In this document: positions 1 to 64,000 of the stretch, one piece after another
How positions within the stretch are numbered: position 1 is the first letter of the stretch
Layout: every line of letters begins with the position of its first letter
Source: Basidiobolus meristosporus CBS 931.73
Taxonomy: Eukaryota > Fungi > Basidiobolomycota
Direction of reading: 5' to 3'
DNA length: 64,000 nt
Assembly (NCBI GenBank): GCA_002104905.1
Contig: MCFE01000151.1
Location: 89,256 to 153,255 of the forward strand
Position numbers and translations under genes: made by a program
The notes under the pieces: model-generated
What the model was told of the DNA's origin: nothing
What the model saw: only the letters and a program-made list of their open reading frames with translations
Databases searched by the model: none

Positions 1-539
1 CTTTAAACTTGTAATTGTAGTGTGGAGATTCTGGAAAGACAGGCTCTCTCTTTATTTTTCAGCTGGGGAAGTCATATATATGAAAATTTTGAAGGATCAA
101 AGTTTTTGGGCGATTGCGCAAGCAATACGCGTGATACAAAGCTAAAATTTTGCAGTGGCGCAGATCGGACATAGGCGCAGCACCTGTGAACATATCACGT
201 GATTTGTTTGGCTGGTTTGAAAGTTACACGTGATCAAAGTCACCATAGTAATCCTAGCAATAAGGCATAGTATATATAATAGTTAGACTCTTTTGGTCAT
301 AACTCCTTAAGTACTGCTTCAAATGAGCTGTAATTTGAAACATGTGTTGGCTACTACGTGTTCTGTATGACATAATATTCTTGGGTGGATTGCTTGTCAG
401 GGTCTGGAGCATTTGTTCATCAAAGTTGGAAATTCTTGATCTTTCACTTGTGTGTTACGATAGCAAAAAGCAAAATAAAGAAATGAGTGCAATATTGGTT
501 TAGAGATATTGTAGTAATGGAATACTTTCCATTACCACA
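1..539 (-). repeat. Ty3/Gypsy LTR, partial (runs off the window start)
   Basis: Highly similar to the right half of the LTRs at 6691-7786 and 12800-13895; same end ...CCATTACCACA, followed by CATC. Confidence 0.9.
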
Positions 540-939
540 CATCACTATGAGCTAAAAATATGCCAAGAATGTCCTGGAAGGTTCTAAAGGGCATAGCACA
601 TCCAACCAATCAGGAATCAGTAGTCTGAAACCTGTGCAACATAGAAATTCCATTTATGGTATTGAAATGGTAGGGATGGTAACACATACCTAGGTCATGT
701 GTCACAGGTACTGTCACGGGTACCTGCCTTATATAGATACATTTATTGATCACAAAGCTGAATAACATCTGGGATAACTAATGCTAATAACTAATCAGGG
801 TAAACATCATATAGGGATAATACTGATAATATGGGCAAAAGAAGAATGGGATAATACTGATAAGATAAAATATAGATAAGTATATCATAATGACTATATG
901 AATAAACTTGTCTGTGGGAGGCATGTTTACCCTACCACA

Positions 940-2860
940 CCGTCATACTGCCAATATAATGCCATCAGAGTCTTGCTGTGAGGCTGTCAAAATACCATCG
1001 AGTTTCTTACCATATAAGGCAATTGTATGTCCGGCCAATTGTATCCGCCTAAAATAGCTATAGAGTGCTAAAAGACCTCAACAATACCATACAAATATTA
1101 TTACAGCACCAATCAAATCTTGTCAAGTTTTATCCCTTTATTTCGTTGAAAAATTGGCAAAACACTGTTTTGATCCCATCATAAGATAGTTAGGAGGGTC
1201 ACTAATTCTAAGCTGCTGGTATTATGATGGTCTCTAAATGGGATCCTGATGGCTGATCCAGATTGGATTCACCCATGGGACCAAATTATTATTCATAGGG
1301 ATTGACTCCATAAATTATCCTTGGCATTTGTTTCAACAGGTGCTGTCTCATTGCATTTTGGGATTTGACTAGACTCATGCGTGGTACTGTTGTTAGTGGA
1401 GATAGACTCACAATCTATCAGTGAGCTTTCTTTGTCAGAGCTGTCACTCTGCATGCATATTCAGAAGGCTGAGGTGAGCCTAAAGGTGTCACAAACTCAT
1501 CTGACTTGTACGGCAAAAGACTGGTTGTAATCCTAGGAATACTTTCTATGCTCTCTGTGTGCTTCTGTTGTGTTGTATTATGATTAGTTTGGGGCTTGTT
1601 CTATAATGTAGAGGCTAATCAACAATATACAACAACTTCCAGTATGCTAATACTGAAATAATGTTTTGGGAGTTAGACATACCAATAGAAGATATAACTT
1701 TTACTAATATCCTCAATCCTGGGCTCAAAATATACAGTAGACAATGTTTATCACTTCTACAGCGGTGTTCTGAACTTCTGTTGACTAATGGGCTTATTTA
1801 CTTTTATAGTAACTTTTCCTTATTTGGAAGTCACTTTCCTTTCTGAGAAGATATTTCCTAATATGGAAATTCTGAACTCCCCTTTAACCTAAAGGGGTGT
1901 GTTGTAGAAGTCTCTAAAGGGGTCTTTAGACCTAAAGGGGTGTCTTTAGAGTAAAGGGGTTTCTTAGAGTGGACTTTTCCAACAGAAAAGTGGTAGTTTC
2001 TTGTAGAACTTAGATTGGATTCTTGTGAGCTTTGCAGTCTCTTTACTGATGTAGTACCGATCAAAGTCAGAATACTCAACAGTGCAAGTGATGCAGGGGA
2101 AGTCTTATAACCTTCAAACTTGTAATTGTAGTGTGGAGATTCTGGAAAGAGAGGCTCTCTCTTTATTTTTCAGCTGGGGAAGTTATATATATGAAAATTT
2201 TGAAGGATCAAAGTTTTTGGGCAATTGCACAAGCAATACGCGTGATACAAAGCTAAAATTTTGCAGCGGCGCAGATTGGACATAGGTGCAGCACCTGTGA
2301 AAATATCACGTGATTTGTCTGGCTGGTTCAAAAGTTACACGCAACTAAAGTCACCATAATAATCCTAGCAATAAGGCATAGTATATATAATAATTGGACT
2401 CTTTTGGTCATAACTCCTTAAGTACTGCTTCAAATGAGCTGTAATTAGAAACATGTGTTGGCTACTACGTGTTCTGTATGATATGATAGTCTTGGGTGGA
2501 TTGCTTGTCAGGGTCTGGAGCATTTGTTCTTCAAAGCTGGAAATTCTTGATCTTTCACTTGTGTGTTACAATAGCAAATGCAAAATAAAGTAATGAGTGC
2601 AATATTGGTTTAGAGATATTGTAGTTGTGGAATACTTTCCATTACCACACTTCATGGCTGAGAGGCTTGCTACAATAGCCACAAGGTCATTTTTCTCTTC
2701 TCTTATGGCATTGAAGCAAAGTAGTCTTGTCCATGGGGCAAACAGCTTGACCTTCAACAAAGTAACACTATTATATCACTTTTTTGTCTATACTCATGTG
2801 AATTTGAGACAGTCTTGTAGCTGAGACATTGCACCTACATGAGTGTAAGATTCAATAATG
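940..2860 (-). pseudogene. Old degenerate Gypsy-like pol remnant (RNase H / integrase zinc-finger region), interrupted by the solo LTR
   Basis: Minus-strand reading next to the solo LTR gives K*PCGYCSKPLS (RNase H P-x-[AG]-Y-x-S-K motif); near 1000-1060 GYNWPDIQ..VRN resembles the integrase YYWP motif. Many stops. Confidence 0.4.
1566..2649 (-). mobile_element. Solo LTR of the Gypsy family, 4-bp TSD CTTC
   Basis: TGTTGTG...CCACA termini; CTTC on both sides (1562-1565, 2650-2653); colinear with the LTRs of the full element. Confidence 0.92.
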
Positions 2861-3810
2861 ACCTGCCATAGTAAGCATAATAAATAAAGTTGTGGCACCA
2901 CATACCCATGTAAATGTAGCATTATTTCCCCTTTGGCTTGACCCACTTCCATGTGTGAGTACTAAGTGCAGTACCCACTCTTTGCCCAAGAGTTCCCCAC
3001 AGAGTCCTACCCAACGTCCCCCAGTATCCTCCCTATGATTCCCCCATGCGCCCTCCCTCCTATCCCTGCCCATATCTAGTTAGAACACTTACCATAACAG
3101 AAAGGTGTTCACACCTCTATTTTATAACTCAATACCTATTATCTAAGCCCTCCCCCAAGTGATATATATATCTACCAAATTGAACCAAGTGAGAGGACAA
3201 GAGGATTTGGATGGAAATAAACACCAGTCTTTATTACCTTACTACCTTCTATTGGAAGCTATTCTGAACCAAGTGGTACTGACTTGACCTAAAAGCTCTC
3301 CCACTCAATACATACAGTCAGTAATAACTCACACCATGTATATACCGCCAAAAAATAAAGCAAAGTTCTCTGGTTCTCAACCAAACCCCACTGCTGATGG
3401 CAGCAGAAGAATGGTTTGACAACAGCTTGCTTTGACATTCAGTGCAACAAGTGGGTCTACATCAAAAAAAGGCCATGTTGATAGTGTGCCTACTGAAGGT
3501 AATAATGTGGACTCCTCAGTCTCTCAGTCAAGTAGGTAATTGAGAACCTCTGCAGAGCTGCAAGCTGACTGTTAGACAAAGTGTTGCAAGCGCAGTACCT
3601 TCAGTTAAAGACCAGTCAATGGCCATCATAACATCACCACCCCCTATATTATCAAGTATGTTGTCAGCTCATACCAAAGCATGAATGAAGCAATTAGGTG
3701 CAGTGGCTAATGGGATAGATGTAATGACCCAGAGAAATCAGGAAATAGTTCAGAAACAGGATGAGCAGATAATATGTGTAGAGTAATCAATATCTCAGGT
3801 AGAGAAAGCA

Positions 3811-5520
3811 GTGTCTCTACTGCAAGAAAGGAACTCAGGTAGCTCAATGTCACAGCCAAGAATTGAACCATTTCACAGTGTAACAGCAGAAGAACACCAT
3901 ACATTCTTTGATGCACAACAACAGTGCCCAAAGATAAAGCCCACAGATAAACCTATCACAGCATGGGAGGGAGACAATGTGGTGTTTATAACAAAGCCTA
4001 AATATCATGAGAGATTGAAGATCTAAGAAGCTGTTGAATGCAATAATGAAGAGTGGGCTAATATTCAAGAGGCTGTCAGAAATCTAGCCTGCCATCACCA
4101 TGAGGCTGGTATACCATGGGACCATCCAGAACTCAAGGCCAAGCATAATGCACTTGACTTCTTCCATGAGCATTATCCTGAACTTATACAGGCAAACAGA
4201 TTTTGTGCAAGCATTGGTATGCAAAGAAAGTATCCAAATAATAGCAGAAACAATCAAGGGCAGATGAACAAGAGTGCAATGGCCAAAAACCATTGGCTTC
4301 ATCAAGTACCTGTTGCTAGCCTGGCCAAAAGCTCCAAACAAGCATCAAAGAGATGTCTGGCAGCTGGAACAGTGTCAATAAGGGGCAAGCAGGCAGAAAC
4401 AGATGCACCAGCACAACATTTATCAAGTAAAAAGCGTAGTCTATTCAAGAAGCATACAGTCAAAGTAGTAGTGAAGGACCTGGCAGTGACAAGATCCAGC
4501 AGCTTTCTAAGCAGCTTGTCACAACTACAGCTGGGAGCTCAAAACAAGCAGTAACAAAACATCAAGTTGCAAGGAGAGTACCAGCAAGGGACAAGCAGGC
4601 CAAAGCAGATGCTTAAGAGCAGAATTTTTTTACGGAGAAAACATAGTTCATTACAAGAAGCACTCCAACAAAGTAGCAGTAAAAGACCTGACAGTGGTAA
4701 AGGAAAATGTAAAGGGAAAAATGTCTACCCAAGCCTAAGACAGGCAAGTGTCAGAAAAAAGCAGCAGTTCTTGCAAATTAATGCCATAAGCCCAGAACAG
4801 ACTGAATTCCATCATAGCCAAGAAGATTTACCAACAAGAAAACAGCTGTTTTCATAAGAGTAGGAAGTGCAGCCAGCTAAGCTACACTCCAGCAAGGTAG
4901 ATGAGTTTGCAGTGAACGGCAGTTGGTCTACCACAGCCTCCACATCCTCCATAGTTGACAGAGTTAAGATCCCATTGACAGACAAGGCTACAATGTCACA
5001 AACTCAAAAGACTATCACAATGCCTTCAGTGGAGTTTTGGAACATTAATAGGCACACCAAGATGTTGCAGCACTTCTTCAAGAGCAGTGCTGAAGAAAAT
5101 GCACTTGAATATTGCAAGGATGGATTGCAAATACTGGCAGATGGGGTGCTAGACCTTGCACTGCCAGCTGAAGACCAGGGCATGTGGGAACCAGTGAATG
5201 AACTGTGTCATAAAGCCATTGGGTTCCTGCCAGAGTCATGGAAACAGAGTGTTACAGCAGAAATACTTATTGAGTGGTAGATTTTGATGAAGTTACTTGT
5301 TGAGTGTGGGGTTGGGCTTAATGTTAGTGTGGGGTATTGGGACTTATATAGGTCAGTACAATTAGCAATTGAGGTACAACTGAAGTTGCAGTGGAAATAT
5401 ATCAATTTGCATGTATGGAAAATAAGAAAAACAGCTGAGTCAGGTATCAAGGAGTGTGAAAAAGAGGCAATAGCCAATCAATGCATACAAACATATGAGG
5501 TGATAGAGTGTCCAGAATGA
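3811..5520 (+). pseudogene. Chain of same-frame ORF fragments, probably a decayed transposon-associated ORF
   Basis: ORFs 3811, 4219, 4567, 4867 and 5284 are all in one + frame, separated by single stops; the region is CpG-depleted; the 4940-5730 part has a diverged copy at about 21530-22326. Confidence 0.35.
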
Positions 5521-5719
5521 GAGATTGAGAAAATTAGCAGAGAACCAATCAGAAGTCACTTTTGTATTGCTGTGATGAAAAATCTTCACCAAGTTTTTTA
5601 TGATATCTGGGGTGCAATTATTTTTGAAGGTCTTTGCACAGTGTTCTGATGGTATCAATGCCTCTTAGTCACAGGACTTAGAATCTGTGATGGCCTTTTG
5701 ATGGGATCATCACAATAAT

Positions 5720-6545
5720 TTTTCATAGGGGTAGTTGGTATGCCTACCAGTTCCATTTCATCTACCAGCAGTTTAATTCTGTTAGTTAGATTTTCCATTT
5801 CATCTCCTGGCAGCATTATGGAGTGATGAGCTTTTGTCTACAATACATTTTCTTAGCAGCTGAGCATGACTGGTAGGTGTTTTCTAATGCCTTCCAGGCA
5901 TTCTTTGCTGTTTTAGCTCTTGAGTATTGAATTAGCAATATGTGTTTGACATTGAGGCAAATGCAGTTAATGGTAATATGCTCTTTCCTCTGATATTATA
6001 AGGATTCCTCTCCCACACTTTTAGGAGGGCATTCTTCTCCCATAGCAATATACCAAAGTCCTCCTTCTTGTAGCAGCATCTACATCATCACTTTCCACAC
6101 CTGGTAGTTAGACCCATCCAACTTTTTGCCAGAGGGAAAAGTTACAGTACCAGTAGTAGTGAGTATTGCTGAAAGTAACAGCTTGGGGCTCATAACCTGT
6201 TGTAAGAGTCTTGGTGATATTGGAAGTGATTTAGAAAATTAGTAGATTAGGTGGTTTTTGCTTAATGATTTATTGAATATAAAAGTAGTATTTATACTTT
6301 TACACAGTCTTGGCATCACAAGCAGTTGAATAGGTTTCAAAAGGACACAAGAACATTGGTGCAAAGCTTGGGGCTGCTTGGATAACTTTGAGAATCTTCA
6401 TGTTCTGGGTACCTGATATTTCATTGAAAATGTTCCAGGTAAATCCCTGCAAGGAATTTTCTCAGTGAAGTCTAGGATTTGAAGGTAATGATCCAAGTGA
6501 ATAAGTTAGGTGAACAGTTAGGTGGAATAACAAACTATTACAACA
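5720..6545 (-). mobile_element. Ty1/Copia 5' fragment (5' LTR 6198-6545, PBS, start of gag)
   Basis: LTR TGTTGTAAGAGTC...TTACAACA preceded by GGGGCTCATAACC (reverse complement of the PBS); the adjacent sequence matches the gag of the Copia at 58596-63280, degraded. Confidence 0.85.
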
Positions 6546-7786
6546 ATGGTCAGGGTACTTCTGTCTATAGAGAACTGTATTCCTAGGTAGTAACCATGTT
6601 TGCCTAGATTGGACACCTTGAACCCCCTAGATAGGCTGGATTTAGTCTCCTCCAATGTTTCAGGCTATTGACAGCTAAAATAAAAACATCTGTTGTGTTG
6701 TATTATGATTAGTTTGGGGCTTGTTCTACAATGTAGAGGCTAATCAACAATATACAACAACTTCCAGTATGCTAATACTGAAATAGTTTATTGGGAGTTT
6801 GATATACCAATAGAAGATATAACTTTCACTAATTTCCTCAATCTTGGGCTCAAAATATACTGTAGGCAGTGTTTATCACTTCTACAGCAGTGTTCTGACC
6901 TTCTGTCGACTAATGGGCTTATTTACTTTTATAGTAACTTTTCCTTATTTGGAAGTCACTTTCCTTTCTGAGAAAATATTTCCTAATATGGAAATTCTGA
7001 ACTCCCCTTTAACCTAAAGGGGTGTGTTGTAGAAGTCTCTAAAGGGGTCTTTAGACTAAAGGGGTGTCTAAAGGGGTGTCTTTAGAGTAAAGGGGCTCCT
7101 TAGAGGGGACTTTTCCGATAGAAAAGTGGTAGTTTCTTGTAGAACTTAGATTGGATTCTTGTGAGCTTTGCAGTCTCTTTACTGATGTAGTACTGATCAA
7201 AGTCAGAATACTCAACAGTGCAAGTGATGCAGGGGAAGTCTTATAACCTTTAAACTTGTAATCGTAGTGTGGAGATTCTGGAAAGAGAGGCTCTCCCTTT
7301 ATTTTTCAGCTGGGGAAGTCATATATATGAAAATTTTGAAGGATCAAAGTTTTTGGGCGATTGCGCAAGCAATACACGTGATACGAAGCTAAAATTTTGC
7401 AGTGGCGCAGATCGGACATAGGCGCAGCACCTGTGAAAATTTCACGTGATTTGATTGGCTGGTTCGAAAGTTACACGCGATCAAAGTCACCATAGTAATC
7501 CTAGCAATAAGGCATAGTATATATAATAATTGGACTCTTTTGGTCATAACTCCTTAAGTACTGCTTCAAATGAGCTGTAATTTGAAACATGTGTTGGCTA
7601 CTACGTGTTCTGTATGACATAATATTCTTGGGTGGATTGCTTGTCAGGGTCTGAAGCATTTGCTCTTCAAAGTTGGAAATTCTTGATCTTTCACTTGTGT
7701 GTTACGATAGCAAAAAGCAAAATAAAGAAATGAGTGCAATATTGGTTTAGAGATATTGTAGTAATGGAATACTTTCCATTACCACA

Positions 7787-7801
7787 AGTCTCCCCTAACT
7801 T
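7787..7801 (-). other. Polypurine tract of the Gypsy element
   Basis: Reverse complement AAGTTAGGGGAGACT lies directly upstream of the 3' LTR. Confidence 0.8.
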
Positions 7802-10800
7802 TGAGAAATAATGCCCTCATAATTACTTCTGATATGGAACTTCTTCAATCTGTTACCAGGTTGTGTCAGTGCAAGTGGTGTACCGTCAAGTTCTGCTAGT
7901 TTGTAAGACCCATTTTTGTTTGCATGTATGATCTTGTAGGGACCTTGCCATCACATATCCAGCTTGGATGCCTTGTTTCTTTGGCTTTTTGTGTTGTGAA
8001 GTAGTATCAGCTCACCTACTTCTAACAATGTTTTTCTTAGGCATTTTTGAGCGTCAAAGTACTCCTTGCCAGCCATTCTGGATTTCTTCAGGTTTTCTTT
8101 TGCATTCTGTTGCAGAGTGTGTGCTTGTTGAATCTGTTGTACTCTTGCTAGCAATAGCTCTGATGTTGTCATTGTTGGTTTCCATGGGAGGGTAAGCCAA
8201 TTCTCAAAAGATATGTCTATAGGCAAAACAGCTTCATGTCCATATATTAAAAAAAATGGTGTATACCCTGTACTTCTTTTAACCGTGACTCTATCAGACC
8301 AAATTGCTGCATGAAAGTTATTTGCCCATTTGTTGGGTTCTTCATAGCTAAGCTTTGCTAATGTGTTTGCAAAAGCAGAATGTCCACGTTCAACTGGTGA
8401 ATTTGCTTGTGGGTGATATGGCGTAGTATGTATAAGCTTGGTTCCATGCTTTGTCGCTAGTGCTTGTATTTCATAAGATCCACATTCTCCATTGTCTGCA
8501 ATGAGGGTGCCAACTGAACCATGTCTGAGATATACATCTTCTTTGAGAAATCTTGCTACTGCTTTTGCATTGGCTTGTTTCAGCATTCTAGCCTCTATCC
8601 AACCAGTAAAGTTATCACGACAGTCCACCACATACTTATACCCAGCTGTTGCCCTTGGTAAATGTATAATATCTACATGTGCAATTTGCCAAGCATAAGA
8701 TGTGTATATACTGTGAAGTGGTTCATGCATCTTTTGGTTGTCTCTTCTTTGACATGGAATACATGATTTCACATCTTCTTTTGTGTTGGTGTAAAGTGTT
8801 GGCCAAAAATACCGTAAAGAGATTTTTGCATATGTTGATGTAATTCCCTTATGACCTCCTGATTCAGATTCATGCGATTCTTGAATGATCTTCTCTTGAT
8901 CATGCTTGTTATGTATATACCGTCAAGGAACTCCATATTTGCTTTTTCTGAAAAGTGTGCCGTCATGCAGTATAAACTTCAGAGCCTTCTTTTTAAAATT
9001 TGTGCGTTGATTTGTGGGAATATCAGCAGGAACTTTGAGTGATGTAAGAAATTCCTTGATTTGTTGATAATTGCTTTGTATCATATGTCTGAATGAGAAT
9101 CCAAGACTAGTGTTTTCAAGAAACTCATCAATCTCATCATCATCAGTTGAGTACGGTGAATTGGGTTGCTTTCTAGATAAGGCATCAGGTCCTTTGTGAT
9201 TGGCTCCTGGTATGTGTTGCAGCGTAAAGTCAAAGATCTGGATGTATGATATCCACCGTGCTAGAATAGGATCAGGCAAAAGTTCCAACTTATTCAACAT
9301 TCCTAATAATGGCTTGGCATCAACCTCCAGTGTGAAGTGTACTCCTAATAAGTATGGCTTTAGCTTTTTGAGTACATAGAGTACTCCCAGTGCTTCCTTC
9401 TTGATAGATGGATAGTTAAGCTCATTCCCTTTGAATAGTCTGCTAAGATATTTGCACGGTTGTCAATGATGATCTTTTGAAACTTGAATCATGATTCCAC
9501 CAACCCCAATTCCAGAGCTATCAACTGATACAATGATTGGTTGTGAATCAATAACACTGTAGTCTATAGCTGCTAAGACAGGTGGCTTTGATAATGACTC
9601 AAGCAATGTCGACATAGCATTTGCCTGTTCTTCATGCCATTCAAATTTCTGGTTTTTCTGTAATAACTGAGTCAGTGGCTTAGCAATTTGAGCATAGTTC
9701 TTGATCCAGATTCTGAATAGACCAGTAAGTCCTAATAATTGTCTGACTTGATGAATATTCCTTGGTGGCTTCCAATTCAGTGCCAATGAAAGTTTTGCAG
9801 GATCAGGCAATCTCCCTTTTTCAGTAACAAGTTCACCTAGAATGATTGCTTTGTTGTAGCCAAACTTGCATTTGGCTCCTGATACAGTCAGACCAGAAGC
9901 TTGAAGTTTCTTCATGACCCTCTCAACTGTGCTTATGTGATCATAAACATATCTTCTTACTTGAGGTAAGACATACGATGTATCTTTTTCTCTGGACTTA
10001 TTCTTAACTGCAATGTCATCAAGAAATGGTCGGCATACCTCAGGGAAACAGTCATCCAAAACTCGAATCATTGCACGTTGATAATTTTGGACAGAGTTTG
10101 TCCATCCTTGAGGAATTCTTGTCATCCTTATGAGTCCTATTGGTGTATCCATAGCGGTGAAATCTCTTGAGGTAGGATCCAGAAGTATTTGGTCATATCC
10201 TGAATAAAGATCCAATGTTGTAATCAGAGGATATCCAGTAAATGACTCAATATACTCATGTCATATGGGTGGTTGCATAGCATCTTTGATGGTGACTTTA
10301 TTCAAATGCTGTACGTCTTGAATAAACCGTAGACTTCCATTTTTCTTCAACGGTGTAAACCAGGGATTGCGATAAGGTCCATAGCTATATTCAATGACTC
10401 CACTTTGAAATCTTGATTGTAGCATTTCAATTACTTTGTTCAGTAATCTTGAGGGAATAGGATATGATCTCAGTGCCCATGGTGTATGTTCAACGGTATG
10501 GATCTTAACCGGTGGAAATAGCTCTGTGGATAAACATCCTCTTTGTGCATCATTAAATGCAAAGACATTGTCATAGCGTTGTAGCATAGTCAAAAAGAGA
10601 CTTCTCTCCTCAGTGGAAAGAGTAGTCCCAATAGCCAACTCCTTGAGCTTCTCTTCTGTGAGTCTGATTTTGTCATATTTGTGCAAAGGCTCCATTTGAG
10701 GATTGTTGTGGGCAGATGGTGAGATTCCAGTAGATACTGGCTTTGCTTTCAATGCAACTGGCTTATACTTGGTATTTGTCTTACTTGTTGTCGATGGAAT

Positions 10801-12732
10801 GAAGTGTTGATCATAAAACAAAATATCCTTATGAACCTGTATGTTTTGTACTGGAATGGTGTCTGCATTTCTTGGATTATTCTCTTCTGCTGCACAAAAG
10901 GTTGCCCTTCTTTTTCGATCGTCAGATGTGATTGTCAGCCATAAGCTTCCATCAGGTCTATTATCAGCTTGTAGAAGAGATTTTCTCTCATATGGTCGTC
11001 CCAACAATACCTCAAAAGTGGGTCCATTGGCAACAATGAAAAAGGGAGAAGTAACCCTGATTCCTCCAATTTCAATTGGTACAGAGTGACAAAGTCCAAG
11101 CATCTTCTCTGTTGCACCTGTAGCAGTTCTCATATTCCAGTCAACTTCTGTCGATGGCAATTTGATTTTTTCAAAAGTCATAGCGGTGATAGCATTGATT
11201 TCTGATCCAGAATCAAAAACACATTCCACTTCAACATTGTTGATTGTAGCAGCATAGCTTCCTGTTGTTATAGAGTAAAAGGCTTTTTCCACTTCAAATC
11301 GTAGTTGTTCACTTGATAACGTTGTTGATGACTGTTCTTGATAATTCTTCAGGATATCTTTGTTCATAGGCTTAACCATTTCTGGTAGTAGTTGACTGAG
11401 ATTGTTGATGGCGGTGAACATTTCTTGATTTGTAAGTTGTGGAAATGGAGATTTCCAGAATTTGTCGATAACTTTCTGTGTAATTGCAGTAGTGTCATAC
11501 TTAGATTGAGGTTGCAAGTGTTCTTTTTGGATTTTTGATGTTTCTGGCTGTACTGGTATTTCAACAATTGGCTGATTTCTTTTGTCAGTACACACTTTTT
11601 TAGGATTGTTCTCTGTAGAAACATACTTTCTCTTATCAATAAGGCAATTAAACTCTTCAACTTCCTCTTTTTCCATTAGATATTCTTGGACCTGCCCTGA
11701 TGGATCTGATATTGTGAGTACGTAACGTTCATTGCTTGGAATTTCTGCAGTCTTTTGGATTTGTATGAAATTTGATGTCTTGGTGCTTTTACTTGATTCT
11801 TCTTGAGCAAGTACATAGGACCTCATTCCACCATAACCTCTGTTGATAGGCAAGGGATTTCCAGCAATATCACAGATCTTCCCATAACGATCAATCATAA
11901 CCTTATGACTGTCAATATCAATATTCAATATTTGACAACCATAACAGCTATGCTCAGCAGATTCACAGTACACACAATATTTGGTTTGCTGTGGATAATT
12001 ACTGGTTGTTTTGGGATTTTCTGGTCTTGCCTTGTTGATGCTTGATGATGGTACACTTTGAGAGTCCAACTTAAGCGTCAGTTTTCCTAATGCATCAATC
12101 AATTCATTAACCTGATCACTTTGTGGGTTATTTGTACGATGAAGAATTTGTTTAGCTGGAGTGGAAATCTTCATTTGAATATTAATGGAATCCATGACTT
12201 GTCTCCCGGATTGATAGTTTAACACCATTTGTTTAACATTGTCGTAGGAGCTTGTAGCCTGAACTTGGTGGCTAATGGCATTACGTATTTCAGGAGGCAT
12301 ATTCATCAGAAAATAGTTTCTTTGATAAAATCTTGGAATTCCAATAGCTGCTTCAACATGCCTTGCTTTTGACTCAAACTTTTGAATGTACTTCTGCAAG
12401 GGTTGGGTCTTGTCGTAAGGCATTTCTAGCTCATTTAGTGTAACAAACTGTGCTTCTTTTTGGTATTCAGCTAAAATAGTTTGTTGAGCAGTGTCCCAGT
12501 TATAGTTAGCGCCAACAGATATCTTAAATGGGTCCAAACTTCGTAAGAATCTTGATACTTCAACTTCACAGAGAAAGGGAAACAATTGGATTTTGTTCTT
12601 GTGTGATAGCTCAAATGCTGCAGCTATATCGTTAAACTCTTCTAGAAACTCAGTAACATTCTCTCCTGAGAATTTTACTGGAATGGCACCTTTGAAAGTG
12701 GCTATTAACTCTGGGAGTGGTGTATTGGTCAT
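7795..12732 (-). pseudogene. Gypsy gag-pol polyprotein in a single frame with four in-frame TGA stops
   Basis: Protease FDSGSEIN, RT DLYSGY / FLDDI, RNase H, integrase H2C2 and rve (HVDII, DNFTG, SPVERGH), GPY motif. The stops at 10261, 9463, 8923 and 7951 are in the same frame and reading across them restores conserved sequence. No chromodomain. Confidence 0.93.
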
Positions 12733-12777
12733 TCTTGTAACGTTTCTTGATGCTTGTATAGTGAAAGGTTCAAACTA

Positions 12778-12793
12778 CCCAGGTCCTCCACCA
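12778..12793 (-). other. Primer-binding site, probably tRNA-Ala
   Basis: TGGTGGAGGACCTGGG lies 6 nt after the 5' LTR; its complement ...GTCCTCC-A-CCA has U70 and discriminator A, as in tRNA-Ala. Confidence 0.6.
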
Positions 12794-14099
12794 AATTCTT
12801 GTTGTGTTGTATTATGATTAGTTTGGGGCTTGTTCTACAATGTAGAGGCTAATCAACAATATACAACAACTTCCAGTATGCTAATACTGAAATAGTTTAT
12901 TGGGAGTTTGATATACCGATAGAAGATATAACTTTCACTAATTTCCTCAATCTTGGGCTCAAAATATACTGTAGGCAGTGTTTATCACTTCTACAGCAGT
13001 GTTCTGACCTTCTGTCGACTAATGGGCTTATTTACTTTTATAGTAACTTTTCCTTATTTGGAAGTCACTTTCCTTTCTGAGAAAATATTTCCTAATATGG
13101 AAATTCTGAACTCCCCTTTAACCTAAAGGGGTGTGTTGTAGAAGTCTCTAAAGGGGTCTTTAGACTAAAGGGGTGTCTAAAGGGGTGTCTTTAGAGTAAA
13201 GGGGCTTCTTAGAGGGGACTTTTCCGATAGAAAAGTGGTAGTTTCTTGTAGAACTTAGATTGGATTCTTGTGAGCTTTGCAGTCTCTTTACTGATGTAGT
13301 ACTGATCAAAGTCAGAATACTCAACAGTGCAAGTGATGCAGGGGAAGTCTTATAACCTTTAAACTTGTAATCGTAGTGTGGAGATTCTGGAAAGAGAGGC
13401 TCTCCCTTTATTTTTCAGCTGGGGAAGTCATATATATGAAAATTTTGAAGGATCAAAGTTTTTGGGCGATTGCGCAAGCAATACACGTGATACGAAGCTA
13501 AAATTTTGCAGTGGCGCAGATCGGACATAGGCGCAGCACCTGTGAAAATTTCACGTGATTTGATTGGCTGGTTCGAAAGTTACACGCGATCAAAGTCACC
13601 ATAGTAATCCTAGCAATAAGGCATAGTATATATAATAATTGGACTCTTTTGGTCATAACTCCTTAAGTACTGCTTCAAATGAGCTGTAATTTGAAACATG
13701 TGTTGGCTACTATGTGTTCTGTATGACATAATATTCTTGGGTGGATTGCTTGTCAGGGTCTGAAGCATTTGCTCTTCAAAGTTGGAAATTCTTGATCTTT
13801 CACTTGTGTGTTACAATAGCAAAAAGCAAAATAAAGAAATGAGTGCAATATTGGTTTAGAGATATTGTAGTAATGGAATACTTTCCATTACCACACATCC
13901 ACATACAGAGCTAATAGAACTGGATTTGCTCTATCTGGATTACACTATATACTATAATCAGCTATACTCCTATGAAGCTCAAAGACTCTAAATAAGAATC
14001 TATCTTGGAAAACCAGGCTCTTGGTGATTGTTAGGTTCCATACAGAGATTCTTTATGCTTGCAGACCAAATGGGGGCTACTTTGGTCAACAGGCCCATC

Positions 14100-15470
14100 A
14101 GGCTGGTCTTTATACATGTCCTCAGCAAGTTCTCCACTCAGCAATGCAGTTTTACATCCATTTGATGTGTAAAAACTGATATTTGGCTGCAACAGCAAAT
14201 ATTAATATGATGGAATTTAACTTGGCTACCAGTGCAGAGGTCTCAGCATAGTCCAATCCATTTGTTTGAGAGTATCTTTTGGCCACAAGTCTTGCTTTGT
14301 ATCTTTTAATGGTACCATCATCCTTGCATTTTGTCTTCAAGACCCATCTGCATCCAATTGATATTTGGTGGATTGATTATTTGACTGAGTTCCAGGTGTG
14401 ATTTTCCATCAGTGTCTGCTACTCCACAGTCATTGCAGATCTCCAAGGTTTTGTCTAAGGGCTATTTAGGGCCTCTTTTACAGTCTGCAGCTCATCAATA
14501 TGGACTGAATAGGAATGGGCTAAGCTTGCACTCTCATTAATATGGTATTTTGGGCTATTTCTGGTCCTGTTGGATCTCCTTGCTTATGATACAGGATTGA
14601 TCACTTTTGGGATACTCCTGGGCACTGATTTAAGCTGTATTAAGGTTGTAGGGTCCTCTAGAGTGAAAAAATACGCACTGGTAAGTCTTTTGTAGGAGTT
14701 TTTGTAGACACTGGAAGTGATTGGGAGAAGAAGTAGATTGTGTGTTTTCTGTCAATGATTTATTGAATGTAAGATTAGTATTTGTACTACTACATGATTC
14801 TGGCAAAACAAACATGAAGAATACTTTAATAAAGGTCTCAAATACATGCATGCAAAGTTTAGGGCTGTTATAACAACTCATCAAACTTTTATGATCTAGG
14901 TACCTAATATATTAGTGAAAATGTTCTGAGTAAATCTCAAAAAGGGATTTGGTCAGTATTCTCTTATCTTTGTAGGTATTGATCTAAGTGACCAAGTTTG
15001 GTGAACATTTAGGTGAAATCACAAGCTTTTACAATGGACAGAAGTCCCAAGAACTCAGCTGTTAGGCTATTCAGGGGGATGACTATTGCATCTGTGTCAT
15101 TACTTTACTTATCCACTTGTTTCATCTTGTTAACCTACATGGCATACTCAAAGTCCCTGGGAGAACAGGTAGATTGTGTGACTTTCATTGATTGATATAT
15201 TGATTGTAAAAGTAGTATCAACATCTCTATAAGGTCTTGGCAAAACAAGCCCACACATTTTATATAGAAAGGTCTCAAGAGCATGTATGAAAGGTTTAGG
15301 GCTGTTTGGACAGCTTACCAATATTTTATATTCCAAGTAGCTGATATTTTAGTGAAGATATTCTTGGTAAGTCCCAATAACAAGTCTGACCAGAATCCCC
15401 CAAGATTTGTATACAATGATCTAAGTTACTCAGTTAGGTGAATATTCAGCAACAATTACAAAATTTATAA
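14100..15470 (-). mobile_element. Degenerate Copia remnants (RT start; two LTR-like copies at about 14690-15034 and 15150-15470)
   Basis: ORF 14152-14340 KDDGTIKRYKARLVAK is Copia RT; the LTR-like sequence aligns by eye with 58596-58944. Confidence 0.8.
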
Positions 15471-18166
15471 CCAAGTCAAGAATGCAAAGAATGCTTGAAA
15501 TGCCTTGAAAGACACTTTTATTTATAGTCAACAGCTAAGAAAGTGTTATATTACAAAAGTGTTGCCTGGCAAAGAAAGGAAAATCAGCTCTACAGAAATA
15601 CCCAGGTGGTCAATGAGATGAAATCAGTGGGTAAGTAGGTAGCTGCCATCTAGCTCTATAGCTCAAGTATACAAGTACAACAAGGTCAAAATTCTCATGG
15701 CTACCTGTCTGGTACATTTGCTGCTCATTTCAGCTATGCTAGCATATAGCTGTACTACCCAGTTCACCAATATTAGGTTTTGTATGACATTGACATTGAC
15801 ATTGTGGTTGTCATATATGAGCGTGAAGGATGCTAAGAGAACCTGGAGAACAACCAGGTAAATAAGATGCTGCCACAAGGTATATGGTATTGCTGGCTAC
15901 TTTTACTCTGGATAGATATAGTATGCAACCTATAAACAGCTTGCAGAAAAGATACCATCACCATATTACGGGAGCAGCATGCTGTGGAAATTTTGATAGG
16001 CAAAAGAACTAAATTTGCAATCCCCGATATATATGTGCAAGCTACGATTAGATATCTAAAATATGAATATCTGAAGGGCATTGGTGGTGCACTGTAGGGA
16101 AGCCCACCAACATCCAATATAAGTTCAAAGTGGAGCACGCAACAAACCAGGAGTGGATACCTCCGTAGCAGCCACCGCTATAACAAGCCCCCATTATCAC
16201 ACAGTATTGGCAATATGCAAATCATTACTAGGGACAATTGTAGCAAGATTGCGGGTAGTAGTGGAAGTGGTCTGTTGAGCAGGTAGAAATTAATACTATT
16301 CCTCAATAAGTAAATTCATCCAAACAAACCACTTAAACCATAAACAGCAAGGGAGTTTACAAGATAATGGGCCATTCGAACGCGCAGCCCAGCCACTGGC
16401 AATCACAAATCAGGATCAATCAGGGGAAGGGTGTGGGCTACCGGTAAAAATGCAAAAATGCAAATTCACAATCTTCACCATGGGTAGCACTGCACCTACC
16501 ATTCCGAGATCATGGGTTTTACTATGGATTGTAGTTCAAAAATAAGTGGGTGAGCCTGTATGAGCTCTGAGGCTCCAAGCAACTTGGGGACCGATTGTTC
16601 TAGGTACGCAATACCACTGAGGGGTTGGCGACCAAGCATCTGGCCAATCACAGTCGACCGCAATCTGAGGGCCAGTAGCTCATTGCCACAGGTAAATTAA
16701 GATATTCATCCAGTGAGCGCTGCATACTACTCGCAACCATATGGAATTCAGGTTGTCTCCAACTGGATCACCTGCTAGATGCAGCAAAGCCAGCTTAGTA
16801 CTTTGGATGGGAATCTGGTGAACTAAGGATAAATCACCGTTACACAGTTCACTCAAGCACCTGGGCGATAGAAAACTCCATACGATGACTACATAGCGCT
16901 TACCCTCAGAACGGTTGGTGGGCTTGACACGGTTTTGGGTTGGGCCTCAATGTAGGGATTAGGAGGTTGAGTGTGATTACACGAAATGAGGCATTTATGC
17001 TAATTAAGCTGCAATTCATCCGGCTCTTAGCTCAGATATAGGGCTGCCGTTTCCAACCTGATTGCCTCACCCATAGGGTACGAGCTCATTCTATTCGATG
17101 GAAAAGATCGAGGGCTCCTAGAATTATTCATGGTTCACGACAACCTAAATAAAAATCCAGGTGACAAGAATAGAACTTCCGGTTTAGGCACATATCAGGC
17201 TGTGTCACCTGAGTCCATGGAAGGACTTCTACGTTGAATGGGAGAAAGGCTGATTAATCTAGAAACAAACAGCCTCCCTAATGAGGCGTATCTTGAGCGA
17301 AGCCAATGCTGTGGTTATGCCGAATTAGCAGCATCACCCGAAATCATATATTTGGTTGATTCGGTAGTGAACCTAGAGATCTCCACACCCCTCGACCCGG
17401 TACAAGCAAGGCAGGCCCTCTCCTGACGGGTGCTGATTCAGATAGGATGAAGCTCACAACAGAGGCCCCGAAGACAAGAATAGGACTGTCAGAGCCATCA
17501 AAGAGCAGAGGTAACCCAGCACAGTTTATCTCGGCATAGTGGGGATCAATTCACTCATTCTGGGACGATTCCGATATCATGGCAGGAAACCAATACTTGT
17601 TCAATATCACCTAAACCACTCTTATCAATGCCAATCCAGATAATTCCAAGATTCCCTAAACTAGCAGGTCCCCATGATTGGCCACACCTCTGCGTTGGTG
17701 CATAGGTGATTCGGTTTGGTCAACCCATATTAGTGGATCAGCCACTGATCTTGCGAACGGATATTTTTGAACAAAAGAAACTTAATTGGATTTCGAATTA
17801 GGAATCACCATTTCCACACCACAATTGTTGTCCTGACACCCATTTCAATTAGCCGTACATTGTGTCGAGTGGATCAATGATCTGATAGTGTCACTCAATG
17901 CTAACCTTTGATTAACTGCTGAGATCCGGAACTACAAATGATGCGGATCTCTTTGATGCGAGGATCGGTCCATTTCAACTCATTCGCGTGAATGTAAACA
18001 ACGTGGTGATTCTTTCAGGGAATCCCAGTGATAATCGCGACTCCCTATAAAAGGCGCCGGGCTGTCCCTCGCCTGCAAGGCACTTTCCCCTTAGCTCGCT
18101 TCCATTTGAAGCAATCCCTCCTTCCAAACAGGCCAGGCTACGACTTAGAAACACCCCGCCAGCCGA

Positions 18167-19396
18167 ATGCACAACGACTTGCACTCCAGCTGCGAATGGA
18201 GGAGCCAAGATGTTCCAATACTGATAACCCCTCCTCAGGAGGAATGTCTTCCTCAGCTCTCCCCATACCCCACCCGTCTTACTCAAGATGGTCCCGTGTC
18301 GAACCAACCACTCTCCAATCCTCCAGTCGCATTCCAGAGCCATGGCGAGCTCAGTGACGTATTTAATCTCAGCTTCGACCTGTCCGACCCGGAGTGTGAT
18401 TTATCCGCCTACGGCTCTGTTCAACCATCTCCTGTGCCGTCGCCGTCCTGCGACACGTTCGGGTTTGAGGAGGATTCCAATGCATACACCATCTCCTGTC
18501 GCAGGGATAGCTTTGCGCACTCCGACACCTCTGACCTGAACGACGAGATCAACAACATGCTGATTCAAGATCTGGCCTACACCAACTTCCCCAACTTCTC
18601 GACCGATGCACTTTCCTCCCTCCAACCCACCTACGTTGGCCGAGCCCGTTCAGCCAGTTGCACCATACGATCAGCACCACACCTGTCTGAAGCGGTCTTT
18701 TCCAGCCCTTCTCCCTACGCTAGCCCCCATATATCAAGACATAGCATCTCAGACCTATCCTTCGCCGCTCATACCCCGGGGATGGCGCGGTCCAGAGCCA
18801 ATAGTCTATCCTCGCTTCCTCCCCATTCTTCAATAATTCCATTGCAGCCGACCGACCAGAGTTTCTACCCCATGCTGCCGGGGAGCTATGCCCCCGGTCC
18901 ATCTCCATCAACATCGCCCGCAGTGGATCGGTTTCCTATCCGGCTCGAAGGCTCGGCCGAGTCCTTGCCCGCACTTTCCTCCTCGTACGGCTCATATCAG
19001 AGCCATGGCTATCAGTGGGACAGCAACGGCTCGTCGACTGAATACCTCTCCCTGGACGACTCAACCCTTAGCTCGGAATACTTCCATCATTCCAACATGG
19101 TCTCGTACAATATATCCGATCTCTCCACACATCCGTACCCCATGAAGGGGAAGCGATCTCCACGGTCGCACATCTGCCACTTTTGCCAACGGCCATTCAC
19201 CCGGAAACACGATCTCCATCGTCATATCCGAGTTCATACCGGTGATAAGCCATACAGATGCGACCTATGCGGAAAGACTTTTGCCCGAACGGACGCTCTG
19301 AAACGGCATTTCCGGGTGGACGAGGAGTGCGGCAAGGCATACAAAGCCGGTGGCAAAAGCAAGGAGGAGTCCGTACCAAAAGCAGAGGATTCGTGA
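18167..19396 (+). CDS. C2H2 zinc-finger transcription factor (two C-terminal fingers, Ser/Pro-rich N-terminus)
   Basis: CHFCQRPFTRKHDLHRHIRVH-TGDKPY-CDLCGKTFARTDALKRH; 409-aa intact ORF with normal CpG content. Confidence 0.9.
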   Translation: MHNDLHSSCEWRSQDVPILITPPQEECLPQLSPYPTRLTQDGPVSNQPLSNPPVAFQSHGELSDVFNLSFDLSDPECDLSAYGSVQPSPVPSPSCDTFGFEEDSNAYTISCRRDSFAHSDTSDLNDEINNMLIQDLAYTNFPNFSTDALSSLQPTYVGRARSASCTIRSAPHLSEAVFSSPSPYASPHISRHSISDLSFAAHTPGMARSRANSLSSLPPHSSIIPLQPTDQSFYPMLPGSYAPGPSPSTSPAVDRFPIRLEGSAESLPALSSSYGSYQSHGYQWDSNGSSTEYLSLDDSTLSSEYFHHSNMVSYNISDLSTHPYPMKGKRSPRSHICHFCQRPFTRKHDLHRHIRVHTGDKPYRCDLCGKTFARTDALKRHFRVDEECGKAYKAGGKSKEESVPKAEDS

Positions 19397-21529
19397 CGAA
19401 TCCAGCCGGCTGCCCATCATCGGTGATGGGCGGATGGCTTTGTGGGGATTGTAGTCATTGTACATTCATACACACCACGACAGTTGCGGTACCAAGAGTT
19501 GTGTCACATGCAGGAACTTAAGACCCCGAGCTTATGTTCTGTGTAGATATATTTATGTATAGTATTCGAATCAGTTTTAATCGCCCATGCTCATTAGAAA
19601 GCCCACCATGGCACAGTAGTTGTCTTTCTCTACTGACGTATCTGAAGACGCGAGTTTGACAGTGCGAGCTTGGGCACACGCCCATCTGATAATAAACCCC
19701 CGCTCCGGCACCGACGAGCGAACCTCACCATTGCCCTTTCCCTTCCATGTGGGCCCAGCATTTGGGTTCAAGTGGGATCATGCTGACTGAAGCTGATACA
19801 TAGCCTAAGCGGATTTATGGCCTAGGTCTAGATCCAGTTCCCACCGAAAATTCACATGGAACTATTCTGAGGTGTGACGTAAATGATTGAACACTCCCAC
19901 CGATTCCAAACCTGGATGCTTATCTGCGCCAAAGAGGACACACATTGGTAATCGCGATTCAGGGTTAGATCTTGTTGGTGTACCAATGAGGAGTGGCAGG
20001 AGCAGATGTAGATTAATACGTAGATAACGTCCGCAGTATTCGTTCAACGCGAACCTGATTGGGAAAAATCCGGCACCCACAGCCAGTAAGCTCGAGCTCT
20101 GCTCTTGAAGGAAAGATGACCCGTCGCTGGGGCTGTAGAGGCGGCATGAGAGCTGGAGGCACTTCGGACGGAGTTGGGAAGGGCTTCACAATGGTAGATG
20201 CAGCTAAAAAACCTGAATCTCCGTCGATGAATCACGAAGCGTGTAGGTGGTCCGATGAGGTTGCTCGGAGAACAGTCTCTACACACTGGTAAACACCGCA
20301 ACCCGTTTATAGGGATGGTTTTAGATATTGACGCTACGACTTGCCGAGATGGATTTATCGACATTGTATCTAAATCTAGCTTAATGTTGGTGTCACCACC
20401 AACTCCTCCTTGGGTTGCTTTTATGGAGACCGGCTTGATTCATCCAATCAACCAAGTGCACTGTTAGCTCACCTCAGGTAGCAGGGGGCGGGGTGAGGCT
20501 AATCGTATGGATTTCGGTGCTGTGTCGGGTTGCTTGGTGGCACAAGGCCGTATCCGCGCAATGGTAGTAGAGGCTATTCTGGTCAAACATTGGTGCTTGT
20601 CTAATTTTAACCACCCGCCCTCCATTGGATCCACATGCCAAGCGGGGATATCGCAATATATGGAAAGCATTAAAATACCCAACTCAAGCCTAGGGAGGCC
20701 AGATGACTAGGCGCAAACTAACATGCCGTGTCAATAGGGTGAACAACAAATGGTCAAATGCAACCTTTTCGGCCACTCATTGCCGTGCTACTGGCATATT
20801 GTGTATCACATAACGAACCCCAAACTAGTTCTAAGGCTGTCTGAACTCCCATCTAGGCTGATTGTTCGGCATGCGTTGGGAGAATGACTGATGTAACACG
20901 AGATGTAGGTGCATCCCAAAGGATGTATTGAAATTAGATAGATCTTGGGAGGGACTGGATATCAATTGCAGGTAGATGCTGCGGTCAAGAGTTATATATT
21001 GATTTCCGCATGAGATGACGGACTGATTCGGGCTGTTTGCTGCTAAAGCTTAGACATCTCTGCTATGAAGATGCCAGGGCATTCCAAGTGGCATGATTGT
21101 TCTGGGTGAAGCCCGTGTGAAGCAGGCGTCTAATGAATCTGATACCAAATACCCGTTTGGATGAAAAGGGATAAGGATCTATCAACTCATATACTCCAGG
21201 TCTCATTTTACGCTTGTGCCTGCAGATTGCAAAGGGATATTGTGATTATTGCTAGCATTCACCAAACTTACATATAATCTCTAGGTTGAAAGTAAGGCAC
21301 AGACAGATATAGTGCTTTCTTGTCAGAGTACAAAGATGATAGCTGCTTTACATATTGTATGTCACTTGTAGGTATTAGATTGTCACACAATCCATCAACA
21401 GTAAGCAATACATTTGCCCCTTGAAAGATTGGAAATCTGGGCCTTTTTTTATTTTACAGTCATTTCCACATTTGACATGTCAAGTGGATTTGGGATATGA
21501 AAGGTCCATTTCTACCTGTTAGGGTTCAC

Positions 21530-22326
21530 ATCCATTTAGAAGTAGTAATTGCAACTTGGCAGTGGATTCCACAGACAGGCAAAGCAACTATATCAAGAGA
21601 TCATGAGACTACCACCATACCTACAGTGGAGTTTTGGAACGTTAACAGGCACACCAAGAGGTTGCAGCACTTCTTCAAGAGCAGTGCTCAAGAAAATTCA
21701 CTTGAATATTGCCAGGATTTATTGCAAAGACCAGCAGATGAGGTGCTAGACCTTGCAGTGCCAGCTGAAGACCAGTGCATATGGAAACCAGTGAATCAAC
21801 AATGGCATAAAGCTGTAGGGTTTCTGCCAAAGTCATGGAAAAAGGTCATTACAGCAGAAACACTTAATGAATGCAGATTTTCAATGAAGTTACTAGTTGA
21901 GTGTGGGATTGGGCTTAATGTTATTGTTGGGTATAGGGACTTGTATAAGTCAGTACAATTGGCAACTGAGTTACAACTCAGGTTTCAACAGAAATAAACC
22001 AATTTGTATGCATAAAAAGTAAGAGTATTGGTTGAGTCAGAAAGTAAGGAGTGTGAAAAAGAGGCAATAGCCAACCAATATACACAAATGTAGGAGGCAA
22101 TTGGGTGTCCAGGATCAGAAAGTGAGAGAATTGGCAGACAACTAATTAAAAGCCACTTATGTATTGTTGTGATGAAAAATTTTGACCCAGTATTTTATGA
22201 AATTTGGGATGCAATTTATTTACAGTCTTTGCATGGTGTCCTGATGGGATCAATACCTCTTAGTCACAGGATTTTAATTTTGTGATGGCCTTTTGACAGG
22301 ATCATCACTATTACCTCTCATAGGGA
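21530..22326. repeat. Diverged second copy of the 4940-5730 sequence
   Basis: ORFs 4867/5284 and 21497 align (VEFWNINRHTKMLQHFFKSSA vs VEFWNVNRHTKRLQHFFKSSA); the true coding frame is unresolved. Confidence 0.75.
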
Positions 22327-22988
22327 AATACATCCAGAGTACACACTTGAAAGCTACTGAGTATGAAAGATGTTTTATATCCCATTATTACATCTATATA
22401 TTGCATTAACTTTGTCACTGAGATCATAGTACTTAGGTTTTGGAGCACCATGTCTAAGCACTCTGTTGTAATATACTTGCCATAACCAACCAAAATGTCC
22501 TATACACAGGAGATGCCAATATTCATACTAATACCATAGTATCCTCACCTTCAATGTAGGCTCTTTGAAACTTATTACATATATGGCATGTGCTTACTTT
22601 GCCTATGAGAATATCTCACTTGAAACTCATCTGATGATATTCTAATACTATACTTGTATTTTCAAGGTATTTTGCCGGTATTCAGCTGGTATTTTTTTAT
22701 TGTCAATTTGGTGAATGTACCTAAAAATTTACTTAACTTGGTTTGTTGGATCACTGTCAACATGTGAGAAATCTGGCCAAGTTCCTTCTTAAGACTTACT
22801 AACAACATTTTAACCAAAAACGCTGGGTGCCCAGAATATGACAGATCTAAGTGTTGTCCAAGCTGATTGGGAGAGCAAGTAGATTATGCAGTTCCCACTT
22901 AATTCCTGAATGAATCCAAAGGTAGCTTGCTACTGTGAAATGATCTAAGCAAATCAAACACATGGAAGATGTTTAGCAAGGGCCCAAG

Positions 22989-25900
22989 TGTTTCAGGTGT
23001 CTTAGAGATCTTCAAAGTAATTAGGAGAAGAAGTGAATTATGTGGTTGCACTTAATAATTTAATGAATGTAAAAGTATTATCAGTACTTTGACATGGTCT
23101 TGGCATAACATACATATAAAATAGGCTTAGGAAGGTTGCAAGAACATGTGTGCAAAGTTTGGTGCTGTTTAAACAACATTGAGAATTCTCATGGTTTAAG
23201 TACCTGATATTTTGGTGAAAATATCCTAAGCAAATCCCAACAAGAAATTTGGTCAGTATTCTCAAGGATATGAAGGTAATGATCTAAGTGACCAAGTCAG
23301 GTGGATATTAAGGTGGAACTCAGAGCTTTTACAACACTCTCACTAAACTAAATGTACATACTGACTAGTCCTGGTTTTGGCCTAAGATATTCAAATTTGT
23401 CTCTAACTAATGGTTTGGTAAGTATGTCTACAATCATTTCATCTGTAGGACAGTAAACCAAGTTAGCCAAGTTACTCTCTATAGCTTCACCTATGAAATG
23501 ATGTCCAATACCTATGTGCTTAGCTCTAGCATGAAAAGTTGGATTTCTACCTTATTGTATACATCCTTAATTGTCCTGAAATAAAGTAATAGGTGTTTTT
23601 TGACATATGCCTAGGTCTTGAAAAAGTTTCCTTAGCCCAATTGCTTCTTTTTCAGCTTCAAAGGCTGCCATATACACTGCCTCTGTGGTAGAAAGTGCTA
23701 TGGTTAGTTGCTTTTTTGAATTCCTTGTAATTGCTGCTTTACAGTAAGAAAGGTGTGTTTCAAGCATGATATACATCAGACTGCCAACCGTAGACTGATA
23801 AGGAAAGCCAGGGCATTCCAAAAGAACTAAGCTCTCTTGACTTGGCTGAGTTCTGACCATGTTAAGGTTTGCCTCCATTGGGGTAGCTACCAGCTTACAG
23901 TCTTCCATTTGATACTTCTTTAGTATGTCTTGAATATTTTTTGATAGGCTTAGGGTTTTAGTCTGGGTACTTCTGCCTATATATCTATAGCCCAGTCATT
24001 TTGTTTGAGCGTATCTTTTGACCACAAGTCTTGCTTTGTATTTTTCTATTGTTTCATCAGCCTTGTATTTTGTCTTAAAGGCCCATCTGCATCCAATTGA
24101 TTTTGGTTGATTGGTAATTTGACTAAGTCCCAAGTTTGATTTTCCATCAGGGCCTGATATCCATCAGTCATTGCAGATCTCCAAAACTTTGTCTGAGGGC
24201 TATTGAGGGCTTCATTTACAGTCTGGGGTTCATCAATATGGACTGAATAGGCATAGGCCAAGTTTGTACCCTCATTGTTTGGGCTATTTCTGGTGTGCTT
24301 AGATCTCCTAGCATTTGATACTGAAACAATCACCTCTGGGATATTTCTGAGCACTGCTTCAGGCTGAACCATGGTTATAGAGTCCTCTGTAGTGAAAGCA
24401 TGCTCATTGTTTTGCTCTGATCCAATCCTGGCAATTGATAGACTTGAAATCAGATTTTTGTCATTGTCTGATGTCATTTTTTGATAATATTTTGAATTTT
24501 CATCAAACAGCACATCCCTGGACTTGATCAGCTTCTTTGCTTTGGCGTTTTATAGTCTGTATGCTTTACTCTCACTGCAGTAGCCCAAAAATATGCATTT
24601 TACACTTTTTGGCTCCAATTATGACTGATTTCTGGATAGTTTCTTGGCATATGCTATACACCCAGATATTCTTAGATGTTCTAGACTTGGTCTCCATCCA
24701 TACCATGTTTAAAATGGAGTAGAATCACAAAGTATTCTGTTATAACTCCTATTTGTAAGGTATACAGCAGTGGCAACTGATTCTGCCCAAAAATCATAGG
24801 ATTATTTTTGATCATGGATTATAGATATTGCCATATCAATTATTGATCTGCTTGCACATTCTTCTACTACATTTTGCTGTGAAAAGTATGGTACAGCAGT
24901 CTCTTGCTTTATCCCATGAATTTTGCAGAAGTGGATGAAGAGTTTTGAGGTATGTTATCCGCCATTGTCAGAGTGTATTTTCTTGATTTTTTCCACAGTT
25001 TCTCTCTCCACCATGGCTTTGAGCTCCCTGAACTTAGAAAGAGCTTCATCCTTTCTCTCCATGAAGTTGACCCACATGTATCTTGTATAATCATCATAAA
25101 AGTGATTAAATACTTCATCCCACCTAAGGATAAATTTTGCATAGGTCCAAACTAATCTGAGTGAATTAAATCTAATTTTTTCTTGGTTTGGTTTGCCCAG
25201 AGCTCTTGAACAGTTGTCTGGCTTGTTTTCCATATATGCAGGCTTCACAGTGCTCCAAATTTGCTGGTGGATCAGCTTTTACTCCCAAAATTAGCTGATC
25301 ATTGATCATTTTGCACAAATAATCAAAATTGATATCTCCAAATCTCCTGTGCCAAAACATTGGTGTTTCTTCATTTAAGCTACTTATATTGGCTTCTAGA
25401 TATGATGGAATATAGTCAATTTATACAGATTCTGATCTCTGATATCCAAAGCAATATGAGGACCATTTTGATCAGTGATCCTGCATCCAGAATTGCCAAA
25501 ACTGAAACTGAGTCCTTCTGCTGTAGCCTTGCTTACAGATAGTAGGTTCTTGGCTATTTCTGGTACATAGAGTACTTCTTTAAAGGTCAGTGTATGGCTT
25601 CCTTCACTGCTTCTTAGGTTTACTTGGATAGTTCCTTCTCCCACTGCATCCAGTGTTCTATCATCACCCATGAAAACCTTCTTAATTGGAATTTCTTGAT
25701 ATTGGGTAAAAAGTTCTTTTTGGTGTGTAAAGTGTTGAGAAGCTCCAGAGTCAATATACCACGTCTGAGAATCCTTGTTTGTGGTCATATTTAGTGCAGA
25801 TATGAATAGTCTATCTTCAGTTGTTGCAGCATTTCCACATTCAGGCTTCTTTTGCTGATAATATCTCTTTTTGAGACACTGGTCTAATGGGTGTCCTTTC

Positions 25901-26971
25901 CTTTTGCAGTAGTTGCAAAATAGGTTGCTGTTGCCTTTGTACGGTCTTGGGTACCTCCTTTGTTGGTTATCATTGCTTATTAAAGCATTTTCTTCTTCCT
26001 TCTTATTGGCGCTTGATTTTCTTAATTCTTCATCCAGGAGCCTTCCATATACGTAATTTAAGGTCAAATCTTCAGTTCTGGACTCTAGGGCTGATACAAG
26101 GCCCTGAAACTTGTCTGTCAGGCTATTCAGGATGGTAACTATCACTTCCTCATCAGTAGCTGGTACAGCCACAGATTCCATCTCATCTACCAGCAGGGTA
26201 ATTCTGTTAATTAGATTTTTCATTTCTTCTCCTGGTAGCATCTTTGTAGTAAGAATTTTTGTCTCAGATACATTTTCTTGGCAGCTGAACATGACTGGTA
26301 GGTGTCTTCTAATGCTTTCCAGGCATTCTTTGCTGTTTTTGCTCTTGAGCATTGAATTAGCAATTTGTCCTTGACATTAAGGCAAATGCAGTTAAAGGCA
26401 CTTTGTTCTTTCTTCTGGTACTTTAAGGCTTCCTCTCCCACGTTTTTAGGAGGGCATTCTTCTCCCATGACAATATCCCAAAGGCCTCTTTCTTGTAGCA
26501 GCATCTTCATCTTCACCTTCCACACTTGGTAGTTGGATCCATCCAACTTTTCAGCAGAGGGAAGAATTCCAGTAACAGCAGTAGTAGACATTGCAGAGAG
26601 TGACAGCTTGGGGCTCATAACCTGTTGTAAGAGTCTTGGAGATATTGGAAGTGATTTGGAGAACAAGTAGATTATGTGGTTTTCACTTAATGATTTATTG
26701 AATGTAAAAGTAGTATTTATACTTTTACCTGGTCTTGGCATTACAAACACGTAGAATAGGTTAAGGAAGGTCCCAAGAACATGTGTGCAAAGTTTGGGGC
26801 TGTTTGGACAACTTTGAGAATTTTCATGTTCTGGGTACCTGGTATTTTGGTGACAATATTACAAGTAAATCCTGACAAGGAATTTGGTCAGTATTCTCTA
26901 GGATTTGAGGGTAATGATCTAAGTGACTAAGTTAGGTGAATATTTAGGTGGAATTACAAATTTTTACAACA
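22989..26971 (-). mobile_element. Degenerate Ty1/Copia element with internal RT deletion
   Basis: 5' LTR 26623-26971, PBS, gag-PR (ORFs 26220, 25396), integrase, RT and RH fragments, diverged 3' LTR about 22989-23336. About 470 bp of RT is missing at about 23985 relative to the 58.6-63.3 kb copy. Confidence 0.9.
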
Positions 26972-27735
26972 GCTATATCAATGAAAATATTTAGTCATAT
27001 GAAAAGTATGGGTACTCTTGGAATATACACATACTGAGACCTAAATGAGTACTCAAGTAGGGATTCTTACAAAGAGTAACAATGTTTTATTCAATATATC
27101 AACAGATGTTTACCTCAGTGCCCCCTATTGACTCAAAAGGGCATACGCCCCAAGCAAGTAGTGCCAGAGATTGCCAGCACCTCTATTTCCAACATGCTGT
27201 AACTAAGAAATCTCATGAAGGCTCCAAGTTTGCTTCATAGTGATGATGTTCAACACAAGGACAAAGGTCTTCAGGAGCCTGTCATCAGTATAGAAAATGA
27301 GCCTTAGGGGATCCTGGAAGATATGGACAAGCACTGGCTCAAAGATTAAAGAGCTGGAAACATAATATCCTTTGGCCTAAATGGTGAACAAATGATGTTG
27401 CATTCAAAGGTAACGTAGGCCAGAAGGCCTGGTTGGAGCCAAGGGATGTCTACCAGATTAAGCTCCTTAGAAATAAGCCATTCTGAAGGAGCTTACTCAA
27501 TGAAAGAAAGCAGTCCACATAAGATTCCAAACAACAAACGTGATTAATGAGTCCCTAATACAGATATGGTACGCCCCAGGTAGGAGTGGCTTTATCAGAA
27601 TATTTCACACTTCAGCTTTAATGTTAGCACTGAGAGATTAAGTTAAGATTAGGGGAACGGGCTGGGAGTATAGCAGAAAAGGTTAAGTGGGGGTGGAATA
27701 GATCAGGGAAGGTCGGGAGGGAGGTGGCCGTTAAA

Positions 27736-29602
27736 TCACATCAACTTCTTTGACCGGTTGAGGTAGTTGCGAAGATATTGGGCACATTCAAGACGTTTCC
27801 CTTGTTGTTCAATTATATCGCATAGACGTCTGGTGATGGACTTTCTCATCTCTACCAAGCTAATGAACACCTTCCGTCCTTGGTGATGCTCCTTCCCTAC
27901 GACTGCGGCAAATACCTTCCAAGCGGTGGTCAACGTTTTGATCATGTCGTATCTTCGGTCCACGCTATGTACATGATACGTGGCGAAAGAAGACACAAGC
28001 ACTACGGAAATAAAGAAGCCGAAGGTGCTGTAATTCATTGTCTTCCACAGAAGGGCGAAAAGTCCACCATACAGACAAGGCATGAGAAGTACCGTGGAGA
28101 GCAGCTTCATTTGAGCCTTGGTTTCCTCATACTGCTCGTTCTTCTCGAGCCATTTGGCAATGACGAATATGGGAAAGTGAAAGATAAAGCCTGGAAGAGA
28201 TAGAGGAACCTCGATCAAGAGCTTGGTGGCGTTCCATACCAAATCCAAGGTGACTCGAAATATCCCCACCTTTTTATGTTGATATTTATGGATGCTCGAA
28301 TCATTCACTCCAAGGAGCTTTAACGCCTCGTCATACTCAGCAAGAAGCTCTCGTACCAACTTCGTCTCAGGGTCACTCTCAAGCTTCTCGAAAAGATCCA
28401 CAAAGCTACACACTTGAGATTGAGTCGGAGGGCAACAAACGGACAGCGCAATTGAAGAGGCTCTCACCTTTGGCTGACCCTCACATAATCCGGAAGATAC
28501 GAGTCTTCATCAGGGAAAAGGATCTTGCGAGCTAGATGGGCTTGGTTGAAAGTGTCCCTGCGATGCGAAAGTAGCCTTCGTTAATGCCAACAGTATATAC
28601 AGAGTCGCCAGTGAGGTGTTACCAAGTAAGCGCATTAACAGTGATATCTGCCAAAGCCTCGTGAATCGCCAACGTTAGCTGTTTAACCGTGGCCTTTGGA
28701 TTCTCTTTGAAACCATCCAAAAATGGCTCAATATCAACAGGGTCACCGTAACTTCAAGGTATCCATTAGTGCGCTTGGTTAATGCCTACAATGAGAGTAT
28801 CTGTACGTACTGGACTATCGCTGCACTTCTCCACTTTTGTTTGTGTGTGTAAGTGATTCCAACGGGAACGATCTTGATCATTTTTGTTTTCGGCCCGTTA
28901 ATGGCGGTTTTAGCTTGATCTCGAAGTTTGGCACCATACTCCAAGGCGGCCTATCAAGCCGAAATTGATTAACTAGAGGCGAGGGCTATTTCAAAGTATG
29001 TGTACTCTACCCAAGAGGCTCCGTCTTTTAAGTCCATGATGTGCGGAAGTGTGTACGACGTCCCTAAGGCTTCGCGTCAGCAAAAGCAACCAACCAGCAC
29101 GTGCAAATAGTAGTGAAGATACCTTCAGGGAACAAGGCAACCACGCCGTTCTGCTCAAACACTTCAAATGTAGCATTGAACAACAGGTCGTTGTTTTTGG
29201 TTTGGCGATCTACAGCAACGGCTCCAAGGGAATCCAAAATCCATTTGGCCAGTTTGTTCTTGAAGAAAATGTTCGCTGCCCAGAAATGACATTGAATATT
29301 CTCGGGAGTAGTTGTGAGTAGTATGCCAGGATCAAGAATCATGTTGCAGTGAGTGCTAGAACACAGAACGGGTCGATTAATATGTGGAAATGGAGAACAT
29401 GCCAATCACCAAATTCAGTACCCAGTCCTACGCAAAAGTGGATTAGTTTACAAAACGTTATCGAAGGCTCCATAGATCACACATACATAAGCAGTGGGCG
29501 ATCGTCAGGGAGCTGGTCGGCACCAAGGACCTCAATCTGCTTAAACCATATCCAGAAAGCACCCTTTGCTAAGGTTCTTACGCCATTGTATAAACGAGGC
29601 AT
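27736..29602 (-). CDS. Glycerol-3-phosphate / DHAP acyltransferase (Gpt2/Sct1-like), multi-exon
   Basis: MPRLYNGVRTLAKGAFWIWFKQIEVLG start; acyltransferase motifs THCNMILD, LGAVAVDR, ALFPEG; C-terminal TM segment; GT-AG introns (exact exon borders partly uncertain). Confidence 0.85.
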
Positions 29603-30796
29603 GTTGATAGAGGTGTTACTGAAGAGCTTGGGTAAAATAGGTCAACTTGGGCTGAGACTAGAGTTGTAACTATAAGCGGATAATAAATAAGAAAATCCAG
29701 CATCATATATCAGATGAATATTACCAAAATGGCTAATAGCGTTTGGCAAATTAGGAAGGGAAGATTACCAAATCTCGCCTTGTTACGTGTAGCGAACACA
29801 ACGGGTGAAAAATCAAGGGCTGACTATTCGACGGCCAGATAACCGATCTTGATCTGCTTTAACTACTCTGGCTATATGCCGCTACGCACTTGGCACTCCG
29901 TACTCAATGCTTAGCACGCAGCATTCACGAAGCGTGGTATCGTTTCACCGATGGTCACACATGATGCTGCGATGACGACATCTGCCAACACAGTCAAGCG
30001 CAGCCAGGGAACAGATCCTGGCGATACAAACAAATGCTAAATTAGAAGGGTTGATTTACAAATGGGATAATCTTCTGCTCAGTAGCCATTCATGGGCAGG
30101 AAAGAACATGCAGAACCATCGCTTGGATTGATGGACGTTATTGGAAGTTGTTGATACCTAAGCGGTTACTTTATGCCGATTCACTACAGAAACTCTCGTA
30201 GGGTCGTGGGGTAATGCTCACCTCGTGTAATCCTTTTACCGGTGCGGAGATAAAGCCTTTTAACAGACAATAGACACATGCCGGATGCCGTTAGTTACAG
30301 CCAGAGGTTTAAATGATGAAGCAAGTGTGTTTAGAGTTGATCCCAGTGCCTCTTTGTTGCCTTGCCGTTTCTGCCAGCAACAGGCCTTGGGACATTATCG
30401 CCGCTTGCCCGGCTGGCTTACTTTATCATAATCAGGAGGGCCAAGCCAGCATCGATGCTGTAGACTGAATGCGTTTGCTCAGAAGCAGTATCGATGGGAT
30501 TGAGACAGATCCTAGGGCAACCAGATTGGCTGCAGAATGTAAACTTACACATCATCAACTATTTGCCTTGGACTCATCATCAGTTTTACCGTGAAGATTT
30601 CATTCATTTCTTGGGTATCACATCCTCTCTTCAATTGGGAGTTGATGAAATAAGCTGGGGAAATTGTGTTGGCCCCAAATAATATCATTAAATCAGGGGC
30701 TCCACCCCACGAAAATAGCGTCCCATTTTAGACCAAATATCTAAATCGATTTCTAGTATCATTCGAATGAATAGCAGTAGTGCGTTTTCTACCAAC

Positions 30797-33181
30797 ATGT
30801 TACGTCTAATCTCAACCTCGGGAAACATCCGCAGAGTTCCCACTCTGCTTCGTAATGCTAGAGGTACAGTCTACACTCCTTTGCCCATAATTCACTCAAT
30901 CTCTCCAGTTGTTCTCTATACATATATAAGTAGACACGTGATGTCTTTGTGAGCATACAATGTTGTGTTGCTGGAGTTCAGAACTAGCCATAATACTTGA
31001 CTGCCTTCATGTGTGCCTCAATGTTCAACTCCGCAATGTTTGCTAACTTCCTGACTCTTTCTAGCCTCTCGGTGTTTCGGTTCTACTGCTGCCCGTAAAG
31101 AAGAAATCGAATTATTCATTGATGGTAAGCCAGTGAAGATTGAGCAAGGAGCTGCTCTTATTCAAGCCTGTGAAAAGGCTGGTGTGGACATTCCCAGATT
31201 CTGCTACCATGAGCGTTTGTCTGTTGCTGGTAATTGCAGAATGTGTCTCGTCGAATTGGAGAAGTCCCCCAAGCCAGTTGCTTCTTGCGCCATGCCAGCT
31301 ATGCCAGGCATGAAGATTCGCACCAATACCCCGCTCGTCAAAAAAGCTCGCGAAGGTGTCATGGAATTCTTATTGGCAAATCACCCACTCGATTGCCCTA
31401 TTTGTGACCAAGGTGGTGAGTGTGATTTACAAGACCAGTCCGTTCGTTACGGATCCGATCGCAGTCGCTTCTCTGAAATCGTTGGTAAGCGGGCCGTGGA
31501 AGACAAAAACCTTGGCCCCCTCGTCAAAACATCTATGAATCGTTGCATCCAATGTACTCGTTGTGTTCGCTTTGCTAACGAAGTCGCGGGGGTTCCTGAG
31601 CTTGGAACCTCTGGCAGAGGAAACGATATGCAGATTGGTACATATGTTGAGCAGGCTATCAACTCTGAGATGTCTGGTAATTTGGTCGACCTTTGCCCGG
31701 TTGGTGCCTTGACTTCTAAGCCATATGCGTTCACATCTCGCCCTTGGGAGCTCAAGAAGACAGAATCAATTGACGTGCTTGACGCTGTCGGTAGTAATAT
31801 TCGTATTGATTCACGCGGAGTTGAGGTCATGAGGGTTTTGCCTCGTTTGAACGAAGAAATCAACGAAGAATGGATATCCGATAAGACCAGATTCGCTTGC
31901 GACGGCCTCAAGAGACAGCGCCTTACTACGCCTTTGATCCGACAAGGAGACAGCTTTGTTGCTGCCTCATGGGCTGAGGCATTGGGCGATGTAGCTGATA
32001 AACTTCGACAGACTCAGCCCGGTGAGTTGAAGGCAGTGGCTGGTCAATTAGCTGATACCGAAAGTATGGTGGCCTTAAAAGACCTCTTCAACCGCCTGGG
32101 ATCAGAAAATCTGACCATCGACAGTCCGTTGGACGGCAACACCCCCGCCCACGGAGTAGACATTCGTTCCAATTACCTATTTAACTCCACCCTTGCTGGT
32201 GTAGACGAGGCAGATGTTGTGCTTCTAGTGGGCACTAATCCACGCCACGAGGCACCAACACTCAACACTCGCCTTAGACGAAACTACCTTCACAACGGAC
32301 TTGATATTGGTATCGTTGGCCAACCACATGATTTGACTTACGATTACGATCATATTGGTGATAACGCTATTGCCATTGAAAAGCTTCTTTCAGGAGAACA
32401 TCCGTTTGCCAAGCGACTTGCCGAGGCCAAAAAACCCATGATTATTGTTGGTAGTGGTATTTCGGAGCACAAGGACGCCTCGGCCACCTTCAAATCACTG
32501 TCTCAGTTCGTTCAGAAGAACCAATCGAAGTTCTTCCAAGAGGGCTGGAACGGCTTCAATGTATTGCAACGTGCTGCCAGCAGAGCCGGTGCTTTCGACA
32601 TAGGCTTCGTACCCCAAGCTGAGCCCACCCCTGCCAAGTTCGTCTACCTCCTTGGAGCTGATGAAATCCAATCTTCAGATATTCCCAAGAATGCATTTGT
32701 TGTCTACCAGGGCCACCATGGAGACGCAGGTGCTCACCTTGCTGACGTGATTCTTCCCGGTGCCGCATACACCGAGAAGACCGCTACCTACATCAACACC
32801 GAAGGCAGAGCCCAGCTGACCAGAGCAGCTGTCTCTCCTCCATCCGGAGCTCGTGAGGATTGGAAGATTATCCGCGCCCTTTCCGAGGTTGCTGGCGCCA
32901 CCCTTCCATATGATGATGTCACCACATTGCGTGAGCGTATGGGGGATATTGCCCCCCACCTTGTGCGCTACGAGTCCGTAGAGCCCACATCGCAGGCCAA
33001 CCTGGGCTTAGACCAGCTCACAAAACTTCAGGCCTCCGTCAAAGGAGACACCTTCACCACTGTGATCAAAGACTTCTACATGACCGATGCTATCAGTAGA
33101 GCATCTTCCACTATGGCCAAGTGCTCAGCTGCTTTCTCTCGCAACTCCGGCCAGGAGCCTCTGAAAGTTTCCCACGCCTAG
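30797..33181 (+). CDS. NDUFS1: NADH:ubiquinone oxidoreductase 75-kDa Fe-S subunit
   Basis: Presequence exon 30797-30863, intron 30864-31064 (GT..GCTAAC..AG); [41 protein letters not shown] motifs. Confidence 0.98.
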
Positions 33182-33581
33182 GTGCTTCACGTTTGACCAG
33201 CAAGTTCCCTCTCCTAGCCAGACATTCACACCAATTCTCTACCAGAAACACATCATCTACACCCCCGCGGTATTTGGTCACGTAGTCTCATTAAGCTCAA
33301 TTATTTGAGAATGTAAATGATTAACTGAATCCTCCACAAGACAACAAGTGCTTTATTTACCATTAAACTTGTGATGAAAATCAGACATTCCCCATGAAAG
33401 CCCTTTTGAGCCTTCATCGTTTTGTCGTCGAGTAATAGCACATTAGCAGGCGGGGGATGATCTAATGGGTGATGAATCAGGCTCAACAATGTAAATCCCC
33501 GATCGATTCTCCATTTAAAATAAACCTTATTCCGTGTGCAAACGGCAAAGTTCTTTTCATTTAGCACGTCCCTCTTCCCTG

Positions 33582-34351
33582 ATGTTTCGTACCATCGCTG
33601 TAATAGGTGCATGTACGGTGGCTACAGCGGCATATTATGCGTCACAGCTGATGAGATATAGTTCAGAAGAGGAGAAGAAGGTAGTTTAGCTTCCACATTT
33701 CCAACGCAGCCTAGCCCAGGTTTACGAACTCAACTTTTCAGAGGTCCATCTTTGGGAAAAGCATAAACTGGAAGAGCCTGGCCTTCACTGCTGTGGATGA
33801 TAGGTATTTTCTCTCCTGATTCGATTCACTGGCAACCACCAGCTTTGCGCTAATACCTGTACTGAAGAGTTCGCGGAGGCCGGAGCCAGAGCCATTTAAC
33901 GGTTAATAGGGAAGGAACTGCAGCCGTCTTTCACGGTCATCTAGACTACACCGCACTAGGTGGAGCGGGATTTGCTTCACAATTCTATTCCAAACCAGGG
34001 AGCCCTTATAACTTGAGGGAGTTTCAGGGACTTTGTATTGAAACTGAGGATGGTGATGGCAAAACGTATGCTATCAATCTGAAGACCGAGCATTCCCCCA
34101 AGAGACCTGACAATAGAAATGCTAGCGTTGTCGAATATAAGTATTTATTCACCCCAGGACCCGAACGCCAAACGTTCTTCGCTCCCTTCGAGGAATTCAA
34201 GCCATACTATCGTGGTAGAATGCTGGACGAAGACCGACTGGTTGATAAGAGTGATATCAAGTCTGTTAGTTTGATGGCTTCTTCTTTTTTTGCCAAGCAA
34301 GGGGGAGATTTTTCGGTCACATTTGTCAGCGTAAGCGCTTATAAAAATTAA
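33582..34351 (+). CDS. CIA30 / NDUFAF1-family protein
   Basis: Spliced model (introns about 33600-33741 and 33804-33867) gives WKSLAFTAVDDRVRGGRSQS...LGGAGFAS...GDGKTYAINLK...FKPYYRGR. First exon is less certain. Confidence 0.8.
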
Positions 34352-35918
34352 CCTTACTTCGCTCAGGATTCGGATATCTTGGATTCAAAGATGGAATAGA
34401 ACATTGGTTAGTGTCAAACTCTGGCAAGTAACCATTACTTGCAGTAACATGTTTCGAATGACTGGTTGATGTGGCACTCATGCACAAAACACAGCCCTCC
34501 AGCATCTATCACGAGATGTGGAGTATGCAAACCCAACTCCAAACTGGCAAGTTTTGGCTGATAGAATCTTCAATGGTCCAAAACCAGGCACTAATATCAA
34601 TCACCCATCTATTGATGAGACTGTGAGCTATTGAGTAAATCAGCAGAATCATACCTATTTCATCTGGATGACCAACCTGGCCTTCCACCCACCTCTATAA
34701 ATCAGCGCACCACTGCCTGTGGTCATGAATGTGTATTTTATGCACCAGTACATAGCATTGACGCTCACCAACGTGCATCCCAAGCTAGCCTCGATGATTC
34801 GATCTCGTAATTGGAATGCACTCAAGCTTTGGCTGATCAAGTCTAGGGAGCGATATACCCACTGGTCAGGTTCTTCGTGGAAATGCTTTCATTGGCTGGT
34901 CATCATATTGCAGCCAGTGCCTGTCTACTGATCTACGTTATCTTAGCACAACCAAGACTTAAACACATGCGCAACAGCACATGAGCGTTCAAGCACCTGA
35001 GGTAAATGGCGGTATCACTCAGGATCAGGTGATGCTGTCACCTTCAACCCGAGGACTGACAAACGTAATGGGCGGTGGGCCAATAGATAGCCAACAATGC
35101 TGTGCTCACAAATAATGGGATCTACTTGAAGTCTTGTGCAAGCTTGAGCATAGATAACTCTCGAACTAACGCAGTGAAAACCCTAAAATCCGATTCTGAG
35201 CCAACAGATCAACTGGCCGGGATAGCTATCCCTTACTCGCTGTTATTGACCACACAGCCTATGCTGGGATAAATAGAGTGATTTTGCACTACATTAATTA
35301 TCTGGTTATATTAGGAACCTTGATTGTTCCCGTTCAGGTTCTGGAGACGACTGTTGATTCGTTCAAATATACTAGTTTATATTTCAGTAGTCACTAACAA
35401 CTAGAGTGATCACTGAGCTTTGTTTGAATAATGCTAATAGGAAATTTTATTTCGTGCCATATTCATGTATGCTCATGGGTTTGGATGTCATTACCAGATT
35501 TTAATAATCACCAAGATTTTCCATCTCTTGTGTTGGCGGATTCTCCCCTTTCTTGTCTTTCTTTCACCTACAATAGTTCACCCATTTTTACGGCTTTGTA
35601 TTTTCCAGCTAATATTTCTCTGTGCGCTTCAACATTAAGTTTGCACCAGTCCACTAGCAGCGATTGTTATTTTTCTATAGAAGGCCTTGTTCACTATTCG
35701 AGGCAGAGAGGCAGTACATCTACGAGTCAAACCTGAACTCACGCTAGTTTTCGATATCTGGAGACGAAGGTATTTTACTTTCTCAGGCACCTCAGCTATT
35801 TCTACGTTGGCTCTCATTTGAGTAGTTGCCCTGAAAGTTCCTTCCCTGATAAACAATAACCTGGAGAGTCTTCCACTTACAGACCTCTTATCTCATACCT
35901 GGGGTTAATTTACCAACC

Positions 35919-37240
35919 ATGGGAAATCACTCATCGAAAAAATCAAAGAGCTCTCCTGAAGGCGATACCACAGTAGTAAAAGGTCGAAGGGGTTCTCTCC
36001 CGTTCATTGATATTCTGAACAATAATGGCAACGGTGAAGCTGGTGAAGAGGAAGAGCAAGGTCAGGAAAACCCGGACTCGATTCTTTTGCGTCCAGGAGG
36101 TTCACAAAACAACACTGAGCTTGGTGTAGACGCCATCATCGCACCAACCATAACCTCGGTCATATCAACACATGGTCGTATGGGAAGTGACAAGTTGAAA
36201 GCTTTGAACATCGATGATATAATACTTCGTTTACTTGAAGCAGGGTATTCTGGCAAGGTCACTAAGACCCCATGCTTGAAAAATACGGAGATCGTTGCGG
36301 TGTGCGAGGCAGCTCGTGAGGTGTTTTTGTCCCAGCCTTCACTTGTCGAGTTATCGCCACCGATAAAGATTGCCGGAGATATCCATGGGCAATTCACCGA
36401 TCTTCTCCGCCTTTTTGATATGTGCGGCTTCCCGCCAAATGCCAATTTTCTTTTCTTGGGAGACTATGTCGATCGCGGACGCCAAAGTTTGGAAACCATC
36501 CTGCTTTTATTATGTTACAAGATTAAATACCCGGAAAATTTCTTCCTATTGAGAGGGAACCACGAATGTGCCAACGTTACTAGAGGTAATATTAGGATTG
36601 TTCGATATCACCAGTTGTCACACCACACCAATGGCTAACCATTTTCTTACGAACAGTGTACGGGTTCTATGACGAATGTAAAAGGAGATGTAACATCAAG
36701 ATCTGGAAGACCTTCATCAATGTTTTTGACACTCTTCCAATCGCAGCCTTGGTAGCAGGCAAGATCTTCTGTGTTCATGGCGGCCTCTCACCACATCTTC
36801 AACATATGGACGACATTCGGAGGATTGAGCGCCCGACTGACATTCCGGACTACGGCCTACTGAATGATCTTCTTTGGAGTGATCCCAGTGAAGCAGTTGC
36901 CGAATGGGAGGATAGCGAGAGAGGAGTCTCCTATTGCTTTGGTAAAGCGGTGGTGGATGATTTCCTCGCAACCCATGACATCGATCTTGTGTGTCGTGCA
37001 CATATGGTAGTCGAAGACGGCTACGAGTTTTTCAATGGCCGCACCTTAGTCACGGTATTTTCCGCGCCCAATTACTGTGGTGAATTTGATAATTACGGAG
37101 CAGTGATGAATGTGAACGATGAGTTGCTATGCAGTTTTGAGTTGCTGAAACCTGTAGATACACCATTACTTCGACAACAAATCTTGAAAGGAATTCGTCG
37201 GCAATCACCTCCGGTGCAAAACGTTCGACAATCGGTGTAG
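35919..37240 (+). CDS. PPZ1: Ppz-type (PP1-related) Ser/Thr phosphatase
   Basis: MGNHSS myristoylation-type start, N-terminal extension, GDIHG / GDYVDRG / LRGNHE motifs; intron 36586-36656 restores [23 protein letters not shown]. Confidence 0.85.
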
Positions 37241-37888
37241 GCTTCCTAAATAGACAAGTTCTGGAAACTACTGTACACTTGATCTTTATCTCTTATACCT
37301 CTATCATAATGGCCCATCTTTCTTCTCGGCGCTCTTAATGATCCAAAGCATGACTTTTTTCACCACCCACTTCGAGTCTCTCCTCCTTTTCTCTTTCCTT
37401 TTCCTCTTAGCGATCAATGGCCTTCCCATCTTTTTCTACCCACGAGACGGATCCGTCGCCTCCCCACCTTACCACGAACGCTGTACAACACAAATGAACT
37501 CGTTGACAAGATTCCTGTTGTATATATGTTCGATCGGTGCCGGGAAAACTAAGGTTACCATGAACTGGAAACATAGCGACGTGTAAACACCATCCCTCTA
37601 TCCATTCACAATAAAGTCAATACACATCCGGTGTTAGCAGGGATGTCTCAGCGACGACCATTGGACAGACGGAGAACCACGATATTGGTGGGTACCAGTT
37701 TGGGTTAAGTTTATTGACAAAATTTCCATTTAAATTGACGTGCATCAAAATATTATTAACAATCTGGGACACTTTCTATTCTCCGTCACATGGATGAGTG
37801 GTGATTGATCAACATCAACGAATGGCTCGATGAGTATGAGCTGGGCCGAAGACCCCCGCCAATACCATGGCCATTACCATCAGCACCA

Positions 37889-40188
37889 CTACACTGTAGG
37901 GATTTGGGTAGTGGAGACGGAGGCAGCGGAGCTAGCGGTCTCGTCGGTCATTCGGTTGCAATCGAAATCCCACTTGGGACGCCATTGGCTGGCTCTGCAC
38001 TTCTGCTTGGTCCAGGATGTACCGTAGGCAAGGGGGCTGAAGAGGAAATAGACGTAAACAACGGTGATGCAGATCAACAACACCAAGAGAAGTCGGAGTT
38101 TGCAAGGGATGGATCTGGTCAGCTGTTCGAACGCAACGCACAACAATAGGATGGCGAAATACAAGGCGGGGAGGTAATGGTGGAGGAACAGCTGGCGGGC
38201 CATCAGGAAGAAGGGCAAGAAATGTAAGGCCCATCCGATGGAAAAGAAGCCACCGTTGTTCAGGAGCTCGGTGATTCTCTCTGGGCAAAAGAACGAAGGG
38301 TTTCAGTATCAGCAAAACGAAGTTAGGTGTAGACCAGCTTACCATTCACGGAGTCTTTGTAACCGCGTTGACGGCGGAGGACCAGGATACCGGCGGACGC
38401 GAAGAAAAAGGCCAGCACAACCGAGGTGCTCCACCAGATGATGGGGTTGCCCATCAAGTAGACCTGAGCATCATTCTTACTCCAGAAGCTGATACCACGC
38501 CACAAGAGAGGCCAGTCCGCTGGGCGAGAGCCGAATGGATGGTACGAGGATAGTCCGGCATTCACTCGCCACATGACCTTGTGGAGTTCCAGGAACTTCT
38601 CCATGAAGCTGGGCTTACGGTAGTTGATCTTGGGGGAATCTTCGGGTAGGCGATCGTCCATCACGGTGTCAATGACCCAGAGGGTTTTGGGGATCTTGGC
38701 CTCTCTCATACAGGCGACTTCGAGCTGTTCTGAACCCCACTTGGGCAGCTTGACATTGTGGGTATACAAGGCACATCCCATCTTGTTGTGGATCAGGCGG
38801 AACTTGCTGTGGAAAGCGATGAGACGGTCCGCGGACTCGGGGACGCTTCGGTCATGGTCGTAGATCTCAACCCTCCAGAGGTCGTTCGAATCACCCCACT
38901 CGTAGCCACTCACCTCGAAGTGGATCTTGCTGTCGGTCACCGGGGCTTTGACATCGTGACTATGGAGGCGTTTCTTGGTAACCGCGTGGAGAAGGCGGAC
39001 CACATCACCGTTCTTCACCCATTCCAGATTGGTGTCGGTAGAGTTGTCATCCTCGGCCTTGGTGATGATCCAGTTGTTGTGGTGATCGCGGTGGGAATAC
39101 AGCGTCACCTGTTGCTGACGACTTCCGGTGGGATAGTAATGGGGGTGCGAATGAAGATACCCGTTGATGACATCATGGTGGATCTTGACTTTGGCGCCGT
39201 AAGCAATGTCCTGGAGACTGTCGGGGATTTCACCACCACGGAGCGAGCTGCGGAACTGGGGAGACATGAAGCCATTCCCCTCACCACTCTCCTTAAGCAC
39301 CATGAGATGGACTTGGAATAATGAGGTGTAAATCACACCTGGCAAGGCAATCAAGCAAAGAACTCTGGCCATGAATTCCTTCAGGAAGCGGCTTGGGGTG
39401 ATGGACAAATCACCGAGCAGATCCCACAGCTGCTTAAGGGTACACAGACCGATGGTCGCGTACAAGAACAGCCCAACCCACTTCACGCTGCCGGTCAGGC
39501 CGAGGGAGACTCCGGAAGCGAAGAGCCAGAACCACCACTTGCAGGAAAATGAATTCCAGAGCTGGTTTTGGAAGTGGACCCATGACAGGATGGTCAAGGC
39601 AGTAAAGAAGACCAACGGGGAATCGAGAAGGATGTAGCGAAATTGGGTGGTGTAGGAATTTTCAAACGTAACAAGGAGGGCGCCCAGGCTCGCGGTCAAG
39701 TGAGAGCAGCGAGAAGCGCGTAGAGTGAAATATGCCATGGGCACCAGAAGCCAGCCCAGAACGCAGGAGAGCAATCTCATAGAAACATAAGGCACCTGGG
39801 GCTCGATATAATCCATACCGATCTCCTCGAAAGTGAAGTCACCGTTGAACCCGGCGAAATAGCCGGTGGCAGCAATCATCATTTTGGCCAGGGGCGGATG
39901 GACGTCCATGAAGAACTTGCTTTTGATGTATTTGCTGGCGAAACCACCGAAGTGGACCTCATCGAACACTACCGAGTCGGGCTTTGTGATGCGGTAGAAC
40001 CGCACAAACATAGCAAGAACGGTGATTGCAACAATGGTTACTAGGTGAGACCCCTTTATGACGGAGGTATCCTTGGTTGGCGGGGTGTGGGATTTGGATT
40101 TTCCATTATCGTCGCTTGGTTCAGGTCGAAGGTCAGTGGTTTCACTGAGCTGACCTCGCTTTCGTACTGTGCTTGCACTGGCCACCAT
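37889..40188 (-). CDS. PMT1: Dolichyl-phosphate-mannose protein O-mannosyltransferase, PMT1 subfamily
   Basis: VVFDEVHFGGFASKY...FMDVHPPLAKM, MIR domains, RQLFLHHYLPA; intron 38281-38342. Confidence 0.9.
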
Positions 40189-41249
40189 TTCTCCGGATAT
40201 CTATTAAGCTGGGATAACAGGTCAAGGGAGAGTAGCTGAAATACAACCGAGTATCCAGATAACGAAGATATTTCTCGAGTCCAACGATCGCATGGTACAC
40301 ATGGGGGATGGTGACATCACTCCGATTGGCTAACACGGGTGGAATCTAGAACCAGACACCTGGACTGAATCGAATTTGTATTTTAAGATATATTATAGAG
40401 TTTCCGATTCGAGCGGACACGCTAAGAAAATAGCAACGAACAAAAAAAAAATCCATTCACCAACAAAATAACGCGCATCGCCAGCAGCCATTGGGATCTG
40501 GGAAGGATCAAAGGAATCTTCTTCTGGGTGCCATGGCAAAAGCGAATCAACGGAGTCGGCTCCAGATAAACCTTTCTAAATAGCAGGGTTCGTCCCCCTT
40601 CAACACATAGCTACGGTCGGCTTGTCGTGCTTGGCCGGCTGGTGGGCGCAGCCTCAAAAGACATTGTGGCTTTCTTGGCCATGCCTCGGCATAAACCCCT
40701 CCAACAGTATAAGGCAAAGGAGCACGGTGCGCAGACGCGTAGCATATCGACCCTTCTAGTGGCAAGCACCGGAGCCATACAGTGTCAAGCATGAGCTCCA
40801 AGAAATGGTGAACGCGAGCAAGTTACACAACATGACACTATACCGATTTAGACCTAACTGGTCCGATCCTGTACGATTCACTTGATTCAAACAAACATCA
40901 TATGACCATCAAAGATCAAGAGAATCGACTGTTGAAGCGGAGAGCACACTACAGACAAAGACGGCCAAGATTTCGTTGGGGCCAGTTTATTTTTGGTATA
41001 TTTGACTTGGGCACTCCGCCATGATTCTGTTTCCGGTTACCTCTTGGAGATTGGAATCATACCGTTGCATATCACTCCAAATCAAGCTACGAATACCGAA
41101 AAGTGATCTGCTAAGTCTCACCTACTTGGCGTTGCGATCACCATGTCGTCACCGTGTGACTCTCTCACTTGCAGCAAAGAAAGGGGCAGATGAATGAGTC
41201 AGAGACAGGCTGTTGGGATCCATAAGCGCTGCTGTTTGTCATGGGCATA

Positions 41250-43399
41250 TTACATGGACAATTCCGAGAACGGCTTGGCAGGGTGAGAATCAGCGTTTTG
41301 GTCGGGTGAGTGATGGACCATGGTTTGGCTTGGGTGATAATACCCGTGATGGGGATAGCCATGGTGATCGTGTTCGGTAGAGGGACTTGGTTGATAATTG
41401 TAGGTTTCATAACCGCATGGGATGGGAATGGCGTGTCGATGAGCTAATCCAGATGGAACTGGAATATTACCGAGAGCGCCGATGTTTCCATTCGTGTAGG
41501 CTCTTTGATCCCAAGGTAGCCCATTTGTGGGTTCCGGAGGACACTGCCTATGCATATAGCCTCAAGGAAGAAGGGTGATTAGTATGCCATACAGAAATAG
41601 AGACAAAAGTCTGCCTCTGTCTCTACAGATGGTGTACTCACCAGTATGTGTGGTCATCGAGTGCTCCAGCAGAATGCTGTATGTATTTTGGGCTTCAGAA
41701 AATCGGGTGCTCAACTGATATAGGTCATCTGGATTACAAGCGGCACCATGTGTTAGATAGGTTGTAACGATTGGTTTATAAAATCCTATACCTTTTTTAC
41801 GACCATAGTCTACAATCATCTTGGCTATCTTGGGACGTAAAGAAATTACAGTGGAATAGAGCATCTGGAGTAAAGGGTGGTCAATGACTGCGCCTTCGTC
41901 AAAGAATCTGCTGGTGATATTACCTGGAGCTCTTCGTTGTCGAATGGATCGTTCTTTTGAAGGTCCATGCTTTCAAGTGCCTGGAGCAGCTGATCAACAG
42001 TACTAGCTTCTGACTGGACTTCGTCCTCAGGATAGAACGAGGCTTCAGGCGCAAGGTCTGGCATCGATTTCTGTTGGATTCTGGGTGAGTTCAGTCTCCA
42101 TCACTTCAAGCTGGATAACAAGGCGTACCACGTAGTTAGCTGGGAAAATACCCACTCGGCCATTTATTTCGCCAGTCCACCATTCTCTGTATTTAGTGTC
42201 GACGACGATAATCACATCATTCTTGCAGAAGCCGAGTTCCCCGCGTTCGGTGGCTTTGAAATCGTAGAGGGCTTTGACTCTAGTAACCTCCGATGGCCGT
42301 TTGGATTCTACACCCTAGATACGAATGAAAAGTGATTCTATTAGCGACGTGACCCGCTTCGTTTTTAAACAATCCGTGTACCTTTGGGGAAGGATCGACA
42401 TCCGGCATACTAGGGGTGAAGGTGCTTCTCTAAACATACTAGATGAATCTAGGTATAATTGCATCACCAAGATCAAGAGAATACCTACCGTCTTAATGCG
42501 ATATTCATTTTCCGAAAGAGACAACGCCAAAGCTAACTGAAGCTCCTCCTCCTCCTTTAATTTATCCGAGTCGGCCTGCTCATGTAAGTGTGAGTGGATT
42601 TCTGTGATGTTGGCAAAGAATACATTGAATACGAACCTGCATCGGTCTTTTGGGTAAGTTTGGCGTGGGAAACGGATGATCTGGATAATGTTTGAGTAAC
42701 CGCCTCTTGTGTGATTGAGCATCTCCAGAAATCTTACTTTGCGCTTTGAGCTGAGAGTATGTTTCTTGCATCAGATTGAGCGATGAGTGCTCCCGAAACT
42801 CGAAGCTCCACAGCTGGATAAGTTCGAGGACTCGCTTCTTTACCAGGTCATGGATATTCTGTGCGAGGATATGATATCAGCATCTGTCTAGTACTTGGCC
42901 GTGGATTTACAGATATATCCACTTACACGATCATTCAGCAAACGAACTAAAGTGGTGGTGAAAGCTCTTGAAGACACCTCCCTATGGATTTCTATCCCAC
43001 AATTTTTCACCAGAGCTTCCGTAAGCTGAAGAGATTGTGTTAGCAAATGATTGATACATGGCGAGCTACAGGCAACCCTACCAGCAATGCGTAGAGAAGT
43101 ACATTGGCATTGCAGTGTGTCAATCTTTTCGCAATAGCGGCGATGCAGTCTCGAGCCCTGCGAGTGGAATATCTCGGCAATCAGCAAACTCTGGGCAGAA
43201 AATAACTCTTGTTGAGAAATGGCTCACCCATTGGCGACCGTCTTTGTGTTGACCTTATCACAAACGGCCAGGATTAGCATCCAATTGTCGGAGGTCAGGT
43301 TTTCACTGGTGGCTTTGGCTGAGGAGGCGTAAGTAACATGGGCTTTAGCAAGCGAGCGTAAAGATATTTACCGACGAGCTCTTCGAAGGGATTTGGCAT
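41250..43399 (-). CDS. HSE1: ESCRT-0 subunit Hse1/STAM (VHS-UIM-SH3-GAT), multi-exon
   Basis: MPNPFEELV|AKATSENLTSDNW (VHS), KEEEELQLALALSLSE (UIM), VRALYDF...WWTGEINGRVGIFPANYV (SH3), GAT-like helix, Pro/His-rich tail; 3' end approximate. Confidence 0.88.
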
Positions 43400-44327
43400 T
43401 CTGTTTATTTTTCGAGAAATGCGGCAAGCGACCTCAAGCTACTTATGGGACACTCACCAGCGAAGCTAAGGAAATGGATGGGCATGTGGGTTCGATTTCC
43501 GCTTCAACAAAGTGACAGTTAATAATGCCATATTTAGAGAGTTAATTAACAAATTTCCATGGAATCAAACTATCCCTGATCTCGTTCTTGGGATTTTGTA
43601 CATTTTTGGCATGGGCTCTCGACTGACTTTCACTCGATCCAACCATAACCACGAAAGCATAAGGCCATTTGAGGAATCTACAGGTAAATGGCTACCTGGA
43701 TATTCAGAGTATGTAGACAACTTGGGAAGTCGGGCCCGAGATTCCCAAAAACTCATCCCTACGCTGTGTGCCCAGCAAGGTGGGTGAGTTGGGCGCAGCC
43801 AGGGTTGAGTTCACAGCAAGCCTCTTGGTAATGAAGGTATAGCTGCTGCATATCACACCGCACCGCACACCATAACAACATAGCCTGCAGCTCACTTGAT
43901 CTCCACAAGCTTGAAACCCTCGTCTCGACGCATGTCTGTTGAAATTCGACCCTCCCATTATTAGTTGTATGTCCAATCTGGGAGAAACTCTGACCTAATT
44001 TAAATATCGATTCATTTGAAATCTCATGGATAATTCATGCAGTATACTTCCCTAATCTGTACCGCCACTTTTTCCACACAAGAATCCTGCCCTCATTTTA
44101 AACTCCACTGGCCAATCATTGAAGCGTTTTTCACCGCTGTGGAAATTGCTGAGAATATCAAGCATAGCCAATCAATTATAGCATGGAGCTTTAGTTAGAC
44201 CCGATTTATTTATTAAGTTTCCGATAAAATGCTGTCTGCTTCTCTGCCTTGTATCTTGTTCTAAATTTCATCTTCCTTAGTCTTGGTTTTCTAATTTTGC
44301 TGGCAGGTTTATTCTTTTACTAAAAAC

Positions 44328-44660
44328 ATGGGTGGAATCGCCGTACTTATCGTCGCCGCTGCTATCGCCGTACTGTGCGTAGCTGCCTACTTCTTCAGTC
44401 CCAAGGGCCCCGACCAGACGTAGGTGGTGGATATAGCTTTCCCTCCTTACCATTGTCTAACCAGCTTGCTTTGCAACAGCCTCTATCGCACAAGCATCAT
44501 ACTGGCTCTCATTTGCATGTATCTGATGTAAGTATGCTCGTGACACCTTTTGTTTGAAGCCCAGTTCACTAATCATGTTGGCAGGTGGGCGATCACTTAC
44601 ATGGCTCAACTGAATCCGTTGATCGCACCCAAGCGTTCCGACTTGAAACCCTCGCACTGA
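44328..44660 (+). CDS. VMA9: V-ATPase V0 subunit e (three small exons; absent from the ORF track)
   Basis: Exons 44328-44419, 44480-44527 and 44585-44660 give MGGIAVLIV...SPKGPDQTLYRTSIILALICMYLMWAITYMAQLNPLIAPKRSDLKPSH. Confidence 0.93.
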
Positions 44661-46285
44661 AGTCCCACATAACCCAGAAAGAACCCCCGCACTTGCATCT
44701 CACCTTGTTGCCTTGAAGTTGTGAAGCACCCAATCTGTCATGACATGGCTGTTCGCCGCCAAAATTGCCTTTTCTATTGTCACCAGCTGAACTGTTGCGT
44801 AGCGAAGCAGTTTTCCACTATAATTCTAGCCATTTTTACTAATAAACTATGTTACTATACCGTAGTCCATACTCAACCACCCTTTTTGCGAAATTCAAAC
44901 CACCCCTAGACACCCCTTTCAGCCCGCTCTCTTTCCGAAGTAGATCCACGGGGCCCACGAAACTACTGGGCTTCTCGTTGGGCTAAAAAGTCCCACGGTC
45001 TGCAGAGGCAGCAAGCACCGACATATAATGCCGACAGCGTATATGGCTGTTGTGGTGCCTGACAGTATTTCCACACACCAAAGCCAGGTGAGATCTCACC
45101 ATGCTGCATATTCCAAAAAACCTCTATATGGTTTGCACTATTGATAGCTATGACCGCACAAGCACAGGCATCCGTTTTGGGGTCCGTTTGCGACTATTTC
45201 GTAAGCCTCTTCAGCATGACTGTTGCCTTACAGTAATGCCGCTGGTACTAAATGCAAGTCGTTCGTACGAGTATTGTTCGCTCCTTAAGAGCACCTAAAC
45301 TGCAGTCCAATGTCCGAATAAAGTTCACTTCGAGGTGACGACACTCCTCAGCTATGGCGATAGACCGGTTAAAATTACTCTGGATCCGGCTTTTCCGGCA
45401 TCCAACATAGATACGTCGGTACGAATGTGCCATTCAGGCCCACAACTTCTGAACTTGGGATTCCTGGTTCACTCACACGGGCTGTGCCAAGCATTGTAGG
45501 AATAAGGGTAGGCGGAGTATAAAGGTGTCCCGATAGCGAATGCATCCATGCACCAGTTGACTCTGGATACATATGGAGGGAAGCGCTTGACCTATTGTCC
45601 TCAGATGCCACAAGTCCAAGCATTCCTAGCCGTCTAGAACGGTCTGCTCCATTGCAAACGACACACGGATCTGGGTGATCATCATTCTATTCATATGGTG
45701 TCCCATATGTGTGCATCTCTCTATCCTTGGCACAACTCGAAATTTATTTCTCATTGACAACGTGATGGTTATTTTGAACGCTACGCAGACGGCACTCGAC
45801 AGCTTCATGTAGTAGCCGGTGGACACATAGATACTGGTAGGTGATATTCAATGTAATCAACTCTGACCAACTCTTGGTCCCGGTGCTCGGCGAGGGTTTG
45901 TTTGAAAAACCTCGACTCATCACATCATCAACACCACCAATGCACTCCTACATGTGGTGTTTTTTCGCCCAACATTTCCTAACTTATACGCCACCCATCC
46001 ATTTCCATGACTCATGCAGGAGTCCGAGCGTAGCGACTGCTGAATAGTACGAATACACCGTGGTTTCGAGTTATGTCATTCATCGGGCAATGTTTGAAGA
46101 AAGTTTACGATCACGTTGGGTGGTTTATATTAAGCCAAAATACCTCAGTGGTGCCTCTAGTAGCCAGTTTGCTTTCTACTATCTGCCATCCCGGCAACTG
46201 TGAGATCTTTCGTAATCCCTTAACCCTTCTTTAAACTTTAACATTAACCCTTTAAACCGACCCACTCCACAGCCGCTCACTCAAC

Positions 46286-47645
46286 ATGAGAAGGTCCGGA
46301 TTTATCACGATGCTATGTTGGTATCTTCTGATGATCGCTCTACATCCCCACGTCCTCGGATGCGAGCAGATCACGAAACGCAGAGAGATCCACCAACTAT
46401 CGGACGTGGAACGAATTAACTTCATTAACGCCCTAAAAGAGCTTAAAGAATCTGGCGAATACGACAGATTGACCAAACTCCATGTGCTGGCTTTCAAAAA
46501 CGTCCACGGAAAACCCTCGTTTTTCCCTTGGCATAGAAAATCGTTGCGGGAATTTGAGCTGGCCTTGCAGCAGATAGACCCTTCACTAGCCGTACCATAT
46601 TGGGTAAGCGATCACGATGTGCTTCGCCAATCAATCATTTCTAACCGGCTTCTTAGGACTGGACTTTGGATTCACAAGCACCAGAGACCAGCAAGGTATT
46701 TGAATGGTTTGGGGGAAACGGAGTCTCGGCTGGTAACTGTGTTGATGATTTCCCACTAGCTTCATGGGAAACGGTGTCCCCTCAAGAAAGCTGCTTACGA
46801 AGGCAATTCACCCTGAACGGGGACAAGATCCCACCCTTCTACCCACCAGAGGTCATAGAAGAGGCTGTATCGGCCTCCGAGAGTTTCGAAGAGCTGCGCC
46901 AGGTGATTGAGCTGGGGCCACACGGCAGTGTGCACCTTGGAATCAACGGACATATGAGTCAATACAACAGTCCCAATGAGTAAGTGGCCTCTGTCCTTAC
47001 ATCAAGCAGATGCAAACCTGTCCTAAACCGCATGTGTAAAGCCCACTGTTCTGGCTTCATCACGCTTTTATAGATAAGATTTGGGCTGATTGGCAGAATA
47101 GACACGGCGACCAGGTCGACCCTTACGCGAACGAAGAATTCTCCATCCACGACACCTTGCCTCAATTCAGCACCACAGTAGAGGAGGTTTTGAACCTCAC
47201 GGACCTGTGCTACGAATATGTGGATGAGCGGTCGACCCCCGACTCTAGCAACCAGAACACCCGTCTACCAGATTTCCTCGCCCACTTCTCAGGGCAGCTG
47301 CAGAACATCTGGAAAAGTACCCAGAACATCCCTAGGGATTTCATCCACCCGCCCGACTACTCGAAGATCTACGGTGGCCCTAACGCTGGCGACCGAACCG
47401 AAACAAAGAAGCTGAGGTTTCCCTTGGGGTTGCCCAAAGAATACATAGACATGATGGGGTGGAACTTGACTACGGTGCGCAAGTACGAGTCCAAGTTCGC
47501 CAGAATCATTTCCGTTATCAACCGCTCTTCAGAATACCTCTCCCCAGCTTCCCTGATCAAGCGCGGGATTGGCCGACGCATGAAAGACATCTGGTCCAAA
47601 GTAAGGACCTGGAACTCTACCAAACCAACTTTCCAAAGTAGTTGA
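46286..47645 (+). CDS. Secreted tyrosinase-domain (di-copper) protein
   Basis: Hydrophobic N-terminus; CuA H..VHGKPSFFPWHR; PYWDW across intron 46604-46656; CuB HGSVH...SPNDPLFWLHHAFIDKIW across intron 46980-47041. Confidence 0.92.
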
Positions 47646-48692
47646 ATATCCTGATGATAGTTACGAGGATCAGCTGGGTTTTAAGAATATTCAGCTAGAC
47701 AGTTACAAACCCAAGCAAACTGTATACTACAATATCACAGTAAACTCCCCTGATAATATGAAATCAACATTACTATTCCTCGAGCAGTATATTCGTGTAG
47801 CTACACAGCTTTATGTCGGCCAGTTCGCTCAACACTCGCGCGCCAGTGAGGCAGCAGGCGTTGCAGTACCCAAAGACGGCACGAACAATAGCTAGTCTGG
47901 AATTGAGCTACTCGAAACTTTCCGCCACCTTGGCACCCGAGTGGTTTTTTCCACCGCAGCTATTGGCTTAGCGGGCGTTGGCGTTCACGCAAGCCTTGCA
48001 GAGGGCATAGAGCAGAGTTCATCCGCCCTTCAGATCAGATATGGCACCCGCCAAGACTGCCATCAGAATATCTATCCAACTCACATGTCAATTGCATCGT
48101 CCTTCCATATTCATCAGGAAATGTACCACAAATAACAGGATCATCTGGCCAATACTTAGAGCATCGAATCAAACAAATCCTTTTATAAGCCAGGTCCTCA
48201 ATGATTGCATTCCAATGCCTAATCAGCTCTTCCCTACGATTATCAGAGTCTAAATACTGTTAGGCCTCTGGCCAATCATCAATAGACACAAGGAGGTACG
48301 TAATGAGGACGAAACATCCAGTGTCTATGTTGCCCTACTTGTAACTCTATCACTCATCAGACAATTAAGGACGGCGGCCGGTGATTGGCCGGGACAAAGG
48401 CCCATCATTATTAGAGCAGCTTTTCCCAACTATGCCCCTAAAGCAACAGAGTGGTGAAAACAAATGTGTTACCCGAGGTCGTATCTGCAACGTGGTTAGT
48501 TTTAGTTAGATAAACACTTAGTATAGCCCACCATACGGACTTAATATGGTATTCTCCTAGTGAAGGATCGCGACCAATCAGGCCGTGCGCGGCATGTAAT
48601 CTCTGGAGTGGCTCGCCAATGCCATATAAAAGTTTTGTCTGCCCTGCTTCCCCTTAGGTGCGAAGCCTTTCTTCACTGTCAATACCTTAGAA

Positions 48693-50016
<1,324 letters not shown>

Positions 50017-51799
50017 TTTTGTACATTACCATTTTATAAATCAGTAGAGTAACGCTGAACCCACCTTTAATAATACTTGATCTACGTGTGCTATTCTATT
50101 CAGTAAAAATATGAAATCATCAATATTAATATAATGCGGTTTATCCCCAACTTAACATTACAGTTCAAGTTACTAATTGTTTGCCAGAGTTACTGTGAAT
50201 GAGCGTGATTGTTTCCCATTCTACAAATCGGGAATGTTGGTGGAATGTGCGCCAATCCAAACAGCCAACGCTTGGTAAATAGGCTTAGGAAACGCCAGCA
50301 GCTGGCTTAGAACTTTAGAGAGCTGAACTAATAGCGGTCATAACAGTTCACTCATGTAGTTATTAGCGGACTTCAATGCTTGGAATCGGTGAGTGACTTT
50401 TGTACCAGAGTACGAGAACTAGGAGAAAGACGTATTCTCACGCATCAGTACATAGCTTTCGAAACCGTGGTACCATAGTAGTCATTTTCGCATAAGTGCA
50501 GTGTAAGCAGGAGAAATACACTGCAGTAGAAGTAGAGTTCACATAAAAACATCAAATAATCATCATCGCAATATGTAGTGAGTTGTAATAGATCACGTTT
50601 TAGTATGTCTATTAGTATTGGTTGGCCAAAGCTAAGTTGGCAGATTATCGTATTTGTGTTAGATCTTGATGGAGTTAGGTGCTTAAACTTGTTACACTAC
50701 CGATCAATCGGATACACAATCATATGAAGAACCTCAATCGTTGTTTCCCTTGGTATTATTATTGTTTTTTATTATGCTAATATTCTAAAAACCCGACTAT
50801 TCACTAATGACAAGGTTTGGAGCAATAACCATACTGTACAGGTCAACTCACGTCAACTCACGTCAACTCCCAATTCGTGAGCAGCCTGAAGGGTCCCAAT
50901 TAGACTCCGGAGGGGTTTATGGCCTAGAAGTATCAGGTCAGCATGATCGGGGGACAGAAACTCGCTAGTTAGATAGTCACGAGTGTCGTGGATCTCAAAG
51001 ACATCGGAACCATTTTTTTCAGCGCGAATAATAGCATTGGGAGGTAAAAGAACGGCGTGGGCAAGGAAGTTCGGAAATATGGATCCATTACTTTGGAAAC
51101 GGATTGGCACTCAAGACCGTGTGGTCCGAATCTCGCAAGCCTTAGATCATTTGTTTGAACAGATCTAATCGTTCACTTGGGTTACCAGTGTGCCTTATAC
51201 CTAGCAATTGTCAATACATCCAGCCTCTTCCATTGGCTGTGTATTGCTCAACCTGATCTAATTTTCTCTTACATCTCGTATATGCTACACTTTCGAAGTA
51301 CCCGGCTTTCTCAGTGAGCATGTAAACACAAGGGTAGGAAGTAGTATCATCTGTATGCGTAGCTCCCTTCAGCCCGGCGTAGCCAGAAATTCGAGACCGA
51401 GTCCTGCTTGGCATTCAATACTAAACTCCTTACTCACATTAGTAGTATTCGAGCTATGGAAGTGTAAATGATGGAGTTTTAGGATAGCAAAGGGATACTT
51501 GGTGCTTACAAGGTACAGGGGAAAGTGGAGCTTTCGGAGTGAGCGGATATGTGGTAAGACGTAGTCGGAAGGAGCACCCGTAACCACCCAAGAGCAACTT
51601 ATGCCAAGAGATCAGTCAAAATAACGAAGCATGTTTGATAAATGGAACATGGCGTAGCGGGTCAGCATATATATACATCGAAGAAGCGATCTGCGAGAAT
51701 TAAAACTTATTCAGTCATCGTCCTAAAAGCCACTGTACTAAAGGGAGTATGCTAGCTACATTCTGGGATTATTCTAACTAAACAAGTGCAGAGTCGTTG

Positions 51800-52364
51800 T
51801 GATAAAGTGTTTATTGACTTCTTCGGTTGCCCCGAATTGACCTCGGTATACTTGTCCAAGGCTTGATGAAGTTTACCCCACAGGCCGCCATGACAATTCT
51901 TAACCTCCTCCCACTCCCTCAGGGTTTCGCTTAAAATCATCAGCCAGCCACCAACAATGAAATCCGCATAGGATGCCTTTTCGCCCTCAAGGAATGGCCC
52001 ATTGCTACGTTCATAGAACTTATTGAGCACTCCGAGAGCTGTTTTGAATGTTTCGAGTGTCCGCGTTCTCTCTTCTCCCTCATGATTTAAATTGGCCCAT
52101 TTCTCTTTACCTGCTCTCCATACAAAATCTGCTTTGCTCTTTTCAGCGGTTCGGGTCAAAAGGAATGCCATGAACGAATAGAAAGAATACCTGGACAAAA
52201 ATGGCATCCACTTGTGCGTTGAACGCCACGTGAAGACCTATTGTCGAGGGTGGGAACAATGTCTGGCCATTTGGATATATTTCATCAAGACAGAGTGTAA
52301 TATCAAATGAGTCTCCTATGATTTCTCCGGTGAAATGATCTTCAATGATTGGCAGGGTATAGGG
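51800..52364 (-). pseudogene. Glutathione S-transferase-like gene, 5'-truncated and frameshifted
   Basis: YTLPIIEDHFTGEIIGDSFDI...AFNAQVDAIF...HGIPFDP, frameshift near 52150, then TAEKSKADF...GPFLEGEKASYADFIVGGWL...HGGLWGKLHQAL. No N-terminal residues or start codon before the junction at 52362. Confidence 0.8.
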
Positions 52365-53270
52365 CTAGGGTTAGGGGGAGACAGTCACCAACAGGTGAAA
52401 TCTTTATTTCAGTTGAAATAAAGAAGTCAGCGCTACTTTTGTAGCTTTGATACAAGAGTGTGTAGCTGAGGGGAATTTGTATGTAAGTTAATAACAAGTG
52501 ATGATAGTTCTTCAGTGCTCAAGACACTGTTCAAAGGGATGGGGGGTAGCAAGAGAGGTAAGAATGACTTGTGAACAACATTAATGAGGGGAATATGATA
52601 AGGATCAATATTCATCATAAAGAGAGTGTGCAGCTTCAGATACTGCTGCCAAAGGTCTGTCAAGTTCTTCAGGTAGGCCAGCTTGGGTTTTTCTGACTGC
52701 AGAATATAGTGAGAAAACTTCTTGACTTCAGGATCTCCAAGTAGAGTTCTCCAGCAGGAGCCAAGTGTAGTGTGGTGTGTTCTCTTCCAGGCCTTGATCA
52801 GTGGGTTGTTGCAGTGGTGAAGTCTGAGATATAATCTGGTTCTAAGGTAGAGAAGTCTGATCTTGTAGGGCATAAAGCCAAAAGCACCAAGAATAGCATG
52901 TATGTAGAGGCATTCAGGTAGATGAGGCACTAAGGAGGTAATACACCAGACTGCAAGCTTGTCAAGCTTAGTGCAGTCTCTAGAAGTAAGAGAGAGAAGT
53001 GGTAAGCCAAATTCCAGGACAGGGAAGACAAACTGCTTGAGTACAAGGAGGCAGCTGGGAGCTGAAGTTGTAGGAGGAGTTACAGCCAGTAGCTTGTGGA
53101 GTGCTTGTTTTGCCAGGATAATTCTCTTCTTCAGGTGTGCTCCAGAGTCTAGTCCAGTAGGAAAGAAAGAAAAGCCAAGATATGTAGCAGAAACCTGAAC
53201 AGGTAGAGTGCAGCTCTCTAAGTAGAGAGGGCAACCCAAATGTACTGTCTTTGCAATGGAAAGCTGGAGA
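52362..53270 (-). mobile_element. Non-LTR retroelement unit A1, 5'-truncated (C-terminus of RT ORF plus 3' double hairpin and telomere-like end)
   Basis: ORF 52433-53239 is about 90% similar to the end of the RT ORF of unit A2; identity stops at ...CTGGAGA (53270). Confidence 0.9.
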
Positions 53271-54026
53271 GGGTTAGGGGAGGGAAAGTCACCAAGTTGG
53301 TGAAATCTTTATTTGAGTCAAAAATTAATCTAAGTACAAATAAAGAAGCCAATTAAGAAGTGTAGAACCTCTCTAATGAGTAATCTAATTTATGTTTTGT
53401 TTCATCTCTAATGTTTGTTTCTACAAGGTAAAGCTCATCAGGGGTCAATATATAATTCAAGGGTTTTGGGGGAAGTACAAACTGTAGATGATTCTGATTA
53501 ATATAATCCAAGACTGGAACCCAGCCTGGGATTAGGTGTAGTAGGAAAGATGTGTGGACTTGTAAGTAGCTCTGCTACATAGATCTTAGATGGTCCTGTG
53601 CCAGTATTCTTGGTTTCTCAGCTTTTTGAAGTTTTGAAGCAAGCTCTGTTACTACAGCAGAGCCAACCAGGGTGTGCCAGCAAGAAGATTTCAGGGAGGA
53701 GTTAGATTTAAGCCATTATTTGATGGAGGGGTTATGTGATTTCTGAAGTTTCAATAGGAAGGAAGCATGGAGATGGACCATTTGGATTTGGCATAGGTAG
53801 AACCCAAAGGCTCCATTAGTTGCATGGATATAGGGAGATACTGGAAGATAAGGTACCAAGGATCTGATACACTGATGGAGAAATTAATCCAGGTGGTGAA
53901 GTTCTCTGGAGGTTAGGGGTATAATGTGGAGACCAAGTTCAAGTACCAGCAGTACATACCACTTTAGAAGTATAGGGATCTTTTGAATTGAAGTTTCTGG
54001 AGTGACTACTACCAGAAGCTTTTTAA
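53271..54026 (-). mobile_element. Non-LTR unit B1 (diverged family), RT C-terminus with stops
   Basis: Manual translation LLVVVTPETSIQKIPILLKW...IHATNGAFGF...SSCWHTLVG...EKP...LPPKPLNYILTPDEL aligns with the A-family C-terminus; same terminal motif as A1. Confidence 0.8.
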
Positions 54027-54832
54027 TGTTGTAAGAGTCTTGGAGATATTGGAAGTGATTGGGAGGACAAGTAGATTATGTGGTTTTCACTTAATGATTT
54101 ATTGAATGTGAAAGAAGTATTTATAGGTTGACATGGTCTTGGCATTACAGACACATAGAATTGGTAAAGAAAGGTCCCAAGCACATGTGTGCAAAGTTTG
54201 GGGCTGTTTGGACAACTTTGAGAATTTTCATGTTCTGGGTACCTGGTATTTTGGTGAAAATATTCCAAGTGAATCCCAACAAGAAATTTGGTCAGTATCT
54301 TCTAGGATTTGAGGATAATGATTTAAGTGACTAAGTTAGGTGACTATTTAGGTGGAATTACAAATTCTTACAACTCTCCCACTCAGCTAAATGCTCATAC
54401 TGACTAGTGCTAATTTTGACCTAAGCTATTCAAACTTGTCTCTAGCTAATGGTTTTGTAAATATGTCTGCTACCATTTCATCTGAAGGACAGTAAGCTAA
54501 GTTAGCTAAGTTAGTCTCCATAGCTTCACATATGAAATAATGTCTTATATCTATGTGCTTAGTTCTAGCATGAAAAGTTGGATTTCTAGCTAATTGAATA
54601 CATCCTTGATTATCTTGAAATAAAGTAATAGGCGTTTTTTGACATAGGCCTAAATCTGTAAAAAGCTTTCTTAACCACATTGCTTCATTTGTAGCTTCAC
54701 AGGCTGCCATATACTCTGCCTCTGTGGTAGAAAGTGCAATGGTTGGTTGCTTTCTTGAATTCTGTGAAATTGCTCCTTGATATTAAGAAAGATGTATCCT
54801 GTGGTAGAACTTCTGTCTTCCAAATTTTGTCC
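54027..54832 (-). mobile_element. Copia 3' fragment (3' LTR 54027-54375, PPT, RNase H), truncated at the next junction
   Basis: Matches the reverse complement of 62476-63280; ORF 54426-54710 FQDNQGCIQLARNPTFHARTKHIDIR. Confidence 0.92.
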
Positions 54833-55733
54833 TTAGGGTTGGGGGGATGATCATCACCAATGGGTGAAATCTTTATTTAAATAATAAATAAAGAAGCCAA
54901 GTTTGAATATGAATATCTGAGATGCAGGAAGCCTACAAGATAAACTTGGACTTTGCTGTATCCCAAATATCCTCAATATCAAAGTCTAGAGGAGAGTGTA
55001 GCAAGACTGCTTGTTCACTGTAGTATTTCTTGAGGAAGTTTGTGACTCGAAGGGAAGGAGAGTTTTTCAACAAGCTGGTAAATCTTTTGAGGAGTTCTTT
55101 TTCCAGAGAGAATGGCACAAAGAGTGGAATGTCCAAATGATGTCTGAATATATGCTCTGAGAGCTCCCAATCTAGCATATTTTTGACTTCCTCTGTAAAA
55201 TCTTCAACAATATCTTTGTCAAGAATAACTTCCAAGAGATCCCTGGCAATGTACTGAATGTTAATAATCTTGGGCATATGAATACCTAGGTCCTTGAGGT
55301 AGTTTCTTTGTTCTGATATTGGGAGATATCCTGCATTTCTGAAATAGCAAACAGCCCAGTTGGCAGTAGGAGGAGTATCAAGGCTGACAGGGAATCTTCT
55401 TCTGGCTTTAGAGTGCACTGGCTTAGGAGACTGTCTTGATGGAAGGGCAGCTGGTTTTGGATGAGCTTGAAGTGCTTGGGAGTAGGTCTGAGTACAAGTA
55501 GTAGAAGTTCCTGGTTGCTGAGAATTTTCAGATTGACTGGATGAAGAGCTAATTGAGGGGTTGCAAGGTAAGGAAGAAGCTGAAAGAGAAGTGGAGAGGG
55601 CTGGGTGAAGTTCAGAAAGAGTTTTGAAAAGAATTTGGGTCTGAGATTTCAACATTGAGTTTTCAGCATCAAGAAGAGAAACTCTTTGTTCAAGGTAAGA
55701 AGTCTGTAAAGAGTGAAAGTTAGGTAAAGACAT
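54833..55733 (-). mobile_element. Unit C: ORF1-only element with the shared 3' terminus
   Basis: Intact 266-aa ORF (54933-55733) homologous to ORF1 of unit A2, followed about 40 nt later by the double hairpin and CCCCCCAACCCTAA; no RT sequence. Confidence 0.75.
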
Positions 55734-58700
55734 GGGTTAGGGTCAGGGTTAGGGGGAGACAGTCACCAACAAGTGAAATCTTTATTTTGGTTGAAACAAA
55801 GAAGCCAGCGCTACTGTTGTAGCTTTGATACAAGAGTGTTTAGCTGAGGGGAATTTGTAGGTAAGTTAATAAGAAGTGATGATAGTTCTTCAGTGCTCAA
55901 GACACTGTTCAGTGGGAAGGGGGGTAGCAAGAGAGGTAAGAATGACTTGTGAGCAACATTAATGAGGGGAATGTGATAAGGATTGATATTCATCATAAAG
56001 GGAGTGTGCTGCTGCAGATATTGCTGCCAAAGGTCTGTCAAGTACTTCAGGTAGGCCAGCTTGGGTTTTTCTGACTGCAGAATATAGTGAGGAAACTTCT
56101 TGACTTCAGGATCTCCAAGTATAGTTCTCCAGCAGGAGCCAGGTGTTGTGTGGTGTGTTCTCTTCCAGGCCTTATCAGTGGGTTGTTGCAGTTGTGAAGT
56201 CTGAGGTATAATCTGGTTCTAAGGTAGAGAAGTCTGATCTTATAGGGCATAAACCCAAAAGCACCAAGAATAGCATGTCTGTAGGGGCATTCAGGCAAAT
56301 GAGGCACCAAGGAGGTAATGCACCATACTGCAAACTTGTCAAGCTTAGTGCAGTCTCTAGAAGTAAGAGAGAGAAGTGGTAAGCCAAATTCCAGGACAGG
56401 GAAGACAAACTGCTTGAGTAGAAGGAGGCACCTGGGAGCTGAAGTTGTAGGAGGAGTAACAGCCAGTAGCTTGTGGAGTGCCTGTCTTGCCAGGATAATT
56501 CTCTTCTTCAGATGTGATCCAGAGTCTAGTCCAGTAGGAAGGAAAAGAAAGCCAAGATATGTAGCAGAAACCTGAGCAGGTAGAGTGGAGTTCTCCAAGT
56601 TGATGGGAGAGCCCAAAGGTACTGTCTTTGCAATGGAAAGCCGGAGATTATTCTTCTGCAGATACTGGTGGATGGTCTGGGAGTCTTGTTGCACATTGGA
56701 GGAGGATATTCTGATGTCATCAGCAAAGAGAGTAACCAGGCAGTCAGCTGAGAGTCTTGGGAAATCATTCAGGAAGATGGCAAACAGTATAGGACCAAGC
56801 ACAGAGCCCTGAACCACTCCATTAGGAACTGAGAACACAGCTGATTGCTCACTTGGGTGCAGAATTCTTGCTTGTGGATCCAGAAACAGAGACCTGACAA
56901 GGAGGGTGAGAGAGGTACTGGAGAAGCATTGCAACTTGGACCAAAGCAGATTTCTGTCAACTGAATCAAAGGCCTTAGTATTATCAAACAGAACTGAGGG
57001 ATACTTGCACTGGAGAGAGTGATCTTGGCTAAGTATGACTGCATATTCCAAGGAGAGGCCAGGAACAAAGCCAAACTGTGCAGGATGAAACTTGAGGGAG
57101 TCAGAGTAGAGCTCCTGAGCAAGCAGAAGCTCAAGCACCTTTCTGCAGGTGGGCAGCAGAGATATTGGCCTGTAGGAGCTAGGATCCAGGTGCTTTCCTT
57201 TACCCTTGTACAGTGGCAGAACATTTGCAAAGGACCATTCCTCAGGAGTAGAAAGCTGGGCTGAGCATTGCTGAAACAGTGGAAGCAGAAGTGCAGACAT
57301 GGCCTTGGTACTAGTCTTCAGAAGCTCACAAGAGATTGTGTCCACACCTGGAGCAGTAGAGTTGGGAAGCCTCTTGAGCACATTATGGATTCTCCTTTGA
57401 TCAAGTGCAAGTGGGATGGGCAGAGTCTTGAAGTCAGGATGAAAGCCAGGAGTTGCGTACTGCTTTGTAGAGAAGAAGATGTTAGCCAGCTGTTCTGTTG
57501 AAGGTAACTTCCTGGAAGAGGGCCTCATTGCCCTGTAGAGTCTTGATACTGTTCTTGTTATAGAGTTGGAAGATTGCAGAGGCAAAGAACTCATAATATG
57601 ATCCCAGAGCTGAGTATGCAGAGTGTGGTGAATTGCCTTGGAGTGGTGCATTGCTGTCAGGAGGAGTTTCTCTGTTTTTGGGTTAGGGAAACTCAGGTAG
57701 CTTTGTTGCAGGGCTGAAACAATGGATTCCCATTTTCTTGAGGTAACAGCAGTAGTCTTGCATGGCAGTGTGAGGGAGGCAGACACCAGAATCAGATGCT
57801 TCACAAAGAGCAAGGCATAGTTGAGATCATCTGGCAGAGAAAGTTGCAAACTGGCAAGCTTCAAGTAGTTCCCAAAGTCTTTCTTCTGATTCTTGGTAGC
57901 TTTGTGGGTGAGCACAGTAAGTTTTGGCAGCTTCTTCTTCACAACTGGTTGCATAGAAAGGGACCAGGCTGGGTGGTCAGAGGCTCTCAAGGATCCTAGC
58001 TCAGCTCCAGAGAATTGCTTAACTTCATTCACAAAGTAGAGGGCAGCAGCAGAAGGGCAGATCCAGTCAACACATTTTTCTCAGATTGAGCACCTAGTGC
58101 TAGCAGATGGCTTTCTCTCAGGAAGTTCAGTAGGAATGTAGACCTTGGCTTCATTCTTGCAGTCAGAGTAGTCTTGTTCTCAGGATGGGGAATGTTGAGA
58201 TCTCCACGCAAGATAACAGGTGTTGATATAGATTGTTGGTATTGCCAAACCTTCTGGCATATAACTTGCACTTCCTGAAGGGCAAGACTTGGAGGCAGAT
58301 AGCAGAGCACCAGACTGATAGTTGGCAACTGGAGAGCAGCACAGTAAGGGGAGTAAAGAGGAACACAGAGCTGAAGAGTATTGATGGTAGAAGAGATGAA
58401 GTAGATAGAGGAGGTATTCTTTGTTCTAGGAGTAGAAAAGCAATATAGATTAGTCAAAAGTATAGAGGGTAGCTGGACATCAATCAAACACAGGAGGGAA
58501 AATCTTGAGAGAAGTCTCCCTAGAGTTGGTCTTGATGGCTGTATGCTGTTGCAGTTAAGCAACAGAACTCCAGGTAGTCAGGCAGAGGTTGTAGCTGTTG
58601 TAAAAATTCGTATTTCCACCTAAATATTCACCTAACTTAGTCACTTAGATCATCACCTTCAAATCCTAGAGAATACTGACCAAATTCCTTGTTGGGATTT

Positions 58701-61700
58701 ACTTAGAATATTTTCACCAAAATGCCAGATACCCAGAACATGAAAATTCTCAAAGTTGTCCAAACAGCCCCAAACCTTGCACACATGATCTTGGGACCTT
58801 CCTTAACCTATTCTACATGTTTGTAATGCCAAGACCAGGTAAAAAGTATAATACTACTTTTACATTCAATAAATCATTAAGTGAAAACCACTTAATCTAC
58901 TTGTTCTCCCAATCACTTCCAATATCTCTAAGACTCTTACAACAGGTTATGAGCCCCAAGCTGTCACTCTCTGCAATGTCTACTACTGCTATTACTGGAA
59001 TTTTTCCCTCTGCTGAAAAGTTGGATGGATCCAACTACCAAGTGTGGAAGGTGAAGATGAAGATGCTGCTACAAGAAAGAGGCCTTTGGGATATTGTCAT
59101 GGGAGAAGAATGCCCTCCTAAAAACGTGGGAGAGGAAGCCTTGAAGTACCAGAAGAAAGAACAAAGTGCCTTTAACTGCATTTGCCTTAATGTCAAGGAC
59201 AAATTGCTAATTCAATGCTCAAGAGCAAAAACGGCAAAGAATGCCTGGAAGGCATTAGAAGACACCTACCAGTCATGTTCAGCTGCCAAGAAAATGTATC
59301 TGAGAAGAAAATTCTTTACTACAAAGATGCTGCCAGGAGAAGAAATGAAAAATCTATTTAACAGAATTACCCTGCTGGTAAATGAGATGGAATCTGTGGG
59401 CATACCAACTACTGATGAGGATATGCTAGTTACCATCCTGAATAGCCTGACAGACGAGTTTAAGGGCCTTGTATCAGCCCTAGAGTCCAGAACTGAAGAT
59501 TTGACCTTAAATTACGTATATGGAAGGCTCCTGGATGAAGAATTAAGAAAATCAAGTGCCAATAAGAAGGAAGAAGAAAATGCTTTAATAAGCAATGATA
59601 ACCAACAAAGGAGGTACCCAAGACCCTACAAAGGCAACAGCAACCTATTTTGCAACTACTGCAAAAGGAAAGGACACACATCAGACCGGTGTTTCAAAAT
59701 GAGAGATTATCAGCAAAAGAAGCCTGAATATGGAAATGCTGCAACGACTGAAGATAGACTATTCATATCTGCACTAAATATGACCACAAACAAGGATTCT
59801 CAGATGTGGTATATTGACTCTGGAGCTTCTCAACACTTTACACACCAAAAAGAACTTTTTACCCAATATCAAGAAATTCCAATAAAGAAGGTTTTCATGG
59901 GTGACAATAGAACACTTGATGCAGTGGGAGAAGGAACTATCCAAGTAAACCTTAGAAGCAGTGAAGGAAGCCATACACTGACCTTTAAAGAAGTACTCTA
60001 TGTACCAGAAATAGCCAAGAACCTACTCTCTGTAAGCAAGGCCACAGCAGAAGGACTCAGTTTCAGTTTTGACAATTCTGGATGCAGGATCACTGATCAA
60101 AATGGTGCTCATATTGCTTTGGGCATCAGAGATCAGAATCTATACAAGTTGACTTATATTCCATCATATCTGGAAGCCAATATAAGTAACTTAAATGAAG
60201 AAACACCAATGCTTTGGCACAGGAGATTTGGGCACATCAATTTTGATTATTTGCGTAAAATGATCAAAGATCAGCTAATTTCTGGAGTGAAAATTGATCC
60301 CCCAGCTATTTTGGAGCACTGTGAAGCCTGCATATATGGGAAACAAGCCAGACAACTGTTCAAGAGCTCTGGGTTAATCAAAACTAAGAAAAAATTAGAT
60401 CTAATTCACTCAGATCTGTGTGGACCTATGCAAAATTTATCCTTAGGTGGGATGAAGTATTTAATCACTTTTATTGATGATTATACAAGATACACATGGG
60501 TCTACTTCATGGAGAGAAAGGAAGAAGCTCTGTCTAAGTTCAGGGAGTTTAAAGCCATGGTGGAGAGAGAAACTGGTGAAAAAATCAAGAAAATACGCTC
60601 TGACAATGGTGGAGAATATACCTCCAAACTCTTCATCCACTTCTGTAAAATTCATGGGATAAAGCAAGAGACTACTGTACCATACTCCCCACAGCAAAAT
60701 GGAGTAGCAAAACGAGCTAACAGATCAATAATTGATATGGCAAGATCCATGATCCATGATCAAAAATTATCCTATGATTTTTGGGCGGAATCAGTTGCCA
60801 CTGCTGTATATCTTAAAAATAGGAGTTATAACAGAATACTTCGTGATTCTACTCCATTTGAAGCATGGTATGGATACAGACCAAGTGCAGAACATCTAAG
60901 AATATTTGGGTGTACAGCATATGCCAAAAAACTGGCTGGAAATCAGTAAAATTTGAGCCAAAAAGTGTAAAATGCATATTTTTGGGCTACTGCAATGAGA
61001 GTAAGGCATACAGACTCTACAATACCAAAGCAAAGAAGCAGATCAAGTCCAGGGATGTGTTGTTTGATGAAAATTCAAAATTTTCACAAAAAATGACATC
61101 AGATGATGACAAAAACTTGATCTCAAGTCCACCAATTGTCAGGATTGAATCAGAGCAAAACAATGAAAATTTTTTCACTCCAGAGGACTCTACAACCGTG
61201 GTTCAGCCAGAATCAGTGCCCAGGAATATTCCAGAAGTGATCATTCCAGTATCAAATGCCCGGAGATCCAATTGGACAAGAAACAGCCCAAATTACTATA
61301 TCAAATTGGGTACAAACTTAGCCTATGCCTATTCAGTCCATATTGATGAACCCCAGACTGTAAAAGAGGCCCTAAATAGCCCTCAGACAAAGTTTTGGAG
61401 ATCTGCAATGACTGAGGAATATCAGGCCCTGATGGAAAATCAAACTTGGGACTTAGTCAAATTACCAATCAACCAAAAATCAATTGGATGCAGATGGGTC
61501 CTCAAGACAAAATACAAGGCTGATGGTACAATTGAAAGATACAAAGCAAGACTTGTAGCCAAAGGATACTCTCAAACAAAAGGACTTGACTATACTGAGA
61601 CCTTTGCACCGGTAGCCAAGTTTGATTCCATCAGATTAATATTGGCTATGGCAGCCAAATATAAGTTTTTTACTCATCAAATGGATGTAAAAACTGCATT

Positions 61701-63793
61701 TTTGAATGGAGAACTTGCTGAGGACGTGTATATGAACCAGCCTGATGGATTTGCTGACCAAAATAGCCCCCATTTGGTCTGCAAGCTTAAAAAGTCACTA
61801 TATGGTCTCAAACAATCACCAAGAGCCTGGAATTGCAAGATAGATTCTTATTTGGAATCTTTGAGTTTCAAAAGGAGTAATGCTGACTATAGTATATACT
61901 ATAAGCCAGATAGAGCAAATCCAGCTCTATTAGCTCTATATGTGGATGATCTTATTATAGCCGCCAATAACCTAGAAACATTGGAAGAGACTAAATCCAA
62001 CCTATCTAAGGAGTTCAAGATGTCCAATCTAGGAGGACTCAGTCACTACTTAGGGATTAAGTTCTCCATAGACAGAAGTACCCAGACTATTACCCTAAGT
62101 CAATCCAAGTATATTCAAGATATACTAAAGAAGTACAAAATGGAAGACTGTAAACCGGCAGCTACCCCAATGGAGACAAACCTTAACTTGGTCAAAACTC
62201 AACCAAATCAAGAGAGCTTGGTGCCATCTGAAAGCCCTGACTTTCCTTATCAATCTATGGTTGGCAGTCTGATGTATATCATGCTTGGAACACGTCCAGA
62301 TATCTCATATTCAGTGGGAGTTGTCAGCCAACATAATCAGAACTATGGATCTGATCATATTGCAGCAGTTAAGTGGATTTTTAGATACCTAAAAGGAACT
62401 GCTGATATCTGCTTAAGATACACTTATAAGGATTCAGAACAGGACCTTGTGGGATACTCTGATGCTGATTGGGGATGAAATTTGGAAGACAGAAGATCCA
62501 CCACAGGATACACCTTTCTTTACTGTAAAGGAGCAATTTCATGGAATTCAAGAAAGCAACCAACCATAGCACTTTCTACTACAGAGGCAGAGTATATGGC
62601 AGCCTGTAAAGCTACAAAAGAAGCAATGTGGTTAAGAAAGCTCTTTGCAGATTTAGGCCTATGTCAAAAAACGTCTTTTACTTTATTTCAAGATAATCAA
62701 GGATGTATACAATTAGGTAGAAATCCAACTTTTCATGCTAGAACCAAGCACATAGATATTAGACATCATTTCATACAAGAAGCTATAGAGAATAACTTAG
62801 TTAGCTTAGTTTACTGTCCTACAGAGGAAATGATTGCAGATATATTTACCAAACCATTAGCTAGAGACAAGTTTGAATATCTTAGGTCAAAATTAGGACT
62901 AGTCAGTATGAACATTTAGCTGAGTGGGAGTGTTGTAAAAATTTGTATTTCCACCTAAATATTCACCTAACTTAGTCACTTAGATCATCACCTTCAAATC
63001 CTAGAGAATACTGACCAAATTCCTTGTTGGGATTTACTTAGAATATTTTCACCAAAATGCCAGGTACCCAGAACATGAAAATTCTCAAAGTTGTCCAAAC
63101 AGCCCCAAACCTTGCACACATGATCTTGGGACCTTCCTTAACCTATTCTACGTGTTTGTAATGCCAAGACCAGGTAAAAAGTATAAATACTGCTTTTACA
63201 TTCAATAAATCATTAAGTGAAAACCACATAATCTACTTGTTCTCCCAATCACTTCCAATATCTCCAAGACTCTTACAACAGTAGCTTCTTCAGAGGCAGC
63301 ATTGACAATGTGACCTGCAGAGTCGCAGAGCTCTTCAAATGGTGCATCACTTAAGTCAGCAAGGAGGGAAATGGCATGATTCTTGAGGAAGTATGCCGCA
63401 TCATAGGAGGGGGCTTGTCTCTTGATGGCAGCAAAGAAAGACAGAATGGCAACATGGGCTGGAGGCTTGTAGAACAGTAGAGAGTCAGAGGATTCAGATT
63501 CTTCAGGCACTATCTTGAAGTCAGTTTTCAGCCAGTTAAGGTTCTTCTCCACAAAGGCAACAAATGGGTCAGCAATGTTTTGGTCTAGGATAACCTCCAG
63601 AATCTTCCCTTTTCTCCAGGCCAGGTTGACAATTCTTGAGAGCTGAATATTGCATGCCCTGAGTGCTTTCCTGATGTTGGAAATGGGAGTCCAGGGAACT
63701 TGCTTCAAGTACACCACAGTCCAGGTAGAAGCTGGTGGTAGGTTTGCTGGGGGCTTGTAAGTCCTTCTGTGTTGCAATGGAGCTGCAGTAGTC
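55734..63793 (-). mobile_element. Non-LTR unit A2: 5'-truncated ORF1 + APE endonuclease + RT, interrupted by a Copia insertion
   Basis: EN: LLLNCNSI, CYLPPS, GDLN, CVDWI, SDH. RT: APGVD, PLYKGKG..DPSSYRPISLL, QFGF, KAFDSV, QGSVLGPILF, FADD. Frameshifts near 58085 and 56170. ORF1 at 63281-63793 continues at 58578-58595. Confidence 0.92.
58596..63280 (+). mobile_element. Full-length Ty1/Copia element, 5-bp TSD GTAGC
   Basis: LTRs 58596-58944 and 62931-63280 (about 7 differences seen); GTAGC at 58591-58595 and 63281-63285; PBS GGTTATGAGCCC; PPT TGAGTGGGAG; gag(CCHC)-PR(DSGAS)-IN-RT(YVDD)-RH; one frameshift at about 60947 and one stop at 62479. Confidence 0.97.
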
Positions 63794-64000
63794 TTAGGGG
63801 AGGGAAAGTCACCAAGTTGGTGAAATCTTTATTTGAGTTAAGAACTAATCTAAGTACAAATAAAGAAGCCAATTAAGAGGTCTAGAACCTCTCTAATAAG
63901 TAATCTGACTTATGTTTTGTTTCATCTCTAATGTTTGTTTCAATAAAGTAAAGCTCATCAGGGGTAAATATAAAACTCAGGGGTTTTGAGGGAAGTACAA
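63794..64000 (-). mobile_element. Non-LTR unit B2, 3' end (continues off the window)
   Basis: Nearly identical to 53274-53480 (TTAGGGGAGGGAAAGTCACCAAGTTGGTGAAATCTTTATTTG...). Confidence 0.9.

Follow-up and report, generated by a model that had tools for sequence, protein, structure and literature searches.

The window analysed here, a stretch of 64,000 nt from Basidiobolus meristosporus CBS 931.73 (assembly GCA_002104905.1, contig MCFE01000151.1, positions 89,256-153,255, forward strand), carries in its final 11.6 kb (52362-64000) a stack of five co-oriented, truncated LINE units. The stack and the host gene to its left contain the following features:

51752-52361, minus strand: remnant of a host GST gene (GST_C_7, Pfam 1.2e-16), 5' part missing
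52355-52378, plus strand: junction 1, about three degenerate telomere units and a G run, with a few-base microhomology overlap with the last GST codons
52362-53270, minus strand: unit A1, the 3' 0.9 kb of family A, cut inside ORF2
53271-54026, minus strand: unit B1, the 3' 0.75 kb of family B, stopping at an inserted Copia LTR tip (54027)
54027-54832, minus strand: broken Copia, 3' LTR (54027-54374) and RNase H end, 91.3% identical to 62478-63283 of the full Copia
54833-55733, minus strand: unit C, an ORF1-only dependent element with the common 3' tag (ORF 54933-55733, 266 aa)
55734-58595, minus strand: unit A2, 3' part (RVT_1, 1e-24; 98-99% identical to other copies)
58596-63280, plus strand: complete Copia LTR retrotransposon nested in A2 (gag, integrase and RVT_2 domains; LTRs 98.0% identical)
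63286-63793, minus strand: unit A2, 5' part, ORF1 residues ~131-294, cut inside ORF1 by B2
63794-64000, minus strand: unit B2, family B 3' end with TTAGGGG and tag, ending with the contig

The 16-mer GGTGAAATCTTTATTT occurs five times in the window (52394, 53299, 54863, 55772 with one mismatch, and 63819) against a chance expectation of 0.1, always on the plus strand and always in the final 11.6 kb; the same search found no tag copy in the remaining 52 kb. Directly to the left of each 16-mer lies a G run with TTAGGG-like bases (52355/62-52378, 53271-53280, 54833-54846, 55734-55756 and 63794-63800), and every unit opens with 7-23 nt of TTAGGG-like sequence followed by a common two-hairpin 3' tag. 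By self-BLAST, A1 (52355-53270) is 93.1% identical to A2 (55734-56647) over 916 nt, and the first ~230 nt of B1 (53251-53480) are 90.5% identical to B2 (63772-64000). A sequence-only reading of this DNA had described five co-oriented units joined through TTAGGG-like sequence, with such bases at each left boundary and neither target-site duplications nor poly(A) at the joints. The 16-mer search and self-BLAST confirm the units, the TTAGGG-like bases are seen at all five junctions, and no poly(A) or target-site duplication was found around the LINE units in the window.

At the inner edge of the stack, the GST remnant keeps the exon of its C-terminal domain, but of the N-terminal domain only the final third is left (GST_N_3 profile positions 45-73 of 75). 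The genome has a single copy of this flank (50400-52361), and the assembly holds no intact allele or paralogue of it, which we had sought as proof of a terminal deletion. A1 retains the C-terminal RT region along with the 3' tag (52379-52432). The broken Copia has its intact LTR tip against B1, and its broken side, facing the chromosome end, bears the tail of unit C (junction j76). In the 3' part of A2 the telomere-like tract (55734-55756) and the tag are followed by the RT (56047-58032), a frameshifted APE reaching 58577 (tblastn match of 96% with a frame change), a UGA (58578-58580) and the end of the ORF1 coding sequence. The nested Copia is flanked by the target-site duplication GTAGC (58591-58595 and 63281-63285), and beyond it A2 continues at 97% identity to residues 131-294 of intact family A ORF1 (63284-63777). 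All five units are dead fragments, A2 with both the APE frameshift and a Copia in ORF1. The left neighbours had been described as cut within reading frames (GST, the RT of A1, Copia and ORF1 of A2), which Pfam, self-BLAST and the ORF1 alignment bear out; their missing parts nowhere resume in the window, distal resumption being what the sequence-only reading had named as evidence against itself.

The stack is polar, with the 3' ends of the units inward and the G strand directed at the contig end, as had been read from the rightward-pointing 5' ends and G-rich strand. It had also been proposed that the window be placed relative to the contig end and that genomic copies of the motif be surveyed for orientation. 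The contig end (153255) coincides with window position 64000 and falls inside unit B2. Genome-wide, the 3' tag occurs at 721 sites, 667 forward and 54 reverse, and its orientation follows that of the telomere repeat, (TTAGGG)4 being found 7604 times forward and 81 times reverse; among the sites listed, the tag clusters toward the right ends of contigs, a few copies such as C136:42580 being interior or reverse. As in other telomere-associated non-LTR elements, a LINE-type RT without LTRs (RVT_1, L1 ORF2p match, self-BLAST) is thus found together with concentration at ends in one orientation (tag and (TTAGGG)4 counts, listed sites). On other contigs of the same genome, terminal telomeres of 30-40 TTAGGG units sit directly upon truncated elements. 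Contig MCFE01000151.1 has no terminal telomere, and we therefore infer the chromosome-end position of this stack from those other contigs. The stack is probably the inner, fossil portion of a chromosome-end array built by a retroelement consortium with a common 3' RNA tag.

Family A comprises ORF1, an in-frame UGA and an ORF2 that encodes an RT and a conserved nuclease of the APE fold. The RT matches RVT_1 at 1e-24 to 2.6e-25, its best solved-structure match being the human L1 ORF2p RT (6e-13), and Pfam finds only RVT_1 and an N-terminal EEP domain in ORF2. The catalytic residues of the APE (N8, D126/N128, D171 and S200-D201-H202) are invariant across relatives 42-55% identical, with D33 standing where E is usual. 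An AF2 model of this domain (pLDDT 77.8) matches the folds of ExoIII/APE1 (8e-11) and the TRAS1 endonuclease (1wdu, 2.6e-9); these matches came from the fold search, a PDB sequence search with the APE profile having returned none. RVT_1, the conserved APE residues and the APE-fold model agree with the earlier assignment of the units to the APE-RT LINEs. The nearest outside matches are arthropod APE-RT proteins at ~30% identity, and the atlas feature search gave generic APE-plus-RT clusters only. As the 922-codon open frame is kept in most of the 67 scored genomic matches, family A appears to be active in this genome.

Family B has an ORF with 50% identity to ORF2 of family A, the pairwise alignment beginning at A residue 248, and B1 is 94-95% identical to at least 40 genomic copies. 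The notion that family B is an endonuclease-less LINE was rejected for want of evidence. At one locus (L063, hand translation) the family B open frame extends upstream to the sequence edge, with homology just after the family A APE, and an APE fragment of another family is 38% identical to the family A APE. Judged from these alignments, the consortium appears to include A and B as two related LINE families with APE and RT.

Family C encodes an ORF1 homologue without RT. The ORF of unit C shares 30% identity with family A ORF1 in the C-terminal domain of the latter (E = 4e-19), and a model of the ORF1 C-terminal domain (pLDDT 72) has a beta-alpha-beta-beta-alpha topology with weak RRM rows and no significant match. 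At least 40 copies of the family are found at 93-99% identity. Unit C had been described as cut at its ATG; the cut does lie just past the ATG, but this is not the element's own start, since other copies run ~190 nt further as 5'UTR, so the nearness of the cut to the ATG is a coincidence and C is 5'-truncated. Telomere-like words occur close to where the 5'UTR of family C begins, a feature also of MoTeR. A short non-coding family with the same tag occurs elsewhere in the genome.

Two hairpins and a C run make up the tag together with ~1.5 copies of CCCUAA, which form its extreme 3' end without poly(A); the hairpins fold with z-scores of -3.5 to -4.8 (-4.8 for the A1 tag). In relatives from eight other public samples the tag is nearly identical with an ORF2 just 59-80% identical, and stacking is also seen on one contig from those samples. 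Together with the hairpin folding, this conservation indicates that the tag is functional. The 29 related loci from a metagenome scan (24-38% identity) all lack a telomere-type tail, which so far appears limited to the Basidiobolus-type lineage.

Across genomic loci, the telomere-like tracts at 143 junctions have medians of 7-14 nt and a maximum of 44 nt, with 128 of them below 18 nt; left tracts hold 0-7 repeat units and never 30-40. We suggest that, with inter-unit tracts so much shorter than a normal telomere, the units were joined to very short or bare ends and not to ordinary G overhangs. Filler length falls off after 9 nt, as an RNA ending in UAACCCUAA predicts, and in 13 of 71 junctions the G run follows the break directly, without filler. 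Microhomology of at least 1 nt is present in 31 of 40 clean junctions (1-3 nt; mean 1.5 nt versus ~0.33 expected), and no sequence motif was found around the break points (n = 38). Copia copies were capped at 7 of the 138 junctions in the loci examined, at seven different break positions and in both orientations. From the cuts in the Copia and GST neighbours it is clear that capping took place at DNA ends and was not confined to LINE 5' truncations. Short-read unitigs (DNA, same sample) contain many different truncated-element-to-tail joints.

By median identity to other copies, the inner units are older than the outer ones (A1 93.7% over 37 copies, B1 ~94%, C 98.4%, A2 98-99%, B2 96.9%), with a step of 4-5% between B1 and C.

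With this anatomy, polarity, common tag, coding capacity, short tracts, microhomology and age order observed, we favor, with moderate confidence, a model in which element after element was reverse transcribed onto chromosome ends that were short or denuded, in a process running beside telomerase. The RT would recognise the tag, and the CCCUAA end would pair, at a G-strand 3' end, with the final 1-3 bases or the final 1-2 repeat units. We presume this to be a free end and not a nick, either of a telomere that has become critically short or of a chromosome left bare by erosion or breakage. Copying of the element would proceed outward, and the new end, often 5'-truncated, would then be capped by telomerase or prime the next unit. 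The series in this window would run from the GST break through A1 and B1 to a Copia insertion and a break inside it, and then to C, A2, B2 and onward.

The sequence-only reading had likewise proposed an end extension of the HeT-A/TART type and had called for a check on TERT. The TERT gene is present, with RBD (3e-11 and 1.9e-8), T motif and RT motifs A and C. The polarity, the APE-RT, the ORF1-only partner, the capped breaks and the age order uphold the likeness, but not as a replacement of telomerase: with TERT present and terminal (TTAGGG)30-40, a fly-like sole end-extension system is contradicted. Its further proposal, reverse transcription onto exposed G-rich 3' ends, stands as to G-strand polarity but not as to ordinary G overhangs, for which the inter-unit tracts are too short.

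One observation counts against end priming: the conserved APE suggests that nicking matters, as simple end priming needs no nick. Alternatively, and in our judgment rather unlikely, insertion could be nick-primed in the style of TRAS/SART, with the APE nicking the G strand near the telomere base or at loosely matching terminal sites, reverse transcription starting at the nick, and distal DNA being lost or replaced so that the left neighbour is truncated. The conserved APE fold and catalytic residues, with the TRAS1 endonuclease among the structural matches (1wdu, 2.6e-9), would fit such a mode, but left tracts of 0-7 units, never 30-40, would confine the nicks to the telomere base. Element orientation is what priming from a G-strand 3' OH would give, and junction microhomology is likewise typical of target-primed reverse transcription; on the other hand, the 13 of 71 junctions without filler, the break points without motif and the failure of any sequence to resume distal to a window unit speak against nick priming. 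Non-specific nicking, moreover, predicts dispersed copies with target-site duplications, and none were seen in the window or the loci examined.

Non-LTR RTs are known to jump between templates. Having reached the 5' end of one tagged RNA, or some point inside it, the RT could have moved on to the CCCUAA end of a second, and the stacked units would then stem from one insertion instead of recording successive chromosome ends. As a general account this seems improbable. It would fit unit-to-unit joints with 0-2 repeat units and short microhomology, and the similar ages within A1/B1 and within C/A2/B2, but it leaves unexplained the capped Copia and GST breaks, the 4-5% age step from B1 to C, and joints with 3-7 telomerase-type units. 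Some unit-to-unit joints could nevertheless come from RT template jumps and not from separate end additions. That these are ordinary dispersed LINEs, stacked and oriented by assembly collapse or by recombination among copies, is hardly credible: the telomere-right orientation of all contigs is an assembly convention and the contig does break within B2, but unitigs from the same sample show many distinct element-to-tail joints, the same tag and stacking recur in independently assembled contigs of other samples, the other 52 kb of the window have no copy, and unit ages differ within the stack.

Serial addition to chromosome ends has parallels in several known systems. Like the Jockey-clade HeT-A/TART/TAHRE elements of Drosophila, the units form polar head-to-tail arrays with 3' ends centromere-ward and inner units 5'-truncated, broken ends are capped, autonomous members keep an APE domain, and a Gag/ORF1-only partner (here C, parallel to HeT-A) depends on an RT-encoding one. 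Drosophila, however, has no telomerase or telomere repeats, whereas TERT and terminal (TTAGGG)30-40 are present here, and the oligo(A) ends of the fly elements are replaced by CCCTAA-type, telomere-complementary tails without A runs. The Athena/Coprina Penelope-like elements of rotifers, basidiomycetes and others also have 3' ends with short reverse-complement telomere repeats, attach to chromosome ends, are 5'-truncated and capped by telomerase, and have been proposed to pair with the G-rich 3' end. They have a Penelope-type RT without endonuclease, in contrast to the LINE-type RT, N-terminal APE and separate ORF1 found here; by this comparison they would be the nearest model in mechanism, the Basidiobolus system probably working alike without being a member.

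TRAS/SART (R1 clade; Bombyx and other insects) are likewise APE-type, telomere-repeat-specific LINEs living beside telomerase. A 3'UTR structure is required for them to initiate precisely, the orientation of TRAS to the G strand is the same as here, and the N-terminal APE-type endonuclease is a common feature, although a match of fold is no proof of R1 membership. TRAS/SART insert at fixed sites within long TTAGG arrays, with repeats on both sides and poly(A), whereas the left flanks here are mostly truncated elements, Copia or genes with 0-2 repeat units, and poly(A) is absent. MoTeR (Magnaporthe), FoTeR (Fusarium) and Cnl1 (Cryptococcus) resemble our elements in the fungal host, TTAGGG-type telomeres and telomere-associated non-LTR nature, but are of the CRE clade, with a C-terminal restriction-enzyme-like endonuclease (PMC12857005). 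The elements described here have an N-terminal APE by fold model, and the Pfam domain search finds just RVT_1 and EEP. Zepp (Chlorella) and Tx1-1_ACar (anole) have poly(A) or conventional tails and are not known to have a multi-family 3' tag ending in a telomere repeat. Both are LINEs of telomerase-positive hosts and either build up in telomeric regions or target them (PMC10088271).

The fungal telomeric examples found in the literature all have a restriction-like nuclease and insert into repeats, and our search found no description of an APE-type telomeric LINE in fungi, in line with the earlier statement that no fungal APE-LINE system of such architecture was known. The present system differs from them in an APE-type LINE whose predicted RNA ends in the telomere template itself, a HeT-A-like ORF1-only partner, one 3' tag common to several families, and junctions that point to very short or bare ends with telomerase present. 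Telomere-specialised retroelements bear on the relation between telomerase and retrotransposons and on the loss of telomerase in Drosophila. B. meristosporus is culturable, and both the priming mode and any host benefit are therefore testable at the bench. We tentatively raise the possibility, itself doubtful, that this LINE consortium (autonomous APE-RT, Gag-only partner and SINE, with RNA ending in the telomerase-template-like CUAACCCUAA) on hundreds of chromosome ends is a second end-healing system, specific to critically short or broken telomeres. If so, the consortium would represent, in a living organism, a stage between telomeres kept by telomerase alone and the Drosophila type, kept by retrotransposons alone, and it may benefit a host with very many small chromosomes.

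We placed the window relative to the ends of its contig, as the sequence-only reading had proposed, and found that the stack of five co-oriented LINE-type units runs to the contig's right end, which is window position 64000 (contig 153255 bases; window 89256-153255, + strand). The contig stops there 207 nt inside the outermost unit, without a telomere array, and its left end is ordinary sequence. The 64-kb window holds five copies of the 16-mer GGTGAAATCTTTATTT against 0.1 expected by chance, every one of them on the + strand between 52394 and 63834, and each copy is preceded on its left side by a short hairpin arm, a G run and TTAGGG-like bases. By self-BLAST the stack divides into units of families A and B (related APE-plus-RT LINEs) and C (ORF1-only), together with Copia LTR retrotransposon sequence:

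52362-53270, unit A1
53271-54026, unit B1
54027-54832, minus strand, Copia piece (3' LTR and RNase H end)
54833-55733, unit C
55734-58595 and 63286-63793, unit A2
58596-63280, complete Copia inside A2 (LTRs 98% identical, TSD GTAGC)
63794-64000, unit B2

The Copia piece adjoins B1 with its intact LTR tip and has its broken side on the right. In the complete Copia, a stop separates integrase from RT (ORFs 58817-60949 and 60865-62478). At least five copies or fragments of one Copia family lie in these 64 kb (5731-6690, 13896-15471, 22864-26975 and the two in the stack), which marks a Copia-rich subtelomeric zone.

The sequences that border the units are cut. The remnant of the host GST gene left of A1 retains its C-terminal domain and only the last third of its N-terminal domain, and the piece at 63284-63777 represents residues 131-294 of ORF1, with 97% identity to the intact copies of family A. 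Within the window no cut neighbour resumes further right and no LINE unit has poly(A) or TSDs, which bears out what had been observed from the sequence alone. The same reading had unit C ending at its own ATG, and this did not hold: other C copies extend about 190 nt more as 5'UTR, so that unit C is 5'-truncated too and its cut just past the ATG is coincidental. All five units in the window are dead. Compared with other genomic copies, A1 has a median identity of 93.7%, B1 of about 94%, C of 98.4%, A2 of 98-99% and B2 of 96.9%; judged by this divergence the inner units are older, matching the expectation for outward growth. The 2% difference between the LTRs of the nested Copia indicates that A2 is already of some age.

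One type of 3' end, or tag, recurs in families A, B and C and in further families at other loci; it is composed of four parts:

part 1, a stem with the 3' arm AAAUAAAG
part 2, a small hairpin, CACC-loop-GGUG
part 3, a C run
part 4, CCCUAA-type bases at the extreme end

Fold z-scores were -3.5 to -4.8 for the A tag, the C tag and the tag of one external relative. Eight other public samples hold relatives with no more than 59-80% identity in ORF2, yet with nearly the same tag, which ends CCCCCTAACCCT(AA); in one external contig a second truncated tagged unit is stacked behind the first. The tagged tail was not found in distant metagenome relatives (24-38% identity).

Family A has many intact copies, with a 922-codon frame open in most of the 67 genomic matches scored and, at locus L053, the order ORF1, a single in-frame UGA, ORF2. 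A compact nuclease domain lies right at the start of ORF2, its homology beginning with the codon straight after the UGA. Pfam gave only weak EEP matches to this domain and a PDB sequence search with it gave none; its AlphaFold model (pLDDT 77.8) matched ExoIII/APE1 (8e-11) and the TRAS1 endonuclease (2.6e-9). The catalytic positions N8, D126/N128, D171 and S200-D201-H202 are invariant across four relatives despite their low identity (42-55%), and D33 replaces the usual E. The RT domain is of LINE type (RVT_1, 2.6e-25; human L1 ORF2p, 6e-13). In family A and three relatives (48-63% identical), ORF1 and ORF2 occupy one frame with just one UGA between them, and the next codon is CUA or CUC. The UGA is located at:

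window 58578-58580
L053:3940-3942
L057:2112-2114
L059:1666-1668
L058:905-907

This looks like programmed stop-codon readthrough, which would produce an ORF1-ORF2 fusion. Inside ORF2, the word CCCTAACCC (window 57677-57690, minus strand) encodes FPNP(K)T with F, P, N, P and T invariant, and it is also kept at the equivalent spot in family B (L063, about 3430-3450), which is 50% identical to family A. Selection may act here on the protein motif or on the RNA word. In two relatives (L059 and L097) a CxxC...CxC zinc-finger-like segment opens ORF1 ahead of the coiled coil.

The family B ORF aligns at 50% identity with the part of family A ORF2 that directly follows the nuclease. Hand translation of the end of L063 showed that the open frame runs on to the edge of the sequence, so there is no ground for calling family B nuclease-less. 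Family C encodes a 266-aa ORF whose homologue in family A is the C-terminal domain of ORF1 (30% identity, 4e-19), for which a model gave a beta-alpha-beta-beta-alpha fold with weak RRM-like matches; having no RT, family C is an ORF1-only dependent. In its 5'UTR (L017, L034, L038, L041, L043, L044) there are words resembling GGGTTAGGG, and a 19-mer that is duplicated and ends in GAGAGG. This region is the exact starting point of several junctions and terminal telomeres, and a full-length C copy thus leaves an already telomere-like G-strand end. A short non-coding family with the same 3' tag occurs outside the window (e.g. L019, L022, L025, L041), often in tandem, and its far end resembles an antisense tRNA (GGATTTGAACCCACAACC...).

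Genome-wide mapping of the terminal motif agreed with the proposed orientation bias, in that the elements run in the telomere's direction: the tag pattern gave 667 forward and 54 reverse matches, and (TTAGGG)4 gave 7604 forward and 81 reverse. As (TTAGGG)4 is almost all forward, the assembly contigs are laid out with the telomere at right; telomere arrays were at the right end in every contig inspected, and this orientation seems to have been chosen by the assembler or submitters. About 240 telomere arrays imply very many chromosome ends. The sites listed group at contig right ends (e.g. contig C1, at most 18 kb, and contig C2, at most 10.5 kb from the array), and in telomere-reaching contigs 30-40 TTAGGG units are placed straight on 5'-truncated or full-length elements. 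The TERT gene, whose presence the earlier reading had left to be checked, was found with RBD exons (3e-11 and 1.9e-8), the T motif and RT motifs A and C. It lies at C935:171609-174923 (minus strand; L045/L046) in many short exons, with motifs 1/2 also recognisable and the locus covered to motif C. TERT together with terminal TTAGGG arrays indicates that telomerase operates alongside these elements.

Junctions were analysed over the set of loci examined, with 143, 138, 71, 40 or 38 junctions depending on the measure. The telomere-like tract, including the G run, had family medians of 7-14 nt at 143 distinct junctions, with 128 under 18 nt and a longest of 44 nt; terminal telomeres, at 180-240 nt, are far longer. 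An A, B or C fragment could be recognised as the left flank of 71 junctions; of these, 54 have 0-9 nt of filler from break to G run, and the filler lengths drop after 9 nt, which fits an RNA ending in about 1.5 repeats. Microhomology of at least 1 nt was present in 31 of 40 clean junctions (mean 1.5 nt, about 0.33 expected). Break points are spread along the elements with a bias to short 3' fragments, and no motif was found on either side of the break (n=38). Copia copies are capped at 7 of 138 junctions, in both orientations and at seven break positions, so that LINE 5' truncation cannot be their source.

The geometry of the junctions requires first-strand synthesis from a G-strand 3' OH left of each unit. 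We consider it probable that priming takes place on very short or denuded chromosome ends, with which the CCCUAA end of the RNA would pair. The RNA of families A, B and C would end ...CCCCCUAACCCUAA without poly(A), and the new end would be capped competitively by telomerase or by further elements. Alternatively, the primer could be a G-strand nick that the element makes in the terminal element or at the telomere base, with loss of the distal DNA; this reading is argued for chiefly by the conserved APE domain, and we nevertheless regard it as rather unlikely. The short tracts, the junctions without telomeric filler, the lack of a break-point motif and the capped Copia and GST breaks favour priming on the very short or denuded ends. 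Template jumping by the RT may have made some unit-to-unit joints, and is a doubtful main source of them since it cannot account for the Copia and GST joints nor for the age step from B1 to C. That the stack is an artefact is scarcely credible; many more joints of truncated element to tail are present in short-read unitigs from the same sample.

A literature search for Basidiobolus with telomere, retrotransposon or LINE returned nothing relevant. The fungal telomeric retrotransposons MoTeR, FoTeR and Cnl1 belong to the CRE clade and carry a restriction-like endonuclease (PMC12857005), and a 2023 catalogue has entries for SART/TRAS, GilM/GilT, Zepp1, MoTeR1, Tx1-1_ACar, Athena and the Drosophila elements (PMC10088271). 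The Basidiobolus system comes closest to HeT-A/TART in architecture, including the ORF1-only partner, and to endonuclease-deficient Penelope-like elements in its way of working. Each of these families has defining features that it lacks. We class it as a variant within the telomere-specialised non-LTR retrotransposons.
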